From an uncultured Alphaproteobacteria bacterium (GTDB lineage Bacteria; Pseudomonadota; Alphaproteobacteria; RF32; CAG-239): DNA of 64,000 nucleotides. The DNA lies in contig CAJUAK010000003.1 in the NCBI GenBank assembly GCA_910584385.1, positions 9,206 to 73,205 on the forward strand. Reading direction: 5' to 3'. Every line of letters begins with the position of its first letter. Positions within the stretch are counted from its first letter, which is position 1. Position numbers and translations under genes: made by a program. Shown here piece after piece: positions 1 through 64,000 of this stretch. The notes below the pieces were generated by a model. That model worked only from the letters and a program-made list of their open reading frames with translations. It made no database searches and had not been told where the DNA came from.

Positions 1-570
1 ATGCATAACATTCGGCGCATCATGGAACACTTTGCCCAGGCCATGCCCGCAAAACATATCTACGACGGAATAACCATATTTATGGGCATATTCTTCAATT
101 ACCGCGCCAATATCCCCCATCCGGGCGCCCGGCTTTACGGCATCAATGCCGCGCATCATGCATTCATAAGTTACTTCGCAAAGGCGGGTTGCCTTTAATT
201 TCGGCTTGCCGGCATAATACATGCGGCTGGTATCGCCGTACCAACCATCCAAAATAACGGTTACGTCAATATTTAAAATATCCCCGTCTGCCAGTTTTCG
301 TTCATAACTCGGAATACCGTGGCAAATAACATGATTAATGGAAATGCAGGTGCATTTCGGATAGCCGTGATAGCCCAAACAAGCCGGAACGGCTCCGTGA
401 GACACGATATAATCACGCATTAAGTCGTCTAATTCCCCGGTTGAAACACCCACCTTCACAAATGGCGTAATATAATCTAAAACTTCGGCAGCCAACTTGC
501 CGGCTTTGCGCATCGGTTCAAAATCTTCCTTATCATACAAGACGACGCCGTCTTTCCTTTTTATAGACAC
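1..570 (-). CDS. map: Methionine aminopeptidase type I; the 3' end runs off the window and about 190 N-terminal aa are present
   Basis: I translated the minus strand from the GTG at 568-570: VSIKRKDGVVLYDKEDFEPMRKAGKLAAEVL...ICHGIP...DILNIDVTVILDGWYGDTSRMY...FCGHGLGKVFHD. These are MetAP-I metal-ligand motifs. The gene is missing from the ORF track because it has no in-window stop. Confidence 0.9.
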   Translation of the reverse strand, partial: MSIKRKDGVVLYDKEDFEPMRKAGKLAAEVLDYITPFVKVGVSTGELDDLMRDYIVSHGAVPACLGYHGYPKCTCISINHVICHGIPSYERKLADGDILNIDVTVILDGWYGDTSRMYYAGKPKLKATRLCEVTYECMMRGIDAVKPGARMGDIGAVIEEYAHKYGYSVVDMFCGHGLGKVFHDAPNVMH

Positions 571-582
571 TTTTTTTGCCTT

Positions 583-1281
583 TCAATAACTGATATTTAA
601 TTTTCTGCCTATTGATATACCTTTTTTATCAATCTTGCAACCATAACAAATAAATTCCAAGCCGTTTTTGGCTTCATCAAAAATCTTAGCGGCGGACACA
701 GGGTCTATGCTCCAGGAAAAGCGCACGTCCAGGCAATCTTGCCGGGGCGCAATCATAAAAACTTTGGTTTTATGCCCCTGCCGCCTTAAGCGGTGCATTT
801 CTTCAAACATCTGCAGTTCGAAAAAGCTGACCTGAGCCGGAAAAATGGCCGAGCCTTTGTCTTTATGATACATATTGGCAATGAAAACATAGCATTTTTC
901 ACCTTTATCATTGCTCAGTTCAAAATCGATATGGTTGATTTTTTCGCTTAAGTCAATCATCCTGATGCGGGAATAGGCATTAAAATCTTCAAGCACGCCT
1001 TCATGAAAAGCTTCCATAAACAATTCAAGATTATGCCCGGAGTTTACCAAAACCAAACCTTCGCCCCGGTTAACCAGTTCCAAATCATAAGGCACCCGCC
1101 GGCGCTTGTCTTTGGCGGGGGTTAAAAAAGCTTCGTTTCCGACTTGGTGCAAAACGGCAGAAGCCTCGCCTTCCGCGCAAAAGGCAGGAACAACCGTCCC
1201 GTCTTGCAGTTCCACATCCACAATCAGGCTTTTATACCGGCGCACAATCCGCCCTTTTATTAATTCATTTTCAAACAGCAA
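583..1281 (-). CDS. sfsA: Sugar fermentation stimulation protein SfsA family (DNA/RNA nuclease-like)
   Basis: 232-aa ORF. The N-terminus (GRIVRRYKSLIVDVEL.DG..V.AFC) and the overall length are typical of SfsA. Confidence 0.75.
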   Translation of the reverse strand: MLFENELIKGRIVRRYKSLIVDVELQDGTVVPAFCAEGEASAVLHQVGNEAFLTPAKDKRRRVPYDLELVNRGEGLVLVNSGHNLELFMEAFHEGVLEDFNAYSRIRMIDLSEKINHIDFELSNDKGEKCYVFIANMYHKDKGSAIFPAQVSFFELQMFEEMHRLRRQGHKTKVFMIAPRQDCLDVRFSWSIDPVSAAKIFDEAKNGLEFICYGCKIDKKGISIGRKLNISY

Positions 1282-1445
1282 AGGTTTTCCCCGTTTTTAT
1301 AATTACCACTATAAAAAATTTCCGGCAGATATGCAAGCGCCGTTTCTTAAGATTTTTCAAAATATCTTAAAATTTTCTATTGATATATTTCAAAGATTGC
1401 ATTAAAAAGCAAAGGTTAAACACTGTTTTTGTTTGGGAAGATAAT

Positions 1446-4082
1446 ATGACAACAACATTAAAAGACATTCGCAGCACTTACCTTAATTTTTTTGCTAAAA
1501 ACGGCCATAAAGTTATTCCGTCCAGCTCGCTGGTTCCGGATAACGACCCCAGCCTGATGTTTACCAATTCCGGCATGGTTCAGTTTAAAAATATTTTTAC
1601 CGGCAACGAAACGCGCGATTACACGCGAGCAACAACTTCCCAAAAATCAGTTCGTGCCGGCGGCAAGCATAATGACTTGGACTCTGTCGGCTATGACGTG
1701 CGCCACCACACTTTTTTTGAAATGCTCGGCAACTTCTCTTTTGGCGACTATTTTAAGGATGACGCCATTGCCTGGGCCTGGGAACTTTTAACAAAAGAAT
1801 TCTGCATGCCGAAAGACCGCCTGGCCGTAACGATTTATCATAATGACGACGAAGCGCACGACATTTGGAAAAAGGTTTCCGGACTGCCAGAAGACCGCAT
1901 TATCCGCATTGCGACCAAAGATAACTTTTGGCAAATGGGCGATACCGGCCCCTGCGGCCCCTGCTCTGAAATTTTTTATGACCACGGCCCCGAAGTTTGG
2001 GGCGGCCTGCCCGGCACGCCGGAAGAAGACGGCGACCGCTGGATTGAAATCTGGAACCTGGTATTTGACCAATTTGAAGATTTGCCTGACGGAACGCGTA
2101 TTCCGTTAAAACGCCCTTCTATCGACACCGGCATGGGTTTGGAAAGAATGTCTGCCATTTTGCAAGGCGTCCATTCAAATTTTGAAATTGACATCTTCCA
2201 AAATTTAATCGGCGCAATTGCCAATTTGGCAAATTCTGATCCGAACGGCCCGTTAAAAGCTTCCCATAACGTGATTGCCGACCACTTGCGCGCCATGAGC
2301 TTTTTGATTGCCGACGGCGTTCTGCCTTCAAACGAAGGGCGCGGATATGTTTTGCGCCGCATTATGCGCCGCGCCATGCGCCATGTCCATTTGCTGGGCG
2401 TGAATGAGCCGATGATGTATAAACTTCTTCCGGCTTTGCAAAAAGAAATGGGCGAGGCTTACCCTGAATTATACCGTGCAGAGGCTTTAATTACCGAAAC
2501 GCTAAAAACAGAAGAAAGCCGTTTTATCAAGACAATGGAGAAAGGGCTTAAACTTCTTGATGAAGAAACTGCAAACTTAAGCAAAGGCGATAAGCTCAGC
2601 GGCGAGACAGCTTTCAAGCTTTATGACACTTATGGCTTTCCTCTGGATTTGACACAAGATGCCCTCAAAAACAAAGGCATTGACGTTGATACAAAGGGCT
2701 TTGACGAAGCCATGGAAAGACAAAAAGCGGAAGCCCGCAAAAATTGGGCAGGAAGCGGAGACGCCGGAACAGAAAAAATCTGGTTTGAATGCCAGGATAA
2801 GCTCGGCGCTACGGAATTTTTAGGATATAACACGCTTAAGACAGAAGCGGAAATCACAGGCCTTGTCCAAGACGGAAAATCTGTTGACGAAGTTACCTCC
2901 GGCGAATTTTACCTCCTTTCCAACCAGACGCCTTTTTATGGCGAATGCGGCGGACAAGTCGGCGATATCGGCGTGATTAAAAATAAAGACTTTGAAGCGG
3001 AAGTTACTGATACCAAACGGAAACTGAACGACCTCTTTGTCCATATCTGCAAATTAAAATCCGGCACGGTTAAAGTCCACTCCTTTGCTTCTTTTGAAGT
3101 TGATGAGAAAAATCGCAACGACATTCGTGCCAACCATTCCGTAACCCATCTGGTTCACAAAGCCTTGCGGACAATTTTAGGCGAACATGTTACGCAAAAA
3201 GGCTCCCGGGTTGCGGCAGACGGCATGCGCTTTGACATTTCGCACCCCAGGCAAATTACGGCTGAAGAATTGCAAATGGCTGAAGACATGGTTAATGACG
3301 CCATCCGCCATGACTATCAGGTTGTTACCCGCATTATGACGCCGGACGAGGCTGTTAAATGCGGCGCTATGGCGCTCTTTGGCGAAAAATACGGTGATGA
3401 AGTGCGGGTTGTTTCCATGGAAGATGAAAACGGCGTTTATTCTATGGAACTCTGCGGCGGAACGCATGTTTTCAATACCGGAAACATCGGTTATTTTAAT
3501 ATTGTTTCAGAATCTGCCGTTGCGGCAGGCGTGCGCAGAATTGAATGCGTTACCGGACACGGGGCTGAGAAATATGTCCAGTCACTGGAAAATAAACTCC
3601 GCCATCTGGGCACGATGCTCAAATCAAACATTAATGATATTGAACAGAGAATCCAGAATCTGATGGAAGAAAAGAAAAAGCTGGAAGCAGACATCTTTAA
3701 CCTGAAAAAATCTTTTGTCAGCAACAAAACCGCAGACAATAAAGAAAAAATCGCCCAGGTTGGCGGCATTAATTTTGTTGCGAAAATTGTTGATAACATT
3801 CCGGCAAAAGAATTGAAGGCTTTTGTTGACGAAATTAAAGAACAAATTAAAAGCGGCATTATTGTCCTTATTTCCAAAACAGACGGCAAGGCCTCGGTCG
3901 TTATCGGCGTTACGGATGATTTGAAGGACAAACACCCGGCAACAGCCCTGATTAAAGAAATCGCCCCTTATGTCGGCGCTCAAGGCGGCGGCGGGCGTCC
4001 GGACATGGCTCAGACCGGCGGCAGCGATATTTCAAATATCGAATCGGGAATCGAATCCTTGAAGGCGAAAATTTCCGCTTAA
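1446..4082 (+). CDS. alaS: Alanine--tRNA ligase
   Basis: MTTTLKDIRSTYLNFFAKNGHKVIPSSSLVP..DPSLMFTNSGMVQFK and the class II AlaRS core are present, with the C-terminal editing motifs (HSVTHL) and C-Ala domain. I placed the start at the ATG at 1446, which matches the conserved N-terminus; the track ORF opens earlier at 1380. Confidence 0.97.
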   Translation: MTTTLKDIRSTYLNFFAKNGHKVIPSSSLVPDNDPSLMFTNSGMVQFKNIFTGNETRDYTRATTSQKSVRAGGKHNDLDSVGYDVRHHTFFEMLGNFSFGDYFKDDAIAWAWELLTKEFCMPKDRLAVTIYHNDDEAHDIWKKVSGLPEDRIIRIATKDNFWQMGDTGPCGPCSEIFYDHGPEVWGGLPGTPEEDGDRWIEIWNLVFDQFEDLPDGTRIPLKRPSIDTGMGLERMSAILQGVHSNFEIDIFQNLIGAIANLANSDPNGPLKASHNVIADHLRAMSFLIADGVLPSNEGRGYVLRRIMRRAMRHVHLLGVNEPMMYKLLPALQKEMGEAYPELYRAEALITETLKTEESRFIKTMEKGLKLLDEETANLSKGDKLSGETAFKLYDTYGFPLDLTQDALKNKGIDVDTKGFDEAMERQKAEARKNWAGSGDAGTEKIWFECQDKLGATEFLGYNTLKTEAEITGLVQDGKSVDEVTSGEFYLLSNQTPFYGECGGQVGDIGVIKNKDFEAEVTDTKRKLNDLFVHICKLKSGTVKVHSFASFEVDEKNRNDIRANHSVTHLVHKALRTILGEHVTQKGSRVAADGMRFDISHPRQITAEELQMAEDMVNDAIRHDYQVVTRIMTPDEAVKCGAMALFGEKYGDEVRVVSMEDENGVYSMELCGGTHVFNTGNIGYFNIVSESAVAAGVRRIECVTGHGAEKYVQSLENKLRHLGTMLKSNINDIEQRIQNLMEEKKKLEADIFNLKKSFVSNKTADNKEKIAQVGGINFVAKIVDNIPAKELKAFVDEIKEQIKSGIIVLISKTDGKASVVIGVTDDLKDKHPATALIKEIAPYVGAQGGGGRPDMAQTGGSDISNIESGIESLKAKISA

Positions 4083-4102
4083 GCGCCAAATTCAGTTTTT
4101 AG

Positions 4103-4137
4103 TCCGTGCTTTTAACCTTAAAAGCACGGATTTTTTT
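4103..4137 (+). terminator. Rho-independent terminator after alaS
   Basis: tccgtgctttta / taaaagcacgga stem followed by a T7 run. Confidence 0.85.
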
Positions 4138-4209
4138 AACTTAAATGAATTTTACTTCTTTGTTTTTGCTTGCTAAAATAAAAAAATGCATTTTTTGTCA
4201 TTTTTACTC

Positions 4210-4238
4210 TTGCATTTTGTCTATAAATTTGTTATATA
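4210..4238 (+). promoter_or_regulatory. Sigma70-like promoter for the small ORF at 4293
   Basis: TTGCAT (4210-4215), 17-nt spacer, TATATA (4233-4238), in a very AT-rich intergenic region. Confidence 0.5.
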
Positions 4239-4292
4239 TAATGCATCTTATAACGATTAATATATAATTATAAACCTAAAAATATAAAAAAT

Positions 4293-4631
4293 ATGTGCAA
4301 AATTCCAGAAATCCGTTTGAACGTGTTAGCTACCGCAGCTCAACTAAGAAAATTCAACACCATCGGTGACAATTTCGCCGCAGCTGTCTTCCTGACACTC
4401 TTCAAACCTTCTAAGAAATACCGATGGTCTGCCCGGGCCCCTTTCCCTGCCGTTATCTGCCACACAAAAGATGGAAACCTTGCTGTCTGCAATGCGGTTA
4501 CCGGCAAGAAAGAAGTCATCGAAGCCAACAGCTTCAAAGCCACGCCTCTTGGCGCCCGCTTCGAATACAAAGGGCACGTCTACGAGGCCGAATACCTCAA
4601 CGGGCTTCCTCGGTACTATTGTAAAAAATAA
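4293..4631 (+). CDS. Hypothetical small protein (112 aa), no family recognised
   Basis: The ORF shows strong frame-specific C-ending codon bias (7/7 Phe = TTC, 5/6 Tyr = TAC, 4/5 Ile = ATC). It is flanked by a promoter-like site and two downstream hairpins. No obvious SD. Confidence 0.55.
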   Translation: MCKIPEIRLNVLATAAQLRKFNTIGDNFAAAVFLTLFKPSKKYRWSARAPFPAVICHTKDGNLAVCNAVTGKKEVIEANSFKATPLGARFEYKGHVYEAEYLNGLPRYYCKK

Positions 4632-4677
4632 CTTGCTGCTTCTGCAAGCTTTTTTCTTACTAGCCATTAACTTAAGA

Positions 4678-4714
4678 ACGTCCGGACTTGTGAAAGCCCG
4701 GCGTTTTGCTTTTT
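4678..4714 (+). terminator. Hairpin plus T-rich tract in the small ORF / dut intergenic region
   Basis: acg(t)ccgg ... ccggcgt stem followed by tttgcttttt. Confidence 0.55.
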
Positions 4715-4776
4715 AAACAGGAACGTCTGAATGAAAACTTTCGGCATCCGCTTTGAATGAACGGAAAAACGGACAG

Positions 4777-5256
4777 CTATCTCCCGGTTGAACCCAAGCC
4801 GCCGGTGCCCCTGTCCGTATTAAGCGCCGCAAATTCTTCTTCGCTTATCTCTTCAAATTCTGCGTGGTAGGGAAATGGAAGTTCAACCTGGGCGATTTTG
4901 TCTCCGGGCTGGATTGTATAAATTTTTCCGCTGTTTTCGCTGTTGGTGTTCAGCAAGCCGATAAACCATTCGCCGCGGTAATCGGTATCAATAATCCCGG
5001 CAATGGTGATTATGCCATGTTTAATTGCCAATCCGCTGCGGGAACAAACCCGAAACCAGAATGGCGCTTCAGGAGCTGTTTTTATGCCTGTTGGCACGCC
5101 GATATGTTCTCCGGGATGCAGAACAACCGGCTCGTTTATGGCCGCACAAATGTCAAAGCAGGCGGCGCCAGCGCTTCCATAGCTTAAATTTGCAGAATTT
5201 TCAACATAATGGGGCAGTTTTACAAATTTAACCTTCGTTTTGAGAATTTCCACCAT
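4777..5256 (-). CDS. dut: dUTP diphosphatase
   Basis: GSAGAACFDI, SRSGLA and GIIDTDYRGE motifs of trimeric dUTPase. Confidence 0.93.
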   Translation of the reverse strand: MVEILKTKVKFVKLPHYVENSANLSYGSAGAACFDICAAINEPVVLHPGEHIGVPTGIKTAPEAPFWFRVCSRSGLAIKHGIITIAGIIDTDYRGEWFIGLLNTNSENSGKIYTIQPGDKIAQVELPFPYHAEFEEISEEEFAALNTDRGTGGLGSTGR

Positions 5257-5827
5257 AGGTACATTCCTCCAATATCCGCAGCAGCCTTTTTAAAACAGCC
5301 TGGTCGACAAAGCCGCCGGCTTTTACATAAATTGCCGTATGCACATTATCTTGCACAAAATCTTCCGTGATTTTACGATATTTTTTCTCAAGCACATTGA
5401 TACATGGCGTAATATCTATCCTTGTCCCTTCCAAATTTTTGTCCGGTTCGCCGTGGTAAACAGAATCGACAACAATATCGGGCATCAGCTTATTGCCGCC
5501 TTCCATAAATAATTTATAAACGCTGGCGCCGCCGGCAATATATAAATCATCCTCCACATCTTTAAATTCGTTAATGTCATTGACCACAAAATGGCGTTTT
5601 TTATCAGAAACTTCGTATTTGGGGTTTAAGGTCAACACATAGATATCGCGGTTTGGCAGCGTGCGCCCGGGAAAACTTTCGTAAGTTTTCTCTCCGGCAA
5701 CAAGCGTACATTCTTCCGTCATTTTGCGAAAGCGTTTAAAATCTGACGGGATGTGCCAGGGGATATTCGCCCCGATGCCAATCAGATTATCCCCTTTATG
5801 GCGGCACCAAATTGCAATTTTTGTCAT
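5228..5827 (-). CDS. folA: Dihydrofolate reductase-like protein (divergent, with a C-terminal extension)
   Basis: LIGIGANIPWHIPSDFKRFRKMT...VAGEKTYESFPGRTLPNRDIYVLT matches the DHFR IG..PW / D..F...T / G.KT.ES / LP.R pattern. The 3' end overlaps the dut start by 29 nt. Confidence 0.75.
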   Translation of the reverse strand: MTKIAIWCRHKGDNLIGIGANIPWHIPSDFKRFRKMTEECTLVAGEKTYESFPGRTLPNRDIYVLTLNPKYEVSDKKRHFVVNDINEFKDVEDDLYIAGGASVYKLFMEGGNKLMPDIVVDSVYHGEPDKNLEGTRIDITPCINVLEKKYRKITEDFVQDNVHTAIYVKAGGFVDQAVLKRLLRILEECTYGGNSQNEG

Positions 5828-5937
5828 CTGCCTCTCCTTTTGTGAATTTGAGATTGCTTTTTTTCATTATAAATAAAAAAAAATTTCCCATTCAAAAACA
5901 TCTCTTTTTCCCACAGCTTTTTATTCATATTTTTGAC

Positions 5938-5966
5938 TTGAAAAAAGCCAGAGAATCCCCTATATT
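5938..5966 (+). promoter_or_regulatory. Sigma70-like promoter for ssrA
   Basis: TTGAAA (5938-5943), 17-nt spacer, TATATT (5961-5966). Confidence 0.5.
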
Positions 5967-5972
5967 GAAAAT

Positions 5973-6285
5973 GCCGGTGCTTCATCGGCTATGACACTAG
6001 AGGCAGTATGAAATAGATATTTTGGACCCGGGGGCAGTACCCGGCACCTCCACCAAAACAAACAACGGGGGTGAAACAGGTTTGACAGGATATAGTAAAG
6101 ATATGTTAGCTGTGTTCGGTGAGATACCACCGTTATCGGTTCAAATTAAAATGAGTGCTAATGATAATTACGCTCCTGTTGCAGTAGCTGCTTAAGCCAA
6201 AGCAACAAACTTAAATCCTTTTAGCTATGGATAGCCGAAAGTGGGGAATGAGCCACCCAGCAACAGAACGGCTCGCTTACTTTAT
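5973..6285 (+). ncRNA. ssrA: Two-piece (circularly permuted) tmRNA: acceptor piece ending in CCA at 6055, coding piece starting GGGGGUGA at 6067
   Basis: ...CACCUCCACCA (6045-6055) lies upstream of GGGGGUGAAACAGG (6067-). The two form a 7-bp acceptor stem with a G3:U wobble, the AlaRS identity element. The tag reading frame is GCT AAT GAT AAT TAC GCT CCT GTT GCA GTA GCT GCT TAA (6157-6195), giving ANDNYAPVAVAA*. The outer boundaries are approximate. Confidence 0.85.
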
Positions 6286-6302
6286 TTAGGATGGGTGTAT
6301 TT

Positions 6303-6782
6303 ATGAGTAACGATATTTTAGAAATTAATTACGATAATCTGATTGAAAAATCACTTAAAAACGTGGTTATTGAAGCTTTAAAAATCGCTGAGGACAACGG
6401 GTTGCCCGGCGAGCACCATTTTTACATCACTTTTAAGACAAACCATCCGCGCACCAGAATTTCCGCACAGCTGCTTAACCAGTATCCTGATGAGATGACA
6501 ATTGTGCTGCAGCACCAATTTTCCAATCTGGAAGTGATGGAAAATAAGTTTTCCGTTGACCTTAGCTTTGGCGGCGTATTGCAGACTTTGACCATTCCTT
6601 TTGACGCGATTATCTATTTTGCCGACCCGCATGCCAAATTCGGGCTCAGCTTCAACAATGGCGAAGAAAGCCTGAACAAAGATTTGCAGAGCGATGACTT
6701 TCTGCCTGAAGAAAACAGCAAGAAAGTTTCCGGCGGCGAAACGGCCCGCGTTATTTCTATTGATGATTTTCGCAAAAAATAA
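6303..6782 (+). CDS. sspB: ClpXP adaptor SspB (alphaproteobacterial type)
   Basis: HHFYITFKT.HP......L...YPDEMTIVLQHQF..LEV....FSV.LSFGG....L.IPF.A...FADP...F.L.F matches the SspB fold signature, followed by an acidic C-terminal tail. I preferred the start at 6303 (MSNDIL) over 6291. Confidence 0.8.
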   Translation: MSNDILEINYDNLIEKSLKNVVIEALKIAEDNGLPGEHHFYITFKTNHPRTRISAQLLNQYPDEMTIVLQHQFSNLEVMENKFSVDLSFGGVLQTLTIPFDAIIYFADPHAKFGLSFNNGEESLNKDLQSDDFLPEENSKKVSGGETARVISIDDFRKK

Positions 6783-6986
6783 ATGAAAAAAAAATCTGTT
6801 ATTATCGCCAACCGCCATCAGACAAGCATTTCTCTTGAAGATGAATTCTGGGAAGAATTAAAGGCCATTGCCCAAAAAGAAAGCATGGCGATAAATCAGT
6901 TGGTTACCCTGATTGACAAAGAGCGGAAAGTTGAAAACCTCTCCAGCGCTATCCGGGTTTATATTTTAAAATACCTGAAAAAATAA
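6783..6986 (+). CDS. Ribbon-helix-helix domain protein (RHH_4-like)
   Basis: NRHQTSISLEDEFWEELKAIA....M.INQLV..ID.....NLSSAIRVYIL is typical of the small alphaproteobacterial RHH family. Confidence 0.7.
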   Translation: MKKKSVIIANRHQTSISLEDEFWEELKAIAQKESMAINQLVTLIDKERKVENLSSAIRVYILKYLKK

Positions 6987-7005
6987 ATCCCTTTTTATCT
7001 GCGCA

Positions 7006-7034
7006 TTGACAAGCAGCTTTTTATTCCTTATAGT
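7006..7034 (+). promoter_or_regulatory. Near-consensus sigma70 promoter
   Basis: TTGACA (7006-7011), exact 17-nt spacer, TATAGT (7029-7034). Confidence 0.7.
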
Positions 7035-7040
7035 TTTTTC

Positions 7041-7249
7041 AGACAGTACAAACTGTTTAGCGCCATTTGGCGCGAGGGCGTCAGAAACCCTTAATACGAC
7101 TGGTCGCTGCATTGCGACCTAAAATATTCATGCCGACTTTTGTCTTGGACGGATGTCGGCTAAATAAGGCTTTGCGCCGAATAGGCCGAGCCGTTCTAGT
7201 TGTATTACGGTTTCTGAACATCCGCCCACCTTTTTGGTGGGTTTTGTTT
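7041..7249 (+). ncRNA. Unassigned structured RNA of about 200 nt: either a 5' leader/attenuator of the lipoprotein gene or a 6S-like sRNA
   Basis: Long-range helix of about 26 bp: GGGCG / UCAGAAACC / UAAUAC / GACUGG (7076-7103) pairs with CUAGUU / GUAUUA / GGUUUCUGA / CGCCC (7196-7227). It encloses hairpins ggtcgc-tgcatt-gcgacc and gccgac-N17-gtcggc, and ends in an intrinsic terminator. No credible ORF. Confidence 0.5.
7225..7249 (+). terminator. Intrinsic terminator 20 nt upstream of the lipoprotein start codon
   Basis: cccacc-ttttt-ggtggg followed by ttttgttt. Its 5' arm shares nt 7225-7227 with the basal pairs of the long-range helix. Confidence 0.75.
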
Positions 7250-7269
7250 AACCTTAAACGGAGATGTTC

Positions 7270-7854
7270 ATGAAAAAATTATCCTTACTCAGCATATTTA
7301 TCCTCTCTGCCTGCGGCACGGTTTTCAGCGGCACAACACAAGACATCAGCATAGACGCCAATGTGCCGGATGTCACAATATTTGCCGATGGCGCAAAAAT
7401 CTGCACAACGCCCTGCATGTATCCGATAGAAAGGGCATCCGGAAGCGTTGCGATTATGGGCAAAAAAGCCGGTTATGAAGATGTGGTTATTCCTTTAAAA
7501 TCAAAAATCAACCCTGTCGCCTGGGGCAATATTACCTTTGTGTACAGCTGGACAACGGATGTTGTCAGCGGCGGCGCCTGGAAATATACAAGGGATGGTG
7601 TTTACTTAAATATGGAAAAGAAAAATATGCAAAAAGCCGAAATGGAAAAATTCAGGCTGGATTCAAAAATACGGCACTTCACCCTCATGAATTACAACCA
7701 GCTGCAGCTTGAAGCCGCTTCCCGCAATAACGGGCAATACACGGCTTCTTTATCCAAATTGAGCGGAATCCCTTCCGCAAAAATCCAACAGGCTCTGTTG
7801 TCTTCTCCGAGGGAGGTTGCTGCTGTTGAAAAAATTATGGAAATCGCCCATTAA
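7270..7854 (+). CDS. Lipoprotein with a PEGA-like domain
   Basis: MKKLSLLSIFILSAC is a lipobox (LSAC). DVTIFADGAKICTTPC...GKKAGYEDVVIPL resembles a PEGA domain. The SD ACGGAG sits 7 nt upstream of the ATG at 7270. Confidence 0.7.
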   Translation: MKKLSLLSIFILSACGTVFSGTTQDISIDANVPDVTIFADGAKICTTPCMYPIERASGSVAIMGKKAGYEDVVIPLKSKINPVAWGNITFVYSWTTDVVSGGAWKYTRDGVYLNMEKKNMQKAEMEKFRLDSKIRHFTLMNYNQLQLEAASRNNGQYTASLSKLSGIPSAKIQQALLSSPREVAAVEKIMEIAH

Positions 7855-7855
7855 T

Positions 7856-7882
7856 AAAAAGCCGGATAAAATCCGGCTTTTT
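7856..7882. terminator. Bidirectional terminator between convergent genes
   Basis: aaaaa-gccgga-taaaa-tccggc-ttttt. Confidence 0.8.
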
Positions 7883-7895
7883 ATTGTATCGAGAA

Positions 7896-7918
7896 AACCC
7901 CGCGTTTAACGCGGGGTT
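7896..7918 (-). terminator. Hairpin immediately after the cysS stop
   Basis: aaccccgcg-tttaa-cgcggggtt. On the minus strand it is followed by TTTTCTC. Confidence 0.6.
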
Positions 7919-7923
7919 GCTTT

Positions 7924-9297
7924 TTACATCTTTTTCCAGGTTGTTCCGGTTGGAGAATCTTCCAATACAATCCCCTGCGCTTTTAAATCGTCCCTTATTT
8001 TATCGGCAAGCGCCCAGTTTTTATCTTTTTTTGCCTGCGCGCGCGCGACTATCTGTGCTTCTATTTCCGCAGCGCCGTCCCCTTTGCCTTTAAACCAGGT
8101 TTCCGGATTTTGCTCCAACAAGCCTAACAGCTTTGCAGATGCAAGCAGTTTCCCTTTTGCCGCCGCTTTTTCCTCTGCACTTTCCGCTTTGTTTAACTGG
8201 TTAACAAGCTCATGCAAATAGCTTATGGCCAGAGGTGTGTTCAAATCATCTGCCAGCGCTTCGACAATGCGTTCGTCAGCCGTTTCATCGGAGGCGTTTA
8301 CATCAGCCGCGTTACGCAAAGCGTTATAAAATTTATCCAGAATCTGTTTTGACTGGGCTAAGCCCTCAAAAGTAAAATTAAACGGCTGGTGGTAATGCGT
8401 GCTGATAAACAACAGGCGCAGCGCTTCCGCCGGATATTTTGCCAAAACGTCATCAACCAAATAAAAATTATTTAATGACTTTGACATCTTTACGCCATCA
8501 ACCATCAGCATCCCCGAATGCAGCCAATAATGCGCAAATTTTGACCCGGGATGCGCGCAGCAGGATTGGGCGCACTCGTTTTCATGGTGCGGGAAGATTA
8601 AATCAGAACCGCCGCCATGGATATCAAAATCATCCCCTAACAGTTTGGAACTCATCGCCGAGCATTCCAAATGCCAGCCCGGGCGTCCGTATCCCCAAGG
8701 GCTGTCCCAGCCCGGCTGCCCTTCTTCGGAAGGTTTCCATAAAATAAAATCTGCCGGATTTCTTTTATAATCGGCAACTTCAATACGAGCCCCCGCCAGC
8801 ATTTCTTTCATCGAGCGCCCGGAAAGATAGCCATAGCCCGGCATCGAATCTACAGAAAACAAAACCTGCCCTTTTGCCTCATAGGCATGTCCGTTTTGCA
8901 GCAACAGTTTGACAAGCTCTATCATTTCCTGAATATATTCCGTAGCGCGCGGGCGATAAGTCGGTTCAAGGACATTCAGCTTATGCATATCCTCAATATA
9001 CCAATTGTAAGTCTGCTCAGTAATCTCGCGGATGGGCTTTCCGGTCTCCTGATGTTTTTTTAAGATTTTATCATCCACATCCGTAATATTTGAGACATAA
9101 ACAACCTGCCCTTCGCCATAGACTTGCCGCAGCAGGCGAAACCACTGGTCAAACATAACCGCCGTCCGGGCATTGCCCAGGTGAGCCTTGTCATAAACCG
9201 TCGGGCCGCAGACATACATGCGGACTTTCTTTGCATCTATCGGCGTGAACTTTTCTTTGCGGCGCGTTAACGTGTTATTCAAATATATTTCAGTCAT
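7924..9297 (-). CDS. cysS: Cysteine--tRNA ligase
   Basis: HLGNARTA (HIGH) and KMSKSLNN (KMSKS) motifs, plus CGPTVYD. Confidence 0.96.
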   Translation of the reverse strand: MTEIYLNNTLTRRKEKFTPIDAKKVRMYVCGPTVYDKAHLGNARTAVMFDQWFRLLRQVYGEGQVVYVSNITDVDDKILKKHQETGKPIREITEQTYNWYIEDMHKLNVLEPTYRPRATEYIQEMIELVKLLLQNGHAYEAKGQVLFSVDSMPGYGYLSGRSMKEMLAGARIEVADYKRNPADFILWKPSEEGQPGWDSPWGYGRPGWHLECSAMSSKLLGDDFDIHGGGSDLIFPHHENECAQSCCAHPGSKFAHYWLHSGMLMVDGVKMSKSLNNFYLVDDVLAKYPAEALRLLFISTHYHQPFNFTFEGLAQSKQILDKFYNALRNAADVNASDETADERIVEALADDLNTPLAISYLHELVNQLNKAESAEEKAAAKGKLLASAKLLGLLEQNPETWFKGKGDGAAEIEAQIVARAQAKKDKNWALADKIRDDLKAQGIVLEDSPTGTTWKKM

Positions 9298-9311
9298 TTT
9301 ATTTTCCTTAA

Positions 9312-10634
9312 TCAGGCCGTAATGCCTTTTAGCCTTGCCAAGATCTTCTCTCTGCCGATTAACGGCAGCAGCGTTTTTAACTCAGGGCCATTGCCGGCGG
9401 CCGTAACGGCCAAACGCAGAGGATGGAATAAATCTTTGCCTTTTTTGCCGCTTTTGGTTTTAAGCGCGTCTGTCCAGCTTTTAAATGTTTCATCATTCCA
9501 CGGTTCCGGAGGCAGGATTTCCGCAGCCAAATCCGTTAAGGTCTTGTCTTCGATTATCGGCGAAAGGGGCTGGCGGCAAATTTTTTCCCATTCGGCAATA
9601 TCAGCCACTTTTTGCAAATTCGGACGGACGGCATTCCAAAAATTTTCATCCGCGTCAATCCGGCCTTTTACTTTTTCATAAGGAAGATTATGCAGATATT
9701 TTGTGTTGAATATCTTTAATTCTTCTTCATCAAACTTAGGCTGGGAACGTCCAATTTTGCTTAAATCCAAGGAAGCGGCCAGGCTTTCCAAATCGTAATA
9801 AGGCTCAATGGCTTCAGATGTGCCGAGTTTGGCAAGGAATGAACTGATTGCCATTGCCTCAACGCCATCCGCGCGCAAATCGCGGACACCCAAGCTTCCA
9901 AGCCTTTTAGAGAGTTTTCCTTCCTTTCCGGTCAGCAGCGGCAAATGGGCAAACGACGGAACTTTTCCGCCTAATGCCTCAAACATCTGAACCTGCGACG
10001 CCGTATTGGTTACATGGTCTTCCCCGCGGACAATATGGGTAATGCCGAAATCAACATCGTCAATTACCGAAGGCAGATGGTATAAGAAACTTCCGTCTTC
10101 GCGGATAATAATCGGGTCGCTCAGTTTATCGGCTTCATAACGGCAAGTGCCGCGAACCATGTCTTCCCATTTTATCTCGCCGGGAAGAAGTTTAAAACGG
10201 TAATGCGGGCGGCGCCCTTCTTTTTCATAAGCGGCAATTTCTTCGGGTTTCAGCTGCAGCGAATGCCGGTCGTAAATGGGCGGCAGGCCTTTGTTGAGCA
10301 GCCTTTTTCTCATAAATTCCAGTTCTTCGGGCGTTTCATAGCAAGCGTAAATCCGCCCGTCTTTTTTGAGTTTTTCAACAACTTCGTTATAGCGTTCAAA
10401 ACGGGCAGACTGGCGGGATTCCTCGCACCAGTCCAAACCCAGCCAATTTAAAGCATCCCTTATGGCCAGCTCATATTCTTCTTTTGAACGCAATTTATCC
10501 GTATCATCAATACGCAGCATAAATTTCCCGCCGAGCTTTTTGGCGAGAAGCCAGTTGAACAGCGCCGTCCGCGTATTTCCAATATGCATAAATCCTGTCG
10601 GGCTCGGCGCAAAGCGTACTTTTATGTTTGTCAT
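9312..10634 (-). CDS. gltX: Glutamate--tRNA ligase
   Basis: RFAPSPTGFMHIGNTRTALFNW and KLSKR motifs. Confidence 0.95.
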   Translation of the reverse strand: MTNIKVRFAPSPTGFMHIGNTRTALFNWLLAKKLGGKFMLRIDDTDKLRSKEEYELAIRDALNWLGLDWCEESRQSARFERYNEVVEKLKKDGRIYACYETPEELEFMRKRLLNKGLPPIYDRHSLQLKPEEIAAYEKEGRRPHYRFKLLPGEIKWEDMVRGTCRYEADKLSDPIIIREDGSFLYHLPSVIDDVDFGITHIVRGEDHVTNTASQVQMFEALGGKVPSFAHLPLLTGKEGKLSKRLGSLGVRDLRADGVEAMAISSFLAKLGTSEAIEPYYDLESLAASLDLSKIGRSQPKFDEEELKIFNTKYLHNLPYEKVKGRIDADENFWNAVRPNLQKVADIAEWEKICRQPLSPIIEDKTLTDLAAEILPPEPWNDETFKSWTDALKTKSGKKGKDLFHPLRLAVTAAGNGPELKTLLPLIGREKILARLKGITA

Positions 10635-10690
10635 TATCTCTTGTCCATTATTAAAAACTAAGAGGATAATATAAAATCGGCATTATAAAT

Positions 10691-11350
10691 TCAATAATTA
10701 TTTTGCAAATTAAGCTGATTATTCTTTTCGGCAGAAACTGCCAAATCCTCCAAATCTTCAAGGAACCAGGAAATGTCTTCGTCATTTGCCGCAATCATCC
10801 CGTAGAATTTTCCCCGGTAAGATAAGATGAGGCTGCTTTCAGCCAATTTTATGTCAATAATCTGCAGCTGCCCGCCGTTATCGCGAATTCTCAGGCTGAA
10901 CGGGATAACGCTGCTTTGCTGCCCGCCCATAATTTTCCCCACATCAACAACGGCAGAAACTTCCGCTTCATTGCCGCGGATTTCCACCCGGGTGATTTCA
11001 TATATAATTTTTGAAACATCAAAATCCAGCGGAAATGTTTTATATAACCCCAGCGCATAACGCTTAAACAAGGGCAAATATTGCTGCTGTTGCTCAGGGC
11101 TCATTTCCTTCCAGTATTTTCCAACGACAAATTTCCCTACATAATCCAAATCCACATGGTTAAGAAACAATTCGTCAAGGGCGGCATATTTTTCTTCTGC
11201 ATTTTTCATGTTAAAAGTGTTCAACAGGCGCTCCCCTTTATCCTGCGCCCAGGCTCGCACATCTTTTTCCGTCATGGAAGCTGAGGCGTTTTCCCAACAA
11301 AAAACGCTTAAAAAAAAGATAATAAGTTTAAGAAATTTCTTACTTTTCAT
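10691..11350 (-). CDS. MlaC/Ttg2D-family phospholipid-binding periplasmic protein
   Basis: Signal peptide, plus the D...V..F..G..W......Q...Y...F...L...Y pattern of the toluene-tolerance Ttg2D family. Confidence 0.65.
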   Translation of the reverse strand: MKSKKFLKLIIFFLSVFCWENASASMTEKDVRAWAQDKGERLLNTFNMKNAEEKYAALDELFLNHVDLDYVGKFVVGKYWKEMSPEQQQQYLPLFKRYALGLYKTFPLDFDVSKIIYEITRVEIRGNEAEVSAVVDVGKIMGGQQSSVIPFSLRIRDNGGQLQIIDIKLAESSLILSYRGKFYGMIAANDEDISWFLEDLEDLAVSAEKNNQLNLQNNY

Positions 11351-11396
11351 AAATTTTGCCTTATAGTATTTCCATCTTGGTTTATTATAGCATAAA

Positions 11397-12425
11397 TTGG
11401 TTAAAAAAATGACACTAAAAATTTTTCGCTTATTTTTATTGTTTGCCTGCGCTGCTCCTGCTGCCGCACAAAGCCCGGTCTGGGATCTGGCACTGCGAAG
11501 GGGCTATGTTTCATGCGGCACGGATTTAATCTCCAAAACTTATGCCTATAAAGACGAAAACGGCCAATGGAAAGGCATTGATGCAGACATTTGCAAACTT
11601 TTTTCTTTTATGCTCTTTGGGCATGGGAACAACATCCAAATGGTTCATGTCCCTTCAACTAAGGCTGCCCAAGCGCTGAATGACGGAAAAATTGAAATCA
11701 TGCTCAGCGCCGCGCCCGCCCAGGCCAGCCAGGAGATAGCCGGAAACACCCTGCCCGCGGCAATTATTTATTACGACCGGCAAAAATTTCTGGCCAATAT
11801 TCAAGATAATGCAACTTCAATGGAAGACTATCAAGGGCAGAAAATATGCGCAGATGGAAATTCCGAGGATTTGGCTTACCTTAACGAATTTAACGAACGT
11901 TATGCTTTGGATTTGAAAATTTTACCGTTTCCATCTTTTGAAAAAGCAAAAGAAGCTTTTCTTCTTAACCGCTGCCAGCTTATCAGCGGTTCGGAAATAC
12001 AGCTCCTCGGCATTTTAAAAAGCTCGACATCAAAAAAACGTTCCATCGCCATCTTGCCGGAAGTTATCGCAACCAAGCCCGTTTTTGCCCATGTTGCCAA
12101 AAACAACGACTTTCTGCGCCGGCAGGTTAAATGGGTTATCAATGCCCCGTTACTGGCAGAACATTTGAAAATAAATTCTAAAAACGTTACGACATTTTCC
12201 GGCGCCAAAGACAAATCGACGCAAAATCTGCTCGGCGTCAGCCCCAATTTATGGCAAAAGTTTTTCCTCACCCCGCAAGGCGTTAAAAACGCTTTGGAAG
12301 TTTTGGGGAATTATGATGAAATCTACCAACGCAACCTTGGCGCAGATTCTCCGTTTAAATTGGAACGGGGCGAAAGCCGCCTTATTGAAAACGGCGGGCT
12401 AATGAATTATCAGCTCTTTTTGTGA
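11397..12425 (+). CDS. Amino-acid ABC transporter substrate-binding protein (AapJ-like)
   Basis: Signal peptide LFACAAPAAAQ, and an SBP_bac_3-like layout (GYVSCGTD...DENGQWKGIDADICK). The alternative start is the ATG at 11409. Confidence 0.7.
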   Translation: MVKKMTLKIFRLFLLFACAAPAAAQSPVWDLALRRGYVSCGTDLISKTYAYKDENGQWKGIDADICKLFSFMLFGHGNNIQMVHVPSTKAAQALNDGKIEIMLSAAPAQASQEIAGNTLPAAIIYYDRQKFLANIQDNATSMEDYQGQKICADGNSEDLAYLNEFNERYALDLKILPFPSFEKAKEAFLLNRCQLISGSEIQLLGILKSSTSKKRSIAILPEVIATKPVFAHVAKNNDFLRRQVKWVINAPLLAEHLKINSKNVTTFSGAKDKSTQNLLGVSPNLWQKFFLTPQGVKNALEVLGNYDEIYQRNLGADSPFKLERGESRLIENGGLMNYQLFL

Positions 12426-13168
12426 AAGCTGTTCCGTTCAATAAAATCAGCGGCATATTCCAGCCCTTCCGGCGTTATTTGATGCATTCCGCCGGGGATT
12501 ACTTTGGTTTCCACCGCCGCGCCCATTTCGCTCAACATATTTTTTGTAAAATCCAAAGCTTCAAAGCGAACCAGATTATCGGCGTCGCCATGAATAAGAA
12601 GCGTATTCGGCGTGCTCAAATGATGGCGCATTAAATAGCTGCGTCCGGCCATGATGCCGCTGAAGCTGACGCAGCCCGCCATTTTCTCCCTCATCAGGGA
12701 TGTGTATAGAGCCAACATCGCGCCTTGTGAAAAGCCGCAGAGAAACAAATCTTTGTCTTCAAGCCCATATTCGGACAGACATTGGTCAATGTAAAAATTC
12801 AGATATGAGGCCGCCTGGTTTAACCCCATGGCCATTTTATCATAAATCGCTTCGCATTCTGCAAAAGTCGGAACAACTTTGCGCATATCTTCCGGGTCAA
12901 AATGGTGCATAGAATACCATTGGCGCTTATTTTCATGGATTTCGCAAATCAGCGGCGCTTGCGGCAGATGAATGGCATAATTGTCAAGCTTGTCAAGAAA
13001 AGGGGCGAGCTTGCGTTCAAGAGCCGGCGCAGAATCTATATATCCGTGCAAAAAAATAATCAGCTTTTCCGGGCGCCCTTTGATATGCGCAATTTCTTCC
13101 TGAATGATATTATTCATGATATGTATCCGGTTTTGTGATAAACGCAAATTGTTTTCTGATGTGAACAT
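12410..13168 (-). CDS. Phospholipase/carboxylesterase-family alpha/beta hydrolase
   Basis: LIIFLHGY, nucleophile elbow GFSQGAM, and IHGDADNLV. An alternative start lies at 13117 (MNNII). The gene converges with and overlaps the previous gene by 16 nt. Confidence 0.75.
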   Translation of the reverse strand: MFTSENNLRLSQNRIHIMNNIIQEEIAHIKGRPEKLIIFLHGYIDSAPALERKLAPFLDKLDNYAIHLPQAPLICEIHENKRQWYSMHHFDPEDMRKVVPTFAECEAIYDKMAMGLNQAASYLNFYIDQCLSEYGLEDKDLFLCGFSQGAMLALYTSLMREKMAGCVSFSGIMAGRSYLMRHHLSTPNTLLIHGDADNLVRFEALDFTKNMLSEMGAAVETKVIPGGMHQITPEGLEYAADFIERNSFHKKS

Positions 13169-13250
13169 ATAATAAACCCTTAAATAAAAAGTAAATATTT
13201 TTAAAGCGGAACAAATTTATTCCGCCTTATCATTTTTTCAAGAGGGATTT

Positions 13251-13736
13251 TTAATATTTTTCGGCTTCTATTATTTGCAGCATTTCTCTAAAAGCTTCCG
13301 CCGGCGTGCCGGAAAAATTTATAATCATTTTATTTTGCGTAATACAACACTGCTTTTTTTCTTCATAATGGCAAAAAGGCGTTTGAAACCAACGAATGTA
13401 ACGGTGGCTGTCATCAATATGCAGGCTGATGTTGTGCAGCAGGCAGTATTTTGCTTTTGCCGTATCCCACAGTTTATCGGAAACCTTGAATTCGCCATTT
13501 TCAAAATATTCCACCTTATCTAAAGCCGCATAAAAATCTAAAATGGCAAATATTTTGCTGTAAGATATTTTATGCTCTTCAAGATATTCTTTTACAAGGC
13601 GCCTGGGTCCGCCTGTTATGATATGTATTTCGCAGCCTGCGTTAAACGCCAGCTTTGTCAGCTTTGAAAAAAATTCAGGCTGTTTGGTTATAACGCCATG
13701 AAAATCTATCCCGATTTTTATGCCTTTAACGATCAT
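13251..13736 (-). CDS. HAD-like small hydrolase-fold protein, function unknown
   Basis: IGIDFHGVIT resembles HAD motif I, but the second Asp is replaced by His. HIITGG is also present. Confidence 0.45.
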   Translation of the reverse strand: MIVKGIKIGIDFHGVITKQPEFFSKLTKLAFNAGCEIHIITGGPRRLVKEYLEEHKISYSKIFAILDFYAALDKVEYFENGEFKVSDKLWDTAKAKYCLLHNISLHIDDSHRYIRWFQTPFCHYEEKKQCCITQNKMIINFSGTPAEAFREMLQIIEAEKY

Positions 13737-16700
13737 TGCCGCTCCCGAATGTTGAACGGAATAAATCTTTTAACGAACTCGGGCTCAGGGCTGAGAGCGG
13801 GTTAATACTGACGTTCGGGTCAGACAGGCTTCCCGTAATCTTGTAATTGGCAGCAAAAACGGTTCCGTCTTTTCCGCTCAACAGGCTTCCAACCAGGGGG
13901 AGCTTGCCGATGAATGTGTTCAGGCTGTATGCCGGCGCAATCACGCCTTTAATGTTATATGTTTCGGTAATTCTTGAAACCGACCCATTTGCGGTTATTC
14001 CCATCACCGGGCCAAATGCTTTGGCTTCCGTCGTGTAAAGCGTTTTATCCTTATATTCGAACGGTGCGTCGAAGTGCGAAAAAGCCATGCCTTCCCCGCT
14101 TAAAAGATTCAACATTCCGGTCAGAGATGCCACGGTGAACAGCTTTGCCAAAACCGGCGTGTTATAAATGCTGAAATCTCTTATTTTCGCATGCCCGATA
14201 AAGTTTTTATTTTTATCCCTTTTGGCTTCAATGCTTAAAATGCCGCCGCTCATATTATCATACAGCCGCAAAACTTTCAGGGTGCTTCCGGCATTGTTAC
14301 TGTCAACGGTCAGGAAATATTCACCATTTTTCCGCGGCGTATAGTCCAGCTTCATCATTGCCTCGCGGCTGCTGCCGAAATTTCCAATCAAATGCATTTC
14401 CTGGACACCAATCCCGTGCACGAGCTTTGCAGAACCGGCAAAATTGCGCACGGAAACCAGTTCATTTGTCCATAAACGGTTCACGGCAATATTAACATCT
14501 GAGGTTGCAACATTTTCCAAATCCGTATCATCGCCAGATTTTGCCTGTTTATGCTGTTGTTTAAGCTTGTCTTCGTTTCTGGCAAAAAGTTCAGACAAAT
14601 CGTAACTTGTTCCGGAAACATTGATTTTTACCTTCTCCTGCGGCGTTTTTAGAAATTCTATTTTTGCGCGGGCGTCGGTTTTCGGCCCTTTGATTTTGGT
14701 TACATCAACAAGTTTTACATCTCCCTGCCCGTCTAAAACGACCTTTCCGGCAAAGCTGAAATCTTGCTTGGCCAGGCTGAATGACGGTATGGACTTTAAT
14801 TTATTATCAATAAATTCCAGCTTTGCTTTGGCTGTGCCGTTTTGCCCGGCAGGTTTGCGCAGCCCAAAAAACGAATAATCGACATCGGCGCTTTTCAGAT
14901 TGCCGTCCAAATCTATTACCATGCGGTTATCTTCATAGCTCGTAATATAGGCGTCAACATCCAAATGCCCTGAAATGTATGGGGGATTTATGAAACTGAT
15001 ATCTGTTAAGCCTATAATTTTCTTAAAGTTTTCATCAAAACGGAAGGATATTTTATATTTGCTCTTATAGTCTTTCTTATTAAAATCTTCTTCCCAAACC
15101 AATTTCAGGGGGATTTTTTCAAAAGTGGCATTCCCTTCCAGCAACATTCCTTTATTGGTAACGCTCAAAGAAAGTTCCGGCGCAAAAATAGGTTTGCCGT
15201 CAATAACGTCCGGCATTTCCAAATCTTTGATATTCGCCTTGACATCCACATGAACTTCTTCGGGCTCAAGGTCATTTTTAAGTTCAAATTTCAGTCCTAA
15301 ATCATTCTCTGACCAACCCTTTATTTTATCCGGATCCAGCCCCATTTCCGAAGTATAACCCAAAGGCTGGTGGTCAATCAGTTTCAACACGTCGGTAACG
15401 GAACTGCGCCCGGTCAGGCGGATATCCGCAAAGTTATTTTCTTTATCCAAATCATAAAGGCGGACATAACCTCCGTCAACCTCAACGCCGTCCGAAACGG
15501 CTTTTTCCACGCTGATGTCAATACTTCCCGGCGTGAACTCGGCTGTGCCATACATCTTTGTAATATTGGGCATGCCGCTTAAATAAAACAGCGTCCCGTC
15601 TTCAATCTCCCCTTTTCCGGAAAGGTTTTCAAAGGCAATGCCGCCGGATTTTTTATCATAGGCAAAATCAAAGGTGAAATCTGCATTTTTTGCAAAGCCT
15701 CCGAGCAGGCTTTCCTTACACCAGGCCCAGGCATCAGGCGCAATATACCGCGGCCAATATTTGCTCAATTCCGCAAAGGCTAATTTTTGGACTTTCGCAT
15801 TCAGGCTAAATTTCAAATCATCCAAAGATTTGTACAGAAAATACTTCTTCAGGCCGCTGACAGAAAAGCTCAATTCCGCCGGCAAACCATCCAAATCAAA
15901 TTTAGCATTTTCAATTTTCAGCTGGTTTAGCCCCGCCCCTAAATTTCCATCAACAGCAAAGGATGAAACGGCATATGCGTCTTCATCTTTTCCGGTGAAT
16001 AAAATTTCCCCTTTGCCGCCCTCTATTTCAAAATGCATTTTTTCCACCGCCGTATCAAGGCTTTGCTGCCAATTGTCCCGGTGTTTGATTATTTCATCAA
16101 AATTTACCAGAGTATTGACTTTTCCGCTCAGCGGCAGGCGGATATGATAATTTTCAGGCTTTTCGCCGGCAATCATAAAATTATCAATCAAATCAGCCGG
16201 AATTAATTCTGAAAAATATAATTGAAGGCCCAACTTATTTGTGGAAGGGCGATATTCGGCGCTCAATCCTAAAGAAGATATCCGGTCATTGAGTTTCAGC
16301 AAAGCGTTGATATCCGTTTCAATATTTCTGAAATTGCGGTTAAAGCTGTAATTCACATCAGAAAAGCTCCATTTCCTTCCCAAATCCACCTCATGAAACT
16401 CAACTTCGGCGTGATTGATGGATATGCTGTTAATGTAGCTTTCGGCATATGATTTATCAGAAGAATTAAACCGCTCGATAAATTCGTCAAAATTATCAAT
16501 ATAAAATTCCAGCGTTTTGGCGCCGGCTTCCTGTTCATTGTCTTTTTTTAAGCCATAGCTTGTAAAAATATAAACGGACGGATTGTTTACCTCGATGGAA
16601 CTTGGCGCGATAACGCCGCGCAACAAAGCTTTCATGCTAAAAGAAACCGAAGTTTTTGGCGCGTCGATTGAAAAACTGCCGTCATTTTTCCGGTATTTAA

Positions 16701-16947
16701 CGTTAGACGCAATAATATGCACCGGAATGATGGAACGCACCAATTCCAGATTTACGCTGTCCAGCGTAACCTGATATTCGGCATCATCATGGTTGAGCGC
16801 TTTAATAATATACGGCTTCAAAAAAGGTATGGCTATCGGCGCGCGGTACAGCTGCCAGATAAACAGCAGCAAACCGACCAACAGAACAACGCCCGTGTAA
16901 TCGATTATTTTATGAAAAAGATATGCCCGCGAGTTTAGTTTCTTCAT
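13726..16947 (-). CDS. AsmA/YhdP-like large envelope protein (DUF3971-type)
   Basis: 1073 aa with an N-terminal TM anchor, a long beta-rich body, and the C-terminal GKDGTVFAANYKITGSLSDPNVSINPLSAL motif typical of the AsmA-like C-terminal domain. Confidence 0.7.
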   Translation of the reverse strand: MKKLNSRAYLFHKIIDYTGVVLLVGLLLFIWQLYRAPIAIPFLKPYIIKALNHDDAEYQVTLDSVNLELVRSIIPVHIIASNVKYRKNDGSFSIDAPKTSVSFSMKALLRGVIAPSSIEVNNPSVYIFTSYGLKKDNEQEAGAKTLEFYIDNFDEFIERFNSSDKSYAESYINSISINHAEVEFHEVDLGRKWSFSDVNYSFNRNFRNIETDINALLKLNDRISSLGLSAEYRPSTNKLGLQLYFSELIPADLIDNFMIAGEKPENYHIRLPLSGKVNTLVNFDEIIKHRDNWQQSLDTAVEKMHFEIEGGKGEILFTGKDEDAYAVSSFAVDGNLGAGLNQLKIENAKFDLDGLPAELSFSVSGLKKYFLYKSLDDLKFSLNAKVQKLAFAELSKYWPRYIAPDAWAWCKESLLGGFAKNADFTFDFAYDKKSGGIAFENLSGKGEIEDGTLFYLSGMPNITKMYGTAEFTPGSIDISVEKAVSDGVEVDGGYVRLYDLDKENNFADIRLTGRSSVTDVLKLIDHQPLGYTSEMGLDPDKIKGWSENDLGLKFELKNDLEPEEVHVDVKANIKDLEMPDVIDGKPIFAPELSLSVTNKGMLLEGNATFEKIPLKLVWEEDFNKKDYKSKYKISFRFDENFKKIIGLTDISFINPPYISGHLDVDAYITSYEDNRMVIDLDGNLKSADVDYSFFGLRKPAGQNGTAKAKLEFIDNKLKSIPSFSLAKQDFSFAGKVVLDGQGDVKLVDVTKIKGPKTDARAKIEFLKTPQEKVKINVSGTSYDLSELFARNEDKLKQQHKQAKSGDDTDLENVATSDVNIAVNRLWTNELVSVRNFAGSAKLVHGIGVQEMHLIGNFGSSREAMMKLDYTPRKNGEYFLTVDSNNAGSTLKVLRLYDNMSGGILSIEAKRDKNKNFIGHAKIRDFSIYNTPVLAKLFTVASLTGMLNLLSGEGMAFSHFDAPFEYKDKTLYTTEAKAFGPVMGITANGSVSRITETYNIKGVIAPAYSLNTFIGKLPLVGSLLSGKDGTVFAANYKITGSLSDPNVSINPLSALSPSSLKDLFRSTFGSGNDR

Positions 16948-17772
16948 TTAATTCTTTTCCAGCCATTTCATTACGTCTCGATAACTGCGCACATTATGCA
17001 AATCATTATGCCCGCACCCTTCATATATAATTATTTTTTTAGGATTTGGAGCACTTTCAAATAAATTCTGTGCCAATTCGACAGGAACAACCCGGTCCTG
17101 CCTTGCGCCCAAAAGCAGCAAAGGGGACTTCAGCCTTCCGGCCAACTCAAGATTATCATACTTGTCTTTAATCAAATAATCCAAGGGCAGAGGGATTTGA
17201 ACCGTCTTCTTGACAACATTGGTAATATTATCAAACGGAACCTCCAAAACAACTGCCGAAAAGGGGCTGCTTTTTTGAAGGCTGTCTGCCGCATAAAGCG
17301 CCATATGGGTGCCAAGCGACATGCCATAAAGGATTATCTCCGAATTTTTATATCCCTGCCCGTAAAGATAGCGCACGGCGGCCAAGCTGTCTTGTTCAAG
17401 CCCTTGCTGGGTTATTTCTCCGGCAACATTTCCAAACCCTCTGTATTCAGGAATAAATGTTCCGTAGCCGACTTCTGCAAAAGGCAGCATTTTGTGATAA
17501 AATTTTTCAATATTATAAGAGTTGCCGTGCAAAAACACGATAATCTTTTTATTTTTTTCCGGTTTCGTATACCAGGCGTAAAGCGGCGTTCCGTCCTGGG
17601 AAGTATATTGGACAACTTCCGCATTATAACCGTTTGCCTTTGCATTTTCCAGATTGGCCAGATGATTGTCCGGATGATAGAAAAACCATTGCGGGCGGTA
17701 ATACGCCGTTATGCAAAAAGCAATATAGGCAAATATTGAAACAGATAAAAGCTTTTTAATTAAATTCATCAT
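16948..17772 (-). CDS. Alpha/beta hydrolase (membrane-anchored)
   Basis: FLHGNS, GMSLGT (GxSxG), downstream D and GHND residues, and an N-terminal TM segment. Confidence 0.75.
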   Translation of the reverse strand: MMNLIKKLLSVSIFAYIAFCITAYYRPQWFFYHPDNHLANLENAKANGYNAEVVQYTSQDGTPLYAWYTKPEKNKKIIVFLHGNSYNIEKFYHKMLPFAEVGYGTFIPEYRGFGNVAGEITQQGLEQDSLAAVRYLYGQGYKNSEIILYGMSLGTHMALYAADSLQKSSPFSAVVLEVPFDNITNVVKKTVQIPLPLDYLIKDKYDNLELAGRLKSPLLLLGARQDRVVPVELAQNLFESAPNPKKIIIYEGCGHNDLHNVRSYRDVMKWLEKN

Positions 17773-17776
17773 CTTT

Positions 17777-18872
17777 TTATACCTTACGCGCTAAAGCCGC
17801 TGCTAAAAACATATCAATTTCCCCATCCAAAACAGCTTTGGTGTCTGAGGTTTCCGCTTCTGTCCGCAAATCCTTTACCATTTTATACGGTTGCAGGACA
17901 TAAGAACGAATCTGGTGCCCCCAGCCGATATCCGTCTGCGCCTCCCTTTGCGCTTCAGCGGCTTCTTCCCGCTTGGCCAGCTCGATTTCATAAAGGCGCG
18001 CCTTTAACATATTCCATGCGGTTTCCCGGTTTTGAAACTGAGACCGCTGGGTTTGGCATTGGACGACTATCCCGGTCGGAATATGCGTGATGCGCACGGC
18101 AGAGTCCGTCTTGTTGATGTGCTGCCCGCCGGCACCTGACGCACGATAAGTGTCAACGCGGCAATCTGCTTCATTGACGTTAATTTCTATTTTGTCATCA
18201 ATAACCGGATAAACGCCGACAGAAGCAAAACTCGTGTGGCGGCGCGCACCGCTGTCAAAAGGGGAAATGCGCACCAAACGGTGGACACCTGTTTCATGCT
18301 TGAGCCAGCCATAAGCATTATGCCCGCAAATTTTTACCGTAACAGATTTCAGGCCGGCAACCTCGCCTTCCGTTTCTTCCAGATATTCTACTTTATATTT
18401 ATGGCTTTCTGCCCAACGGGTATACATGCGCAGAAGCATTTCCGCCCAATCCTGCGCCTCCGTACCGCCGCTGCCGGCATGGACTTCCAAAAAAGCGTCA
18501 TTATTATCGGCTTCGCCGTTAAGCAGGGCTTCTAATTCCAAACGGCGGCAAAGCGCTGCCAAATCTTTAAGGCGGGCGGCAACTTCATCGCCCATTGTTT
18601 CGTCATTGTCTGCTTCCGCGAGTTCCGCCAAATCCGCGTAATCCTGCAGAGAGGTTTCCGCTTGCCGGAATTGTCCGAGATTTTCTTCTAAAATATTTTT
18701 TTCGCCCATAAGTTTCTGCGCGCGTTCGGGATTATCCCACAAAGCGGCATCAGCCGTGAGGCTGTTTAATTCGTCTAAACGCAAAACGGCGTTGTCATAG
18801 TCAAAGAGACCTCCTCAGCAATGACAACGACTGCTTGATTTGTTCTATTGTTTCATAAATTTCAGCACGCAT
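17777..18872 (-). CDS. prfB: Peptide chain release factor 2, requires a programmed +1 frameshift
   Basis: The track ORF (17777-18784) has SPF (ISPFDS) and GGQ ([11 protein letters not shown]). The upstream frame-0 leader is ATG(18872)[23 protein letters not shown], ending at CTT TGA C. Shifting +1 continues with [13 protein letters not shown]. Confidence 0.93.
18800..18815 (-). promoter_or_regulatory. RF2 +1 frameshift site with an internal SD
   Basis: The minus strand reads AGG AGG TCT CTT TGA C. Compare the classical E. coli AGG GGG TAT CTT TGA C. Confidence 0.9.
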
Positions 18873-18884
18873 TTTAAACTTTCC

Positions 18885-21377
18885 CTAATATTCTGTACCG
18901 ACTTGAAAAGCATCGCCTTCTTCATTTTCTTCAAAGGCCGAATTATTTTTGTCTTCGCCTTCTTCGGCACTTGCCGCTTCGCCGATGACACGCTGCTTTT
19001 TATCAAAATCGTAATCAGGCTTTAAGGCTTCCGTAATCACAACCGTATCTCCCGGCGCTGCCGGTTTTCCCGTTTCATAATTTATTCTCACCAGCTTAAT
19101 GCCGGAAGGAATACGGAAAGGAATGTCCGCCTCGCCGGCCAGAGCCTCTTTCATAAAGGCATTAAATATCGGCAAAGCCGAAGCTGCACCGGTTTCCCTT
19201 TTACCCAAAGTCCGCGGTTCGTCAAACCCGACATAGACCATAACGACTAAATCCGGCGTGAAGCCGCCAAACCAGGCTTCCTGGTTTTCATTTGTCGTTC
19301 CGGTTTTGCCGGCCAGGTGTTTTCCAATTCCGCGCAGACGCGCCGCCGTTCCCCTGGTTGCCACGCCTTCCATAATCGATGTCATCTGGTATGCGCTCAG
19401 AGGGTCAATGACTTGTTCGCGGTTGTCTGCCAATTCCGGCGCCGGAATATCTTCCCAAACTTCCATATTGCAGGACGGGCATTCCTGTTTGTTTTGTTTT
19501 AGGATGGTTTTTCCCGTCCGGTCTTGAATCCGCTCAATAAAGTAAGGCGTGATTTTTTTGCCGCCGTTTACAATCATGGCATAAGCCGCAGCCAAATCGA
19601 TTACCCGGGTTTCGCCGGCACCAAGAGACATCGACAACAGATGGGGAAGATGGTCGTTCACGCCCATTTTTTTCGCATAATCCGCAACTTTCGCCATACC
19701 CAAATCCTGCGCCAGGCGCACGGTCATCAGGTTTCTTGACTTTTCAATCCCCTGGCGGAAAGTCGTCAGGCCATAAAACTTCGGCGAATAGTTTGTCGGT
19801 TTCCATTTCGGAAGCCCCGGCCCTTGGTCTAAAACAAAAGGTGCATCCAAAATAAGGTCATTGGGCGAATAGCCGTTGTCGAGCGCCGCCAAATATACAA
19901 TCGGCTTGAAAGATGAACCTGTTTGGCGCTTTGCCTGGGTTGCCCGGTTAAACTGCGACTTCTGGAAAGAATAACCGCCAACAATGGCTAAAACTTTTCC
20001 GGTATGCGGATCCAAGGCGACCAAACCGCCGTCAACATCGGGAACCTGCCGCAATTCGTAGCTGCCTTTTGCCAGCTTTTTGGAGGCAAGTTCTTTTTCG
20101 CCGACCGGTTCAACATAAATGACATCGCCCTTTTTTAGGACATCCGCCACAGATTTCGGCGCAACGCCGATGGCCTGATTCTTTAACGTTTTTCCCGCCC
20201 AGGACAAGAGGCTTAAAGGGATGAGGCCTTTTTGCCCGTCAAGCGTTTCTATTTCCGCCTGGTTGGCACTTACCTCCGTTACGACGGCTGTTTTCCAAGT
20301 GGAATCAGCTCCCTTTGGCATATCGATTTTTTCCAGGCGCTCCTGCCAGCCTTCACCCAATTCTATATTCGCAACAGCCCCCCGGAATCCGTGGCGGCGG
20401 TCATAATTTTTAATTTCTTCCCGAAAAACTTTTGTGGCAATGTTTTGCAATTTCGGATCCAAGGTCGTCCGGATAATCAATCCGCCTTCGTAAAGCGCGT
20501 CATCGCCAAAATCCTTGCTGACCCTGCGGCGGACTTCTTCGCTGAAATATTGGGCATTGTCAACAAATTCTTTGCGGTTGTCAATGGTCTCCAAAGGCGC
20601 CGCCTGAGCTTTTTCGGCTTCTTTTTGAGTTATATAGCCATCTTCCAGCATGCGCCCGATAACCCAGTTGCGCCGGATGACCGCCGCGTCATGCTTGGTT
20701 TTGGGATTATAATTGTTTGGGCCTTTGGGCAAGGCGGCAAGGTAAGCGGCTTCTTCAATGCTCAGCTCGTCCAAAGATTTTCCGAAATAATTTAAAGCGG
20801 CCGCTGCAACGCCGTAAGAACGGTTTCCCAAATAAATTTCATTTAAATACAATTCCAGGATATGATTTTTCGTAAAAGCCTGTTCCATGCGCGTTGCCAG
20901 GATTGCTTCCTTAATTTTGCGGGTATATGAAACCTCGGAAGAAAGCAAAAAGTTTTTGGCAACCTGCTGCGTGATTGTGGAAGCTCCCGCCGGACGGCGC
21001 CCCCTGCCGATATTTTTTATATTTCCCAAAACGGCGCGCATAATTCCCATATAGTCAATGCCCGAATGGGTATAAAAATTTTTATCTTCGGCAGCGATAA
21101 ACGCATTTTTAACACGTTCCGGAATTTTTTCCACGGGGACGAAGAGCCTTTTTTCTGCGGCATATTCCATCATAAGCTGCCCGTCTCCGGCAAAAAGGCG
21201 GGTTGTTACCGGCGGCTGGTATTTTTCCAGCTGGTGGTAATCAGGCAGCTGCGCCGAGTACTCCCACAAAGAGCTTATTAAAACAACAAATACAATAACG
21301 GCAAAGAAAAATACCGTGCTTAAAAAGGAAGACAACGTCTTAAACATCTGACAACCTAAATCTATAACGTGAATCAC
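18885..21377 (-). CDS. mrcA: Penicillin-binding protein 1A (bifunctional transglycosylase/transpeptidase)
   Basis: GT51 motifs EDKNFYTHSGID and RKIKEA. Transpeptidase motifs SSFKP and KTGTTNE. An alternative start lies at 21347. Confidence 0.93.
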   Translation of the reverse strand: MIHVIDLGCQMFKTLSSFLSTVFFFAVIVFVVLISSLWEYSAQLPDYHQLEKYQPPVTTRLFAGDGQLMMEYAAEKRLFVPVEKIPERVKNAFIAAEDKNFYTHSGIDYMGIMRAVLGNIKNIGRGRRPAGASTITQQVAKNFLLSSEVSYTRKIKEAILATRMEQAFTKNHILELYLNEIYLGNRSYGVAAAALNYFGKSLDELSIEEAAYLAALPKGPNNYNPKTKHDAAVIRRNWVIGRMLEDGYITQKEAEKAQAAPLETIDNRKEFVDNAQYFSEEVRRRVSKDFGDDALYEGGLIIRTTLDPKLQNIATKVFREEIKNYDRRHGFRGAVANIELGEGWQERLEKIDMPKGADSTWKTAVVTEVSANQAEIETLDGQKGLIPLSLLSWAGKTLKNQAIGVAPKSVADVLKKGDVIYVEPVGEKELASKKLAKGSYELRQVPDVDGGLVALDPHTGKVLAIVGGYSFQKSQFNRATQAKRQTGSSFKPIVYLAALDNGYSPNDLILDAPFVLDQGPGLPKWKPTNYSPKFYGLTTFRQGIEKSRNLMTVRLAQDLGMAKVADYAKKMGVNDHLPHLLSMSLGAGETRVIDLAAAYAMIVNGGKKITPYFIERIQDRTGKTILKQNKQECPSCNMEVWEDIPAPELADNREQVIDPLSAYQMTSIMEGVATRGTAARLRGIGKHLAGKTGTTNENQEAWFGGFTPDLVVMVYVGFDEPRTLGKRETGAASALPIFNAFMKEALAGEADIPFRIPSGIKLVRINYETGKPAAPGDTVVITEALKPDYDFDKKQRVIGEAASAEEGEDKNNSAFEENEEGDAFQVGTEY

Positions 21378-21458
21378 TGGCTTTAATCTATTACAATTTA
21401 TAAAAAAATCAAAAGAAAATTTAGGCTTTTAACAAAAATAGGATGACAACTATTTTTA

Positions 21459-21486
21459 TTGACAAAATTTCCAAATTATATACAAT
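21459..21486 (+). promoter_or_regulatory. Sigma70-like promoter inside the 5' end of the track ORF
   Basis: TTGACA (21459-21464), 16-nt spacer, TACAAT (21481-21486). This argues that the real start is the ATG at 21521. Confidence 0.45.
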
Positions 21487-21520
21487 AATGCCAAAATATT
21501 TAACTCGGGGTATTTGCAAT

Positions 21521-22753
21521 ATGATTAAGTCTATTCGGGAATTACATGAAGAGCTTCATAACAAGATGCATCTTTCAAACCGGCTTAACGGTTTATTTTT
21601 AAGCGAAGCCATGGGCGACTGCGACACGATGCGCAAGGTTATCCACGCCGATAATTGCGCCACGATGCCAACTGTCAAAGCTTTTTATGATTATTACTAT
21701 CACCGCGACGAAAAAAGGCTGATGGACGACATTAACAATATTGAAAAAGAATATGAGAGTTCACGTTTTCAGGTTCGCGAATATACCGCCCGAAAAGACA
21801 TCCCGACGGAAGACGAATTTTCCAGCATGCTCAAAATTGAAAATATTTGCCGGCAAAGCCCGAAAGATTTGCAGGCCAACGAATTTTTAAGCAAAGCGGC
21901 AACCTATTATGCCATGCGCTATAAAAATATTTTTTTGGGAAATCCTAAATCCGGCTATCGGATAAACAAGCATGCCCCCGTTTTATTTCAGCCAAAAAAA
22001 TATACGGTTATTGATTTTGAAGACAGCCCGACCCCTTGGCTCGATTTAAGTTATTATGATGTCCCGCAAGATGTTTACATCACAGATATCATGCCCAGGC
22101 CGCCGGTAACGCGCCATTATAAAAATGTCAAAGTTATCGACATCTTACGTGAAATCGTGGAAAACAAACGCCAGCGCATTATTTACAACCTTCCGCAGAC
22201 GCCTAACCAGGACTTAAACAAAGCTGCTGCGGCAATTTATGAAAAAAAAGAAAATATAACCCTGAGCGATTTTACCAAAACGCTCCGGTTGCTGAACACG
22301 GACTTAATCAACGGCATGTCATCCGGCACCGGCGTTCACCCCAGCTATTTGGATGCCGTTGCCCTTATTGAAGACAAGGCAAAATACATTTTTAACAAAA
22401 TAGATTATCCAATGCAATTCGGATTTTATAAAAGCAACACCGGGCAAGAAATTTTGACTTTTTCTTACCTGACGACATTCACGCAAAAGGAATCTTTTTC
22501 AAAAGCGTCCATGAACCGCTACTTGCGGCAGGTCAGGAAAGCTCCGCATTGGACAGACGCACAAAAATATATAACCGGCGCGATTATTAAAAACAGCCGC
22601 CAGTTTTCACATATCAATAATGAATTGCTGCGCCTAAATTACATCCGGAAGCGCCCTTCCAAGGAGTATCATACATATAATGCTTATTACCAAAGGGATT
22701 TAGACAGGATAAACAATCCGATACTTCAAAGGCTGTCTGCCAAGACAAGGTAA
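21521..22753 (+). CDS. Hypothetical protein (about 410 aa), no recognisable family, no signal peptide or TM segment
   Basis: Long uninterrupted ORF (the track opens at 21443), divergent from mrcA. Rich in Tyr, Asn and Lys. Confidence 0.6.
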   Translation: MIKSIRELHEELHNKMHLSNRLNGLFLSEAMGDCDTMRKVIHADNCATMPTVKAFYDYYYHRDEKRLMDDINNIEKEYESSRFQVREYTARKDIPTEDEFSSMLKIENICRQSPKDLQANEFLSKAATYYAMRYKNIFLGNPKSGYRINKHAPVLFQPKKYTVIDFEDSPTPWLDLSYYDVPQDVYITDIMPRPPVTRHYKNVKVIDILREIVENKRQRIIYNLPQTPNQDLNKAAAAIYEKKENITLSDFTKTLRLLNTDLINGMSSGTGVHPSYLDAVALIEDKAKYIFNKIDYPMQFGFYKSNTGQEILTFSYLTTFTQKESFSKASMNRYLRQVRKAPHWTDAQKYITGAIIKNSRQFSHINNELLRLNYIRKRPSKEYHTYNAYYQRDLDRINNPILQRLSAKTR

Positions 22754-22757
22754 AATG

Positions 22758-24014
22758 CTAGAAAACCGAAGCCCTCTGCATATTCTCAAAATACTTGTCC
22801 ATCGCTTTGCGCGTGGATGATGCCAGCTTGCGCCGGTAATCCTTTTGTTTGAGAAGGCGTTCTTCATTGCGGTTTGAAAGATATCCCATTTCCAGGAGAA
22901 CCGCCGGAATATCAGGGCCTTTAAGAACGGCGAAACCAGCAAAACGGTGCGTATTATCAACCAGCTTAACAGATTTTCTCATTTCCTGAACCATAAATGT
23001 TGCAAATTCGGAAGACCTGTTCATCGTTTCCCGCTGCGCCAGGTTAATCAAAATATCCGAAACTTCCTTGGAATGCTCCGCAAAATTCAATCCGGCAATA
23101 ACGTCCGCCTTATTTTCGCGTTCTGCCAAAGCCGCCGCTTCTTTGTCTGATGCCGTTTCAGACAAAGTATAAACCGAAAGCCCGGTCGCTTTTCTGTTTA
23201 CGGCGCTGTCTGCATGAATAGACAAGAATAAATCTGCTTCATAACGGCGCGCAATTTGCACGCGCTCGCGGAGCGGGATGAATATGTCTTTGTTTCTCGT
23301 CAGGTAAACTTTATACTTTCCGCAGCTTTCCAAAATCTCTTTTAGCTCCTTTGCCATTGCCAGCGTGATATTTTTTTCATAAACACCGCTATAGCCGATG
23401 GCTCCGGGATCCTGCCCGCCGTGCCCCGGGTCCAAAACGATTATCTTTTTGCTGCTTTTGGCACCGCTGGGCTCTGCCTTTGCCTGCGAACGGGATGAAG
23501 ATGTTTTGTTTTTAACGGCATTATCATTGCCAAGAGCATTTGAAATGCCGACCCGGGAAGAAAATTCCCGTTCGCTGGCCAATTCCACATCAACAACAAA
23601 ACGCCAGCCGAAATCGCTTTGCGGCGGCAGCATAAAGGCTTTTTTTACCGTAACCGGCTTGCGAAGGTCAAAGACAATCCTCTTGCCGTTTTCAAGGCTT
23701 CCAATCCGCGTGCTTGAAATTAAATTGTTATTCTCATGTTTCTTTTCTATTTTTCCAGAAACTTCGACATTTTCAACATCAACGACCAGACGCTGCGGGT
23801 CTGTCAATAAGAAAACTTTGTAATTAAAGGCCGAATCGGCATCAAAAACGATACGCACGCTGCCAATTCCCTGCCCGATGCGCATATTATTAACCGTTGC
23901 CGCACAAACGGAATCTGGTAAAAAACAGCACGAAAAAGCCATTAAGAAAAGGCACAAAAGCCCTTTTCTCCACATATGCTTCCACCATTTTTTCCAGTTT
24001 TGCAACATATTCAA
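22758..24014 (-). CDS. amiC: N-acetylmuramoyl-L-alanine amidase with an AMIN domain
   Basis: Signal peptide, AMIN-like VRIVFD...RLVVDV, and Amidase_3 motifs VLDPGHGGQDPGAIG, SIHADS and LLEMGYLSN. Confidence 0.9.
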   Translation of the reverse strand: MNMLQNWKKWWKHMWRKGLLCLFLMAFSCCFLPDSVCAATVNNMRIGQGIGSVRIVFDADSAFNYKVFLLTDPQRLVVDVENVEVSGKIEKKHENNNLISSTRIGSLENGKRIVFDLRKPVTVKKAFMLPPQSDFGWRFVVDVELASEREFSSRVGISNALGNDNAVKNKTSSSRSQAKAEPSGAKSSKKIIVLDPGHGGQDPGAIGYSGVYEKNITLAMAKELKEILESCGKYKVYLTRNKDIFIPLRERVQIARRYEADLFLSIHADSAVNRKATGLSVYTLSETASDKEAAALAERENKADVIAGLNFAEHSKEVSDILINLAQRETMNRSSEFATFMVQEMRKSVKLVDNTHRFAGFAVLKGPDIPAVLLEMGYLSNRNEERLLKQKDYRRKLASSTRKAMDKYFENMQRASVF

Positions 24015-24426
24015 ACCTTCTTATCCATTCTTATTTCAGAATAGCAAAAACTTATTACCAATCTGTTAAAAGCAAAATTAAAAGATATGTTCAAAATTTG
24101 TGTTGTGTTTTGTAAAAAAGTGTATATTCTTGGTTGGTAGTATGTTTATGTTTTGGCTTTATCCTTTTATACACATGATATTTTTTTAGGATAAATGCGG
24201 AAACGGCCGGGAATTAGATATCAGACGGCGCATACCAGGATAAGAAAAAGTTTTGACCGGATTTTTGCCGCTTCGACATAATAAATAAGCAATAAACAGA
24301 AACGGCGCGAAATGTTGAATTTGACAATCCCTTCCCGATGCTCGGCTATCGGGAGCTTATTTAAATCCATTTCTCCGGTTGGGTATTAATATATGGCGCA
24401 GGGCGTCTGTTACGGAGTTATTATAA

Positions 24427-26880
24427 ATGATTAAAAGGATGCTGATTGACGGCACACAACCGGAGGAAACCAGGGTTGTTGTCATTAACGGAAACAAATT
24501 GGAAGATGTGGAATTCGAAACCACAAACCGCAAACAAATCAAAGGCAACATCTATATCGGAAAAGTTATGCGGGTTGAACCGTCCCTGCAGGCTTGTTTT
24601 GTTGATTATGGCGGGAACAAACACGGATTTCTAGCTTTCGGAGAAATCCACCCCGATTATTACAACGTTTCCCAAGAAGAGATTGAAGAAACAGAAAAAG
24701 AAGCCGAAGAAATCATTGAAGCCAAAAGGCAAATTATTAAAGAACGGGAAGCGGAAAGAGAACGCCTGCGCGCAGAACGTCATGCCGCTTATGAAGCGCG
24801 CCTCCAGGCAGAGCAGGAAGCCCTTGCCGCCCAAAAGGCAGAAGCGGCAGAAACCGAAACAGCCGCTGAAGAAGCGCCGTCCGCAGAATCCATCGAAGAA
24901 GCCCTATCCGCAGAACCTATCGAAGAAGCCTCGTCAGAATCCGCTGCTGCCATCCCTGGCGAAACTGCCGGCGAAGAAAAAATTTCCGAAACGGATGAGG
25001 AATCTAAAGAAGAAGCCAAGGATGACAAGCCTAAAAAAACCAAAAGAAGAGTTTATAAAAAACGCATTAAGAAACTGTTGGAAGAAGAACAAGCCAAAGA
25101 AGAATTAAAAGTTTCCTCGGCAGAAACGGATTTTGAAGAAGAAACCATCAGCGAAGAGGCTGCCGAAACAGTTACGGAAAATGCCGATGAAGATTTTGTT
25201 CCCGAAGAAGACGAAGATGATTATTCTGAACAAAATTATGAGATGCAGAAAAAACTTTTAAAACTGCGCAAGCTTTTCCATCGCCACAAGATTCAGGATG
25301 TTATCAAAGAAGGGCAGACTTTGATTGTTCAGGTCGTAAAAGAAGAACGCGGCAATAAAGGCGCGGCTTTGACGACTTATCTCTCTTTGGCCGGCAGATA
25401 CTGCGTTTTAATGCCTAACCGCATTAAAAGCGGCGGCGTTTCCCGCAAAATTACCAACGCGTCGGACCGCAACAGATTAAAAGATATTGTCAAAGAACTG
25501 CCGCTGACGACAGATATGTCAATCATTGTCCGCACGGCCGGCGAAGAAAAATCAAAACCAGATATCGTCCGCGACTACAATTACCTTATCCGCAGTTGGA
25601 ACCTTATCCGCAACGCCGCGCTTACATCAAAAATCCCCTCGCTTATCCACGAAGAGGGCGATTTGATTAAACGTGCCCTCCGCGACATCTACACAAAAGA
25701 TATTTCTGAAGTTTTGGTTGCCGGAGAAAGCGGTTATGCCGCCGCGCGGGAATTTGTAAAAATATTGTCTCCGCATAATCTTAAAAAGATTAAACTTTAC
25801 CGCAACCATGATATTCCCCTCTTTCAAAGATTTCAGGTGGAAACCCAATTAGACAAGCTGCATGAAGCAAACGCACAATTGGAATCCGGCGGCTATCTGG
25901 TCATTAACCCCACGGAAGCATTGGTTTCTATTGATGTTAACTCCGGACGGGCGACAAAAGAAAAAGATTTGGAAGAAACCGCCCTGAAAACCAATTTGGA
26001 AGCTTGTGATGAAATCGCCAGACAATTGCGCTTGCGCAACCTTGCCGGGCTTGTCGTCGTTGACTTCATTGATATGGACGAGCCTGCCAATAACCATGCT
26101 GTTGAAAAACGGATGAAAGAAGCGATGAAAAAAGACCGCTCACGCGTGCAGATTGCCAAGATGAGCTGCTTTGGGCTGCTGGAACTTTCACGCCAACGGC
26201 TGCACTCATCATTCTTTGAGAGTAATTATCAGGTATGCCCGCATTGCCACGGCAAGGGTTTGGTTCGCAATACAGAATCCTCTGCCGTATTTATCTTGAG
26301 AGAGATTGAAGAAGAAGGCATTAAAGGGCGTTCTTCTAAGCTTAATGTATTTATTCCCGGCGATGTTGCCATTTACCTGCTCAACCAAAAAAGGCAGATG
26401 CTCATCAACTTAGAACAGAAATACAAAATGAGCGTCTTTATCACGGCTGATGACACAATCAAAAACATTTCCGATTACCGGTTTGAAAGAATAAAAGCTG
26501 TTAAGCAGGCACAGCAGGAAGTAGAATCCGCCCAGGAAATTATTGATACGATTGAGAAACAAGAAGCGCCCTTGCCCAAAGAAGCCGAAACAGCAGAAAT
26601 GCCTTCAGAACAAAGCAAAGAAGACAAAAAGGAAAACCCGCGCCGGCAATCCAGAGACAACCGCCGGGGCGGCAGAAGAAGAGACCGCTTTGACCGCCGG
26701 GGCAAAAAAGAAAGCTATAAAGGCGATAACAATGCCTCAGGCAAAGAAAATGTTTCAAGTTTTGAACCTGTTATCTTGTATAACAGCCATGAAGATATTA
26801 AATCTCCTGAACCGGCCGCAGCTCCGGTGGAAGAACCCAAGGAAAAATCGACATGGTGGAAAAAACTCATCAAAGGCTAA
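24427..26880 (+). CDS. rne: Ribonuclease E
   Basis: MIKRMLIDGTQPEETRVVVI, S1 domain, EERGNKGAALTTYLSLAGRY, DVNSGR, and a CPHCHGKG Zn-link. The C-terminal segment is Arg-rich. There is a long structured 5' UTR (24015-24426). Confidence 0.95.
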   Translation: MIKRMLIDGTQPEETRVVVINGNKLEDVEFETTNRKQIKGNIYIGKVMRVEPSLQACFVDYGGNKHGFLAFGEIHPDYYNVSQEEIEETEKEAEEIIEAKRQIIKEREAERERLRAERHAAYEARLQAEQEALAAQKAEAAETETAAEEAPSAESIEEALSAEPIEEASSESAAAIPGETAGEEKISETDEESKEEAKDDKPKKTKRRVYKKRIKKLLEEEQAKEELKVSSAETDFEEETISEEAAETVTENADEDFVPEEDEDDYSEQNYEMQKKLLKLRKLFHRHKIQDVIKEGQTLIVQVVKEERGNKGAALTTYLSLAGRYCVLMPNRIKSGGVSRKITNASDRNRLKDIVKELPLTTDMSIIVRTAGEEKSKPDIVRDYNYLIRSWNLIRNAALTSKIPSLIHEEGDLIKRALRDIYTKDISEVLVAGESGYAAAREFVKILSPHNLKKIKLYRNHDIPLFQRFQVETQLDKLHEANAQLESGGYLVINPTEALVSIDVNSGRATKEKDLEETALKTNLEACDEIARQLRLRNLAGLVVVDFIDMDEPANNHAVEKRMKEAMKKDRSRVQIAKMSCFGLLELSRQRLHSSFFESNYQVCPHCHGKGLVRNTESSAVFILREIEEEGIKGRSSKLNVFIPGDVAIYLLNQKRQMLINLEQKYKMSVFITADDTIKNISDYRFERIKAVKQAQQEVESAQEIIDTIEKQEAPLPKEAETAEMPSEQSKEDKKENPRRQSRDNRRGGRRRDRFDRRGKKESYKGDNNASGKENVSSFEPVILYNSHEDIKSPEPAAAPVEEPKEKSTWWKKLIKG
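24880..24933 (+). repeat. Two tandem 27-nt copies inside the rne acidic insertion
   Basis: tccgcagaatccatcgaagaagcccta / tccgcagaacctatcgaagaagcctcg, encoding SAESIEEAL / SAEPIEEAS. Confidence 0.8.
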
Positions 26881-28220
26881 AACTTCAAAAACAGCTGCCG
26901 CTTCTTTTAGCGGCAGCATTATTTTGCACAATTTTCAGCTTTGACGCAAAAGCAATAAACCTCATTTCCGATGAAGAAAGCGAAACGCTTTTGCATAACA
27001 TCTCCCGCCCGATTTTTAAAACTGCCGGCATTAACTTTAACCCTAATGACGTATATCTTGTTAATGATAATTCCCTTAATGCCTTTGTAGGCGACGGCAA
27101 CCGCCTTTTTATTCACAGCGGGACGATCCTTGCCGCAGATAAAGTTAATGAGCTGCAAGGCGTTATTGCCCATGAAGCCGGGCATATCCAAGGCGGGCAC
27201 ATTCTCCGGCTTAAACTCAAAATGCAGTCCCTGCAGGAAGTCGGCCTGGTTTCTACAATTGTTGCCGGAACAGCCATCTTAGCAACCGGGCGACCGGATG
27301 TCGGCATGGCGGTTTTGCTCGGCAGCCAAAGTTCAGCCCTAAATAATTACAGCATTTACCAAACCAGCGAAGAACGCAGCGCCGACCAAGCCGCCAATGA
27401 AATCTTAAAAGAAAACAATGTTTCTCCTAACGGCATGCTTTCCTTCATGAAAAAGCTCAACCAGCAAAACCAGCTTAACGGGCGTGAAGAAATCCCCTAT
27501 TTTCGCACGCACCCGGTAACAAGGGAAAGGATTACCTTTTTTGAATCTTTAGTACAGGGAAATAAAGCTCCCGAAAATTCAAAATATCAGGAAGATTTTT
27601 TACGCGTTCAGGCAAAACTTTTCGCTTTTCTTAACAGTCCGCAGGCGACCAGACAAAAATACCCGGCTTCGGATAAATCTGTTCCGGCCAGATATGCCCG
27701 GGTTATTGCCGATTTTAAACAGCTTAAAATTCCTTCCGCCCAAAAAGGCATTGACGGTTTGATTTCCCTAGAGCCTAATAATCCTTATTTTCACGAGCTT
27801 AAAGGGCAGATTTATCTTGAAACGGGAAAAATAAAACAAGCCGTTGCGGAATATCAAAAAGCCTTGCAGCTAAGGCCTGGCTCAGCCCTTTTACAAGTAT
27901 CCCTGGCACAGGCGATGCTTGAAAACACACCTTCTGCCCCAGACCTGCAAAAAATTCTCTCCCTGCTCAATAAATCGCAATTAAAACGCCCTTCGGCCTT
28001 GGGATATTTGCTTTTATCCAGAGCTTACGGTGCAGCAGGAGATGATGCAAGAGCCTCTCAAAATGCGGCGGAATTCAGTTTTGCCGCCGGAGAACCCCAA
28101 ACGGCACAACGGCAAATTGAGCAAGCCCGCCTTTTGGCAAAGGGCAATAAGCAGCTTCTGACAAAGCTGGATGATTTGTCCGCCCGCGTGGCTGAAGCTT
28201 TGAAAGATAAAAATATTTAG
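26853..28220 (+). CDS. M48-family metalloprotease with TPR repeats (BepA/YfgC-like)
   Basis: HEAGHIQGGH (HExxH), a signal/TM segment, and a C-terminal TPR-like region. The annotated start overlaps rne by 28 nt. Confidence 0.8.
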   Translation: MVEKTHQRLKLQKQLPLLLAAALFCTIFSFDAKAINLISDEESETLLHNISRPIFKTAGINFNPNDVYLVNDNSLNAFVGDGNRLFIHSGTILAADKVNELQGVIAHEAGHIQGGHILRLKLKMQSLQEVGLVSTIVAGTAILATGRPDVGMAVLLGSQSSALNNYSIYQTSEERSADQAANEILKENNVSPNGMLSFMKKLNQQNQLNGREEIPYFRTHPVTRERITFFESLVQGNKAPENSKYQEDFLRVQAKLFAFLNSPQATRQKYPASDKSVPARYARVIADFKQLKIPSAQKGIDGLISLEPNNPYFHELKGQIYLETGKIKQAVAEYQKALQLRPGSALLQVSLAQAMLENTPSAPDLQKILSLLNKSQLKRPSALGYLLLSRAYGAAGDDARASQNAAEFSFAAGEPQTAQRQIEQARLLAKGNKQLLTKLDDLSARVAEALKDKNI

Positions 28221-29854
28221 TTTTTGAGAATAATGTCCACATCGCTCGGATAATTGACATCTAAAAGGTGTCCGGCGTCTTTTAACTCGCATGTTTTCGT
28301 ATAATCGACATGTTCCAAGAAGACAGGGCGGATATCGGCGTTTTCCGCCACAACATCAGCTTGGGAAAATAATGATTTGCTCCAGATGACGGGATTATGC
28401 TTTATGCCGTTTTTCAGCATTAGGCACAACTGCTTTTCTTCAGAAGCATCAAAGGTGCCTATCAGCTTATTTAAATCTGCCGCGGTGATGTTCGGCATAT
28501 CGGCCGGCAGCAGCAAAGCCCCGTCGCAAAAACTCGGCAAAGCTTTTATGCCTAGAGCGATGGAGGTTTTTATTCCCGAACGGAAGGATGGGTTATAAAT
28601 GACATTGACATCCACTTCATCCAAATAATCTTCCATTGCATCGGCATTATATCCGGTGATGACATAAACCGGGCTGGCATCAGATTTTAAAGCAGCCTCA
28701 ACAGCCTTCATAAACAGAGGTTTGCCGTTTTCCATTTCCACCATCAGCTTATTGCGCCCGGCGCGGCTTCCTATTCCCGCCGCCAGGACAATCGCGGCGA
28801 TATTTCCTTTTTTGCCTTTGCGGCGGCTGTTTTTGGAAATGATTAAATTTTGCTTTTCATCTTCGGTCAGCTTCATTTCCGGTTTCAGCTGCTTGTTATG
28901 CAGGTGCGTTAAATCAAAAGCGGATAATTTTTCACAAAGCAGGGTTTCTTTCACCAGCCTATCTATTATTTCCGTTTCTGCCTCATCATAATGAAAAGGC
29001 AGAGAAATGATTTTTTTATTTTTCTTTTGTGCCAGAATCAAATCCGAAACACCTGCCTGCGGCAAATTTAAATTTGCGATATCATCGACCAAATGGCGCA
29101 ACGCCGACGGAATAATATCCTGCGGGTGCCGGTTAGGCATGCCGCCCAAAACAAAAACGACATCATTATCATCACGCAGCGCCCTGTCTATGCTGTCTGT
29201 TAAATCTTCCACATTATGGAGGCTGTTATATTCATGGGAAAAATCCAGATTAAAAGCTTTGAAATTGTCTAACAGCCGGCGGATTACAGAAGTAAAATGT
29301 TTAGTTTCCTCCACGGAATTATAAAATTTGGAATAAACAATGCCGACTTTGAGCGGCAATAAATCTTGAACAGCAAGCAGTTCCACGTTTCCTGAAAGGC
29401 GAAGCAAAAAATCATCCGCTTGCGCCTGTGGCAATCCGGGAACAGTTAATTCCAACCAGGCAACAACATCCCCTTTTTTCACAATCGTATAAGGCGGAAT
29501 TGTGTTTATCAACATCAGCGGCGACAAACGGTTAAATTTTGCTACGCGTTCTTCAGAGGCGACAAAACAGCCATCTGCCGCGGCTACGATTTTGCAATTT
29601 CCGCTTCCGTTTAAACTATATGCCAAATTTGCCCCGCAGATTTTTCCGGCCAGGATGGCAAGCGCCGTTGCCGCATCAATGTCTTTGTCATCAAACAAAG
29701 CCGCAAAGACATGGGTTATGCCGGCTTGTTTGAGTGCGATAATATCGCTTTCCTCAAGCTTATGCCCTGACGGCAGGCTGCCTCCGGGCAGGCGTATTTC
29801 TTCAAATATCCGCCATCCCGCCGCTTTTGAAACTTGAACTTCCTGATATTGCAT
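28217..29854 (-). CDS. Fusion protein: a molybdopterin-binding-like N-terminal region plus a MobA/MocA-like nucleotidyltransferase C-terminal domain
   Basis: The C-terminal AIVLAAGIGSRAGRNKL...LLLPADMP is the MobA-like NTP-transferase signature. The N-terminal 330 aa resemble the MoeA/CinA-like 'molybdopterin-binding' part of alphaproteobacterial fusion proteins. Confidence 0.55.
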   Translation of the reverse strand: MQYQEVQVSKAAGWRIFEEIRLPGGSLPSGHKLEESDIIALKQAGITHVFAALFDDKDIDAATALAILAGKICGANLAYSLNGSGNCKIVAAADGCFVASEERVAKFNRLSPLMLINTIPPYTIVKKGDVVAWLELTVPGLPQAQADDFLLRLSGNVELLAVQDLLPLKVGIVYSKFYNSVEETKHFTSVIRRLLDNFKAFNLDFSHEYNSLHNVEDLTDSIDRALRDDNDVVFVLGGMPNRHPQDIIPSALRHLVDDIANLNLPQAGVSDLILAQKKNKKIISLPFHYDEAETEIIDRLVKETLLCEKLSAFDLTHLHNKQLKPEMKLTEDEKQNLIISKNSRRKGKKGNIAAIVLAAGIGSRAGRNKLMVEMENGKPLFMKAVEAALKSDASPVYVITGYNADAMEDYLDEVDVNVIYNPSFRSGIKTSIALGIKALPSFCDGALLLPADMPNITAADLNKLIGTFDASEEKQLCLMLKNGIKHNPVIWSKSLFSQADVVAENADIRPVFLEHVDYTKTCELKDAGHLLDVNYPSDVDIILKN

Positions 29855-29919
29855 CGCATTTTCCTATAAAATAAACATTATTGTAAATATAGGCACGAAT
29901 GCTTAAAATAAAATGAATC

Positions 29920-30384
29920 CTATTGCAATGCATGCAATACCGGATGGAAATTTCCTTTAAAAACCAAATTTTTTCCGACACCGGCGCGGCGCCCGGCTTC
30001 TGCGTCCCGTTCCTTGTCACCCAAGGAAACGGAAGCGGACATATCAATATTATATTTTTTTTGAGCTTTAAGAAACATTCCGGGGTTTGGCTTGCGGTCT
30101 TGCCCATCCAAGTCCGGGCAATAAAAAACATCTGTTATTTCAATGCCTTTTTCTGCGAATTTTTTTATCATATAATTATTTAATTTTTGAAAATCTTCCC
30201 TGGCATAATAGCCCCGGGCTATGCCTGACTGGTTCGTTATGACAATAATCAAATACCCCAGTTCCCGGGCTTTTGCGCAAAGCTCAAAAATCCCCTCGAT
30301 AAAATGAAATTTTTCAGGTTCAAAGACGTAACCATAATCGATGTTGATAGTTCCATCCCGGTCTAAAAACAATGCCTTAGCCAT
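29920..30384 (-). CDS. gmhB: D-glycero-beta-D-manno-heptose-1,7-bisphosphate 7-phosphatase
   Basis: ALFLDRDGTIN (HAD motif I) and RKPNPGM. I preferred the ATG at 30384 over the TTG at 30399. Confidence 0.85.
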   Translation of the reverse strand: MAKALFLDRDGTINIDYGYVFEPEKFHFIEGIFELCAKARELGYLIIVITNQSGIARGYYAREDFQKLNNYMIKKFAEKGIEITDVFYCPDLDGQDRKPNPGMFLKAQKKYNIDMSASVSLGDKERDAEAGRRAGVGKNLVFKGNFHPVLHALQ

Positions 30385-30943
30385 TAAATTCCTTTTCAAT
30401 CACGCCGCAAAGCAGATGCCCGACGGCTAAATGCATTTCCTGAATATTGTTAGCCGCCTCCGAGGGGACATTAATCGCATAATCTGCCCTTTGTTTCATT
30501 TTTCCGCCGCAGTTCCCGGTCATCGCCACAGTTTTTATCCCTTTCCTTGCAGCCATATCAAAAGCCAAGAGCATATTTTTTGAGTTCCCGCTGGTGGAAA
30601 GCCCTATTAAAACATCGCCTTTTTTGCCCAGCCCTTCAACCTGGCGTTCAAAAACCGTATCATAGCCATAATCGTTGCCTATAGCGGTTAAGATTGACGT
30701 ATCGACGGTCAGCGCCAGTGCGTTCATTGCCGGGCGGTTGATTTTATAACGCCCGACCAACTCTGCGGCCAGATGCTGAGCATCTGCCGCACTGCCGCCA
30801 TTGCCGCAAAACATTATCTTATTGCCGTTTTTTAAAGTATTTACGCAAAGAGAAGCCACCGCTTCCACTTGCGGCGACAAAGACTGCAGCTTTGTAAAAT
30901 TATCCGAGATATTCTTAAATTCAGCTTTTATAAAATCTTGCAT
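30377..30943 (-). CDS. gmhA: Phosphoheptose isomerase
   Basis: SIS domain with CGNGGSAADAQHLAAELVGRY. Confidence 0.9.
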   Translation of the reverse strand: MQDFIKAEFKNISDNFTKLQSLSPQVEAVASLCVNTLKNGNKIMFCGNGGSAADAQHLAAELVGRYKINRPAMNALALTVDTSILTAIGNDYGYDTVFERQVEGLGKKGDVLIGLSTSGNSKNMLLAFDMAARKGIKTVAMTGNCGGKMKQRADYAINVPSEAANNIQEMHLAVGHLLCGVIEKEFNG

Positions 30944-30946
30944 TAT

Positions 30947-32428
30947 TTACCCTTTCATTTTCTTCACTAAATTTGAAGTTGAATATCCGTCAAGGCGTTT
31001 TAATGCAACAGCTTTTCCGCCATAGCTTTCTGCCAGGCGCCCTTCAGGCCAATCTTCGAGCTTGTAACCTTCTTTGGACACGATATCCGGACGCAAGGCT
31101 TCCACCAAGGGAAGCGCCGTATCGTCATTAAAAACGATCACATAATCTATAAATTCCAGAGAGGCCAAAAGCATTGCCCGAGTCTTTTCATCCTGCACCG
31201 GACGCCCCTCCCCCTTATGCTTCCTGACCGAGGCATCAGAATTAACAGCGACAATGAGCACATCGCACAAATTTTTTGCCTGCATAAAAGAATTTAAATG
31301 CCCCAGGTGGCAGCAATCGAAACAGCCGTTGGTAAAGCCGACAACTTTCTTTTGCCGTTTTAAAGTTTCTACCAAGCCTTTTGCCTGTTTCAGGGTTATA
31401 AGCTTTCTTTTTTGCCTCCATCCGCCTTCCGGCGTTTCCCTAACTGACAAAACAGTTTTCAGTTCTTTATCAGTTACTGTCGCCGTACCTAATTTGCCCA
31501 CGACAATTCCTGATGAAATATTAGCCAGTTTCATTGCTTCTTTAACGGGAACATCACTGCCCAATGAGGCGCCCAGAGCAGCCAAGGAGGTATCTCCCGC
31601 GCCGGAAACATCAAAAACTTCTTTGGCTTCGGTGGGAATTTGCAGCAAATCTTCAGGATTTTCGGCGGAAATATGCAGCATGCCGTATTCGCTTAGCGTG
31701 ATAATCAGGTTTTTGATATTATACTTATCAAAAAGTTTTTTTGCGCCTTTCTGAACCTGCTTATGAAAATCCGGACTTGAAGGGGTGTATTTTTGCCCGG
31801 TGGCCTCTGAAAATTCTTTTAAATTCGGCTTAACAAGCGTAGCGCCTTGGTATTTTGAATAGTCGCAGCCTTTTGGATCGATAATTATTTTTTTATCCAT
31901 TTCAGCGCAAACATTAATAATCATCTGTGTCGTTTGAAGCGTCAGCAGTCCCTTGTTATAATCAGAGACAACAACGATATCTGCTTTTTTGACAGCCTGG
32001 CGCAATATTTTTTGAAACTTCGGCAAGAGTTCTTCGGAGGCGGGCAAAACTTCTTCCTGGTCAACACGCAGCAAATGGCTGTTTTCCGCAATGAAGCGGG
32101 TTTTGACAATAGTCGGATAGTTTGAGAGCTTTATCAAATGGCTGTGTGCTCCTGATTTTGAAAGCTGCCGGGCAACCAAACCGCCATTGCCATCACTCCC
32201 GACAATACCGATAAAGGTGGTTTTGCAGCCAAGAGCGCTTAAATTTGCCACGACATTTCCCGCACCGCCAAGCATATATTTTTCATGGTTAAATTTTAAA
32301 ACAGGCACCGGCGCTTCCGGCGATATGCGTTCAACCTTCCCGTAAATAAAGCGGTCAAGCATAATATCCCCGATAACCAAAACCTTAACATTGGAAAAAT
32401 TATCAATATATGAGGAAAGCTGCGGCAT
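30947..32428 (-). CDS. hldE: Bifunctional D-beta-D-heptose 7-phosphate kinase / heptose 1-phosphate adenylyltransferase
   Basis: N-terminal PfkB-type kinase (VSGAGDT) plus a C-terminal cytidylyltransferase domain (GFTNGCFDCCHLGH). Confidence 0.9.
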   Translation of the reverse strand: MPQLSSYIDNFSNVKVLVIGDIMLDRFIYGKVERISPEAPVPVLKFNHEKYMLGGAGNVVANLSALGCKTTFIGIVGSDGNGGLVARQLSKSGAHSHLIKLSNYPTIVKTRFIAENSHLLRVDQEEVLPASEELLPKFQKILRQAVKKADIVVVSDYNKGLLTLQTTQMIINVCAEMDKKIIIDPKGCDYSKYQGATLVKPNLKEFSEATGQKYTPSSPDFHKQVQKGAKKLFDKYNIKNLIITLSEYGMLHISAENPEDLLQIPTEAKEVFDVSGAGDTSLAALGASLGSDVPVKEAMKLANISSGIVVGKLGTATVTDKELKTVLSVRETPEGGWRQKRKLITLKQAKGLVETLKRQKKVVGFTNGCFDCCHLGHLNSFMQAKNLCDVLIVAVNSDASVRKHKGEGRPVQDEKTRAMLLASLEFIDYVIVFNDDTALPLVEALRPDIVSKEGYKLEDWPEGRLAESYGGKAVALKRLDGYSTSNLVKKMKG

Positions 32429-32652
32429 TATCTTAATTCCCCATACATCACAATATTGCTGAAAAACAACATTCCTACCCTCGTCTTTTTATTTTAAACA
32501 CTTTGTCAGTATACACATCTGCCACTGTAGTTAAAAGCAAATTACTTTATTTATACCGCACTTTTACGTTTTGACACCACCATAACGGGAGAAAATAAGA
32601 TAATTTTGTTTATGAATATTAACCAATTAAGATAAGTGTTTATTTTACGCAC

Positions 32653-32676
32653 AAAAAAAGGAAGGCGAAGCCTTCC
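32653..32676 (-). terminator. Terminator after the small lipoprotein gene
   Basis: Minus strand: ggaaggc-ttc-gccttcc followed by T7. Confidence 0.8.
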
Positions 32677-32883
32677 TTAAGTTATCGGGTTTTGGACTTC
32701 CAGACTGTCTGGAGGAACATCCACTATTGTCCAGGGCTTGCCTAAACGTATTGCCGAATTCATGCAGTTTCCAATACCGTCCAAGGCGCGTCCGGTTGAA
32801 TTCAACGTTCTGCACAATGACTCACAGCTGCTCAACAAGCCAGACAAAATACATAAAATAATCAGATAGAAAATCTTTTTCAT
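32677..32883 (-). CDS. Small lipoprotein (68 aa)
   Basis: MKKIFYLIILCILSGLLSSC contains a lipobox. The gene has its own terminator. Confidence 0.6.
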   Translation of the reverse strand: MKKIFYLIILCILSGLLSSCESLCRTLNSTGRALDGIGNCMNSAIRLGKPWTIVDVPPDSLEVQNPIT

Positions 32884-32961
32884 ATCATTGAGGTTTTAAT
32901 AATTTTTATTTATCAGGATATTAGCACAATTGTCCCGCTTTGTCAACCTTTGGGGATATGC

Positions 32962-33963
32962 TTATTTAGCCGCAAAGCTTTTGCTTTGCCCGCAGCCCGT
33001 ACCGATTGTCCGCCCGATTGAAATTATTTTCCGGGCGATTTCGCTGCGGCAGCAAGCCGGGGAATCGTTAACAGCGACCTTGCCCGGATAAAGCTCATAA
33101 AGCTTGCGATATTCGCCTTCCGTCATATTCGGCATAACCACGTTTGCACCGCCTTGCAAAGCCATAATTCTTCCCTCGGGATGCAAACTTTCCATCGCTG
33201 TTGTTGCCGGAATATTGATATCCGGCAGCAAAAGGCGCATCACAGCCATCGTTCGCAAAGCCAAGTTCAACGTGCCGCCTGTTTCATTGGCGAGCGGCGT
33301 TTGCGGATGCGGTATAAACGGGCCAATCCCAGCCATATCCACGCCGATTTCTTTTAAAAACAGCAAATCTTCCGCGATTGATTCAATGCTTTGCCCCGGA
33401 AGTCCAACCATAATTCCTGAACCAAGCTCATATCCCAGCCCTTTTATCATCATCAGGCAATCATAACGGTGCTGCCAGCTCATTTTAGGGTCTAAACGGT
33501 GGTACAAATCCTTATCTGTCGTTTCTATGCGCATGAGGTATCTGTCAGCACCGGCCTCTTTAAAGGCTTGGTATTCCTCATAATCCCTTTCGCCTATGCT
33601 CAATGTGATGGCGACATCCAGCTTTTTTACTTCCTTGATGATTTCACACATAACGTTTTTAGAATAATACATGTCTTCGCCCGATTGCATCACAATGGTT
33701 TTAAAACCGATATCCGCCGCTTTTTTTGCCATGCCTATAAGTTCTTCAGGCGCCATGCGGTAACGCTTAACCTCATGATTTCCGTTACGGATGCCGCAAT
33801 AAAGGCAATTATTGCGGCAGATATTCGAAAATTCTATCAAACCGCGCAAATGGACCTCATCGCCCACATGGGTGCGGCGCACATCATCTGCCAAATGCAG
33901 CAGCTCTTCCTGATTTGCCTCATCTGACAACAAACGAACAATTTTATTCTTACCCAGTTCCAT
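32962..33963 (-). CDS. hydE: Radical SAM protein of the HydE/PylB/BioB group, closest by eye to the [FeFe]-hydrogenase maturase HydE
   Basis: CRNNCLYCGIRNGN..VKRYRM, QSGED, GADRYL, MVGLPGQ, GIGPFIPHP.TPLA and NIPATTAM all follow the HydE pattern as I remember it from Thermotoga HydE. Confidence 0.6.
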   Translation of the reverse strand: MELGKNKIVRLLSDEANQEELLHLADDVRRTHVGDEVHLRGLIEFSNICRNNCLYCGIRNGNHEVKRYRMAPEELIGMAKKAADIGFKTIVMQSGEDMYYSKNVMCEIIKEVKKLDVAITLSIGERDYEEYQAFKEAGADRYLMRIETTDKDLYHRLDPKMSWQHRYDCLMMIKGLGYELGSGIMVGLPGQSIESIAEDLLFLKEIGVDMAGIGPFIPHPQTPLANETGGTLNLALRTMAVMRLLLPDINIPATTAMESLHPEGRIMALQGGANVVMPNMTEGEYRKLYELYPGKVAVNDSPACCRSEIARKIISIGRTIGTGCGQSKSFAAK

Positions 33964-33966
33964 TAA

Positions 33967-34440
33967 TCAACCCCGTTTTTCAAGAATAATATCTGCTTGC
34001 ACAACCGGCACGACCTGAAGCAGCGCAGCCAGCGGCATCTCCACTTGCAAACCGATGCGCCCGCCGCTGAATATAATTTTCGGAAATTCTGAAGCGGTTT
34101 TATGGATAACGGTCTTAAACTGCTTTTTCATGCCTATCGGCGAACACCCACCGTGGATATAGCCTGTCAGCGGAAGAAGCTCTTTTGACTTGACCATCTC
34201 AACAGACTTTTCTTTTACCGCCAAAGCGGCTTTTTTCAAATCCAACTCCTGATTGACCGGAAGCATAAACACATAGTGCTGCCCGGATTTTGCAACGGTT
34301 ACGAGCGTTTTGAACACCTGATTGGGATTTTCGCCCAGCCGGATGGCTATTTCTTCGCCATTCGTCAGCTGCTCGTATTCATAAATTTTATAATTTACCT
34401 TATGCTTGTCCAGCATGCGCATTGCATTTGTTTTATCCAT
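33967..34440 (-). CDS. ybaK: Cys-tRNA(Pro)/Cys-tRNA(Cys) deacylase YbaK
   Basis: 157 aa. TNAMRMLDKHKV.Y..YEY, KTLV and the GGCSPIG motif place it in the YbaK/EbsC family. Confidence 0.8.
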   Translation of the reverse strand: MDKTNAMRMLDKHKVNYKIYEYEQLTNGEEIAIRLGENPNQVFKTLVTVAKSGQHYVFMLPVNQELDLKKAALAVKEKSVEMVKSKELLPLTGYIHGGCSPIGMKKQFKTVIHKTASEFPKIIFSGGRIGLQVEMPLAALLQVVPVVQADIILEKRG

Positions 34441-34586
34441 TTTTCCTCCGTTTTCAAAATATCACTGCGCTGCCTATTGTCAATCCATTTCCCTGAAATA
34501 ATAAACTGTGGCAGGCAATGTTTGACAATTTGCGTAAAGTGTAATACAAATATCCGCATATTGTTAAATTTTCAGATGGAGCCGCC

Positions 34587-36023
34587 ATGAAAAAATCCTG
34601 GTATAAATTTTTAGGCATTCACTTTATTCTTTGGAGCATTATTCCCCTATTGCGCGGCAGCCTGCCCATGGACAGCATTGAAGCAATTGTCTGGGGACAA
34701 ATCGGCGGGCTGGGAACAAATAAGCACCCGACATTTTCAGGGTTTCCCGCAGATTTCTTTTATTGGCTTTCCGGCGGCAGCGACTGGGCAATTTATGCCT
34801 TGAGCCAACTCTTTATTTTGCTTGGTTTTATTTATATTTTCCGTTTGGCAAAACTTTTTCTCAACGAAACAAAAGCCATTCTTTCCGTTATGCTTTTGGA
34901 AGGCGTTATCTATTATGGCTTTGCTTCTGCGGAATATAACGTAAATATTGTTTCTTTGGCACTTTGGCCGATGGCTTCCTTCTATTTCTGCCGCGCAGTA
35001 TTGGAAGGGCGCAAAGCGGACTGGGCATGGTTTGGATTGGCCGCCGGCGCCAACTTATGGAATAAGTATGTCAGCGGCATTCTCTTCCTGGCTATGGCAA
35101 TGTATCTCCTCTTTACAAGAAACGGGCGCAAGCAGCTTAAATCTTTCGGGCCTTATTGCAGCGCGGCCATTGCGGCTGTTGTTATCGCACCCCATGTTTA
35201 TTGGCTTTACAAGCATGATTTCTTTGTTATTTCATACTTTATGAGCCGAAGCGGCGAAAGCGGCGCTTGGTACGGGCATTTGCTCTACCCCTTGAAATTT
35301 ATACTAGCCCAGCTCGCTGCCGGAGCTTTGGCATTTATCATCTTCTTTGTTGCTTTCTTTGGCGCAAAAAAACAAAAAAACACCATGAGCCATCAGAAAA
35401 ACCAATTGCTTTTCTATTTGGGAATTTTACCGCTCATTTTGTTTGCGGGAACAGCGCTTATAAGCGGTTCTCCCCTTAAAAGCATGTGGGGTTCGCCGCT
35501 TCTCTATATGCTTGGCATTTTACTTTTTGCCGGCTTTAATTTTGAGCTTAAAGAAAACACCGTTAATAAAGCCATTCGCGGCGTTTATGCCTCTATGGCT
35601 TTGCTTGGCTTTGCCGCAGCAATGGTTTATTTTTTGAATAAAAGCGAAAAAATGCATTTTCCCAGAAATGATTTTGCTTATCAGGTTATGGAAAAGTGGA
35701 AAGCAGAAACAAATAATGCACCGTTGCCTTATACGGGCGGCGAAATCTGGTATGCGGCAAACCTTTCCTTGACGAGCCCCGACCATCCTTTTGTTATCTT
35801 GGACACTAACTTGAAAAACAACCCCTGGGTGGCGGATAAGGACCTTTATGCGAAAGGCGCCGTCATTTTTGTGGGACGCCCGGATGACTACGCCAGCGCC
35901 CACCAAAAATATCTGGCTGTTTCTCCGTTATTTTCTCAAAATATTACTTTTAAAAACCGGATTGGAAAATCCAAAAGCAAAAATGTTTACTTCTTTATTA
36001 TCTATCCGGGAGGAGGTTTCTAA
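34587..36023 (+). CDS. GT39/GT83-type (ArnT-like) polytopic membrane glycosyltransferase
   Basis: 478 aa with about 11 predicted TM stretches and an N-terminal PMT_2-like loop. First gene of a translationally coupled operon. Confidence 0.7.
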   Translation: MKKSWYKFLGIHFILWSIIPLLRGSLPMDSIEAIVWGQIGGLGTNKHPTFSGFPADFFYWLSGGSDWAIYALSQLFILLGFIYIFRLAKLFLNETKAILSVMLLEGVIYYGFASAEYNVNIVSLALWPMASFYFCRAVLEGRKADWAWFGLAAGANLWNKYVSGILFLAMAMYLLFTRNGRKQLKSFGPYCSAAIAAVVIAPHVYWLYKHDFFVISYFMSRSGESGAWYGHLLYPLKFILAQLAAGALAFIIFFVAFFGAKKQKNTMSHQKNQLLFYLGILPLILFAGTALISGSPLKSMWGSPLLYMLGILLFAGFNFELKENTVNKAIRGVYASMALLGFAAAMVYFLNKSEKMHFPRNDFAYQVMEKWKAETNNAPLPYTGGEIWYAANLSLTSPDHPFVILDTNLKNNPWVADKDLYAKGAVIFVGRPDDYASAHQKYLAVSPLFSQNITFKNRIGKSKSKNVYFFIIYPGGGF

Positions 36024-36988
36024 TGGCAAAAGAAAAGTTAAGCATTGTTGTTTCTGCTTACAACGAAGAGGCTAATATTGCCGCTTTATATAAAGAATTG
36101 CAAAAAACAATAAAGAAACTTCCCTTGAAAAAGGTTGAAATCATTTTTGTAAATGACGGCAGTTCCGATAAAACCTATGAAGAATGCCTGAAATTGCAAA
36201 AAAAAGACGCTTCTGTTAAAATTGTTAACTTCCAACGCAATTTCGGACATGAGATTGCTATGACAGCCGGCATGGATTATGCCAAAGGGGATGCCGTTGT
36301 CTTTATGGATGCCGATTTGCAGCATCCGCCGGCATATATTGAACAAATGGTAAAAGCTTGGCAGGAAGGTTCTGAAATTGTTCTAACCAAAAGGGTAGAC
36401 AATCTTTCGACATCAAAACTCTATAAATTTATGGCTGCTTCCTTTTATAAAATATTAAATATGCTTTCGGATACGCATATTCCTGAAAAAATGCCGGATT
36501 TTCGGCTTCTTGACCGTAAATATGTGGAATTTTTGAAAAACTTTAACGAACATGACCGCCTTTTCCGCGGATTGCTCAGTTGGGCCATGCCCCGGGACAA
36601 AGTAACCGTATTGGATTTTGTGGCACCGGAACGTTTTGCCGGGGAATCTAAATATAATTTTGCCAAGAGCCTGCAATTGGCATTAAACAGCATTGTGCAG
36701 TTTTCAGTCAAGCCTTTGCGATTTTCAATTTATCTGGGAATTTTGACCGCGATGCTTGCCGGATTGCTTGGCATTTATGTGATTGCCGAACACTTCATTT
36801 TAAATAAGCCCACCCCTGGCTATGCTACAATTATGACAACCATTATTTTCATCGGTTCTATCCAATTAATCATGCTGGGGATTATTGGCGAGTATATTGG
36901 CAAAATCCATATGGAAGTTAAAAACCGCCCGCTTTATTTGGCTGAATTTATTGAGAAAGAAGAAAAAGATGCTCAAAAAAATCATTAA
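36023..36988 (+). CDS. GT2 polyprenyl-phosphate sugar transferase (ArnC/LgmA/FlmF2-like)
   Basis: LSIVVSAYNEEANI, VNDGSSD, FMDADLQHPP, and two C-terminal TM helices. The ATG overlaps the upstream stop (TAATG). Confidence 0.85.
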   Translation: MAKEKLSIVVSAYNEEANIAALYKELQKTIKKLPLKKVEIIFVNDGSSDKTYEECLKLQKKDASVKIVNFQRNFGHEIAMTAGMDYAKGDAVVFMDADLQHPPAYIEQMVKAWQEGSEIVLTKRVDNLSTSKLYKFMAASFYKILNMLSDTHIPEKMPDFRLLDRKYVEFLKNFNEHDRLFRGLLSWAMPRDKVTVLDFVAPERFAGESKYNFAKSLQLALNSIVQFSVKPLRFSIYLGILTAMLAGLLGIYVIAEHFILNKPTPGYATIMTTIIFIGSIQLIMLGIIGEYIGKIHMEVKNRPLYLAEFIEKEEKDAQKNH

Positions 36989-37805
36989 TGCCGACGATTT
37001 TGGGATTTCTCCCGGCGTCAACACCGCAATCGCCGAGGCTTATAAAGACGGTATTTTAAATTCGACCAGCATTATGATTAATTTAAAATATGTCAATCAC
37101 GCCTTGCATCTGGCACAATCTATGCCAAACTTGAATATCGGGCTGCATATAAACCTGACAAACGAAACGCCGCTTTCTCCGGCAGAGGAACTTCCGCTAT
37201 TAGTAAACGAAAACGGCAAGTTTAAAAATGGCTTTGTTAATTTGCTCTTGCTTTCTTTCCTTAAGCCGCAAGAGTTGCGCAAACAGGCAGAAATAGAAAT
37301 CCGCCGGCAAATAGAGCTTGCGAAAACAATGGGAATTAACCTTTCCCATATTGACAGCCACCGCCATATCCATATGATTCCGCTCTTGTTTGACGTGGTA
37401 AAAAAATTGGCAGAAGAATATCAAATTCCCCGCATCCGGGTTGTTAACGAAAATATATTCAACACCTTACGGCATAATTGGAGTTTTGATTTTCTGTTTG
37501 ACGGCGGGCTCATTAAATATATGATTTTAAGGATGCTGGCTTTTTACAACAGATACCCCAGCGATACTTATTTTTACACCATTCTCTACACCTGCAAAAT
37601 CGGACGCAATCGTTTTAACAAACTAAAAATCCCTGCAAAATACAAAGCAATTGAAGTGGGAATCCATCCCGGACACCCGGATATTGACCGCAATTACGGA
37701 AAGGACATCTTTGACAATAACCTTTTGAACCATTTCCGGGAAATTGAATTTAATACGGTGATGGATAAAAATATCCTAAACGAGATTGTTGAGAATGATC
37801 GTTAA
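36969..37805 (+). CDS. YdjC/ChbG-family carbohydrate deacetylase (NaxD/LgmC-like)
   Basis: MLKKIINADDFGISPGVN..I and HIDSHRHIH motifs. The start at 36969 overlaps the GT2 gene by 20 nt. Confidence 0.85.
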   Translation: MLKKIINADDFGISPGVNTAIAEAYKDGILNSTSIMINLKYVNHALHLAQSMPNLNIGLHINLTNETPLSPAEELPLLVNENGKFKNGFVNLLLLSFLKPQELRKQAEIEIRRQIELAKTMGINLSHIDSHRHIHMIPLLFDVVKKLAEEYQIPRIRVVNENIFNTLRHNWSFDFLFDGGLIKYMILRMLAFYNRYPSDTYFYTILYTCKIGRNRFNKLKIPAKYKAIEVGIHPGHPDIDRNYGKDIFDNNLLNHFREIEFNTVMDKNILNEIVENDR

Positions 37806-38211
37806 ATCTTATCTGTTTTTAGAAAAAATCTGGTTTCGTTTTAACCAAAAAATCCGTTTTATACTCGTGGGCGGGTTTAACACGGTTTTGGCATATTGCT
37901 TGTTTGCCGGACTGTATCAATTTGCCGGGCTGAATTATAACCTGGCATTAATTACGCAAAACATCATCACAATCAATGTTTCATTTTTGACTATGCGTTA
38001 TTATGTTTTTCAGAGCCATGGCATTTTCTGGCGAGAATATGTGAAAACCTTCAGCGTTTATATCGGCATGTATTTTTTAAATGCTTTTGTTTTAAATTTA
38101 TTGGTCATCGTTTTAAAACTTCCGCCTTTAATTGCCCAAGCTGTTTATTTAACGGTTTCCACCATCACAACTTATCTGCTGCATAAATATTTTTCTTTTC
38201 GTCGGCCGTAA
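37795..38211 (+). CDS. GtrA-family membrane protein
   Basis: IRFILVGGFNTVLAY with four TM segments. The ATG at 37795 overlaps the YdjC stop. Confidence 0.8.
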   Translation: MIVKSYLFLEKIWFRFNQKIRFILVGGFNTVLAYCLFAGLYQFAGLNYNLALITQNIITINVSFLTMRYYVFQSHGIFWREYVKTFSVYIGMYFLNAFVLNLLVIVLKLPPLIAQAVYLTVSTITTYLLHKYFSFRRP

Positions 38212-38213
38212 GC

Positions 38214-41200
38214 TTATAAACAAGTGATATATTTATACTCGCCGTTTACTGCACCAACCAATGCTGCTTGTCCCGGGCATTTGTCTTCCGAATAAGACAT
38301 TGCATCAACTTTGCAGTATTTTCCTTTGTTTTCCTTGGTCTTCTTATCTTCACAGATATCTGCCGTATCCTGAACCAAGAGCGGTCCGCAGCTGTCTCCA
38401 TAGAAGGTATAGTTGCCTTCTTCATTTGGCGTGCTTGAGCGGCGATAGCATCTAAGCGTGCCTTCTTTTAATTCGGTCGTATCATTTCTCATATTCTTAC
38501 AAGACGATTCTGTTTTATCATATGCCGCCGGACAATTGCAGGCACTATAACGCGTTACATTCATTGAGCCATTTTTAACGCTAAATACTTTTGAGCCTGA
38601 TAATTCATAGGGTTCCTTACAATTATCTTCCGTATAAGGATATTGATTCAGCATATCTTTACCGATAGCACATTTATATAATGACTGGTATGTGCAATTT
38701 TTGGTACAGCTTACCCAATTATCCGCAAATTCACAATTATTCTCAACTTCTGCCAATGAATAAGGGTAAGTACATTGCCCATTATCAACACAGGGACAAG
38801 AGCCATTTGTATATTTTTTTGTTCCATTACCGTTTTCACTACAGAAATCTGCCCCGGGCTGTATGTTGTCAGAACATGTCACTGTATATTTGCTGGAACA
38901 GCTGCATTTTTCATAAAGAGTTACTTCCTTGCCGTCAATGCTTGTCGTACAACCATTTCCTAACGAATATTTCGCCGCATTTTCCGCCGTATCTCCGGGA
39001 TCTGTGCCATCACATTTATATTTGAAAGTTTCTCCGCAAGAACAGCTGCTGTATTTTGGCGTTACGACCTTATTTACTCCGTTATAGGTAATTTGTTCGC
39101 AAACGGCTTTACTGTCGCTTGGCGTTGTATCGCAAGTTTTATTAAATTCCGAAAGGCATTTGCAGCCTTTATAAAAACTTTTTTTAGTGCCGCTGCTGTC
39201 CTGGCTTTCACAATAATCATCTGCAGAATCTGGTATCTGCCCATTGCCATCACAAGTTTCTCTATATGCGCTTTCGCAAGTACAGCTTGCATAAACCGTT
39301 CTGCCAGAGCTTCCATCCGCATTTAACGGCGTGCATGCTGTTTCTTTTTCCGTATTTGCTGGGCATTGCAGATAGCTAACCGGGCAACGGCATTCTTTAA
39401 AGAGTTTGTTACCCATCGAATCTATACACCAATCCGTTCCCAAGGCGTCAGCATTGTATCCGGAACAGGTATATTTATAACCGTTTGATTTACAATCTGA
39501 CGTATCTTGGCATTCAGCGTATTTTATGCTTCCGTCTGCCGATGTACAACTTCTCCCTTTACCAACCTGCTGTGCATTGCAGGTTTTAAATATATTTTCC
39601 TCATCTTCCGAGCAATCAGCATTACCAACACATTTGCTGTATAAAGTCCCTTTTTCAGAATCATAACAAGATGTTGCATCTTCTGCCGGAGATGTTGACG
39701 AGCAGGAACTGTAATTTGAAGGGCAACGGCATTTATAATTAACATTGCCCTCTGCTGTCAGGCAAGGCGCATATTTTTCCTGATTATCTGCACAAGCTTC
39801 ACGATGTTTATCGGTGCATGAGGCTGCCGGAACAGTACAAGATTGGTAATAAGAAACGCCGTTTAATACGCAGGCACTGCCAACCCCGACTTCTTTGTCT
39901 TTGCAGATTTTATTGTAACCAGAAGCACAAGTGCATTTTTCAAAATAAGCCTGTCCGTTGCGCGTGCACATATTAACGCCAACCTGTAACGGATCGTTGC
40001 AAACCTCAGCCTCACCGTTGCGGCATTCGTTTTTGCTTACGCAAGATTGGTAATAATTATCGCCATCCAAGCTGCAAGGTTTGCCAACGCCAATCAAATC
40101 TCCCGAGCATTTTACCCATCCGTCCGGACACTTGCATGATTTATAATTAACAACATTTCCCTGATTATCCTGGCAGCCGTTAACGCCTTCCTGAAAATCG
40201 CCCAGGCATTGCTTTACATGCTGCCAATCGCAATCACTCTCTTTGCATTGGTAATAACGCCCACCGCAGCCATTGTCTTTAACTATTCCGGTCGGTTTTA
40301 ATCCTGATGGACAACCATAATAGTAGTCTGTCCAGTTCTCAGGGAGGGGATCGGGTGCACATTCGCAACTGCGGTATTTTCCTTGGCAAGGTGTTCCGAC
40401 ACCCCGGAATCTCTCGCCATCGCAAAGCTGATTATATTCTTCAGGGCAACTACAAAAGGCATAATATGCCGTATTTGATCTTGTTCCATCCGCATTAAAC
40501 GGGCGGCAAGATCCTCCGGAAACCACACCATCCGTACATTGCTGGCATTTTCCTTTGCCCGCAGGACAGTCATCGCCGGCAACGGTAGATCCGGAAGTAT
40601 AAATGTAGCTCGGATGACATTCACATCCCGTATATTTTCCGCCGCATTGTTTTCCGGTCAAGATCATACGGATAGGACAATTTTCTTCATCATAAATATA
40701 CTCTCTTCCCGGTTTGCAAATGCAGTTATACCGTTCGTTCCCTTGAGGATCTACACACAAGTGGGGTTCTGCTCCCTCGCCCAGCCTGTTGACACATTCT
40801 TCCGCTGTTCGGGTAGTATCCGGTCCGCAGGCTTCAAGCGGAGCACGCTCGCAAAATTGATATAACTTTGTTTCATTTTTGAGGCAATATGGCGGATTCC
40901 CGTTAGGAACAGCTAAAGGATAAATGCATTCAGTTTTGTAAACTGAAGTATCACATTGGCATTCATATTTTTTCTCGCCATGAAGCGAACAAACGACCGG
41001 TACGGAAGCTGTTCCGGCGATGTCTTTGCATCCCTCTTCATTATCAGATAACAGGGCTCCGTTGCTGCAAGGCCTGTAAATACAAGAAGCATATAATAAC
41101 TTGCCACTATCAAGCTTACAATATTCTTCAACGCTTTCAGGAACCATGCTTTGTGCATAGCAATCTTGAACAACTTGTCCATCCCAATGATCTTCTTTTT

Positions 41201-44200
41201 TAGTTTTGCAGCCACATGCATATTTTATTTCTTTTTCATTATTATTTAAACATTCGTAAGATGCTGCCAAGGGGCCAAAATGTTCTTGACATTTTTGTTG
41301 CGTATCCGCCGTTATGCCGCTGCAAGCTTCATAAGTACAAATATATTTTGTCTTGTTTTCTGCCAAAGAAGCCCCTCTGACAATGCAGGTCCTTTGATTA
41401 TTGAGTTCTATTCCTTTGCAAGGCCTGTCGCTCAATGCTTCGTCCGATTCTAAAGAAACTGCCGAACAATCTGAAGCAATATCTAATTCAGAGTAAACCC
41501 AATCTTCTTCATTATCAGATTCTAAAGTACACGGATTAGCGCCTATCTCTCCCGGGAATAATTTACGGTAGCCTTCCGGACATTTGCAATACCAAGCAGC
41601 TGCACGCGGCCCGCTTAAATCGCTATATAAGCATAAATGAGAGGATGCACCGTCAACTTGTTGGCACACACTTTCCGAAGAATAGACTTTTCGCCCATCA
41701 CATTTATAGCTCTCGCTAATCCACTCGCCAGCTTTATCATTACAGGTTTCACCAACAGCAATCAGCTCTTCTCCTACTTCACAGAATGTGCACCCTTGCT
41801 CTTTGGTTTTAAACTCAACAGGGCACTGGCACATATAACGAGTCGATGAAGCACCGGCAATGCCACAGGCAACTGGATGCCGGACAAAAGATTTTATCTC
41901 AATGTCTTCCGGTTTTGGAGTCTCTGAAACTTTAACCGAAACACTTTGGAACGTTTGTTCACACAATGGGCTTTCCTGGCTGTCTGACGAACAAGGGATA
42001 CCACAATATTGATATTTGTTTTCTTGGTCATAATAACAAACGTGTCCGATACCCGACTCGCCATCCTGACACTCATTAGATGTCTTGTAGCCATCAATTT
42101 CTTTACAATTTCCCAATGCATCACAAATTATTTGCTTTGTTGGGCAAGAACAAACCTTATTAATCTTCGAATTTGTTTCATCCCAGCAGGCAGAATCCAT
42201 ATCTTTGGACTGGATACATTTTGGTGAAGTGCTTAAGGGCAGAAAACTGTCATCACAATCATAAGTTTCTACGGTAACGCCATTTTCTACGCTGGTTTTG
42301 GTTTTTGCCGTTCCTAGCCATTTGTCAAAGGCACAACAGGTAATACGATCGCCTGTACAGGTTTCGCTCATGCGGTGAGTGTCCTTGTTTGCACAATAAG
42401 TATCCGCACGCCAGTTTTTGCTGGATTTGCATTGCCCAATAGCAGGAGAATCTATTTCAAAACTCCCGGCTTCTAAACAATTATCCCCTAAAGGAGAAAA
42501 TTGACAGCAAGGATCTGTCGTTTTACAAGGTGTCGGCGTTCCTCTTTGTGAAGCCTTATTACAATAAAAATTATCATTTGCCGAATATGACCTATAATAA
42601 CCACTTTGATATGACTGCCATACTAAACCATATTGCCTTTTACTTTCAGGATTTTTTTGTCCTTTATCTGTAATTGTGTAAGCATATCGCCCTTCATTGC
42701 CATCTAACTCATCTACAATTTCATCATTTTCATCAAATATGTAATAGTCAAATTCATTCTGATAAAAGGCAGGATAACATTTCTTTTGAGTATTTGCAAT
42801 TTCAATACTATTTCCTACTTCCTGAGCTCTTTTCTGGCAACTTCCCTCTAAAGGCGTGGTAGAACCTTTTTCTACATAACAACATCTTTGATTTGCATTT
42901 AATTTATATGTACCATCAAACTTACAATTTGAAGCAACAAACCCATTCTCTACGCAATAAAAGCCACTTTCAGGCACGGCTTCCGTTCTGATGACTGAAC
43001 AAGAACCCTTTCCATCACGTGTATCGGCATTTCCAATAAATGTACTGCAACTGCTTGAAGAATCTGCATCCGCATTAAATTTGCAACAAAGGCGTTCATC
43101 TTCCGGAATATCTGTGCAGGAATAAGTAGGAACCGTTATTTTACTCTCATCATATTTTACAGGATACTCTCCTATTAACATCCCGTTTTCTTCAGATACT
43201 TTCCGAGCACAGAATTCGCCTTCTTTATGGATATACTGAATTTTACAACTGCTGCCTTCCGCTTTCGTATAACTCCGTGAACATAGGCGACCAGAATCTC
43301 CTGAAGGAAGATTATAACTATAAGGACCGGTTTGGAATCTTCCATCAATAACATGGCAGCAAACTGTCAAGGGAGAATCTGTCGTATTAGCCGGACAGTC
43401 TGTTTCATAATAGCCGGCTACTTGACATATGCCATCCAAAGTCGTGAAATTATCTTTATCGTTCAACTGGCAGAGACTGCTATCTTTTGATAAGGAAACC
43501 TCATAAGATTTTGATATTTCGCTATCACCACTTTTTATTGTTACCTTGCATTGCCGCTGTCCCCAAATATCCAGTTTGCAAAGCCCATAAATTATGGATT
43601 GGCATGCTTGAAAATCAGAAGCTATATTACAGTCAGCCACCACATATTTATCTTGGGCATTAGCGCTATTAAAGCAAAATTGCCCACTTTTGGGCGTTAA
43701 AACGCTTAAATCTTCATTATTAGCATCCTGGCATTGGTTCAGGATTTCCTTGCTGGTTGCTTTCCAATTGTTTGAGCACTGGATTGATGTATAATTATTT
43801 TCCTGAAAATAACAACATTTTGCAGCTGATTTTGTAGCTCCTGCCGTATCGTAAGAAACAGCAACACCATCTTTGGTATAACAACTGTTGAGCCATTTTC
43901 CGTTTGCATCTGCGCAATAATATCCCGTCTCAAAAGGAGGCTGTGCCTTTTCAATACACTTTCCCGTTCCTACATTATCCGGGTCTTCTTCCCAACTATC
44001 ATAACATGTTTCTTCGCCTTCATAATCAATAAACTCACTAGCAAATTCACAACACTTTTTTGCTCCTTTGGCTTCATCACAACTTCCGACATAGTAACCA
44101 TCTTCAGTAGCACAAAAGTGTCCATTGCTCGGCGCCATTTTTTGGGTACATAATGTTCCCTCCCAGGTATAGGCTGGACTGCAAAAACGCCAATGATTAT

Positions 44201-45794
44201 CATTTATATCTTCACTTTCAAAAGGTGTAATTGAGCAGCAACGAATTTCTTTATTATAATTTGCGGAACAAGGCTGTTGAACATATCCAGAAGCGGTATA
44301 ATCTAATGTTTTATTATGTAAATCTCCACCAGCTAAGGAGCAGGTTTGCCCTCCATCTTTTGACCAGAGATGATATCTCACACCGTCACTTAAAGTACAT
44401 TCAAATCCCCCTTTCTCATAAGGAGATTTCTTTCCCTCTGATTTACACTTTGGCCAAATTTCTTTGCCATCACAATATGCTGTTGTTGCGTAGTCACCCC
44501 ATATTAATGGTATTCTTGCAGAAGTTTTTTTAATACAAATACCTGTAGGGACATCCGCAAAAGCAAGGGTTTCGATATGGGAGGTTTGGGCGGAAGCCAT
44601 GTAAATTTTATTTTCTGCCGAAGCTTGGTTTTCGATATTGTCCTGGCAGGCTTCATTATCCGGATGGATATTGCCGCCGGGAACGGTATCATCCCGTTTT
44701 GAATCGCAAGAATCCAAGCAAAACTGGTTATAAACATTATCCGTGCCATTATGGTTATAATAGCATTTATACCCTTTCGGCGTTTGACTTGCCGTACATT
44801 TTTTATATATGGGGCCGTTATCATCAGCGGCGCAGCTGCAAAATGAAATTATACGCAAAGCGCTCCCTGATTTTGACATACATTTTGTTTCATTCTGCCC
44901 ATAGGGGCAAGAAACCGCCGCCATACCACTTTCAGAAGCATTTACAACAGAAGGGTATTCGCCCTGCAATGCCGCTAACTTTGCCTCGTCAACTTCTCCG
45001 CTGTCGGTTAAGGCATCTTGACGGAGAACATCTTTGCAATCTGGCAGGCAGTATTCATATTTATAAAAGTTTTCATTTACAGTATGGCTTAGCCCGGTCG
45101 AGGCGTCCAGCGCGGTTTGCGCATCCCAAGGGCAAGCTTTGAAACCGGCCGGATGCACTGCATAAGTTTTTTCATTACCGTCTTCTTTATAAGTTTCTGA
45201 TTGGCAAATGAAACCATAGGAGCTTTCTGCCATCGTTTCAGAATAAAACCGGCGCGCATCAATATTTGTTTCGCTGCTGTCGCCTGCATAATATTTATAT
45301 CTGGAGTTGCAGGTATAAGAATCATAAGGGGAGCCATTTAATTCGCATTGGCGCCAGGGAACGCTGCTTTGTGTTCCATCCCGCCCGTTTACGGAAAGCC
45401 GGTCGTTTTTTCCGCAGCCTTCATCGCCGGCGCAGGCAACATATTTGCCCAGGCAGGAACGCCCTGAGCCCGTACTGCCTGAACAGTCTTCGCTATAATT
45501 ATGCGGGCAATCGCAACGCCATGCATCTCCCATGCCGCAGCTTACCACTGAAAAAACCGCACCGGCCGGGTTTAAATCGCTATATTTGCTTTGGCAAAGG
45601 GCAGCAGCTTCAACTTTGGTCGCCGCTTCAACATAATAGTCGCCGCATCCAGTTACCGAATAAGTAGAATGCTTAGAGTTATTTGCAGGCGCCGTAAAAA
45701 TCGTCTCTGTAATGGGCACAACGGCAGAACTGGCCGGATGCGCTTGCGCAAACACCAATATCGATAAGAATATTAGCAAACTATTCTTAAACAT
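38214..45794 (-). CDS. Giant secreted cysteine-rich modular protein (2,526 aa), family unknown
   Basis: Uninterrupted 7,581-nt ORF. It has a Sec signal peptide (MFKNSLLIFLSILVFAQA) and about 214 Cys by hand count. There are 8 CC-doublet modules and 21 C-x-C modules. I saw no TM segment, beta-barrel or known sorting signal. Confidence 0.85.
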   Translation of the reverse strand: MFKNSLLIFLSILVFAQAHPASSAVVPITETIFTAPANNSKHSTYSVTGCGDYYVEAATKVEAAALCQSKYSDLNPAGAVFSVVSCGMGDAWRCDCPHNYSEDCSGSTGSGRSCLGKYVACAGDEGCGKNDRLSVNGRDGTQSSVPWRQCELNGSPYDSYTCNSRYKYYAGDSSETNIDARRFYSETMAESSYGFICQSETYKEDGNEKTYAVHPAGFKACPWDAQTALDASTGLSHTVNENFYKYEYCLPDCKDVLRQDALTDSGEVDEAKLAALQGEYPSVVNASESGMAAVSCPYGQNETKCMSKSGSALRIISFCSCAADDNGPIYKKCTASQTPKGYKCYYNHNGTDNVYNQFCLDSCDSKRDDTVPGGNIHPDNEACQDNIENQASAENKIYMASAQTSHIETLAFADVPTGICIKKTSARIPLIWGDYATTAYCDGKEIWPKCKSEGKKSPYEKGGFECTLSDGVRYHLWSKDGGQTCSLAGGDLHNKTLDYTASGYVQQPCSANYNKEIRCCSITPFESEDINDNHWRFCSPAYTWEGTLCTQKMAPSNGHFCATEDGYYVGSCDEAKGAKKCCEFASEFIDYEGEETCYDSWEEDPDNVGTGKCIEKAQPPFETGYYCADANGKWLNSCYTKDGVAVSYDTAGATKSAAKCCYFQENNYTSIQCSNNWKATSKEILNQCQDANNEDLSVLTPKSGQFCFNSANAQDKYVVADCNIASDFQACQSIIYGLCKLDIWGQRQCKVTIKSGDSEISKSYEVSLSKDSSLCQLNDKDNFTTLDGICQVAGYYETDCPANTTDSPLTVCCHVIDGRFQTGPYSYNLPSGDSGRLCSRSYTKAEGSSCKIQYIHKEGEFCARKVSEENGMLIGEYPVKYDESKITVPTYSCTDIPEDERLCCKFNADADSSSSCSTFIGNADTRDGKGSCSVIRTEAVPESGFYCVENGFVASNCKFDGTYKLNANQRCCYVEKGSTTPLEGSCQKRAQEVGNSIEIANTQKKCYPAFYQNEFDYYIFDENDEIVDELDGNEGRYAYTITDKGQKNPESKRQYGLVWQSYQSGYYRSYSANDNFYCNKASQRGTPTPCKTTDPCCQFSPLGDNCLEAGSFEIDSPAIGQCKSSKNWRADTYCANKDTHRMSETCTGDRITCCAFDKWLGTAKTKTSVENGVTVETYDCDDSFLPLSTSPKCIQSKDMDSACWDETNSKINKVCSCPTKQIICDALGNCKEIDGYKTSNECQDGESGIGHVCYYDQENKYQYCGIPCSSDSQESPLCEQTFQSVSVKVSETPKPEDIEIKSFVRHPVACGIAGASSTRYMCQCPVEFKTKEQGCTFCEVGEELIAVGETCNDKAGEWISESYKCDGRKVYSSESVCQQVDGASSHLCLYSDLSGPRAAAWYCKCPEGYRKLFPGEIGANPCTLESDNEEDWVYSELDIASDCSAVSLESDEALSDRPCKGIELNNQRTCIVRGASLAENKTKYICTYEACSGITADTQQKCQEHFGPLAASYECLNNNEKEIKYACGCKTKKEDHWDGQVVQDCYAQSMVPESVEEYCKLDSGKLLYASCIYRPCSNGALLSDNEEGCKDIAGTASVPVVCSLHGEKKYECQCDTSVYKTECIYPLAVPNGNPPYCLKNETKLYQFCERAPLEACGPDTTRTAEECVNRLGEGAEPHLCVDPQGNERYNCICKPGREYIYDEENCPIRMILTGKQCGGKYTGCECHPSYIYTSGSTVAGDDCPAGKGKCQQCTDGVVSGGSCRPFNADGTRSNTAYYAFCSCPEEYNQLCDGERFRGVGTPCQGKYRSCECAPDPLPENWTDYYYGCPSGLKPTGIVKDNGCGGRYYQCKESDCDWQHVKQCLGDFQEGVNGCQDNQGNVVNYKSCKCPDGWVKCSGDLIGVGKPCSLDGDNYYQSCVSKNECRNGEAEVCNDPLQVGVNMCTRNGQAYFEKCTCASGYNKICKDKEVGVGSACVLNGVSYYQSCTVPAASCTDKHREACADNQEKYAPCLTAEGNVNYKCRCPSNYSSCSSTSPAEDATSCYDSEKGTLYSKCVGNADCSEDEENIFKTCNAQQVGKGRSCTSADGSIKYAECQDTSDCKSNGYKYTCSGYNADALGTDWCIDSMGNKLFKECRCPVSYLQCPANTEKETACTPLNADGSSGRTVYASCTCESAYRETCDGNGQIPDSADDYCESQDSSGTKKSFYKGCKCLSEFNKTCDTTPSDSKAVCEQITYNGVNKVVTPKYSSCSCGETFKYKCDGTDPGDTAENAAKYSLGNGCTTSIDGKEVTLYEKCSCSSKYTVTCSDNIQPGADFCSENGNGTKKYTNGSCPCVDNGQCTYPYSLAEVENNCEFADNWVSCTKNCTYQSLYKCAIGKDMLNQYPYTEDNCKEPYELSGSKVFSVKNGSMNVTRYSACNCPAAYDKTESSCKNMRNDTTELKEGTLRCYRRSSTPNEEGNYTFYGDSCGPLLVQDTADICEDKKTKENKGKYCKVDAMSYSEDKCPGQAALVGAVNGEYKYITCL

Positions 45795-45813
45795 TCTAAC
45801 TCACACTTAATTC

Positions 45814-45853
45814 ATACTGCTATGCAGTATAACAATTTTACTTTTTTTGGCAA
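45814..45853 (-). promoter_or_regulatory. Promoter of the giant gene with an overlapping perfect palindrome (candidate operator)
   Basis: Minus strand: TTGCCA (45848-45853), 16-nt spacer, TATACT (45826-45831). ATACTGC-TAT-GCAGTAT (45814-45830) spans the -10 and the start region. Confidence 0.5.
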
Positions 45854-45903
45854 TTTTTTTTTATCCCTTGGGCAAAAAAATTTACTTTTTATTAATTTCA
45901 GCA

Positions 45904-46107
45904 TCAAATCAGGCTTTGCTTCTCTTCTGATTGCAATTCTTTAATATAACTGCGAATATCATTTTCGCATGTGCCGCAACAAGTGGAACATCCTGTTTTT
46001 TCTTGGATCTGTTTAAAATCTTTGGCTCCGGATTCAAATGCTTTTCTGATTTCTTCGGCCGTAACATGCATGCAGTGGCAGAGCACCGTATTATCTTTTA
46101 TATCCAT
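45904..46107 (-). CDS. bfd: Bacterioferritin-associated ferredoxin-like [2Fe-2S] protein
   Basis: 67 aa. VLCHC..VT..EI...........I....G.STCCGTC is the Bfd cysteine pattern. Confidence 0.8.
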   Translation of the reverse strand: MDIKDNTVLCHCMHVTAEEIRKAFESGAKDFKQIQEKTGCSTCCGTCENDIRSYIKELQSEEKQSLI

Positions 46108-46448
46108 TTTTATCTCCTTTTTTAATATACTTTGTATATATGTTTACGCTGTGCCAAATAACACCGCCTGCTTCATAAAAAATATTCTATCTTTAAGCCC
46201 TCACATTTAAAGCGTGCTGTTTTTTCTATTGCTGGATTCTATTTTTTCTTACTTCGACGGCGCCGTCATATTCCAACTCATTGATTTTACATAACTTCAA
46301 AACAAAGGCTTTAATTATGTCCTTCTTTTACTAACCAATTTCTACACCATGTACGATTTTTTCGATATCTGATATTGTTTTTTGCTGATATACTTTTTTA
46401 AAATGCATCACCATAATATAAGCAACAAATAAACACGGAGACATGATT

Positions 46449-46670
46449 ATGAAAAATGATATCAGAGATACGAAAAATGACGTTATTGAAAGGAATATTG
46501 TTTTAATCAGCAAAATCTATGAAAGCTTTGAAGTCTTGGAGGAAACCCTTGGAGGCCTTAAGCTTGAAGAACCCCTCTTTATTATTAACGCTGCAAAAAA
46601 ATCTTTTGCAAACAGTGTTTATAACAGCATTAAAGGCAATGACCTTTATAAAGCGCATTTCAAAAATTAA
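46449..46670 (+). CDS. Small hypothetical protein, paralog A (73 aa)
   Basis: MKNDIRDTKNDVIERNIVLISKIYESFEVLEETLGGLKLEEPLF... The SD ACGGAG lies 8 nt upstream of the ATG at 46449. About two-thirds identical to paralog B. Confidence 0.7.
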   Translation: MKNDIRDTKNDVIERNIVLISKIYESFEVLEETLGGLKLEEPLFIINAAKKSFANSVYNSIKGNDLYKAHFKN

Positions 46671-46695
46671 AATTATTATCAATTTATCCCCTCAT

Positions 46696-46739
46696 CCTGA
46701 ATATTTGCCTTCCCCCTCTTAAATATTCAGGATTTTTTT
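46696..46739 (+). terminator. Terminator of paralog A
   Basis: cctgaatattt ... aaatattcagg stem plus a T-run. Confidence 0.85.
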
Positions 46740-46879
46740 ATATTCTAAAAACCGTCCATATAAAACAGATACTCAAGCATAGAGTGTACGAATTTTACGA
46801 TAGCTGTTGCCGTTTTTTACTTATATACTTTTTTTGCGCCCCGTTTAATAATATAAGCATGACAACAAAGGAGGCTAAA

Positions 46880-47101
46880 ATGAAAAAAGATATGAGAGAC
46901 GAAACAGATAACGTTATTGAAAGAAATATCGTTTTAATCGGCAAGATTTACGAAAGCTTTGAAGCTCTGGAAGAAACTCTCGGAACCCTCAAGCTTGAAG
47001 AACCTCTCTTTTTAACTTATGTTGCCAAAAAAGCTTTCGCAAACAGCGTTTACAACAACCTCAAAAACGATAACACATACAAGACTAGGTTTAATAACTA
47101 A
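46880..47101 (+). CDS. Small hypothetical protein, paralog B (73 aa)
   Basis: MKKDMRDETDNVIERNIVLIGKIYESFEALEETLGTLKLEEPLF... The SD AAGGAGG lies at 46868-46874. Confidence 0.7.
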   Translation: MKKDMRDETDNVIERNIVLIGKIYESFEALEETLGTLKLEEPLFLTYVAKKAFANSVYNNLKNDNTYKTRFNN

Positions 47102-47124
47102 AAAATGACTATTTTACTCCCTGT

Positions 47125-47168
47125 CCTGAATATTCTCTTCCCCCTCTTTGAATATTCAGGATTTTTTT
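47125..47168 (+). terminator. Terminator of paralog B
   Basis: cctgaatatt ... aatattcagg stem plus a T-run. Confidence 0.85.
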
Positions 47169-47169
47169 A

Positions 47170-49122
47170 TTACTTCATATAGTTCAACAAAGACGCATTT
47201 AAGGCTTGTTGTAAAGCGGCATATGAACTATTTAGCGTGTTATAAGCCATTATTGCCTTGGTCAAAGCCTCTTCCCTGTTAACATTCTTAAGCGAATCGA
47301 CACTATTTTCCAGATTTGTTTTAACCTGAGTCAAATTATCATTGGCATTGTTCAAAACAATATAGTTAGAATTTATTTTCGCCTGAATGGTATATAAATC
47401 GGCATTTTTTCCTTCCGCGTTTTTACCGCCGTTAAAAATACCTTCGCTTACCAAATCCAATGCCTCGTTTATTCTGTCAACGACTGTCTGCGGATCTATT
47501 AAGCTGTCCAAATCATCCGCAGGGTCTCTTGTGTCGACCAAATTGCCCTGAGCGATGGTTCCCAAAGCTCTGAACAATTTTTCAAAGGCCGGGTCTTTGG
47601 CATTGATATCCATCGTTACCGACTGGTTTTCGGTTATCATTCTTTCTGTCGACAAATCTCCGCCGCGGTAATAAGATTCGGCGCTCATTTCCCAGTTAGG
47701 AGAATCAATTGTAATATCAATCCAGCGGTCAGGATTCATCGTTACATAAAGCTCTTTGCCATCTGCGCTGACGCCGGTTACCTGGACATTTTCAGCAATA
47801 TTCCGGTTTATATCCTGAAAACCGTTCATGTTTATAACTGCCCCCACCGGAAAAGAAGTGCTGAAAGTTACATTATTTGTAACGCCGCCGTCGGTATATT
47901 CCCCATTGGGAAGTGTCGGGTCAGCCTGAGGGCGAATCGGCGTTTTTTCATCGAAAGTTATTGTCCGCCCGTCTTCTGAAACAGATTTTATGATATAAGC
48001 ACCGTTTTTATCATCTCCGGCATTATTAATCACCAGCGTATCTCCGGCGCTCAAAGAATTGAAGGCTCCGTATTCCTGCGCATAAATTGTGTTATTCGCC
48101 GCATCAAAAGTGATGTCTCCGGTTGTTTTTTCATTAGCCTTCACGGCTTCTTTTAAGAAAGCTCCGGCATTTTCTGCGGTAATAACGCCATGGTTACCGC
48201 CTTCAGGCGCTGTGCTAAGCGTTATTTTTCCGGTCTCGCGGGAAGTAACATTCCGGTTGCTCAAATTGGCACTGGTATTTTGCGGGTATTGGATATTTAT
48301 TCCGTCATAATAGCTCTGGAACTCTTCCAATGTGTTAAACGGGAAGCTGATGGGCGCCTGTGAGGAAACGCCGCCGCCAAATATATATTTCCCGTTAACA
48401 TATGTGTTTAAGCTGTCCGCAATCATTTTCATTGCCGAAAAGGCGCTGGTTTGCAACTGCTGCATATTAAGGTACTGGTCTTTGCCCATGATATGCGGTT
48501 CTCCCGTTGCCACATTTGGCGAATCCAAAACCGTCGATGTGCCGTTTACCGTATACAGCGGAAAAGTAAACTTGTTCCCTTCAAAAGCAAAATCCGGATT
48601 ATCTGCCGAAAATTTCTGCTTTAAAGCTTCAACAACTTCCGTACCATAATCATCTGAATTCGGATCAAGAGCGCCGATATCAATATTTGTATCCAACGCG
48701 GCGTCTGCTGCAAAAGTATATTGCGTCCCGTTTAAGGTCAAAGTCTTCCCGATCAGGCTTTCGCCTTTGCTAAAGACGAGCTCGCCTCCTGTATAATCCG
48801 GGGTAATGTTCGGCAAATCCTGGCCGCTGAAATCATTTAGAATCGATTTGAAATCATTAATCGACTTGTCAATCGCTTCCACAGAAGTATTTAACGCTTT
48901 TATCTCGACTTCCAGAATTTTGTTATTTTCCATAAAGTTGCTGGTAACGCCCAGAGCGGCCTCCAGATTGACAATGTTATAGGCACTCATGCCATAACCT
49001 GAATAATTCGGCGCTTTCAAGCCTGTTGTAGCCTGGAATGTATATAAATCAAGCTGATATTGGTTATTTAACGTGTGCCGCGTTAAATTCATCTGACTCG
49101 CATAAGTGGGAACCCTAACCAT
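47170..49122 (-). CDS. flgL: Flagellar hook-associated protein 3 (FlgL), unusually long (about 650 aa)
   Basis: The N-terminal VRVPTYASQMNLTRHTLNNQYQLDLYTFQATTGLK and the C-terminal flagellin-like helix ...YNTLNSSYAALQQALNASLLNYMK. The SD AGGAGG (49129-49134) precedes the ATG at 49122. Confidence 0.8.
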   Translation of the reverse strand: MVRVPTYASQMNLTRHTLNNQYQLDLYTFQATTGLKAPNYSGYGMSAYNIVNLEAALGVTSNFMENNKILEVEIKALNTSVEAIDKSINDFKSILNDFSGQDLPNITPDYTGGELVFSKGESLIGKTLTLNGTQYTFAADAALDTNIDIGALDPNSDDYGTEVVEALKQKFSADNPDFAFEGNKFTFPLYTVNGTSTVLDSPNVATGEPHIMGKDQYLNMQQLQTSAFSAMKMIADSLNTYVNGKYIFGGGVSSQAPISFPFNTLEEFQSYYDGINIQYPQNTSANLSNRNVTSRETGKITLSTAPEGGNHGVITAENAGAFLKEAVKANEKTTGDITFDAANNTIYAQEYGAFNSLSAGDTLVINNAGDDKNGAYIIKSVSEDGRTITFDEKTPIRPQADPTLPNGEYTDGGVTNNVTFSTSFPVGAVINMNGFQDINRNIAENVQVTGVSADGKELYVTMNPDRWIDITIDSPNWEMSAESYYRGGDLSTERMITENQSVTMDINAKDPAFEKLFRALGTIAQGNLVDTRDPADDLDSLIDPQTVVDRINEALDLVSEGIFNGGKNAEGKNADLYTIQAKINSNYIVLNNANDNLTQVKTNLENSVDSLKNVNREEALTKAIMAYNTLNSSYAALQQALNASLLNYMK

Positions 49123-49132
49123 CATACACCTC

Positions 49133-51316
49133 CTATACAATGCTCATGAGCATATCTAAAATTTCTTTTGCCGCCGTAAATGTTTTTGCGCAAGCGGCGT
49201 AAGTTTGCTGGTAGATTATCATTTGAGACAATTCTTCATCAATATCGACGCCGCTGACCTGCGCTTCCTTTAATGAAATTGAATAAGTCAACTCCTCCTG
49301 ATAAGCCAACGCGCTCTGCGCATTGCTGGTTTGCGACGCAATGTTTCCCACAAAAGTGGATGCATAGTTGCCTAATGTTGTTTTGGTGGATGCGATTGTT
49401 CCCGCCTGCCCAAAATCAACTGTTGTGGTAAAGACTTTTGCCATATCGTTTGCAATATTATTTGAAGACGGATTCATCTGATATTCGCCGCTGTCCGGGT
49501 TAAATTCCGGCGTGCCTGAGGATATCAGGCTCGGATTAAGCTGCAAGTCCTCCCGAACGCCGATATTTCCGGATACGCTGGTATAAGACGGATTTAAGCC
49601 AATCCGGTTAATCAGCGTTGATGCGTTGGCAACTCCCGGATTTTCGGTTATTTCCATTTGTCCGCCGGTATTATTGATAATCCTCAGCATATACCCGCTT
49701 CCATTCGGAACCAAAGAAGCAACAATATTCTGGTTTAAATCTTCATTAGAATTTATTTTATTTACAATATCCTGCAAACTATCGGTGCTGGTTATGGTTA
49801 TGCTTCCGGCGATGCCTCCGGCTTCCTCCGTGGAAAACTGCCAGATAACCGGATTTCCATGGACGCCTAAATTTGCATTTTTGCTCAGGACTTTAGAATC
49901 ATAAACATATTCAGAATCGCTTACAAAAAAGTCGTTTAGCCCTAAAAAGCTTGAAAATCCTTCGAATTCCCGGTTGTAATAATCATCTCCCGTGGCATCA
50001 AAACTGACTGTTACATCCTGCTGGGCGCTTCCCGGCGTGGACGATGCCTCATCCATAATTGAAATGGTATATTCGCTGTTTTTGGTATCAATATAAAAAT
50101 GTCCGCTCTTATCTACCCCGACAACGGCATCCGTTAATCCGGGACCGCTCGGCGAACGCAGCCAGTCTTGAATAGTTGATGCAAGATTGTCAACCGTATC
50201 CCCGTCATCGGGAAAACCCATGCCGCCCAGCAAAGTTGTCGAACTAACCTCTTTGCCATCCTTGTCAAAAATTGTAAAACGCACATCGCCATTGCTTATT
50301 TTGACTTGCTGGCGCGCCGAATTTACAAATTCTCTGGTTCCGCTCAACTCATAAGGCATCGAAGGGTATGCCGTTCCGCGGTTGTGTATCTGGTTGACAG
50401 AGTCTTGAAGATTCCCTGCCAATTGGTCAAGCTGTGTCTGCAATGAGGGCAGAATTTCATCACGGACTTCGATCAGCCCCTTTAGCTCGCCATCTTTTAT
50501 TTTAGAAGTGATATCAACACCGTCAACATAAATCCCGTTAATTCCGCCGCCGGCATAAGATATTGTCGGGCTGGCCTGCGCAATGGCGCCATGCGTCAAA
50601 TAATGCGGGTCTTTATCAAGAAGCGTCATGCCGCTGCTTTGAATAACAATTTCGCCGTTATTGCGTTCAAAATAAGAAATGTCCAACATTTCGCTTAAAT
50701 CGCGCAGGGCGGCATCGCGCTGGTCAAGCAAGTCGGCTTTTCCATCATAGCCCAATACCGTATATTTTACGATATCATCATTTAATTCATCAATCGTCTG
50801 CAGGGTTTTATTGATTTTCTGAACCGCATTTTCGACATCGACATCAGCATCGCCGCGCAGCTTTTGTATTTCCGTCGTGAGGGAGTTCAACCTTCCTGCA
50901 AGGCTTTGCGCCGTGTTTAACAATCCATAACGCCCTGAAGCCGATGTTACATCCGCGGCAAAAGTATCAAAAGCCGTTTGCAGGCTTGCCACATTGGCAG
51001 CAATTGAATTATTGCTGGAAGGCGTTCCAAGCAGAAGTTCTGTTTTGCTTAAATAATCATGCTGCGCGCTTAAATTTTTCTGTTGCGAATTTGCCGCCAG
51101 ATAGCTTTTTAACAAGCCCTCATCAACTTTACGCCCGATTTCGCCTAATTCCACGCCACAGCTATAGCCGGCCAGAACCAGATTGTTTTGCTGGGCAACT
51201 TTTCTGGTGTAATTTGGCGTATCAACATTCGCAATATTTTGGCTGACAAGCCCTAATTGGCTTTGAGCCACTTTCATTCCGCTTATCGATGTTTGTAATC
51301 CTGCTAATAATGACAT
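49133..51316 (-). CDS. flgK: Flagellar hook-associated protein 1 (FlgK)
   Basis: MSLLAGLQTSISGMKVAQSQLGLVSQNIANVDTPNYTRK at the N-terminus, and the C-terminal SGVDIDEELSQMIIYQQTYAACAK. Confidence 0.92.
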   Translation of the reverse strand: MSLLAGLQTSISGMKVAQSQLGLVSQNIANVDTPNYTRKVAQQNNLVLAGYSCGVELGEIGRKVDEGLLKSYLAANSQQKNLSAQHDYLSKTELLLGTPSSNNSIAANVASLQTAFDTFAADVTSASGRYGLLNTAQSLAGRLNSLTTEIQKLRGDADVDVENAVQKINKTLQTIDELNDDIVKYTVLGYDGKADLLDQRDAALRDLSEMLDISYFERNNGEIVIQSSGMTLLDKDPHYLTHGAIAQASPTISYAGGGINGIYVDGVDITSKIKDGELKGLIEVRDEILPSLQTQLDQLAGNLQDSVNQIHNRGTAYPSMPYELSGTREFVNSARQQVKISNGDVRFTIFDKDGKEVSSTTLLGGMGFPDDGDTVDNLASTIQDWLRSPSGPGLTDAVVGVDKSGHFYIDTKNSEYTISIMDEASSTPGSAQQDVTVSFDATGDDYYNREFEGFSSFLGLNDFFVSDSEYVYDSKVLSKNANLGVHGNPVIWQFSTEEAGGIAGSITITSTDSLQDIVNKINSNEDLNQNIVASLVPNGSGYMLRIINNTGGQMEITENPGVANASTLINRIGLNPSYTSVSGNIGVREDLQLNPSLISSGTPEFNPDSGEYQMNPSSNNIANDMAKVFTTTVDFGQAGTIASTKTTLGNYASTFVGNIASQTSNAQSALAYQEELTYSISLKEAQVSGVDIDEELSQMIIYQQTYAACAKTFTAAKEILDMLMSIV

Positions 51317-51328
51317 GCTTCTGCCCTC

Positions 51329-51781
51329 CTAAAGCGTCCGGTTGATTGCCAGCGCATTATGATTATTATCCAACGGCGAATAGGCGCCGCTCGCCCCGTA
51401 TGATGTGGAACGGCTGTTATTGGTCGCTTTCGCTATGCGGATAATCGTATCCAAAACATTTTGGCTGGTTTCCATTCTGGTCTTTAACAAAATATCATTT
51501 TCTTTAAGCTTTTCCTCAAGCGCGAGGGATAAATCCTTTAAATTATTTCTGGTCTCTTCCGGGAGCTCTTTTAATGAATCGCGGTTTTTAATAAGATAGG
51601 CGGTCAAATTGCGATAGGAGCTGACCAGCTTTATTTTATTTTCATAAAGCTTTTCAACCATATCCGTGTCTAATTTGCGCAAAGCTGCGTTTTCCGCATC
51701 CAGCACCTCAGAAAAACGTGCCACGATATCAATAAAATCATGAACTTTTTTAACTGTTTCATTATTTTCATTTATTTCCAT
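51329..51781 (-). CDS. flgN: FlgN-like flagellar export chaperone
   Basis: 150-aa helical protein positioned between flgJ and flgK. It has an FlgN-like L..E..AL......+...L...K..L pattern. Confidence 0.5.
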   Translation of the reverse strand: MEINENNETVKKVHDFIDIVARFSEVLDAENAALRKLDTDMVEKLYENKIKLVSSYRNLTAYLIKNRDSLKELPEETRNNLKDLSLALEEKLKENDILLKTRMETSQNVLDTIIRIAKATNNSRSTSYGASGAYSPLDNNHNALAINRTL

Positions 51782-52152
51782 GACGCCATCCTCCCTTCTG
51801 CTTCAATATATCCTTTGCTGTCCATTTCCTGCATTTCCAAAATGGAAGACATTACATAATCTTTTACGCCAATTCCGCCGCTTTGAGCCATCGCTTTGCC
51901 ATATTCGTCAAGCAACATGGAACGGTATATTTTTTCTGCATTTCCGCCGCCAAACAAGCCATCTGTCGATATGCCTTCAAACATTGACTCCATCATCCGG
52001 CTCAGGAAAAAAGCTTCAAAACTGGTAGCGGTTTCTTCAATTTGCGCTTGCAGCTTTTTATCCTGCAATGAGGATAGTTTTTGAGATGCGGCAGACTGCG
52101 CCGGCATCTGCCAGCGTATATCCGCAATATTATTTTCCAGCCCCGTATTCAT
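51772..52152 (-). CDS. flgJ: Flagellar rod-binding protein (FlgJ N-terminal domain only)
   Basis: FEAFFLSRMMESMFEG....LFGGGNAEKIYRSMLLDEYGKAMAQSGGIG is the Rod-binding domain. There is no muramidase domain. Confidence 0.8.
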   Translation of the reverse strand: MNTGLENNIADIRWQMPAQSAASQKLSSLQDKKLQAQIEETATSFEAFFLSRMMESMFEGISTDGLFGGGNAEKIYRSMLLDEYGKAMAQSGGIGVKDYVMSSILEMQEMDSKGYIEAEGRMASWK

Positions 52153-52153
52153 C

Positions 52154-53278
52154 TTAAATCACCTCAATTTCTGCCTGCAAAGCGCCGCTTGCTTTAACTG
52201 CCTGAAGAATGCTAATCAAATCTCTCGGCGTAACGCCCAGGGCATTCAACCCATCTACCAATTCCTGCAAGCTGACACCGGTATCCAAAACGCTCAGCTT
52301 GGCATCAACGCCTTCATTGACATCTACAACGCTGTTAACGCCGACAACTGTTTCTCCGTTGCTAAACGGAAGCGGTTGAGACACCCACGGCGTTTCTGTA
52401 ATTTTTATTGTGAGGTTTCCCTGGGCAATCGCCAGCCTGTTTATTTTTACATCTTTGCCAATCACGACAATTCCCGAACCTTCATCAATCACAACCCTTG
52501 CCAATTGGTCGGGTTGAACTTTCAGTTGTTCGATTTTTGTCATTAAATCAACAATCTTATCTTTATATTCTTCAGGAACATCCATAGAAACCGTAGAAGG
52601 GTCAACCGATTTTGCAATATCCTGCCCTAAAAATGCATTAATCGCATCGGCAACTCTGCGGGATGTCGTGAAATCAGGATTGCGCAACGCAATGCGGATA
52701 ACATCCAAGCTGTCTAAGTTAAAAGGTATTTCATTTTCGATAATCGCGCCATTGGCGATGCGCCCGGCTGTCGGAACGCCTTTCACAACGGACTGGGTCG
52801 CTCCTCTTCCGGCAATACCGGAAACGGCTATCTGCCCCTGGGCCACGGCATAAATCTCGCCGTCCGCACCTTGCAAAGGCGTTGCAATCAAAGTTCCGCC
52901 CTGTAAATTTTTGGCATCGCCCATGGCGCTGACCATAACGTCTATACGGCTTCCCTGGCGCCCAAACGCCGGAAGGTTTGCCGTAACCATAACCGCAGCA
53001 ACATTCTTTGCTTTCAACTGCCCGTCCCTGGCGTTGATTCCTATCTTATCCAACATGGAAATCAGGCTTTCTCTTGTAAAGTCAATAGATTTTATATTAT
53101 CGCCCGTTCCATTTAGGCCAACAACCAGTCCATATCCTATCAGCATATTGTCTCTGACGCCTTCGAAATCTGCAATATCTTTAATACGCGAAGCGGCATC
53201 CGCCTTGCCGGCCGATAAGCAGAATAAGGCGGAAACTAACGCTAAAACAGCAGATTTTCTTAGGTTGCGCAGTAACAT
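52154..53278 (-). CDS. flgI: Flagellar P-ring protein
   Basis: Signal peptide, then RIKDIADFEGVRDNMLIGYGLVVGLNGTGD. Confidence 0.95.
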   Translation of the reverse strand: MLLRNLRKSAVLALVSALFCLSAGKADAASRIKDIADFEGVRDNMLIGYGLVVGLNGTGDNIKSIDFTRESLISMLDKIGINARDGQLKAKNVAAVMVTANLPAFGRQGSRIDVMVSAMGDAKNLQGGTLIATPLQGADGEIYAVAQGQIAVSGIAGRGATQSVVKGVPTAGRIANGAIIENEIPFNLDSLDVIRIALRNPDFTTSRRVADAINAFLGQDIAKSVDPSTVSMDVPEEYKDKIVDLMTKIEQLKVQPDQLARVVIDEGSGIVVIGKDVKINRLAIAQGNLTIKITETPWVSQPLPFSNGETVVGVNSVVDVNEGVDAKLSVLDTGVSLQELVDGLNALGVTPRDLISILQAVKASGALQAEIEVI

Positions 53279-53352
53279 ATCTCTATAATCCCAATAAAAT
53301 AAACATATCGTTACGGGACTATATGCAAATTACATGCCAAATATTTTAGAAT

Positions 53353-54798
53353 TTAAAGATATTTCAGAATAACTTCCTGATCGCTGAAAGGATAAACTTT
53401 ACCCATGATATATTGCCCTGTTTCATGCCCCTTTCCGGCAACAAGCAAAATATCGCCTTTGGCAAGCCCTGCCACGGCCAAACGGATGGCCTCTTCGCGA
53501 TTGCCTATATTTTGGGCATGCGGGCAGCCGGCCATAATCTGGCGCCTGATTTCTTCCGGGTTTTCCGTACGCGGGTTATCATCCGCCACATAAACAACAT
53601 CCGCCAATTCTTCTGCCAGCTTTCCCATTACCGGACGCTTCGAATTATCGCGGTCTCCGCCGCAGCCAAACACAACATGAAGTTTTGCCTTCGTATGCTC
53701 GCGCAGGGCACGGAGCGTATTTTCCAAGGCATCCGGCGTGTGGGCATAATCTACAAAAACCGCTGCGCCGCCCTGCGTTTCGCCAACAAGCTCCATCCGC
53801 CCTTTTGCCCCTTTTATTTGCGGAACATATTCGACAATATTTTCAGCAGAACCTGTCATCGCAGCAACCAAGCCCATGGCGCATAAAACATTCATGGCTT
53901 GAAATGCGCCAGCGAGCGGAATATAAAAATTATGCTCCTTTCCAAAGAAACGGATATGCAGATTTTGCCCTTTGGGAAGCGCTTCGCTTTTTAAAAGTTT
54001 AATTTTATCGCCGTTTATTCCATAGCTCCAAACTTGTTTTCCGCTTTTTAGGCATGCTTCGCGCAAACGCCCATAAACATCAATATCCGCATTCAAAACC
54101 GCAATGCCGCCTGTTTCCAGGATTTTCGTAAACAATCCTTCTTTGGCCTGATAATAATTTTCCATGGTTTTGTGATAATCCAAATGGTCAAGCGTAAGGT
54201 TTGTAAAGCCGGCATTTTTTATACGCGCAGCGCCTATGCGCTTTTGCGCAATTCCATGGCTGGAAGCTTCCATAATCGTATAGCTAAATCCTTCTTTGGA
54301 CAATTCATCCAGCCATTTGTGGATGGAAATGCAATTCGGCGTGGTGTTTGGCGAAGGGATTGGCGCTTCATTGTTTTTGATAATGCCGAGCGTGCCGATA
54401 CTTGCCGCTTTTTTGCCTTGCATAACCAAAATCTGGCGGACAAAATCGGCAATCGACGTCTTGCCGTTGGTTCCGGTTATGGCGGCCAGATGCTGCGGCT
54501 GTTCCGGATAATAGGCGGCCGCAATTTTCGCCATATCGTCTGCCGGATTTTCTGATTTTAAGAAAACAACATTTGAAAATCCTTCAGGAATTTCATAGCT
54601 TCCGCCATAAAGGATTGCCGACGCCCCGTTTTGAAGCGCCGGCAGGATATAATCGTTGCCTTTCGTCTTTTCGCCGTCTATGGCTGCAAAAAGGAAACCT
54701 TTCTCCGTTTTTCTGGAATCTAAGGCTAAGCCCAAGATATCAGGATCACTCCCTTTGAATTGCAAGTCAGTTTTCCCGATAAGCGTGCTCAGCCTCAT
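53353..54798 (-). CDS. murE: UDP-N-acetylmuramoyl-L-alanyl-D-glutamate--2,6-diaminopimelate ligase
   Basis: ITGTNGKTS P-loop, and a DNPR motif (ADDNPRTE) that indicates meso-DAP specificity. Confidence 0.92.
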   Translation of the reverse strand: MRLSTLIGKTDLQFKGSDPDILGLALDSRKTEKGFLFAAIDGEKTKGNDYILPALQNGASAILYGGSYEIPEGFSNVVFLKSENPADDMAKIAAAYYPEQPQHLAAITGTNGKTSIADFVRQILVMQGKKAASIGTLGIIKNNEAPIPSPNTTPNCISIHKWLDELSKEGFSYTIMEASSHGIAQKRIGAARIKNAGFTNLTLDHLDYHKTMENYYQAKEGLFTKILETGGIAVLNADIDVYGRLREACLKSGKQVWSYGINGDKIKLLKSEALPKGQNLHIRFFGKEHNFYIPLAGAFQAMNVLCAMGLVAAMTGSAENIVEYVPQIKGAKGRMELVGETQGGAAVFVDYAHTPDALENTLRALREHTKAKLHVVFGCGGDRDNSKRPVMGKLAEELADVVYVADDNPRTENPEEIRRQIMAGCPHAQNIGNREEAIRLAVAGLAKGDILLVAGKGHETGQYIMGKVYPFSDQEVILKYL

Positions 54799-54802
54799 AT
54801 CT

Positions 54803-57800
54803 TTATTCCTTTTCTTCTATTTTTTTACCTGAAAATTTTTCGCTCCATGTTTGGAACAACACATAAAGCAGCGGAATGATAATCAATCCCAGAGCTGTTC
54901 CCAACAGCATCCCGTAAAAAACAGGAACGCCGATTGCGATACGGCTGGAAGCGCCCGCGCCGGTTGCCACAATCATCGGCAAAACGCCCAAGATGAAAGT
55001 AAACGCCGTCATCAGCACGGCACGGAACCTTTCTCTGGTTCCGGTTACCGCCGCTTTAATAATTGAAGAGCCGTTTTCCCTTTCTTCTTTGGAAAATTCC
55101 ACAATCAAAATAGCATTCTTTGCAGCCAGACCGACCAGCAAAATCAGCCCGAGCTGTGCATAGATGCTCAACGGCAGCCCAGTTATGAATAAGCCGAACA
55201 AAGCGCCCAACATTGCAACAGAAACAGACGTCAGCACCGGAAGGGGCGTTGCCCAGCTTTCATATTGCGCAACCAGGAACAAATAAGCAAAAATCATCGC
55301 CAGCAAGATAAGATAACCTATCTGCCCGCTGCTTGATTTTTCCTGATAGCTCATGCCGGACCAGTCATAGCTAAAGCCGGAAGGCAGTTTTTCTGAAAGT
55401 TTTTCCAAAGAATCCATGGCCTGCCCCGTACTGGAAGCCGGGCTTTGAACAGCCGTAATCGCAGCGCTCGGATATTGGTTATACCGGGTTACGACACGCG
55501 GAGACAAAACCTTGCGCAGGCTTATCATGCTTCCTAAGGGAACCATTTCGCCATTTTTGTTTTGAACATGCAAATCGCCGATGCTTTCAATATCCTTGCG
55601 GAATTTCCAATCCGCCTGAATCATCACCTTGTTTACCTGAGTTCCGAAGTTGACGTCGTTGACGTAGCTTGATCCCAGATAGTTTTGCAGGACAGAAAAG
55701 ATGCTTCCGACCGAAACGCCCATTGCCTCGGCTTTTTTACGGTCTATATCCACATAGATATTCGGCGTTTTTGCCGTGTAGGTTGTGTAAGCATACATCA
55801 CATCCGGCGACTGGTTAATCTGCAAAAGCATATTCTGGAGAGCCGCATCAATTTTTTGCGGATTGTCCGTGTTTAATGATTGCAGACGGTAATCCATGCC
55901 GCCGCTCATTCCGAGCCCCATAATTGCAGGCGGTTCAAAAAGCTGGACATCAGCTTCCGGCAGGCCGATAACCTTCGCACGGATACGGTTAAGGATATTT
56001 GTAGAATAGTGTTCTTTATCCCGCTCATTCCACGGTTTCAAAGTTACAATCGCCATGGCGACATTTTCTCCGGAACCGCCGATCATGCTCACGCCGCTCA
56101 CGGTCATGATATTGTCAACGCCTTCTTCTTCGCGGATAAGCGGATAAATCTTATCTATAAACTGCTGCGTCCTTACCCGGGTTGCGCCTTCAGGAAGCTG
56201 GATATTGACCATAATAACGCCTTGGTCCTCGCTTGGAATGAAGGATGTTTGGCTGATTTTCAAAAATCCAAACACGCCCAAAAACAGCAAGACCATTACC
56301 AGGAAAATAACGCTTATTTTCCTTCCCAGCAAACCAACCACTGCCGCATATTTATCCCTTGATTTTCCGACCACTTGGTTAAACCAGAAAAGCGGTCCGG
56401 ACTGGCTTGGCTTTAACGGCCTTAATATCGTGGCACACAGGGCCGGCGACAATGTTAAAGCATTTAATGAAGAAAAGGCAACAGAGGTGGAAATCGCCAC
56501 GGCAAACTGCTGATAGATTTTTCCGGTAATTCCGCCCAGGAATCCGACCGGCACAAAAATTGCCAAGAGCACCAAGGTGGTTGCTATAATCGCGCTGGAC
56601 ACCTGTTCCATCGCTTTTATCGTGGCCGCTTTCGGCGCCAGCTTTTCGGTTTCCATCAAAAACAGCACGCGTTCAACCACAACAATCGCATCATCCACAA
56701 CCAAGCCGATTGCAAGCACCAAACCAAACAAAGTCAGCATGTTTAAGCTATAGCCCAACGCCAGCATGACGGCAAACGTCGCAAAGATGGATACGGGAAT
56801 CGTTAAAGTCGGAACCAAAGTTGAGCGCCAATCCTGCAAGAAGACATAACAGACCAAGATAACCAAAACAAAGGTTAAAACCAATGTGAAAACAACTTCT
56901 TCAATAGAGGCGCGAATATATTCGGTTGAATCGTAACCGATAATATAATTCATATCTTCAGGAAATGTTTTTGCCAAACGTTCCATTTCTTTTTTAACCC
57001 CGGCCATAGCGTCCAAAGCGTTTGCGCCGGCTAACTGGTTTATCGCAATGGAAACGTTCGGCGCGTTGTTAAATTTGGAAGTCGCTTTATACATTTCCTC
57101 GCCGATTTCAATGCGCGCAACATCTTTTAAATAAACCAAGCCGCCTTGTGCCGCGGTACGGACGATAATATTTTTAAAATCGTCCACTTCGTTTACGCGC
57201 CCTTGCGTCTGCAATGTGTAAACCATCTGCTGTTCGCCGTCACCCGGCATCGCACCGACGCTTCCCAGAGAAGGCTGATAGTTTTGGCTTTCAATTGCCG
57301 CCTTAATCGTGCTCACCGGCAGATTAAGCGCGGTAATTTTATCCGCGTCCAACCAAACGCGCATACTCAAACGCGATGAATAAACATTCACTTCGCCAAC
57401 GCCGTCAACACGGCTTAAGTTATTTTTAATGTTGTTTTGGACATAGTCCGCAAGTTCCAGTGTTGAGAAAGTGCCATTCGGCGAGCCGATGGTTACAAAG
57501 CCCAAAATATTTGAGGAACGGCTCTTGATTGTCAGCCCTTGGCGCGTTACTTCCGTGGGAAGTTTAGACGTGGCTTGCTGGATACGGTTTTGTACTTTTA
57601 CCTGAGCCATATCCCTGTCAATTCCCACTTTGAAGGTTACTGTCAGCTGGTAGCTGGAGTTTTCCGAAGAGGAACTCATATAAAGCATATCTTCAACGCC
57701 GTTGACCTCTTCTTCCAACGGAATTCCAATCGTTTTGGCCACAACTTCGGCGCTTGCGCCCGGGTATGTTGCGGAAACGACAATCTCCGGCGGCGTGATT

Positions 57801-57913
57801 TCAGGATAAAGGGAAATCGGCAGTGAAAAAACAGAAATAATTCCGGCTAATGTCAACACGATGGAGATTACCATCGCAAAGCGCGGACGTTCAATAAAAA
57901 TCCTAGAGAACAT
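54803..57913 (-). CDS. RND efflux transporter, AcrB/HAE1 family
   Basis: 1036 aa with [25 protein letters not shown] and a 12-TM RND architecture. Confidence 0.93.
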
Positions 57914-57916
57914 CTT

Positions 57917-59086
57917 TTATTTTACCTCCGTTTCTTCTGCCAAAACAGCAGAGGCATTTACTTTTTGCCCGTTTCTTACTTTTTGCAGCCCCTGGACAAT
58001 AACTTTGTCATTTGCAGACAAGCCTTCAAGGACAACTTGCTTGTCCCCAATGATTTCGCCTAAAGCGACACGGCGCTGCTCAGCTATTCCCTCATCGGTT
58101 ACAACAACAACATAGTTGCCGTTTTCGTCTTGCGCGACAGATGCCTGAGGCACAAGAAGCGCCATTTTGTCTTCGCCGGTGCCGACCAGTATGTCAACAT
58201 AGTTTCCGGGAATTAGCAAATGATGTTCATTTTGATATTCGGCATAAATGGAAATTGTCGCCGTATCCGAATTAACCTCATTATCCGCAAAACGGGACAA
58301 AAGGTGGTTTACCAAAACTTCGCCATTTGGCAATATGATTTCGGTTTTCAGTTTTCCTTCTTTGCCGTTGCGGAACAGCTTTTGCGCATCCAGCATATCT
58401 TTATCCGTTACGGAAAAGGCAACGCGGATCGGGTTCATTTGAACAATGCGCGCCAGATTGTCCGAATTGGAATTTACATAATTGCCTTCGGTAACGGAGG
58501 CCTTGCCGATGTAACCTGTTATCGGCGCTTTGATTTCCGTATAATCCAAGTCGATTTTGGCAAGGTCCAGATTTGCTTCTGCCTGTTTTACAGCAGCCTG
58601 TGCCTGTAAATAGGCGCTTTCCGCCGTATCATAGGTTGCTTTTGAGGTAATGTTTTGCTTGCTCAAAGACTTCTGGCGGTCGTAATCCCTTTTGGTTTTA
58701 ACCAGATTTGCTTTGGCTGCAGCCAATTCGGCCTGGCGGAGTTCAACAGTTGCCAGATATCTTTTTTGCTCAATAACAAATAAGATATCCCCTTCGTTCA
58801 CCAAGCCGCCTTCCTCAAACAAAACTTTTTCAACATATCCGGTTACCTGCGGTTTGAGGTTAACGCTTTTGATGGCTTCAACATGCCCGATATAGCTCTT
58901 TTTGGGCGCGATGTTCCGCTGTTCCAAATTATCAACCAAAACATAAGGTACGCCGCCGCCCATTGCGCCCATTGCAGGCATGGAAGGCGTCAGGCGCCCT
59001 TTCAAATACCAACCGGCTGCACCGCATAATAAAAAGATTGCAACATTTTTTATAATTGTTCTGTTTTGTACCATACCTACCCGCAT
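57917..59086 (-). CDS. RND periplasmic adaptor (membrane fusion protein, AcrA family)
   Basis: HlyD_D23/biotinyl-lipoyl-like motifs, e.g. V.A...V.L.PQVTGYV..V.F.EG..V..GD.LF.I. Confidence 0.9.
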   Translation of the reverse strand: MRVGMVQNRTIIKNVAIFLLCGAAGWYLKGRLTPSMPAMGAMGGGVPYVLVDNLEQRNIAPKKSYIGHVEAIKSVNLKPQVTGYVEKVLFEEGGLVNEGDILFVIEQKRYLATVELRQAELAAAKANLVKTKRDYDRQKSLSKQNITSKATYDTAESAYLQAQAAVKQAEANLDLAKIDLDYTEIKAPITGYIGKASVTEGNYVNSNSDNLARIVQMNPIRVAFSVTDKDMLDAQKLFRNGKEGKLKTEIILPNGEVLVNHLLSRFADNEVNSDTATISIYAEYQNEHHLLIPGNYVDILVGTGEDKMALLVPQASVAQDENGNYVVVVTDEGIAEQRRVALGEIIGDKQVVLEGLSANDKVIVQGLQKVRNGQKVNASAVLAEETEVK

Positions 59087-59090
59087 TCTT

Positions 59091-59708
59091 TTAATCTCTC
59101 CTCAATCCACTATAAAATATGTCAAACGCGCGTGAAACGACTTCTGAAAAATTTTTAATCCCTTTATTTTCGCCTAATTCCGTATTTAGCAAACCTTTCC
59201 ATAATGAAATTATCATTATAATCGTTTCATCAATATTAACATTTTTCCCAATTTCTCCATTTTTTTGCGCAGAAGTCAATGCTGTTTTTATCATTTGTTC
59301 AGGAAAACTGCATATTTCATGAATGGTTTGGGTAACTTTGGCGATTAAGCCTTCAGACCATTCCATCTGAAATAAAACAAAAAATAAGAATTTTCTGTAT
59401 TGCGAATCGCAGACAACTTCTTTAGCCTCCAGCACAAAAAAATCACGCACCTGGTTAAGCCCCGGATTTGCCGGAAGCTGGCTAAACGAGCGCATTACTT
59501 TTTCTGAAAACATTCGCCGAATCAGTTCAAAAAGCAAATCCGGCTTATTGCGGAAATGCCAATACAAAGCTCCTTTGGTAAGCCCGATATGTTTTGCAAT
59601 ATCGTCAAAAGTCGTCTTTGAATAGCCTTTGGCCGAAAACAAATCCAGCGCGGCATAAATAATGTCGGTTTTGGTTTGTTCGGCCTCTTCTTTTGTTCTT
59701 CTTGCCAT
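59091..59708 (-). CDS. TetR/AcrR-family transcriptional regulator
   Basis: MARRTKEEAEQTKTDIIYAALDLFSAKGYSKTTFDDIAKHIGLTKGALYWHFRNK is a TetR-type HTH. I chose the start at the ATG at 59708. Confidence 0.9.
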   Translation of the reverse strand: MARRTKEEAEQTKTDIIYAALDLFSAKGYSKTTFDDIAKHIGLTKGALYWHFRNKPDLLFELIRRMFSEKVMRSFSQLPANPGLNQVRDFFVLEAKEVVCDSQYRKFLFFVLFQMEWSEGLIAKVTQTIHEICSFPEQMIKTALTSAQKNGEIGKNVNIDETIIMIISLWKGLLNTELGENKGIKNFSEVVSRAFDIFYSGLRRD

Positions 59709-59781
59709 ATTATCCTCAAATATACATTCACGGAGGTATATATTATATTTTTTTGAGGCAGGCAAGAAAAAAATGACTTTA

Positions 59782-60417
59782 TCAGATATTAAAAGATTGG
59801 ATAATTTTCAGGGCGGAGATAATATCCGGCGCAACAAATTCCGCTTCGGAATCTTGTTTATTTCCGTCAATTTGAATGGTTCGCAGACCGCATGATTTTG
59901 CATTTCTGACGGCATCGGGCAAGTCGTCAATCAGCCAGCTGTTTTTAGCATCAAGGTTAAAATATTTGAGGATGCGCTCCACAGACTCTTTTTGCTTTTT
60001 ACAAGTGTAGCCGCCTTCATGCGGTGAGAAGAATCCTGAAAAACAGTTTAAAATCCCCAACCGCGCGCAAACATCTTTTGCATGCCCGACGGAACTGTCG
60101 GTATAAATATATTTTTGTAAGGGGATGGCTTGCAATTGCTTGCATAAATCCGGATCTTCCTGCAGGAAAGACATGTCTATTGCGCAAACATATTCCATAA
60201 ATTCTTTGGGCGACACGCCATATTCTTTAACAATGCCATTTAAATCCGACATTCCTTTTTCATGCCATGTTTCGTGCAGGGCAACCGCCTGCCCTTTATC
60301 CAAATGAAGCTTATATTGAATAAACTCTATAATTTTTTCAATGAATAAAGGCTCGGTATCAAAAGTTACCGGATAAAGCGTATTGTCTACATCTATCAAT
60401 ATGCCGCTTTGTGCCAT
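59782..60417 (-). CDS. HAD-family hydrolase (pyrimidine 5'-nucleotidase-like)
   Basis: ILIDVDNTLY (motif I) and WLIDDLPDAV (motif IV). Confidence 0.7.
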   Translation of the reverse strand: MAQSGILIDVDNTLYPVTFDTEPLFIEKIIEFIQYKLHLDKGQAVALHETWHEKGMSDLNGIVKEYGVSPKEFMEYVCAIDMSFLQEDPDLCKQLQAIPLQKYIYTDSSVGHAKDVCARLGILNCFSGFFSPHEGGYTCKKQKESVERILKYFNLDAKNSWLIDDLPDAVRNAKSCGLRTIQIDGNKQDSEAEFVAPDIISALKIIQSFNI

Positions 60418-60422
60418 TTGCC

Positions 60423-62570
60423 TTATCTTTCTTTCCTGATCGCCGCCACATTTCTGGAAAAAGCCTCCAGGCTTTCAAGCCGTTCAATTTTTTCAGGCAG
60501 CTTCAAACGCCAGTTTGGATGTTTGTCCCGGTCTGTTCCCGGCAGGTTCTGCATTTTATCAACCTGAAGGATGTCTTCAAGCTGTGCCAAAAAGACAGAA
60601 GATGCCGATTTTGCCATGTAACGGTGGACGGCTTCATCAATCCCCTCAGGGTAGCCTTCGCCATACAGGAAGTTTCCGCTTCTTGGGCGGTCTTCCGGCC
60701 AAACACCGCTTTTATCCAACGCACAAAGCAATTTCCAACGGTCATTTTCCCGCTTTTTATACGCACCCTGTTTTTCCTGCTCGGATTTAATCAGCCCCAA
60801 TGCGTGGGATAATTCAATATCATAGCCAAACCACCACATTTTTAAAGGTGCCATATCATGCGTGCCGACAGATGCAAAAGCATAAGGCGCAAAGGCCTCC
60901 GGCGGCATAAAATCTCCCCAGCCGGAATCGTAGCGCTCAGACCATAACACACTTAACGAATAAATGCGCTTTTGGTACAGGCTGTCCAAAAATCCGTCCG
61001 GCACATTGCCTATGCTCTCGCCCACCACAATGCATTTTTGCAGCTGGCTTTCCAGAGCAACCAAGTTTAACATATCTTCCAAATTATAATATATATATGT
61101 TCCGACTTCTTTATCATCGGGAATAATGTAAAGGCGCAACAATCCCATCACGTGGTCTATGCGCAATGCCCCCGCGTGGCTCATATTCGCCCGGAGTATT
61201 TTTATAAACGCCTGATAGGCATCATCTTTCAGGCTCTGCGGATTAAAAGCGCCAAGCCCCCATTTTTGCCCCGCCGGGAAAAAAGCATCCGGAGGCGCAC
61301 CGGCGCCCGCGTTTTCAAAAAACAGCTCCGGACGGCTCCAAACCTCCGCGCTGTCTTGTCCGACCCCGACGGCCAAATCGCGGTAAAAACCTATGGCAAG
61401 CCCTAATTCTTCGCATCTTTTTGCAGCTCTTGCAAACTGCCTTTCCGCTTCAAACTGCAAAAATTTGAAGAAATTAATCCGTTCTGCGTGCTCTTCGCAG
61501 AATTCTTCAATCTCGGGAGAGTAAACATTTTTATATTCTTCCTCCCAACTTCTCCAACTGCTCCATTTCCCCTGGCTTTTGACTTCGCTCAATGCCTGAA
61601 ACGCACAAAGGCAATCCAAATCCTGCCCTTTTTCCTTGCAAAATTTTTCAAAATCTTTACGGCGCTGCGGCGTGCCATATGCCAAAAATCTTTGATAAAG
61701 CTTCTCAAGCACTTTAATTTTTAACGGATACACGCGCCCATAGGCAATTTGTTTCTGCTTACGGATATCTTCCAATTCCGTATTATAGGGCAGTATATCC
61801 TCCAGGCTGAATTCAGGAACAGAAGACACATCAATATAAATCGGATTTAAAAACAGCCTGCTGATGGAGGCATAAGGGCTCGCTTCTTCAGGAAAATTAT
61901 GCTGAAGCACGTTTAACGGATTTAAACCGATGGCATTCGCCCCGCAATTTTTGCATATCCCGACAAAATCGTATAAATCCGAAAAATCTCCGACACCCCA
62001 ATTATGCTCGCTTTGCAGCGCATATAACTGTATGGAGAATCCCCAGAGGCGTCCTTTTTCCAAAGCGGGGTTTTCATAACATGTCTTCGGCGCTACCGCA
62101 ACAACCGTCCGGTATTTTGAATGCCCTATTTTAATCTCAACGTTATAATAACCTATCGGCAGCGGGCTTGTTATGTTAATTTGCAAACGGTTCAGGCGCT
62201 CTTTTCCGATAATGCGGCTTTCGCCGTTATCAATAACATCATAAGAAACATCAAAGGATTTTTTTCCTTCCTGCGCTTTAAATGCCACGTCTATATATTC
62301 TTCTTCAAAACCCGAAGGCACAATTATATCAAAACCGATATTGTTTTCATTGCATACATAAACTGCCTCAACAGCGCGATGCCACCTTTTTTCTTCCAGC
62401 TGGCGCAAAGATTCTGTTACTTCGTCTTCCGTGCAAGTATGGCAGCCAAACTGCCAGGCAAAAAATTTGAGAATATTGTCATCTGCCTTATATTTGCAGC
62501 GTGTCATCCCTGCATCGCAAAATTCTGTGGCTATTCCAAGTTTTTCTGCTAACAAATGCAACTTTTCCAT
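60423..62570 (-). CDS. malQ: 4-alpha-glucanotransferase (amylomaltase, GH77) with an N-terminal extension
   Basis: WGVGDFSDL, SPYASISR, LRIDHVMGL, VGESIGNVP and GTHDM motifs. Confidence 0.92.
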   Translation of the reverse strand: MEKLHLLAEKLGIATEFCDAGMTRCKYKADDNILKFFAWQFGCHTCTEDEVTESLRQLEEKRWHRAVEAVYVCNENNIGFDIIVPSGFEEEYIDVAFKAQEGKKSFDVSYDVIDNGESRIIGKERLNRLQINITSPLPIGYYNVEIKIGHSKYRTVVAVAPKTCYENPALEKGRLWGFSIQLYALQSEHNWGVGDFSDLYDFVGICKNCGANAIGLNPLNVLQHNFPEEASPYASISRLFLNPIYIDVSSVPEFSLEDILPYNTELEDIRKQKQIAYGRVYPLKIKVLEKLYQRFLAYGTPQRRKDFEKFCKEKGQDLDCLCAFQALSEVKSQGKWSSWRSWEEEYKNVYSPEIEEFCEEHAERINFFKFLQFEAERQFARAAKRCEELGLAIGFYRDLAVGVGQDSAEVWSRPELFFENAGAGAPPDAFFPAGQKWGLGAFNPQSLKDDAYQAFIKILRANMSHAGALRIDHVMGLLRLYIIPDDKEVGTYIYYNLEDMLNLVALESQLQKCIVVGESIGNVPDGFLDSLYQKRIYSLSVLWSERYDSGWGDFMPPEAFAPYAFASVGTHDMAPLKMWWFGYDIELSHALGLIKSEQEKQGAYKKRENDRWKLLCALDKSGVWPEDRPRSGNFLYGEGYPEGIDEAVHRYMAKSASSVFLAQLEDILQVDKMQNLPGTDRDKHPNWRLKLPEKIERLESLEAFSRNVAAIRKER

Positions 62571-62582
62571 AAGAATATTCTC

Positions 62583-64000
62583 CTAGTTTTTTACTTCAAA
62601 AGCTTGTACCGACCATGCCGGAACAGTTATTTCCTGCCCTGATTTAACCGTGCCTTCTTCAAATTTTTCAGAGCTGTCAAGAAGCAGTTTCCACGTTCCG
62701 CCCAATGCGGGAAGCTTCCATTTTTTCTCAACATGGTTGGCATTGAAAATGACAAAAGTATAAACGCCATTGTCAAAAGCGGCAAAAGATAAAGAACGGC
62801 GTTCCGCCTCATGCCAATTTTCATTTTTAAATTCCAGCCCTTGTTCCGTATACCATGTCATGTCTTTTATTGTCCCGCTGACGGGTTCACCGGTAAAAAA
62901 TTTAAGGCGGCTGTATATTTTCAGCTTTTTCCTAAGGCCGATAAGTTTTCTGACAAAACGCACAAGCTTTTTATCTTCCTTATCTATGCCCAGCCAATTT
63001 ATCCAGGTAATGACATTATCTTGGCAATAAGGATTATTGTTTCCCTGTTGGCTGTGCCCCAGCTCATCGCCGGCAACAAGCATCGGCGTGCCAAAGGACA
63101 GGAAAAGGCTGGAAAGCATCGCCCTGGAGCGTGCAGTCCGATTTTCAGAAATCAGTTTATTTTCACTTTCCCCTTCCGCACCGGAATTCCAGCTCCAATT
63201 GCTGTCATTGCCGTCCCGGTTTTCTTCGCCATTGCTGTAATTATGCTTAACATTATAACTTACCAGGTCCCGCAGATTAAAACCATCATGCGCCGTGATA
63301 AAATTGATGCTGGTCCAGATATTGCGGTTGTAATGGTTAAAAATATCGCTCGACCCGGCCAAACGGCTTGCCATTTCCGCTGTCTGCCCCTGGTCGCCTT
63401 TCCAAAAACGGCGCAGGACATCCCGGTATTTGTCGTTCCACTCCATCCAGCGCGGCAAGAAACCGCCGACACGGTAACCGCCCATGCCGACATCCCACGC
63501 TTCGGCAATCAGCTTTACATTCTGCAAAACAGGGTCTTGCTGCACGGCATACAGGAAACCGCTTTCCTGAGTGAATTCTGTTTTTTGGCGGGCCAAAGAT
63601 GTCGCCAAGTCAAAACGGAAACCGTCTATATGCATTTCCTGCACCCAGTAGCGCAAAGAATCCATCACCAGTTTTAACACATACGGGTTTTGCAGATTAA
63701 AAGAAGCGCCGCAGCCGGTGCTGTCATAATAATAACGCTTATCTTCCGGCGAGAGCGTATAGTAGCTTTTATTGTCAATGCCCCGATAACACAAAGTCGG
63801 GCCAAGCTGGTTGCCTTCTCCCGTGTGGTTATATACGACATCAAGGATAACTTCTAAACCTTCTTTATGAAAGGCTTTGACCATATCTTTGATTTCCGTA
63901 ATGTCATGGCTGGCCAGATAGGATTGTTCCGGCGCAAAAAAGCTGAAGCTTTCATATCCCCAATAATTGTCTTTCACAAAACCTTTTTTATGCCGGTTTC
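62583..64000 (-). CDS. glgX: Glycogen debranching enzyme GlgX (GH13); the 5' end lies beyond the window
   Basis: NYWGY, VILDVVYNHTGEGN, GFRFDLA, EAWD and ITAHDGF are GH13 motifs. The reading frame stays open upstream of the track start (…NRHKKGFVKDNYWGY) to position 64000. Confidence 0.93.
   Translation of the reverse strand, partial: NRHKKGFVKDNYWGYESFSFFAPEQSYLASHDITEIKDMVKAFHKEGLEVILDVVYNHTGEGNQLGPTLCYRGIDNKSYYTLSPEDKRYYYDSTGCGASFNLQNPYVLKLVMDSLRYWVQEMHIDGFRFDLATSLARQKTEFTQESGFLYAVQQDPVLQNVKLIAEAWDVGMGGYRVGGFLPRWMEWNDKYRDVLRRFWKGDQGQTAEMASRLAGSSDIFNHYNRNIWTSINFITAHDGFNLRDLVSYNVKHNYSNGEENRDGNDSNWSWNSGAEGESENKLISENRTARSRAMLSSLFLSFGTPMLVAGDELGHSQQGNNNPYCQDNVITWINWLGIDKEDKKLVRFVRKLIGLRKKLKIYSRLKFFTGEPVSGTIKDMTWYTEQGLEFKNENWHEAERRSLSFAAFDNGVYTFVIFNANHVEKKWKLPALGGTWKLLLDSSEKFEEGTVKSGQEITVPAWSVQAFEVKN

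What the first reader, a model, noticed from the sequence alone, without database searches (positions are those of the whole stretch)
38214..45794. Giant (2,526-aa) secreted, extremely cysteine-rich modular protein with no family I can assign
A single uninterrupted 7,581-nt ORF takes up 12% of the window. It has a Sec-type signal peptide (MFKNSLLIFLSILVFAQA), and I see no later hydrophobic segment. By my residue-by-residue count there are about 214 Cys, roughly 8.5%. That is an even number, so every Cys could be disulfide-paired. The rest of the protein is dominated by G, Y, D, N, S, T, K and E, and long aliphatic core stretches are scarce. This is the composition expected of strings of small disulfide-stabilised knots.

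I recognise no enzyme motif, RTX or Ig/cadherin repeat, autotransporter barrel, LPXTG, T9SS or PEP-CTERM sorting signal. The protein ends ...NGEYKYITCL.

The neighbourhood is ordinary housekeeping, with no mobile-element genes next to it. The gene has its own promoter.

Bacterial proteins of this size are usually Ig-like, RTX or beta-helix adhesins, so a 2.5-kaa Cys-knot array is very unusual. It could be a new class of surface, periplasmic or host-interaction protein. A metal or redox sink is another possibility.
Basis: partly seen in the sequence, partly recalled or inferred. Interest (0 to 1): 0.9.

Follow-up and report, generated by a model that had tools for sequence, protein, structure and literature searches.

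The report
Giant disulfide-rich secreted gut-bacterial protein
This is a real 2,526-residue secreted protein built from dozens of tiny disulfide-stapled modules; it belongs to an unannotated family found in the species-level MAGs sampled here only in uncultured gut Alphaproteobacteria, and its outer parts are swapped between close species like a surface antigen.

Summary
The ORF at 38214-45794 (minus strand) encodes 2,526 aa with 214 Cys (8.5%, against 0.9% in the window's other ORFs). It has a Sec signal peptide and no other hydrophobic segment.

It matches nothing in Pfam, NCBIfam, PDB sequences or PDB/viral folds, but it is not an orphan. An exhaustive search of 1.84 billion proteins found about 35 relatives, mostly giants of 2,000-3,000 aa with 7.5-9.5% Cys. 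All 30 genomic loci lie in gut Alphaproteobacteria MAGs, with one copy per locus, usually right after an acrAB-type efflux operon.

The family shares a conserved core of ~35-aa, 4-Cys beta-hairpin modules in which nearly all Cys are invariant. It also shares a motif just after the signal cleavage site. The mature proteins have an even Cys count in 39 of 41 members (p=4e-10), which argues that every Cys is disulfide-paired.

The N-proximal and C-terminal parts are mosaic. In sister genomes whose flanking genes are 94-99% identical, blocks of the giant fall to 18-45% identity.

Best reading: an oxidatively folded, protease-resistant, fibre-like surface or extracellular protein under diversifying selection, probably an adhesin or coat. 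The export route and ligand are unknown. It is a new variant of a known kind.

The parts
38214..45794 (-). Complete giant ORF: 2,526 aa, 214 Cys, stop codon at 38214-38216
   Evidence: identical to P0002, which was seen on 33 contigs
45826..45853 (-). Promoter-like site TTGCCA-16-(TG)TATACT about 30 nt upstream of the ATG (candidate only)
   Evidence: best-scoring match in the region, but the total number of matches equals the chance expectation; sequence read
45741..45794 (-). Sec-type signal peptide, residues 1-18 (MFKNSLLIFLSILVFAQA | HP)
   Evidence: Homologous signal peptides ending A-x-A occur in all relatives. Cys inside the signal peptides must be removed to obtain even Cys counts.
45642..45725 (-). 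Family-conserved mature N-terminus: motif 1 AVVPITETIF (residues 24-33), a short linker, and motif 2 KHSTYSVTGCG (residues 41-51). Candidate sorting or anchoring tag.
   Evidence: alignment of 37 family N-termini; consensus AYA|AV(V/T)PIx(D/E)Tx(F/Y)...HTSTYSGVxCG
42075..45641 (-). Species-specific N-proximal region (about residues 52-1240). Cys-rich, but with no detectable similarity even to the closest relatives.
   Evidence: no Pfam domains here or in the equivalent region of 29 relatives
42333..44354 (-). Module B array (residues 481-1154): eight 'CC' dipeptides, five copies confidently matched by the HMM, about 60-90 aa each, 6 Cys ending in CC
   Evidence: The module B HMM finds no copy in 30 relatives. 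CC dipeptides occur only at 519-1153.
39243..40817 (-). Family-conserved collinear core (residues 1660-2184), 43-58% identical to 19 relatives, nearly all Cys invariant
   Evidence: alignment A1; phmmer coverage map; AF2 model with pLDDT 71.7, an all-beta hairpin string
38790..40547 (-). Canonical module A tandem array (residues 1750-2335): about 17 units of 29-46 aa with 4 invariant Cys; pattern x6-C-x(8-10)-GxGxxC-x3-G-x2-Y[YF]-x2-C-x(1 or 5-6)-C
   Evidence: iterated HMM on the protein itself; module alignment A5; second AF2 model with pLDDT 70-90 for residues 2140-2300
38217..38789 (-). C-terminal region (residues 2336-2526): degenerate Cys-rich modules, conserved only with the nearest clade, ends ...YKYITCL. 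No barrel or anchor domain was detected.
   Evidence: alignment A4; AF2 gives low confidence for the last ~220 aa; no Pfam hit in this region of 26 members

Best explanation
The gene encodes a member of an unannotated, lineage-restricted family of giant extracytoplasmic proteins of uncultured gut Alphaproteobacteria.

Proposed mechanism:
1. The precursor is exported by Sec, and the signal peptide is cut after A-x-A.
2. In the oxidising periplasm all 214 Cys form about 107 disulfides.
3. This staples roughly 60-70 small beta-hairpin modules into a long, rigid chain that resists proteases and bile. The modules are a 4-Cys module A and a species-specific 6-Cys module B.
4. A conserved central array (about residues 1600-2300) serves as the shaft or scaffold.
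5. The N-proximal and C-terminal parts are mosaic cassettes exchanged by recombination. They face the outside world (host mucus or glycans, IgA, phage, other microbes) as an adhesin or coat.
6. The conserved mature N-terminus (AVVPIxETxF...HTSTYSGVxCG) is the likeliest sorting or anchoring tag.

Shown: the ORF is real; the signal peptide; the module architecture; the family and its phyletic range; the Cys parity; the mosaic variation; the absence of known domains.

Inferred: disulfide formation; the fibre shape; surface exposure; the adhesin or coat role; the function of the N-terminal tag. The route across the outer membrane is unknown.
For: - Real, intact, conserved gene: the identical protein was called on 33 contigs, and the variants compared with the window's protein differ by at most 4 residues, none at a Cys.
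- Export: a canonical signal peptide is conserved in all relatives.
- Full disulfide pairing: the mature Cys count is even in 39 of 41 members (p=3.9e-10). That includes 7 members whose total is odd only because of one Cys in the signal peptide. Nearly all core Cys are invariant across 20 sequences.
- Modular beta architecture: HMM-defined modules and two AF2 models made of beta-hairpins with low pTM, as expected for an extended chain.
- Specific family, not generic Cys-rich noise: only 35 hits in 1.84e9 proteins, 23 of them at E<=1e-30, mostly 2,000-3,000 aa.
- Phyletic range: 30 loci, all in gut alphaproteobacterial MAGs, with one copy per locus.
- Exposure and selection: in L019/L020 the flanking genes are 94-99% identical (AcrB 99%) and the giant's core is 97-98% identical, yet two blocks are only 18-45% identical. 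One of these blocks matches more distant genomes better than it matches the sister genome. The closest relatives of the window protein share no detectable similarity over its first ~1,240 aa.
- Adhesin lead: three distant members carry Lcl_C domains. Lcl_C is the GAG-binding domain of the Legionella adhesin Lcl (PMC11162425).
- Analogy: Cys-rich Giardia VSP coats resist gut proteolysis and extreme pH (PMC6341118).
Against: - No outer-membrane translocation or anchoring device was found: no autotransporter or TPS domain, T1SS signal, T9SS CTD, lipobox or LPXTG. No dedicated secretion gene appears in any of about 35 contexts. Surface exposure is therefore unproven, and a periplasmic location is not excluded.
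- Within the window's own species the protein is almost invariant, so there is no evidence of rapid within-host antigenic switching.
- There are no expression or proteomic data.
- The models have only moderate confidence (pLDDT 64-72), and the coordinates could not be inspected for Cys-Cys geometry.
- The Lcl_C lead comes from distant members only; this protein has no such domain.
- No Dsb gene lies in the 64-kb window. The rest of the genome was not available.
Confidence: 0.5

Rival explanations
1. Periplasmic or envelope-integrated structural protein: a disulfide-cross-linked scaffold that stiffens or spans the envelope. This would be functionally like the chlamydial cysteine-rich outer-membrane complex (OmcB/OmcA), and not surface-exposed.
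For: - The protein has only a Sec signal and no recognisable outer-membrane export or anchor element.
- No secretion partner appears in any context.
- The chromosomal position is anciently conserved, next to the envelope genes acrAB and often flgI-J-N-K-L and a Mur ligase.
- There is one copy per locus, and the gene sits among core-genome-like housekeeping genes.
Against: - Mosaic cassette replacement at 18-45% identity between sister genomes is hard to explain for a buried structural protein.
- If extended, a ~2,500-aa chain of small modules would be far longer than a periplasm is wide (inference).
- There is no Pfam similarity to chlamydial OmcB or any envelope family.
- The acrAB linkage is positional, not operonic: gaps are 140-200 nt, an opposite-strand gene intervenes in L038, and in this window the linkage is broken by a flagellar block.
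Confidence: 0.22
2. Metal- or redox-buffering protein (a giant metallothionein-like thiol sink), as the first reader offered as an alternative.
For: Very high Cys content with CxC and CC motifs. A BFD-like [2Fe-2S] gene lies just upstream in this species.
Against: - Export to the periplasm.
- An even mature Cys count in 39 of 41 members. Disulfide pairing requires this; metal clusters do not.
- Invariant Gly, Pro and Tyr framework residues and predicted beta-hairpins. Metallothioneins lack aromatics and regular secondary structure (general knowledge).
- His is only 1%.
- CxC and CC counts are not above shuffle expectation: 21 and 8 observed, against 16.7 and 16.8 expected.
- The BFD gene was not detected next to the giant gene in any other locus.
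Confidence: 0.05
3. Polymorphic toxin or effector: a conserved delivery shaft carrying an exchangeable C-terminal toxic domain, as in CDI/Rhs/MafB systems.
For: The C-terminal ~500-700 aa are replaced between sister genomes.
Against: - The variable C-terminal parts remain Cys-rich module arrays and carry no toxin Pfam domain in 26 members.
- The N-proximal part is variable too.
- There is no downstream immunity-like small ORF: in the window the stop codon is 2 nt from the convergent GtrA gene.
- No TPS, Rhs or T6SS elements were found.
Confidence: 0.04
4. Accessory of a neighbouring machine: either a flagellum-associated structure or a component of the AcrAB efflux assembly. The gene sits where an outer-membrane-factor gene would normally follow acrB.
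For: - The order MalQ-HAD-TetR-AcrA-AcrB->giant occurs in about 27 of 30 loci and in the distant P0034.
- The flgL?-K-N-J-I block is adjacent in at least 12 loci, in three different arrangements.
Against: - The adjacency survives rearrangements only loosely. In this window the flagellar block separates acrB from the giant; in 12 or more loci no flagellar gene lies within 10 kb.
- Nothing TolC-like or flagellar was detected in the protein.
- The flanking genes are far more conserved than the giant's variable parts, which is more typical of conserved synteny in a narrow clade than of co-function.
Confidence: 0.05

Closest known systems
Tandem EGF-like / TNFR-CRD / complement-CCP module strings of eukaryotic extracellular proteins (e.g. 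Delta-like 1, Pfs25, NELL, TNFR1)
   Same: - Beads-on-a-string arrays of 30-45-aa, disulfide-stapled, mostly beta-hairpin modules.
- The local motif CxC-P-x-G-[YW]-x(2-3)-C recalls the C-terminal half of EGF signatures.
- These proteins are the nominal top structural hits.
   Different: - No significant fold match: best E=0.011, TM<=0.1.
- No Pfam EGF/TNFR hit at E<=1.
- Zero PROSITE EGF_1 or EGF_2 pattern matches.
- Profile searches of PDB sequences with A1 and A5 find no EGF or TNFR chains even at E<=10.
- The module has 4 Cys, not 6.
- The origin is bacterial, and no eukaryotic proteins appeared among the 35 exhaustive-search hits.
Giant non-fimbrial bacterial adhesins (SiiE, LapA, BapA; BIg/RTX type, T1SS substrates; PMC6272769)
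   Same: Comparable size (2-5 kaa), a long tandem array of small beta modules, a presumed fibre shape, and expected adhesion or coat roles. Gut bacteria commonly carry them.
   Different: - Those adhesins are Cys-poor and Ca2+-stabilised, lack an N-terminal Sec signal and use a C-terminal T1SS signal with dedicated ABC/MFP/OMF genes.
- This protein has a Sec signal and about 107 presumptive disulfides.
- It has no BIg, RTX or cadherin domains and no cognate transporter next to it.
Protozoan cysteine-rich variable surface coats (Giardia VSPs; Paramecium/Tetrahymena immobilisation antigens)
   Same: About 8-12% Cys in regular spacing and an extracellular location in the gut lumen (Giardia). VSPs are protease- and pH-resistant (PMC6341118). 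There is a conserved part plus highly variable parts. Paramecium i-antigens are similar in size (the last point is from my own knowledge).
   Different: - There is no homology.
- VSPs are defined by CXXC motifs, a C-terminal TM helix and a CRGKA tail. This protein has only two CxxC, no TM segment, and ends in ITCL.
- VSPs are multigene families with switching. Here there is one gene per locus, and it is nearly invariant within the species.
Legionella collagen-like adhesin Lcl and other Lcl_C (PF07603, ex-DUF1566) proteins
   Same: Three distant members of this family (P0032, P0041, P0044) combine the shared N-terminal motif and Cys-rich modules with Lcl_C domains. Lcl is a Sec-dependent, extracellular, GAG-binding adhesin (PMC11162425).
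   Different: The window protein and its 30 closer relatives have no Lcl_C domain and no collagen repeats.
Chlamydial cysteine-rich envelope proteins (OmcB/OmcA)
   Same: Sec-exported, Cys-rich envelope proteins of a Gram-negative bacterium, with function depending on disulfide cross-linking (general knowledge).
   Different: OmcB is about 550 aa with about 4% Cys and has its own Pfam families, none of which hit here. It has no modular repeat array.

Membership tests
EGF-like domain (Pfam EGF clan; PROSITE PS00022/PS01186) | Profile or signature match: C-x-C-x(5)-G-x(2)-C or C-x-C-x(2)-[GP]-[FYW]-x(4,8)-C | tested here: not met
   No Pfam family at E<=1. Zero matches to either PROSITE pattern; only a relaxed, shorter variant matches. 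Profile searches of PDB sequences find no EGF chains.
EGF-like domain (Pfam EGF clan; PROSITE PS00022/PS01186) | Six Cys per ~40-aa domain, forming three disulfides (1-3, 2-4, 5-6) | tested here: not met
   Module A has four invariant Cys per 29-46 aa unit.
EGF-like / TNFR-CRD / CCP folds | Significant structural superposition on a solved member | tested here: not met
   Foldseek against PDB with two AF2 models: no hit at E<=1e-3, best E=0.011, TM<=0.1. Model confidence is only moderate, so a remote relationship is not excluded.
T1SS giant adhesins (RTX/BIg; SiiE, LapA type) | BIg, cadherin or RTX repeats; no N-terminal signal peptide; adjacent ABC/MFP/OMF transporter | tested here: not met
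   No such Pfam or NCBIfam domains. A cleavable Sec signal is present. The adjacent MFP/RND pair is AcrAB-type, not an ABC exporter, and in this window it is separated from the gene.
Type V secretion (autotransporter / two-partner TpsA) | C-terminal beta-barrel or N-terminal TPS domain; Cys-poor passenger | tested here: not met
   No Autotransporter or Haemagg_act hits. The C-terminal model shows no barrel, though at low confidence. The protein is 8.5% Cys.
Lcl_C (PF07603) adhesins | Presence of the Lcl C-terminal domain | tested here: not met
   Absent from the window protein and from the N- and C-terminal regions of 26-30 relatives. Present only in distant members: P0041 is above the gathering score; P0032 and P0044 are below it.
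Myxococcus-type cysteine-rich repeat (NCBIfam TIGR02232) and other curated bacterial Cys-rich repeats | NCBIfam or Pfam profile match | tested here: not met
   No NCBIfam family at E<=1 and no Pfam family. That TIGR02232 is in the library is assumed from my own knowledge.
Giardia VSP-like proteins | Many CXXC motifs, a C-terminal TM helix and a CRGKA tail | tested here: not met
   Only two Cys-Cys gaps of 3, i.e. two CxxC. No TM segment. The C-terminus is ...YKYITCL.
Metallothionein-like metal-binding proteins | Cys clusters without aromatic residues or regular secondary structure; cytoplasmic; Cys bound to metal rather than paired | tested here: not met
   Tyr 6.2%, Trp 1% and a signal peptide. 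Beta-hairpin models. Even-parity constraint on the mature Cys count. Metal binding itself cannot be tested in silico.
The new family itself (giant Cys-rich proteins of gut Alphaproteobacteria) | Sec signal plus A|AV(V/T)PIx(D/E)Tx(F/Y) mature N-terminus; collinear module A core with invariant Cys; 2-3 kaa; 7.5-9.5% Cys | tested here: met
   Window protein: signal and motif; core 43-58% identical to 19 members with the Cys columns invariant; size and Cys content within the family range.

The most novel reading that the evidence does not exclude
A bacterial counterpart of protozoan cysteine-rich variable surface coats: one giant protein with about 107 disulfides that gut Alphaproteobacteria display as a protease-proof fibre or coat. 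Its exposed cassettes are reshuffled between lineages under immune, phage or ligand pressure. It reaches the surface by a route not yet described for Sec-dependent, fully oxidised substrates, possibly addressed by the conserved AVVPIxETxF N-terminal tag. The ~35-aa, 4-Cys module would then be a new extracellular fold class that originated in bacteria.
Probability: 0.25. Interest if true: 0.85.

Novelty: new variant of a known kind. Interest (0 to 1): 0.62.

Why it matters
The uncultured gut Alphaproteobacteria that carry this gene are known only from MAGs. From memory, "CAG:495" belongs to the RF32/CAG-239 lineage. They are widespread in human and animal guts, and nothing is known about how they interact with the host.

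This gene is the largest in the 64-kb window. It is conserved in all 30 species-level MAG loci recovered here, and it is the only gene in its neighbourhood that shows cassette-like hypervariability. That makes it the prime candidate for their host-, phage- or community-facing surface molecule.

It also challenges a habit of thought. Giant bacterial surface proteins are expected to be Cys-free Ig-like, RTX or beta-helix arrays. A 100-plus-disulfide design implies heavy dependence on periplasmic oxidative folding in an anaerobic gut organism, and an export route that tolerates a folded, cross-linked substrate.

The small, very stable 4-Cys module could be useful as a protease-resistant scaffold. 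The family is absent from Pfam, NCBIfam and PDB, so defining it would annotate about 35 very large 'hypothetical' proteins.

Tried and rejected
- BLASTP self-comparison found no internal repeats. The modules are too divergent; HMM iteration was needed.
- The search for homologous proteins with the full protein and with the core alignment A1 returned only the protein's own cluster, one fragment (P0026) and one weak hit (P0046). The word index misses this family, so the third search was not spent.
- Pfam, NCBIfam and PDB-sequence scans of the protein found nothing. Pfam scans of the variable regions of all relatives gave only chance-level hits: zf-U1, LZ3wCH, DUF282. PDB profile searches with A1 and A5 gave nothing or chance nanobody hits.
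- Foldseek against PDB (two models) and BFVD gave no significant hit.
It was rebuilt as A4, but the last ~220 residues remained low-confidence.
- Protein O-glycosylation by the convergent PMT_2-GT2-YdjC-GtrA operon: rejected as a conserved partner. It is adjacent only here and in L022, and it looks like an Arn/Lgm-type lipid A aminosugar modification set (my own knowledge).
- Identity with the eukaryotic 'CysRRep' (Cx6-9Cx5-7Cx8-11Cx7-8CC; bioRxiv 10.64898/2026.06.07.730663): module B also ends in CC, but its first two spacings (x10-15, x11-14) fall outside that pattern. No alignment-level comparison was made.
- Phase variation or an assembly artefact from DNA repeats: there are no tandem or long direct repeats inside the gene.
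- Literature searches found no description of this family.
Full report
**1. Observation**

The window contains an uninterrupted ORF at 38214-45794 on the minus strand. The other 43 ORFs in the window average 0.89% Cys.

The N-terminus MFKNSLLIFLSILVFAQA has the n/h/c layout of a Sec signal with A-Q-A at -3/-1. No other 19-residue window has a Kyte-Doolittle mean above 0.93.

Cys spacing is regular. 69% of gaps are 6-17 residues, against 42 +/- 3% in shuffles. A module signature, CxC-x3-[FYW]-x(2,12)-C, occurs 14 times against 1.1 expected.

The ORF is not an artefact:
- The window's protein is identical to P0002, which was called on 33 contigs from NCBI, ENA and Logan.
- Six other full-length or near-full-length variants from independent assemblies differ from it by 1-4 residues, never at a Cys. 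The cluster representative P0001 also differs from the window protein, but was not compared residue by residue.
- Only one assembly splits the gene.
- There are no long DNA repeats in the gene.

**2. Organism and neighbourhood**

A permuted alpha-proteobacterial tmRNA lies at 5934-6277, and GC content is about 44%. All related loci carry titles such as 'uncultured Alphaproteobacteria bacterium', 'uncultured Azospirillaceae bacterium' or 'Proteobacteria bacterium CAG:495', from human (Hadza, Nepal, Brazil), roe-deer and other gut metagenomes. From memory, CAG:495 belongs to the RF32/CAG-239 gut lineage.

The window is otherwise housekeeping:
- aminoacyl-tRNA synthetases, PBP1A, RNase E, YhdP, MlaC and heptose/LPS genes;
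- a PMT_2-GT2-YdjC-GtrA operon convergent with the giant gene;
- upstream on the same strand, acrA/acrB, a Mur ligase, and flgI, flgJ-like, flgN, flgK and a 656-aa probable flgL.

There are no mobile-element genes and no Dsb gene in the window. The best sigma-70-like match of the region lies about 30 nt upstream of the ATG, consistent with the gene having its own promoter, though that is not proof.

**3. Anatomy**

Iterated HMMs on the protein itself define two modules.

Module A:
- About 17 clean tandem copies lie at residues 1750-2335, with degenerate copies elsewhere.
- Each unit is 29-46 aa with four invariant Cys and framework Gly, Tyr and Pro.
- The pattern is roughly x6-C-x(8-10)-GxGxxC-x3-G-x2-Y[YF]-x2-C-x(1 or 5-6)-C, often followed by P-x-G-[YW].

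Module B:
- There are eight 'CC' dipeptides at residues 519-1153. The HMM confidently matches five copies, each about 60-90 aa with six Cys ending in CC.
- It was found in none of the 30 relatives.

The first ~500 residues and the last ~190 are irregular but equally Cys-rich.

**4. Family**

The curated libraries gave nothing: Pfam, NCBIfam and PDB sequences at E<=1, and PDB profile searches with the core and module alignments.

An exhaustive phmmer search of residues 1327-2526 against 1.84 billion representatives found only 35 proteins at E<=1e-3, 23 of them at E<=1e-30. Most are 2,000-3,000 aa with 7.5-9.5% Cys, and no EGF-type eukaryotic proteins appeared.

A scan of species-representative genomes found 30 loci, each with one such giant gene. 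The family shares:
(i) a signal peptide ending A-x-A;
(ii) a conserved mature N-terminus, A|AV(V/T)PIx(D/E)Tx(F/Y), then a Ser/Gly-rich linker and HTSTYSGVxCG;
(iii) a collinear core equivalent to residues ~1600-2300, 43-58% identical to the window protein, with nearly every Cys invariant.

**5. Are the Cys disulfide-bonded?**

If every Cys is paired, the mature protein must have an even Cys count. After removing the predicted signal peptide, 39 of 41 non-redundant family members have an even count (binomial p=3.9e-10). Seven of them have an odd total only because of a single Cys inside the signal peptide.

This result supports both cleavage at the predicted site and complete pairing. Together with the invariant Gly/Pro/Tyr framework, 1% His and the predicted beta structure, it argues against a metallothionein-like sink.

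**6. Structure**

AlphaFold2 on the core with the 20-sequence alignment gave mean pLDDT 71.7, with 368 of 525 residues at 70 or above. The model is a string of beta-hairpins with pTM 0.35, as expected for an extended multi-module chain.

A second model of residues 2140-2526 is confident (70-90) for the A modules. It is poor for the last ~220 residues, where no barrel or anchor domain emerges.

Foldseek found no significant match in PDB or BFVD. The nominal top hits are eukaryotic beads-on-a-string proteins (NELL, complement CCPs, TNFR CRDs, Delta-like 1, Pfs25, Entamoeba lectin) and viral fibres. That is a likeness of style, not demonstrated homology. PROSITE EGF patterns give zero matches, and the module has four Cys rather than six.

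**7. Context across genomes**

In about 27 of 30 loci the order is MalQ-HAD-TetR-AcrA-AcrB->giant on one strand, with a 140-200 nt gap. In at least 12 loci this is followed by a convergent flgL?-K-N-J-I-Mur block.

The distant member P0034 keeps the acrAB position, but with an opposite-strand gene in between. In this window the Mur/flagellar block lies between acrB and the giant.

Other distant members sit in unrelated housekeeping contexts, one of them after a TrbC/VirB2-like gene. So the position is anciently conserved but not operonic. No dedicated secretion, anchoring or immunity partner was seen anywhere.

**8. Variation pattern (the most informative result)**

The closest relatives of the window protein (L002, L017) align only from residue ~1240 onwards. 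The N-terminal half is unrelated.

In sister genomes L019 and L020:
- flanking genes are 94-99% identical (AcrB 99%), and the giant's core is 97-98% identical;
- two blocks (about columns 540-960 and 1750 to the end) are only 18-45% identical;
- L019's first variable block matches L028 and L024 (51-52%) better than L020, which does not reach its top seven hits; the reciprocal L020-to-L019 match is 41.5%.

Other close pairs show the same conserved-core, variable-flank mosaic. This is cassette or allele exchange, the pattern typical of exposed molecules under diversifying selection. Within the window's own species, however, the protein is essentially invariant.

**9. Functional leads**

Three distant members that share the N-terminal motif and some modules carry Lcl_C (ex-DUF1566) domains. 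In Legionella Lcl this is the glycosaminoglycan-binding head of an extracellular adhesin (PMC11162425).

Cys-rich Giardia VSP coats are resistant to gut proteases and extreme pH (PMC6341118). That gives a rationale for a disulfide-dense design in the intestine.

**10. Conclusion**

The best-supported reading (about 0.5) is this. The protein is Sec-exported and oxidatively folded into a protease-resistant, fibre-like surface or extracellular protein. A conserved module A shaft carries recombining variable parts that serve adhesion, coating or evasion. The conserved mature N-terminus is the candidate sorting or anchoring tag.

The main rival (about 0.2) is a periplasmic or envelope structural role, which the missing outer-membrane export device keeps alive. 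Metal or redox sink, polymorphic toxin and flagellar or efflux accessory readings are each unlikely.

In kind, it is a giant modular extracytoplasmic protein, which is a known kind. It is built on a chemistry (about 107 disulfides) and modules not represented in Pfam, NCBIfam or PDB, and it is restricted to an uncultured gut lineage. I therefore rate it a new variant of a known kind.

Noticed in passing
window 46350-47170: A ~430-bp tandem duplication (75-82% identical) lies in the intergenic region between the probable flgL and the giant gene. Each copy holds a small plus-strand ORF (46443-46670, 75 aa; 46784-47101, 105 aa; no Pfam hit), followed by a strong hairpin CCTGAATATT...AATATTCAGG and a T-run.
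   Followed up: partly
window 47170-49140 (-): A 656-aa ORF directly after flgK has no Pfam hit, yet it is conserved next to flgK in 12 loci (cluster 6). It is probably a highly divergent FlgL/hook-associated protein 3.
   Followed up: partly
window 34587-38211 (+): PMT_2 (ArnT-like GT-C), GT2, YdjC-like deacetylase and GtrA-like flippase form an operon. It resembles Arn/Lgm-type lipid A aminosugar modification (my own knowledge). GtrA's stop codon is 2 nt from the giant's stop codon (convergent). The operon is adjacent to the giant only here and in L022.
   Followed up: partly
window 5934-6782: A permuted two-piece alpha-proteobacterial tmRNA (tag peptide ANDNYAPVAVAA) is immediately followed by the gene for the SspB adaptor.
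   Followed up: no
window 45904-46107 (-): A 67-aa BFD-like [2Fe-2S] ferredoxin gene sits just upstream of the giant's promoter-like site. A tblastn search with it found no match next to the giant gene in any of the other 30 loci.
   Followed up: partly
window 52154-57913 versus loci L002-L031: Relative to most relatives, the Mur-ligase/flgI-J-N-K-L block has been relocated and inverted, so that it lies between acrB and the giant gene. Three different arrangements of the same blocks exist across the clade.
   Followed up: yes
L032/L033 4496-4876: The distant, Lcl_C-bearing family member P0041 lies two genes downstream of a TrbC/VirB2-type pilin gene, with two unannotated small ORFs around it.
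   Followed up: no
window 42333-44354 (-), residues 481-1154: The 6-Cys 'CC' module B is amplified only in this species. Its ...C-x(6-21)-CC ending loosely recalls the eukaryotic 'CysRRep' pattern Cx6-9Cx5-7Cx8-11Cx7-8CC (bioRxiv 10.64898/2026.06.07.730663), but the first two spacings differ. No alignment-level comparison was made.
   Followed up: partly
L019 and L021 giant genes: These are the only two of 41 family members with an odd mature Cys count (183 and 173). This could reflect a sequencing error, a genuine free Cys or an intermolecular disulfide.
   Followed up: no

Follow-up and report, generated by a model that had tools for sequence, protein, structure and literature searches.

A head-to-tail array of four-cysteine units in a giant cysteine-rich protein of uncultured gut Alphaproteobacteria

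The C-terminal half of a giant protein encoded in the window (the whole 64,000-nucleotide stretch of DNA that was analysed) consists of small four-cysteine units, ~30-45 residues each, linked head to tail. The protein belongs to a family of secreted, cysteine-rich proteins of 1,700-2,700 residues. The region is best read as the conserved core of a giant, lineage-specific protein found in uncultured gut Alphaproteobacteria; its unnamed family is defined here from alignments, one of them of 37 sequences, by a signal peptide followed by A-V-V-x-I-x-D-T-x-F (the family consensus of the mature N-terminal motif), a C-D-G-E-R...N-W-A-D-N-Y-Y-G-C-P core, and the four-Cys array. The features are listed in Table 1.

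Table 1. Positions of the giant open reading frame, its segments, co-varying cysteines and modeled fragments
Feature	Position	Strand	Residues or value	Basis
Giant ORF	38214..45794	-	2526 aa, 214 Cys (8.5%)	ORF list, translation, composition
Sec-type signal peptide	45723..45794	-	residues 1 to ~24	hydropathy scan, orthologue N-termini
Conserved mature N-terminal motif V-V-P-I-T-E-T-I-F	45690..45722	-		consensus, per-residue identity
Hypervariable N-terminal half	42195..44297	-	residues ~500-1200	Cys gap series, identity to orthologues
C-x-C region	38532..42152	-	residues 1215-2421; 19 C-x-C, 15-17 HMM-detectable modules	
Most conserved family core	39195..40472	-	residues ~1775-2200	alignment, conservation profile
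Regular array, 13 consecutive four-Cys units	38796..40232	-	residues 1855-2333	Cys position parse
Cys1889 (second Cys of C-K-C) + Cys1907 (G-V-G-K-P-C)	40071..40130	-		co-variation
Cys1693 + Cys1717	40641..40718	-		column table, pair scan
Cys1589 + Cys1612 (first Cys of C-Q-C)	40956..41030	-		column table, pair scan
Fragment 1775-1990	39825..40472	-	mean pLDDT 80.9	AlphaFold2 model
Fragment 2119-2264, four C-x-C-joined units	39003..39440	-	mean pLDDT 88.4, pTM 0.70	AlphaFold2 model

The repeat unit and the protein family

The initial annotation described the motif [YF]-x-x-C-x-C-[PASG]-x-x-[YFW]-x(2-4)-C as recurring about 21 times between residues 1215 and 2421. Its coordinates are exact (residue 1215 falls at 42152 and residue 2421 at 38532), all of the peptides that it quoted were found, including three G-[VK]-G examples, and the two modules that it singled out as alike are present at 1763 and 2154. 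The recurrence is real and far above chance, but the number of copies was inflated: the literal pattern matches only six times, and C-x-C occurs about 21 times in the whole protein and 19 times inside residues 1215-2421. On its own, C-x-C shows only a mild excess in the C-terminal half (19 versus 12.9 ± 3.2 in shuffles). The counts of the flanked forms were reached in none of 2000 shuffles: C-x-C-x3-aromatic was observed 13 times (1.1 in shuffles), aromatic-x1-2-C-x-C 17 times (2.2), the loose full motif 11 times (0.1), and G-[VK]-G-x-x-C four times (0.1). In the C-terminal half there is no CC and C-x-x-C occurs only twice, a strong depletion in both cases relative to the ~13 expected. An HMM built from 13 seed modules produced 15 matches of at least 5 bits; when the C-terminal half was shuffled 50 times, the rate was 0.02 matches per sequence. 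About 15-17 modules can be recognized by HMM.

The periodicity of the array is statistically supported, with a period of four cysteines: the lag-4 autocorrelation of log Cys gaps is 0.68, a value reached in 0 of 5000 shuffles. Units have the spacing Ca-x7-8-Cb-x10-14-Cc-x11-19-Cd and the layout Ca-[P-x-x-Y]-Cb-[..G-V-G-x-x]-Cc-[beta-hairpin ..G..Y-x-x]-Cd. Successive Cys position gaps in the array are 7-8(11) / 10-14(21) / 11-19, and the first Cys of the next unit follows at +2 (the C-x-C) or +6-7, such that units are joined by one residue or by 5-6 residues. The module first annotated lies in a different frame from the structural unit of this undescribed bacterial repeat, and C-x-C is the Cd-x-Ca' junction between two units. 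The proposal of a real periodic array of small cysteine-rich modules in a secreted giant protein holds.

The signal peptide is the sole hydrophobic stretch of the protein in a hydropathy scan, and its cleavage site, taken from the family pattern, probably lies between YA and AVV. The N-terminal half contains a second module type with eight CC doublets (..C-C-[YEF]-F) and a six-Cys period (lag-6 autocorrelation 0.45); residues ~500-1200 are only 5-10% identical to orthologues. Conservation peaks at residues 1801-2000, with 50-58% identity to 36 orthologues, and the core contains the nearly invariant C-D-G-E-R-x2-G-V-G-x-P-C-N-G-K-Y-x2-C-E-C-K-P-D-x-L-P-E-N-W-A-D-N-Y-Y-G-C-P.

An exhaustive HMMER search with the module profile returned 34 proteins among 1.84 billion, ~16 of which are giants with 15-24 module copies; alignments of this protein with giant relatives show 36-41% identity over 700-1500 aa. 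In GTDB species genomes there are 38 loci, all in MAGs of uncultured Alpha-/Proteobacteria and many from gut or rumen samples, and full-length orthologues, each with a signal peptide, were found at 28 loci/species. Smaller secreted relatives, in the same MAG group and elsewhere, have the four-Cys unit fused to Lcl_C/DUF1566-like domains, although the Lcl_C matches in three of them (P0012, P0044 and the L030 protein) are sub-threshold at 25-31 bits versus the Pfam cut-off of 34.9. The protein hardly varies within the species: the 7.6-kb ORF is intact in eight strains with at most five substitutions, which argues against a rapidly varying antigen and is silent on binding.

Cysteine co-variation and predicted structure

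Nearly all cysteines within residues 1200-2340 are invariant in 37 sequences, and the paired gain or loss of cysteines was scanned among the 37 orthologues with a column table and a pair scan. Cys1889 and Cys1907 are jointly lost in three orthologues, which contain V/I and L in their place. Cys1693 and Cys1717, between which the invariant Cys1706 is located, are unique to this protein, with Y/F and I/V at these positions in 36/36 orthologues. Cys1589 and Cys1612 are jointly lost in 13 orthologues, and a further co-varying pair is present near 2496/2514. All four pairs are of the i,i+2 type with hydrophobic replacements; together they amount to four events, and some of these may each trace to one evolutionary change. 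We infer from the co-variation that Cys1889 and Cys1907 are disulfide partners, that Cys1693-Cys1717 is an added Ca-Cc disulfide, and that Cys1589-Cys1612 is a Cb-Cd disulfide. The pattern suggests two overlapping disulfides per unit, Ca-Cc and Cb-Cd, a pairing by which the second Cys of each C-x-C would bond forward into the next unit. With two disulfides stapling each unit, roughly 100 bonds would form an unbroken disulfide ladder along the chain.

The AlphaFold models of both fragments are confident and made of short hairpins; that of residues 1775-1990 contains short β-hairpins only and no helix, and the pTM of 0.70 over the four units of residues 2119-2264 suggests rigid stacking. Foldseek searches of the PDB with the 1775-1990 model returned nothing better than E 0.89, with TNFR-family chains (HVEM, CD40, 4-1BB) among the top rows at non-significant scores, and searches of PDB and BFVD with the 2119-2264 model gave a best E of 0.47 and TM of at most 0.21. 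EGF-containing chains appeared only at E 6-9 in Foldseek, which is weak on tiny disulfide-rich domains. The whole protein matched no Pfam family at E≤10, including EGF, laminin-EGF, TNFR, Furin-like, and VSP, and no NCBIfam family. The PDB sequence search gave no significant match, with LDL-receptor EGF domains at E about 6.

Alternative readings and possible function

The initial annotation suggested an EGF-like or laminin-like nature for the modules, which would be eukaryote-like and would fit host or partner interaction; on this reading they would be true domains of these kinds, acquired for interaction with the host. The C-x-C surroundings do resemble the C4-x-C5-x2-G-[YF] region of EGF, and a profile of Y-x-C-x-C-P-x-x-Y-x3-C in the originally annotated frame aligns by hhalign with eight EGF sequences at 76% probability (P 2e-5), but the likeness is local, extending over only 17 columns, and a profile in the frame of the four-Cys unit scores 0.9% against EGF. 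Likewise, the truncated EGF_2 core C-x-C-x2-[GP]-[FYW] fits three copies, whereas the full EGF_2 pattern and those for EGF_1, laminin-EGF, FN1, and TNFR gave zero matches each. The LDL-receptor rows noted above and a sub-threshold hEGF match in one relative (16 bits versus a cut-off of 29.3) also point toward EGF. Against this stand the absence of any Pfam match and of Foldseek similarity beyond noise, and the failure of the module profile to retrieve a single eukaryotic EGF protein from the 1.84 billion sequences. The cysteine period is four rather than the six of an EGF domain, with 13 such units in the array, and the topology indicated by co-variation, as distinct from structure, also differs: pairs 1889-1907, 1693-1717, and 1589-1612 are compatible with 1-3/2-4 bonding and exclude the C5-C6 bond to the next Cys. 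A foreign origin might be read from the GC3 of the gene, which is below that of its neighbors in this genome. However, at least 28 related species among the uncultured gut Alphaproteobacteria have orthologues whose GC3 varies with that of their own genomes, which suggests vertical inheritance. The EGF reading is largely refuted, and we regard it as improbable.

Metal binding or redox activity of the cysteines (metallothionein-like, zinc-ribbon-like, or Fe-S), in place of disulfides, is more doubtful still. The very high Cys content and a BFD-like [2Fe-2S] gene immediately upstream would fit such a role, but the signal peptide implies an oxidizing compartment, C-x-x-C and CC are depleted, His makes up only 1% of the protein, and cysteines are gained or lost in pairs that hydrophobic pairs replace. 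Moreover, the BFD gene is not among the recurrent upstream neighbors elsewhere, as judged by a scan whose minimum ORF of 70 aa exceeds the 67 aa of this gene. That the ORF is non-functional, either a chance long frame or a decaying pseudogene, is scarcely conceivable: it is unannotated in any library and its codon usage is atypical for this genome, yet the frame is intact in the eight strains, 28 species have full-length orthologues in which most cysteines are invariant, and the core is 50-58% identical; this conservation refutes the reading. A periplasmic or flagellum-associated structural component, e.g. a disk, sheath, or scaffold, has to be considered because the gene adjoins flgI-flgN-flgK-flgL. 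Such a flgI/flgN/flgK/flgL-like block adjoins it in the window and at ~10 orthologous loci, and the adjacency is kept despite three different relative orientations. It is, however, absent from about half of the full-flank loci, the variable orientation means that there is no operon, the TetR-MFP-AcrB cassette is a more constant neighbor, and no similarity to flagellar protein families was found; we consider a flagellar role unlikely, if less so than the EGF reading.

We favor an exported disulfide-stapled rod that is probably an adhesin or stalk. After Sec export, the protein would fold oxidatively in the periplasm and form, outside the cytoplasm, a long and stiff rod that resists proteases, most likely at the cell surface or beyond it, where it may work as an adhesin or a stalk. 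Species specificity would reside in the hypervariable N-terminal half, and the conserved 1800-2200 core may be a structural or assembly element. Location beyond the periplasm is an assumption, since the giant protein has no recognized anchoring domain, and neither a secretion partner nor an outer-membrane translocator was found for it; it also has no recognizable binding domain, and its only conserved neighbors are the TetR-MFP-AcrB cassette and flagellar genes. The Lcl_C/DUF1566-like fusions fit the role of an extracellular spacer for binding domains.

Comparison with known systems

Like EGF-like domains (PF00008 / PF12661 hEGF; EGF_2), the units are small, putatively extracellular cysteine-rich modules on a β-hairpin that occur in tandem arrays; some copies have Y-x-C-x-C-x2-[GP]-aromatic, and the overlapping 1-3/2-4 disulfides predicted here are those of the EGF N-terminal sub-domain. 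They differ from EGF in having four cysteines instead of six, no HMM or pattern match, and no significant fold match; in the proposed pairing the partner of the second C-x-C cysteine is the Cys after next, with no C5-C6 loop, and C-x-C joins units and is not internal to a domain. Lcl / DUF1566 (PF07603 Lcl_C) surface proteins resemble the shorter relatives, which place four-Cys units before Lcl_C-like domains and so combine a repetitive stalk with a C-terminal binding domain, but the giant protein has no Lcl_C domain by Pfam, and the stalk of Legionella Lcl is collagen-like and not cysteine-rich. Giant adhesins of the RTX/LapA/SiiE type share the size (2-3 thousand residues or more), the long arrays of small modules, and a variable distal part. 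Theirs are Ig-like calcium-stabilized repeats with a C-terminal type I secretion signal, whereas the protein here has a Sec signal and putatively disulfide-stabilized units; no RTX or BIg domain was matched in Pfam, and the neighboring MFP belongs to the AcrB (RND) cassette, not to an ABC exporter. Giardia VSPs and ciliate surface antigens are likewise repetitive proteins that are secreted or lie at the surface and contain about 10% Cys, but they are built on C-x-x-C, which is depleted here (2 versus 13 expected), and the giant protein has no Pfam VSP match.

TNFR cysteine-rich domains, the furin-like regions of EGFR and the insulin receptor, and laminin-type EGF repeats are rods of two-disulfide modules with overlapping 1-3/2-4 disulfides and almost no hydrophobic core, and they function outside the cell as stiff stalks and as surfaces for binding. 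The elongated stack of very small modules predicted here is similar, but it is bacterial, its modules are chained through a single residue with other spacing, and it has no sequence or significant fold similarity to these rods; the TNFR_c6, Laminin_EGF, and Furin-like Pfam HMMs and the PROSITE TNFR and EGF_LAM patterns gave no match. We tentatively propose that the four-Cys unit could be an undescribed bacterial fold whose single-residue chaining yields a ~100-disulfide ladder, a protease-proof extracellular fiber or coat element carrying domains that bind host mucus or particles in uncultured gut Alphaproteobacteria and some other bacteria. If true, bacteria would have arrived independently at the design principle behind the TNFR, EGFR, and laminin rods.

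The giant protein and its cysteine repeat

The largest gene of the window encodes a giant protein with 214 cysteines (8.5%), high contents of S, G, E, K, D, T, Y and N, and low contents of L, I, M, F, W and H. An N-terminal signal peptide is the sole hydrophobic stretch in a hydropathy scan. Neither Pfam nor NCBIfam contained a match, even at E ≤ 10, their comparison with relatives of the protein gave nothing usable, and no description of the protein or its repeat was found in the literature. We show here that the protein has an exported, modular architecture; its core is an unannotated bacterial four-cysteine repeat (cysteines Ca, Cb, Cc and Cd of each unit), and the protein, a secreted giant, is conserved in uncultured gut Alphaproteobacteria.

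The initial annotation had described about 21 modules centered on C-x-C between residues 1215 and 2421. These coordinates are exact (nucleotides 42152 and 38532, respectively), and all of the quoted peptides are present in the protein, but the literal pattern matches only six times; C-x-C occurs about 21 times in the whole protein, 19 of them within this region. When the C-terminal half was shuffled 2000 times with its composition preserved, C-x-C by itself proved weakly enriched (19 vs 12.9 ± 3.2). Its flanked forms, C-x-C-x3-aromatic (13 vs 1.1 expected), aromatic-x1-2-C-x-C (17 vs 2.2), the loose full motif (11 vs 0.1) and G-[VK]-G-x-x-C (4 vs 0.1), reach counts that none of the 2000 shuffles attained. 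CC (0) and C-x-x-C (2) are depleted relative to about 13 expected, and an HMM built from 13 seed modules gave 15 matches of at least 5 bits, as compared with 0.02 per shuffled sequence. The flanked-motif and HMM statistics thus establish the motif as real; the count of about 21 is inflated.

The cysteines between residues 1855 and 2333 parse into 13 consecutive groups of four, with successive internal gaps of 7–8(11), 10–14(21) and 11–19; the next group begins at +2 (C-x-C) or +6–7 after the last cysteine of the preceding one. This periodicity is reflected in log-gap autocorrelations of 0.68 at lag 4 and 0.72 at lag 8, which 0 of 5000 shuffles reached. The N-terminal half contains a second type of module with a six-cysteine period; it ends in a CC doublet (K-C-C-E-F, K-C-C-Y-F, V-C-C-H-V, and others) and is present in eight copies, with a lag-6 autocorrelation of 0.45.

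Relatives, inheritance and chromosomal neighborhood

The 90% cluster of the giant protein comprises eight full-length strain variants with up to five substitutions, except for one with a shortened C-terminus. Word-indexed homologue searches with the whole protein, a 16-sequence family alignment or the conserved core retrieved nothing beyond the query itself or a single fragment. These misses reflect a limitation of the tool, since exhaustive HMMER with the module profile A1 against 1.84 billion representatives found the family; retrieval of the query alone should not be read as evidence for an orphan when queries are long and compositionally biased. The A1 search yielded 34 proteins, of which about 16 are giants of 1,700–2,700 aa with 15–24 module copies, and no EGF-rich eukaryotic protein was among the matches. 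BLASTP against the giant relatives gave 36–41% identity over 700–1500 aa (E 0 to 1e-125). When GTDB species genomes were scanned with the single giant protein, nothing emerged, whereas the conserved-core alignment A3 located 38 loci, all in uncultured Alpha-/Proteobacteria MAGs; among these are 'Proteobacteria bacterium CAG:495' and 'uncultured Azospirillaceae', and many derive from the human gut, the roe-deer caecum or the rumen. No relatives were present in the viral contigs scanned.

Full-length orthologues (1,553–2,697 aa) are encoded at 28 of the 38 loci, and all except that of locus L029, where the N-terminus is probably mis-called, have a signal peptide and the mature N-terminus A-V-V-x-I-x-D-T-x-F. 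Identity to the orthologues peaks at 50–58% between residues 1800 and 2200, also when cysteines are left uncounted, and is very low in the last 300 residues and in the N-terminal half (5–10%), which is hypervariable between species. Shorter secreted proteins from related MAGs and other metagenomic sources carry the unit ..C-x3-Y-x3-C-x3-5-G-x-G-x2-C-x-G-K-Y-x2-C-x-C.. fused to Lcl_C/DUF1566-like domains, whose scores of 25–31 bits fall short of the Pfam threshold (34.9). The smaller secreted proteins encoded at loci L030–L039 of related MAGs form a set that spans the lineage; they are made of the same four-cysteine unit, many with Lcl_C/DUF1566-like domains and with a recurrent N-terminal motif, C-x2-T-D-C-x2-L-G-Y-T...C-x-K-C-P-F...Y-x-C.

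A eukaryote-like feature of foreign origin had been suggested for the array. In this genome the GC3 of the giant gene is 0.347, as compared with 0.39–0.53 in 24 other long ORFs (0.35 vs 0.44–0.53 for its neighbors), TGT accounts for 48% of its Cys codons vs 19% elsewhere, and the KL divergence of its codon usage (0.084) is high considering the length of the gene. However, GC3 at 15 orthologous loci ranges from 0.20 to 0.55 and tracks the neighboring genes of each genome, sitting only 0–0.08 below them, so that the low value here simply amplifies a small deficit common to all orthologues. GC3 tracking and presence in at least 28 species therefore indicate that the giant gene has been inherited vertically, with no recent eukaryotic or other foreign acquisition.

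The window is otherwise an ordinary Gram-negative chromosome (see table), and near the giant gene no partner dedicated to secretion or anchoring came to light. At 22–24 loci, a TetR-MFP-AcrB cassette is located upstream of the giant gene at a distance of about 160 bp. A flagellar block is next to the giant gene at about 10 loci, with three different orientations among them. The segment 47170..59765 is locally rearranged relative to L003, L006, L015, L018, L029 and other loci: most relatives have the cassette upstream and the flagellar block downstream and convergent, whereas in the window the flagellar block lies between AcrB and the giant gene, with one strand used throughout. The convergent PMT_2/GT2/YdjC/GtrA operon, which we take to resemble the lipid A hexosamine-modification loci lgmABCD (Bordetella) and naxD/flmK (Francisella), adjoins the giant gene only in the window and at L023; it is probably unrelated to it. 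The 656-aa ORF, presumably the hook-associated protein FlgL, had no Pfam match at E ≤ 0.1, and the two small tandem ORFs had none. Each small ORF is followed by a near-identical, terminator-like inverted repeat (cctgaatatt...aatattcagg), the second of which also lies just past the flgL-like gene on the opposite strand. The ARAGORN asterisk presumably denotes a permuted (two-piece) tmRNA, as is typical of Alphaproteobacteria; this fits the taxonomic placement suggested by the related loci.

Coordinates of features within the window
Feature	Coordinates	Strand	Remarks
tmRNA gene	5963..6286	plus	ARAGORN, asterisk mark; tag ANDNYAPVAVAA
PMT_2 (ArnT-like), GT2, YdjC, GtrA operon	34587..38211	plus	convergent; ends 3 bases from stop codon of giant gene
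Giant ORF	38214..45794	minus	2526 aa (ORF list, translation)
Second module type (N-terminal half)	42195..44297	minus	residues about 500–1200; six Cys, ends in CC doublet
Two tandem paralogous small ORFs	46443..46670 and about 46880..47101	plus	73–75 aa, MKKDMRDETDNVIERNIVLIGKIYESFEALEETLG...
656-aa ORF	47170..49140	minus	directly after flgK; syntenic in about 11 related genomes
TetR-MFP-AcrB cassette	54803..59765		displaced by murE-flgI-flgN-flgK-flgL block

Probable disulfide connectivity and predicted structure

Co-variation was evaluated in an alignment of 37 sequences, in which almost every cysteine between residues 1200 and 2340 is invariant and the exceptions change pairwise. C1889 (the second Cys of C-K-C) and C1907 (G-V-G-K-P-C) are lost together in the same three orthologues, where they are replaced by V/I and L, and C1589 and C1612 (the first Cys of C-Q-C) are lost together in the same 13. 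C1693 and C1717 are present in this protein only, with Y/F and I/V in all other sequences, and a pair near 2496/2514 is jointly present in 28 sequences and jointly absent in eight. An apparent pair unique to this protein, 1459/1486, was set aside because C1486 is probably a conserved cysteine shifted by one alignment column; an apparent loss of C2261 is likewise an alignment shift.

Every co-varying pair encloses exactly one invariant cysteine (an i,i+2 relation), although some of the pair changes may represent single evolutionary events. Bonds of the EGF C5-C6 type, or bonds closing a hairpin, would in each co-varying case leave two of the invariant cysteines without a partner. The simplest reading of the alignment is that each unit contains two overlapping disulfides, Ca-Cc and Cb-Cd. 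With such bonds, the first cysteine of C-x-C would close its unit backwards and the second would open the next unit forwards, and a disulfide ladder may thus run along the array.

AlphaFold2 models generated from 13-row family alignments were confident (residues 1775–1990, mean pLDDT 80.9; residues 2119–2264, mean pLDDT 88.4, pTM 0.70) and contain short β-hairpins only. The high pTM of the four-unit fragment suggests that the predicted units pack rigidly against each other. Foldseek found no significant match for either model in PDB (best E 0.89 and 1.0, TM at most 0.2), nor was there one in BFVD (best E 0.47). For the first model, the highest-ranking rows, none of them significant, belong to eukaryotic Cys-rich modules (Argos, double-ICK toxin, HVEM/CD40/4-1BB, NELL2, Serrate, FSTL3). 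PDB sequences searched with profiles from four different alignments gave no matches. With confident models but no entry in Pfam, NCBIfam or PDB, the unit qualifies well as a candidate new domain family and should lend itself easily to structure determination.

Proposed role and relation to EGF-like modules

The array could form an exported, disulfide-stapled, protease-resistant rod that would serve as a stalk or adhesin, a proposal based on the conservation pattern, the context and the fusion of the unit to Lcl_C-like domains. Analogy and the fusion partners point to a surface location and a binding role. The gene is conserved in a group of Alphaproteobacteria (CAG:495 and relatives) that are common in the human and animal gut but uncultured, and its size and conservation make it an obvious candidate for contact with host or food particles. 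Many smaller secreted proteins contain the four-cysteine unit fused to Lcl_C-like domains, which suggests that the whole lineage builds its surface proteins from a common construction kit. To our knowledge, bacterial proteins with very many disulfides are rare. About 107 potential disulfides in one protein, across a lineage of uncultured, presumably anaerobic gut bacteria, raise the question of how oxidative folding on such a scale is achieved.

The motif had been likened to the core of the PROSITE EGF_2 pattern. A truncated core indeed matches three times (0.2 expected), but the full EGF_2 pattern has no match, nor do the EGF_1, laminin-EGF, FN1 or TNFR patterns. With hhalign, the profile framed on C-x-C aligned with eight EGF domains at 76% probability (P 2e-5) over 17 columns, pairing Y-x-C-x-C-P-x-x-Y-x3-C with Y-x-C4-x-C5-x2-G-Y..C6, whereas the profile framed on the four-cysteine unit reached 0.9% with no alignment. 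The EGF resemblance is therefore real but local. The unit fails the tests of EGF membership by Pfam HMM, sequence pattern, number of cysteines and co-variation; the EGF interpretation is partly supported as a local motif and as half of the topology, and membership is rejected. The four-cysteine unit would share the 1-3/2-4 half of the EGF topology but lack the C5-C6 loop, and it has four cysteines where EGF has six. Although not demonstrable with Foldseek, the array would work like the two-disulfide modules that are stacked in the rods of TNFR, EGFR and laminin.

Follow-up and report, generated by a model that had tools for sequence, protein, structure and literature searches.

The question raised by this locus is what the vicinal cysteine (CC) doublets in one part of a giant cysteine-rich protein represent. 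The window, by which we mean the whole 64,000-nucleotide stretch of DNA that was analysed, comes from an uncultured gut Alphaproteobacteria bacterium whose poorly known clade is represented here solely by metagenome-derived sequence. The features that frame the question are the following.

38214..45794, minus strand: giant ORF encoding 2,526 aa with 214 Cys (8.5%) and an acidic pI of 4.8
45741..45794, minus strand: predicted Sec-type signal peptide MFKNSLLIFLSILVFAQA, from reading of the sequence
45826..45853, minus strand: sigma-70-like promoter TTGCCA-16-TG-TATACT, 10/12 matches, a consensus match only
38217..42320, minus strand: C-terminal half of CxC modules, [YF]-x-C-x-C-P-x-x-[YFW]-x2-3-C

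After the signal peptide the protein carries V-[VT]-P-I-x-x-T, a motif that orthologues share at their N termini. The promoter-like site lies ~30 nt upstream of the ATG and suggests that the gene may be its own transcription unit. A small BFD-like [2Fe-2S] ORF is located immediately upstream of the giant ORF. The Cys total is even and accompanied by 25 His. CxxC is strongly depleted (2 compared with 15.1 ± 3.6 expected from shuffles), and a count over the whole protein gave no CxxCH.

Translation of the minus strand of 38214–45794 confirmed the observation of the first-pass annotation that CC doublets start at residues 519, 581, 660, 812, 903, 971, 1096 and 1153, and bore out its statement that none occurs elsewhere in the 2,526 aa; the interval that it gave, 42333–44240, runs exactly from the codon of residue 1154 to that of residue 519. 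Whole-protein shuffles yielded 18 ± 3.9 CC compared with the 8 seen, and CC is thus depleted overall in the giant protein. Outside residues 441–1160, 0 CC were seen and 13.9 expected (0/5,000 shuffles). Inside these bounds there were 8 and 4.1 expected, a count that on its own reaches only P = 0.04. Consecutive doublets are separated by 4, 4, 10, 4, 4, 4 and 4 Cys, a periodicity that was reproduced in 0/5,000 shuffles.

The CC doublets are the final two Cys of a previously undescribed six-Cys module that is present in nine tandem copies. These are listed below with the score of each unit against a leave-one-out HMM and the number of Cys-fixed shuffles that reached it.

44223..44462, minus strand: CC module U1, residues 445–524, Cys 450, 466, 485, 509, 519 and 520; 8.3 bits, 5/200 shuffles
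44037..44198, minus strand: CC module U2, residues 533–586, Cys 538, 549, 561, 572, 581 and 582, the most compact of the nine; 20.6 bits, 0/200 shuffles
43800..44021, minus strand: CC module U3, residues 592–665, Cys 597, 613, 627, 638, 660 and 661; 12.1 bits, 0/200 shuffles
43566..43793, minus strand: module U4a, residues 668–743, Cys 673, 688, 707, 722, 731 and 739; 12.9 bits compared with 1.3 ± 2.3 for shuffles, 0/200
43344..43565, minus strand: CC module U4b, residues 744–817, Cys 749, 775, 790, 800, 812 and 813; weak, 5.1 bits, 36/200 shuffles
43071..43298, minus strand: CC module U5, residues 833–908, Cys 838, 850, 862, 893, 903 and 904; weak, 5.5 bits, 20/200 shuffles
42867..43064, minus strand: CC module U6, residues 911–976, Cys 916, 932, 947, 957, 971 and 972; 14.5 bits, 3/200 shuffles
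42492..42854, minus strand: CC module U7, residues 981–1101, Cys 986, 1006, 1078, 1090, 1096 and 1097; score not above shuffles
42321..42494, minus strand: CC module U8, residues 1101–1158, Cys 1106, 1122, 1134, 1146, 1153 and 1154; 10.4 bits, 13/200 shuffles

The framework of the module is C1-x10-25-C2-x11-18-C3-x9-14-C4-x5-21-C5C6-x-[FVI], with two exceptions in loop length: a 71-aa insertion in the C2–C3 loop of U7 and a 30-aa C3–C4 loop in U5. Partial conservation extends to a Gly that precedes C2, to G-x-[FY] ahead of C3, to a [DN]-G turn following C3 and to an aromatic residue preceding C4. Modules span 45–112 aa from C1 to C6, and successive doublets are spaced 57–152 aa apart. The modules have a pI of 4.3–7.8 and a net charge of +1 to −8. 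When seven units from the window were aligned by MAFFT with three modules from orthologues, all six Cys formed invariant columns. Six of the nine units outscored Cys-fixed shuffles in the leave-one-out test, with U1, U2, U3, U4a and U6 above at least 97.5% of shuffles and U8 above 93.5%; only the Cys framework backs U4b, U5 and U7. Although U4a has no doublet, its C5 and C6 being 7 residues apart, it scores as a member. No DNA-level repeats were found in the CC-module region, which argues that the duplications are old.

These results sustain part of what had been read from the sequence at first. The proposed motif, G-[FY]-[FY]-C ... [DN]-G ... C ... C-C-x-[FV], was found in most units, and the diverged tandem domain is real, as the MAFFT alignment and the leave-one-out HMMs reveal conservation beyond the CC pair. 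By contrast, the first-pass annotation had counted five conserved Cys in each of eight units. Six are invariant, since C1 had been missed (it is present in every unit, 10–25 residues upstream of the Cys taken as the first), and there are nine units, since the long fourth one consists of U4a and U4b. The suggestion that an odd Cys count might imply inter-module disulfides falls with this correction: 9 × 6 = 54 accounts for every Cys within residues 445–1158, and inter-module disulfides are therefore not needed.

The failure of the initial reading to recognise the family was matched by our searches of Pfam, NCBIfam and PDB by sequence, and of PDB with Foldseek. Pfam, with its EGF-like, WAP, granulin, TIL and other Cys-rich domain models, returned no family for the whole giant protein (E ≤ 1) and none for three orthologues; at E ≤ 10, neither the CC region, nor any of eight units taken singly, nor a 333-aa CxC segment had a match. 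NCBIfam gave none for the giant protein at E ≤ 1, Cys-rich repeat models included; we take the Myxococcus cysteine-rich repeat to be NCBIfam TIGR02232. Sequence searches of the PDB produced no match. A phmmer search with residues 430–1165 against 1.84 billion representatives found only the protein itself, and homologue searches returned only its own 90% cluster when run with the whole protein or an alignment of eight orthologues, and nothing when run with a conserved 118-aa block. Scanning genome contigs with the giant protein as query gave no confirmed relative. The orphan appearance in the homologue searches reflects a limit of the word index rather than biology, because orthologues of ~40% identity exist in contigs. 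The HMM of the nine units scores the orthologue modules at only 7.5–14 bits, so a database-wide profile search for a single module would not be discriminating. We found no description of this clade's cysteine-rich proteins in the literature. Judged by sequence, the CC module represents a new family within a well-known kind, the secreted Cys-rich tandem repeats.

Structures of U3 and U2 were predicted with AF2 from MSAs made of the window's own units. Both low-confidence models (pLDDT of 62.3 for U3 and 67.7 for U2) are all-β and place C3 and the CC pair in β-strands. Foldseek searches of the PDB with these models returned nothing significant: one run had only matches with E > 1, and the other had none. 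The top non-significant matches were β-hairpin repeat proteins (choline-binding and CROP repeats), to which we attach no interpretation.

Orthologues occur in related gut Alphaproteobacteria. Their identity to the giant protein is ~40% in the CxC-rich C-terminal half, which forms the conserved core of the family; from residue 1724 on, all Cys positions alignable in the full set of eight proteins are invariant. At the position equivalent to the array, orthologues carry 0, 1 or 3 CC modules and the window protein 9 (four species), so the nine-module array is a lineage-specific expansion and module number would be evolutionarily plastic. In a CAG:495-like protein (L085), the last CC module is by its position the orthologue of U8, and the two align Cys for Cys by BLASTP (E = 5e-6 in a small search space).

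Most likely, the whole giant protein has a structural or adhesive function outside the cytoplasm, as a coat or stalk. Within it, the nine modules are probably disulfide-stapled six-Cys beads that form a rigid, protease-resistant stalk, a reading to which we assign a probability of roughly 0.6. After export, each module would be oxidized to form three internal disulfides. The vicinal C5C6 pair on the last β-strand would staple two earlier Cys-closed hairpins, in the C1–C2 and C3–C4 regions, from either side; we propose that the side chains of C5 and C6 face opposite sides because the pair sits on this final strand. Vicinal Cys in a β-strand direct their disulfides to opposite faces, whereas those of CxC lie on the same face (PMC9138766). 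Each module would thereby become a compact bead that resists proteases and tolerates loops of different lengths, and nine such beads would then act as a rigid spacer or stalk linking the N-terminal region to the conserved CxC-module half. Counted against this reading were the pLDDT values of only 62–68, the three units backed only by their Cys framework, the largely anoxic gut in which the host lives, the absence of Dsb genes within the 64-kb window, the failure to recognise an outer-membrane secretion or anchoring signal, and the near identity of strain variants. If exported, a protein with 214 Cys would call for robust oxidative folding in this mostly anoxic habitat. The presence of opposite-face (CC) and same-face (CxC) stapling in one protein would also make it a natural experiment in disulfide architecture.

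The array resembles several known systems in part. Large proteins, secreted or at the surface, with periodic Cys and variable loops that are thought to confer protease resistance include the Giardia VSPs and the Paramecium surface antigens. The giant protein has periodic Cys frameworks and variable loops in common with these protist coats, but theirs are CxxC-rich and eukaryotic whereas it is CxxC-depleted. Pfam-A presumably includes models for both protist families, none of which it matched. The EGF core has the form C4-x-C5-x2-G-[FYW], which the CxC modules recall; however, CxC units contain 4 or 8 Cys where EGF has 6, they gave no EGF-family Pfam match, and the CC modules bear no resemblance to EGF. 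SCREPs combine a signal peptide with tandem diverged Cys-rich domains and have been reported from bacteria and eukaryotes; the class is defined descriptively, by architecture and not by homology, and the characterised members are small two-domain venom toxins (PMC6262176). The giant protein is SCREP-like in that a predicted signal peptide precedes nine tandem six-Cys modules with presumed disulfides, but it differs in having these nine modules in 2,526 aa plus a second module type. In Peribacteria, large (mean 1,655 aa), signal-peptide-bearing and very Cys-rich unannotated proteins have been read as serving rigidity or attachment (PMC4736985). By description, the giant protein is similar to these (large, signal-peptide-bearing, very Cys-rich, unannotated, from an uncultured host), but they belong to a different phylum and vary by strain, whereas it is nearly invariant. 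The CC and CxC modules are two domain-level building blocks of a giant-protein family absent from Pfam and NCBIfam, and the Cys-anchored alignment could seed a domain model to annotate such proteins.

It is doubtful, but conceivable, that the CC module has a novel disulfide-rich fold, either with no relative among solved structures or as the first bacterial domain with opposite-face CC stapling of the trans-defensin type, and that copy number (0, 1, 3 or 9) tunes the length of a species-specific surface stalk. If so, such stalks would mark a whole family of giant Cys-rich proteins confined to uncultured gut Alphaproteobacteria and would help the bacteria to attach to host mucus or to other cells.

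We also considered that the CC modules derive from the family's usual CxC or hairpin modules through loss of a single residue between two Cys, sharing their fold and origin rather than forming a separate domain type. The C3–C4 hairpin of CC modules (C-A-x-x-[DN]-G-x-[YW]-x-x-S-C) resembles hairpins of the CxC half (CSLDGDNYYQSC, CVLNGVSYYQSC), and the Cys-closed [DN]-G hairpin is enriched over the N-terminal region, U2, U3 and the CxC half (13 compared with 2.4 ± 1.5 in shuffles). The best local match between the two module types by hhalign sits exactly on this hairpin, and the equivalent region of orthologues is filled with CxC modules. However, the hhalign comparison was not significant (probability < 1%, E = 0.36–0.69), and the nine-unit HMM scores the CxC region negatively, at −5 to −14 bits. 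The frameworks differ as well, six Cys as C-C-C-C-CC as opposed to 4- or 8-Cys units ending in CxC-x6-8-C, and the disulfide geometry of CC is opposite to that of CxC. A common origin of this kind is therefore unlikely in our view.

The position of the gene raises the possibility that its product is a periplasmic flagellum-associated component, with the CC modules in a disk- or sheath-like accessory structure. In three species whose gene arrangements differ, the giant-protein gene stands directly beside flgI-flgJ-flgN-flgK-flgL and an RND pump; an FlgI scan of genome contigs supplied flanking sequence. We recognised no outer-membrane secretion or anchoring signal in the giant protein, which could for this reason remain in the periplasm after Sec-dependent export. 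Against a flagellar role, the orientation of the gene relative to the flg genes differs in each species; it has its own promoter-like site; and it was found within 10 kb at only ~7/80 FlgI loci of the clade. Searches of Pfam, NCBIfam and PDB revealed no resemblance of the protein to known flagellar proteins, and its very fast divergence is atypical for flagellar core parts. We judge this role improbable.

A metal-binding function, in which the Cys belong to metallothionein-, zinc-ribbon- or Fe–S-like modules rather than to disulfides, would accord with the very high Cys content and with the BFD-like ORF next to the gene. It is nonetheless very improbable: the protein is predicted to be exported, CxxC and CxxCH are depleted and absent, respectively, His are few, and no Pfam metal-binding family was matched. 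Moreover, each module contains exactly six Cys, and its hairpins carry Gly and aromatic residues of the sort that characterise disulfide-rich β domains.

The CC module might instead be a divergent member of a known CC-containing family, such as β-defensins or trans-defensins, WAP, granulin or EGF-like domains. β-Defensins have the Cys order C-C-C-C-CC with the CC in a β-strand, at spacings of about C-x4-8-C-x3-5-C-x9-13-C-x4-7-CC, and fold as a three-stranded antiparallel sheet with C1–C5, C2–C4 and C3–C6 disulfides. Eight of nine modules share this Cys order (U4a being C5-x7-C6), and the low-confidence AF2 models are all-β with the vicinal pair in a strand. The spacings of 10–25, 11–18, 9–14 and 5–21, however, make the loops about two to three times as long as those of defensins. 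Defensins are also small cationic peptides, whereas these acidic to neutral units are embedded as nine tandem copies in a giant bacterial protein. In addition, no HMM, sequence or fold match linked the modules to defensins, and single units matched no Pfam family even at E ≤ 10. Membership in such a family is barely credible. Finally, the idea that high Cys content gave rise to the CC pattern by chance, which the only ~2-fold excess of CC in the region might invite, is refuted by the leave-one-out HMMs, the MAFFT alignment with orthologue modules and the shuffles of both periodicity and CC outside the region.

Two further proposals about the locus were rejected. The proposal that the adjacent PMT_2/GT2/YdjC/GtrA cluster glycosylates the giant protein was unsupported; the cluster is not beside the giant-protein gene in the inspected orthologue loci (L085 and L004), and this gene set resembles a lipid A aminosugar modification cluster. 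Hypervariability within the species was discarded because strain variants of the protein are nearly identical, differing by 0–4 substitutions, which also makes it less likely that the loops undergo rapid antigenic variation in this species. An identical protein sequence is present in many public assemblies, those inspected being human gut metagenomes.

Giant gene and its C-terminal half in the window:
38214-45794, minus strand: gene of the giant protein, a Cys-rich product of 2,526 aa
38217-42320, minus strand: residues 1159-2526, the CxC half, composed of modules of a second type with CxC at their end and the motif [YF]-x-C-x-C-P-x-x-[YFW]-x2-3-C

Counting by script from Met1, we found that the Cys-Cys (CC) doublets of the giant protein start at residues 519, 581, 660, 812, 903, 971, 1096 and 1153 and nowhere else, as the first-pass annotation had read them, and that window positions 42333-44240 span precisely the codons from residue 1154 to residue 519. 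Given its 214 cysteines (8.5%), doublets are depleted overall (8, against 18 ± 3.9 per shuffle of the whole protein). None lies outside residues 441-1160, where 13.9 were expected (0 of 5,000 shuffles), and 8 lie within them, where 4.1 were expected (P = 0.04, shuffling). The strong signal is periodicity: consecutive doublets are separated by 4, 4, 10, 4, 4, 4 and 4 cysteines, a series reproduced by no shuffle. The doublet pattern is correct and non-random, and chance is refuted as its origin.

Cys spacings and Cys-anchored segments gave the anatomy of the unit. Four single cysteines, not three, precede each doublet, in the framework C1-x10-25-C2-x11-18-C3-x9-14-C4-x5-21-C5C6 (the CC module). 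Unit U7 departs from it by an insertion of 71 aa between C2 and C3, and U5 by a C3-C4 loop of 30 aa. The long fourth interval between doublets splits into U4b, a normal CC unit, and U4a (Cys 673, 688, 707, 722, 731 and 739), in which seven residues separate C5 and C6 and there is no doublet. The modules therefore number nine, not the eight first described, and account for every one of the 54 cysteines (9 x 6) in residues 445-1158. An earlier count of five cysteines per unit, and the idea that an odd number implies inter-module disulfides, arose because C1 was missed; with six per unit, such bridges are not needed. MAFFT, unaided, aligned the six cysteines as invariant columns across seven window units and three orthologue modules. 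Semi-conserved positions are a Gly two or three residues ahead of C2, G-x-[FY] ahead of C3, a [DN]-G turn past C3, an aromatic side chain four or five positions ahead of C4 and, at the second position past C6, a hydrophobic side chain (F, V, I or L).

We then scored each unit with an HMM built from the other eight, using as controls 200 sequences per unit in which cysteines were fixed and all other residues shuffled.

Leave-one-out HMM score of each unit, and shuffles reaching that score
U2: 20.6 bits, 0/200
U6: 14.5 bits, 3/200
U4a: 12.9 bits, 0/200
U3: 12.1 bits, 0/200
U8: 10.4 bits, 13/200
U1: 8.3 bits, 5/200
U5: 5.5 bits, 20/200
U4b: 5.1 bits, 36/200
U7: -3.9 bits, 149/200

By this comparison, residue-level similarity is common to six of the nine units; the remaining three are linked to the rest by framework and position only. 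The CC-module region contains no DNA-level repeats, indicating that the duplications are old.

CxC occurs 21 times in the giant protein. The CxC motif looks EGF-like, yet the CxC half matched no EGF or other Pfam model. A Cys-closed hairpin, C-x1-4-[DNEK]-G-x1-5-[YFW]-x1-3-C, is present in 13 copies, compared with 2.4 ± 1.5 in Cys-fixed shuffles, and these are spread over the N-terminal region, the CxC half and, of the CC modules, U2 and U3. Their distribution hints, weakly, that CC and CxC modules may both be built from one hairpin element; the hint is weak because hhalign of the CC and CxC profiles was not significant and the CC-module HMM scored negatively on the CxC half. That the CC module is a CxC or hairpin module which has lost one residue is plausible, and compatible with other readings, and we consider it rather unlikely.

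The giant protein is not an orphan. Word-indexed protein searches with the giant protein, a 118-aa block or an orthologue alignment returned at most its own cluster; they never gave the ~40%-identical orthologues present in genome and metagenome contigs, and the 118-aa block did not recover even the window's own protein. For long, Cys-rich queries, an apparent orphan in such a search is not reliable evidence. With phmmer, the CC region found itself only among 1.84 billion representatives. Many MAGs of uncultured gut Alphaproteobacteria, including Proteobacteria bacterium CAG:495 and Candidatus Scatocola, encode a FlgI with 72-83% identity to that of the window, and tblastn against such FlgI loci revealed orthologues ~40% identical across the C-terminal half (loci L062, from CAG:495, L004, L043, L008, L030 and L020). 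A metagenome scan with the conserved 118-aa block (A1) yielded full-length orthologue genes.

Length and CC modules of the giant protein, by species
window species: 2,526 aa; eight CC modules, plus the CC-less U4a
CAG:495-like (loci L085, L086, L089): 2,047 aa; two clean six-Cys modules and one degenerate
L004-like (L004, L088): about 2,505 aa; one CC module
L091: 2,383 aa; no CC module

When eight orthologues were aligned, all cysteines alignable across the eight were invariant from residue 1724 on, and the N-terminal half was essentially unalignable. By BLASTP, window residues 1093-1328 align with L085 residues 511-712, U8 matching the last L085 module Cys for Cys and both running into the same first CxC module. 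This match indicates that the CC module is older than these species and that its array in the window arose by lineage-specific expansion. The protein hardly varies within the window species, where full-length variants differ by 0-4 substitutions, none at Cys; the index of a public assembly collection lists the identical protein sequence in 87 blocks, and the one examined was an ENA assembly.

The giant gene has chromosomal housekeeping and flagellar genes as neighbours (flgI, flgJ, flgN, flgK, flgL-like, Mur ligase, tRNA synthetases, PBP1 and RNase E). Across three species it adjoins the flgI-J-N-K-L cluster and an RND efflux pump, in differing orientation or order (window 38214-45794; L085 6146-12289; L004 2217-9797). 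Adjoining flgI-flgL in three different arrangements would suit a periplasmic flagellum-associated structure, but nothing other than gene position speaks for that role, which we regard as improbable.

Other features of the window:
34587-38211, plus strand: PMT_2 (ArnT-like)/GT2/YdjC/GtrA-like cluster, convergent to the giant gene
45904-46107, minus strand: BFD-like [2Fe-2S] ORF, 67 aa
46443-46670 and 46784-47101, plus strand: a tandem pair of small paralogous ORFs, called at about 73 aa in locus L001
47170-49140, minus strand: 656-aa ORF downstream of flgK, with flagellin/FlgL-like termini
21443-22753, plus strand: 436-aa ORF matching no Pfam family at E <= 0.001

The PMT_2 cluster resembles a gene set for lipid A aminosugar modification, and its end lies 2 nt away from the giant-gene stop codon; because it is absent from the inspected flanks of the L085 and L004 orthologues, we dropped a link to the giant protein. 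The small ORFs, which share NVIERNIVLI.KIYESFE.LEETLG.LKLEEPLF, lie together with the BFD-like ORF in the interval that separates the flgL-like gene from the giant gene. The 656-aa ORF, without a Pfam match at E <= 0.001, probably encodes a diverged form of hook-associated protein 3.

Residues 1-18 read as a typical Sec signal peptide. Directly after it, V-[VT]-P-I-x-x-T (residues about 19-32; window 45700-45740, minus strand) is kept in the window protein, L085, L004 and L091, unlike the otherwise unalignable N-terminal half, and may act as a signal for sorting or processing. The giant protein has 2 CxxC, compared with about 15 expected from shuffles, no CxxCH and scarce His, which argues against zinc-finger, thioredoxin-like and haem sites; metal binding by the module cysteines is accordingly very improbable.

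The first-pass annotation did not recognise the domain, and database searches bore this out. The whole protein matched no Pfam family at E <= 1 and no NCBIfam family; the CC region and eight single units gave none at E <= 10 except one spurious DUF match (E = 0.08), and three orthologues gave no credible Pfam family, the sole line being a sub-threshold DUF4999 (E = 0.36). Neither the unit profile nor the whole protein found a match among PDB sequences. The description of a new, diverged Cys-rich module was right in kind. Membership of the defensin, WAP or EGF families is hardly credible, as the features tested were not found. AlphaFold2, given alignments of the window's own units only, produced models of low-to-moderate confidence for U3 (pLDDT 62.3, six beta-strands) and U2 (pLDDT 67.7), both placing C3 and the CC pair within beta-strands. 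Foldseek searches of PDB found nothing significant (best E = 1.3 in one run, zero hits in the other), which with models of this quality is absence of evidence and does not prove a new fold.

Sec export, six cysteines per module, an even Cys total, the all-beta prediction and the lack of metal motifs together point to three predicted disulfides within each module. Vicinal cysteines on a beta-strand necessarily face opposite sides, whereas those of CxC face the same side (trans- and cis-defensins, PMC9138766). By this rule, the C5C6 strand would staple both preceding hairpins, one per side, into a compact bead whose loop lengths could vary without constraint (here from 5 to 71 residues), and nine beads may make up a rigid spacer that withstands proteases, within an extracytoplasmic protein of structural or adhesive function. 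This proposal parallels the interpretation of large Cys-rich extracellular proteins of Peribacteria (PMC4736985), and the giant protein fits the SCREP architecture class (PMC6262176). The CC module is a new sequence family inside a well-known kind of protein architecture, and resides in a family of giant proteins, as yet unannotated, from gut Alphaproteobacteria.

Related gut Alphaproteobacteria also encode further Cys-rich repeat proteins, dissimilar to the giant protein and without a credible Pfam domain (L020 7361-9865 and 5402-7264, both minus strand; L038 3-1811; L029 3-1385; L039 7792-9213). One contains five near-identical 38-aa eight-Cys repeats, with CC in each (CEEMGQKTCNGSCIAASACCTDTDCGSGKKCSSGSCIDKT), and the complete ORFs have hydrophobic, signal-peptide-like N-termini. 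Such Cys-rich proteins seem to be characteristic of the clade.
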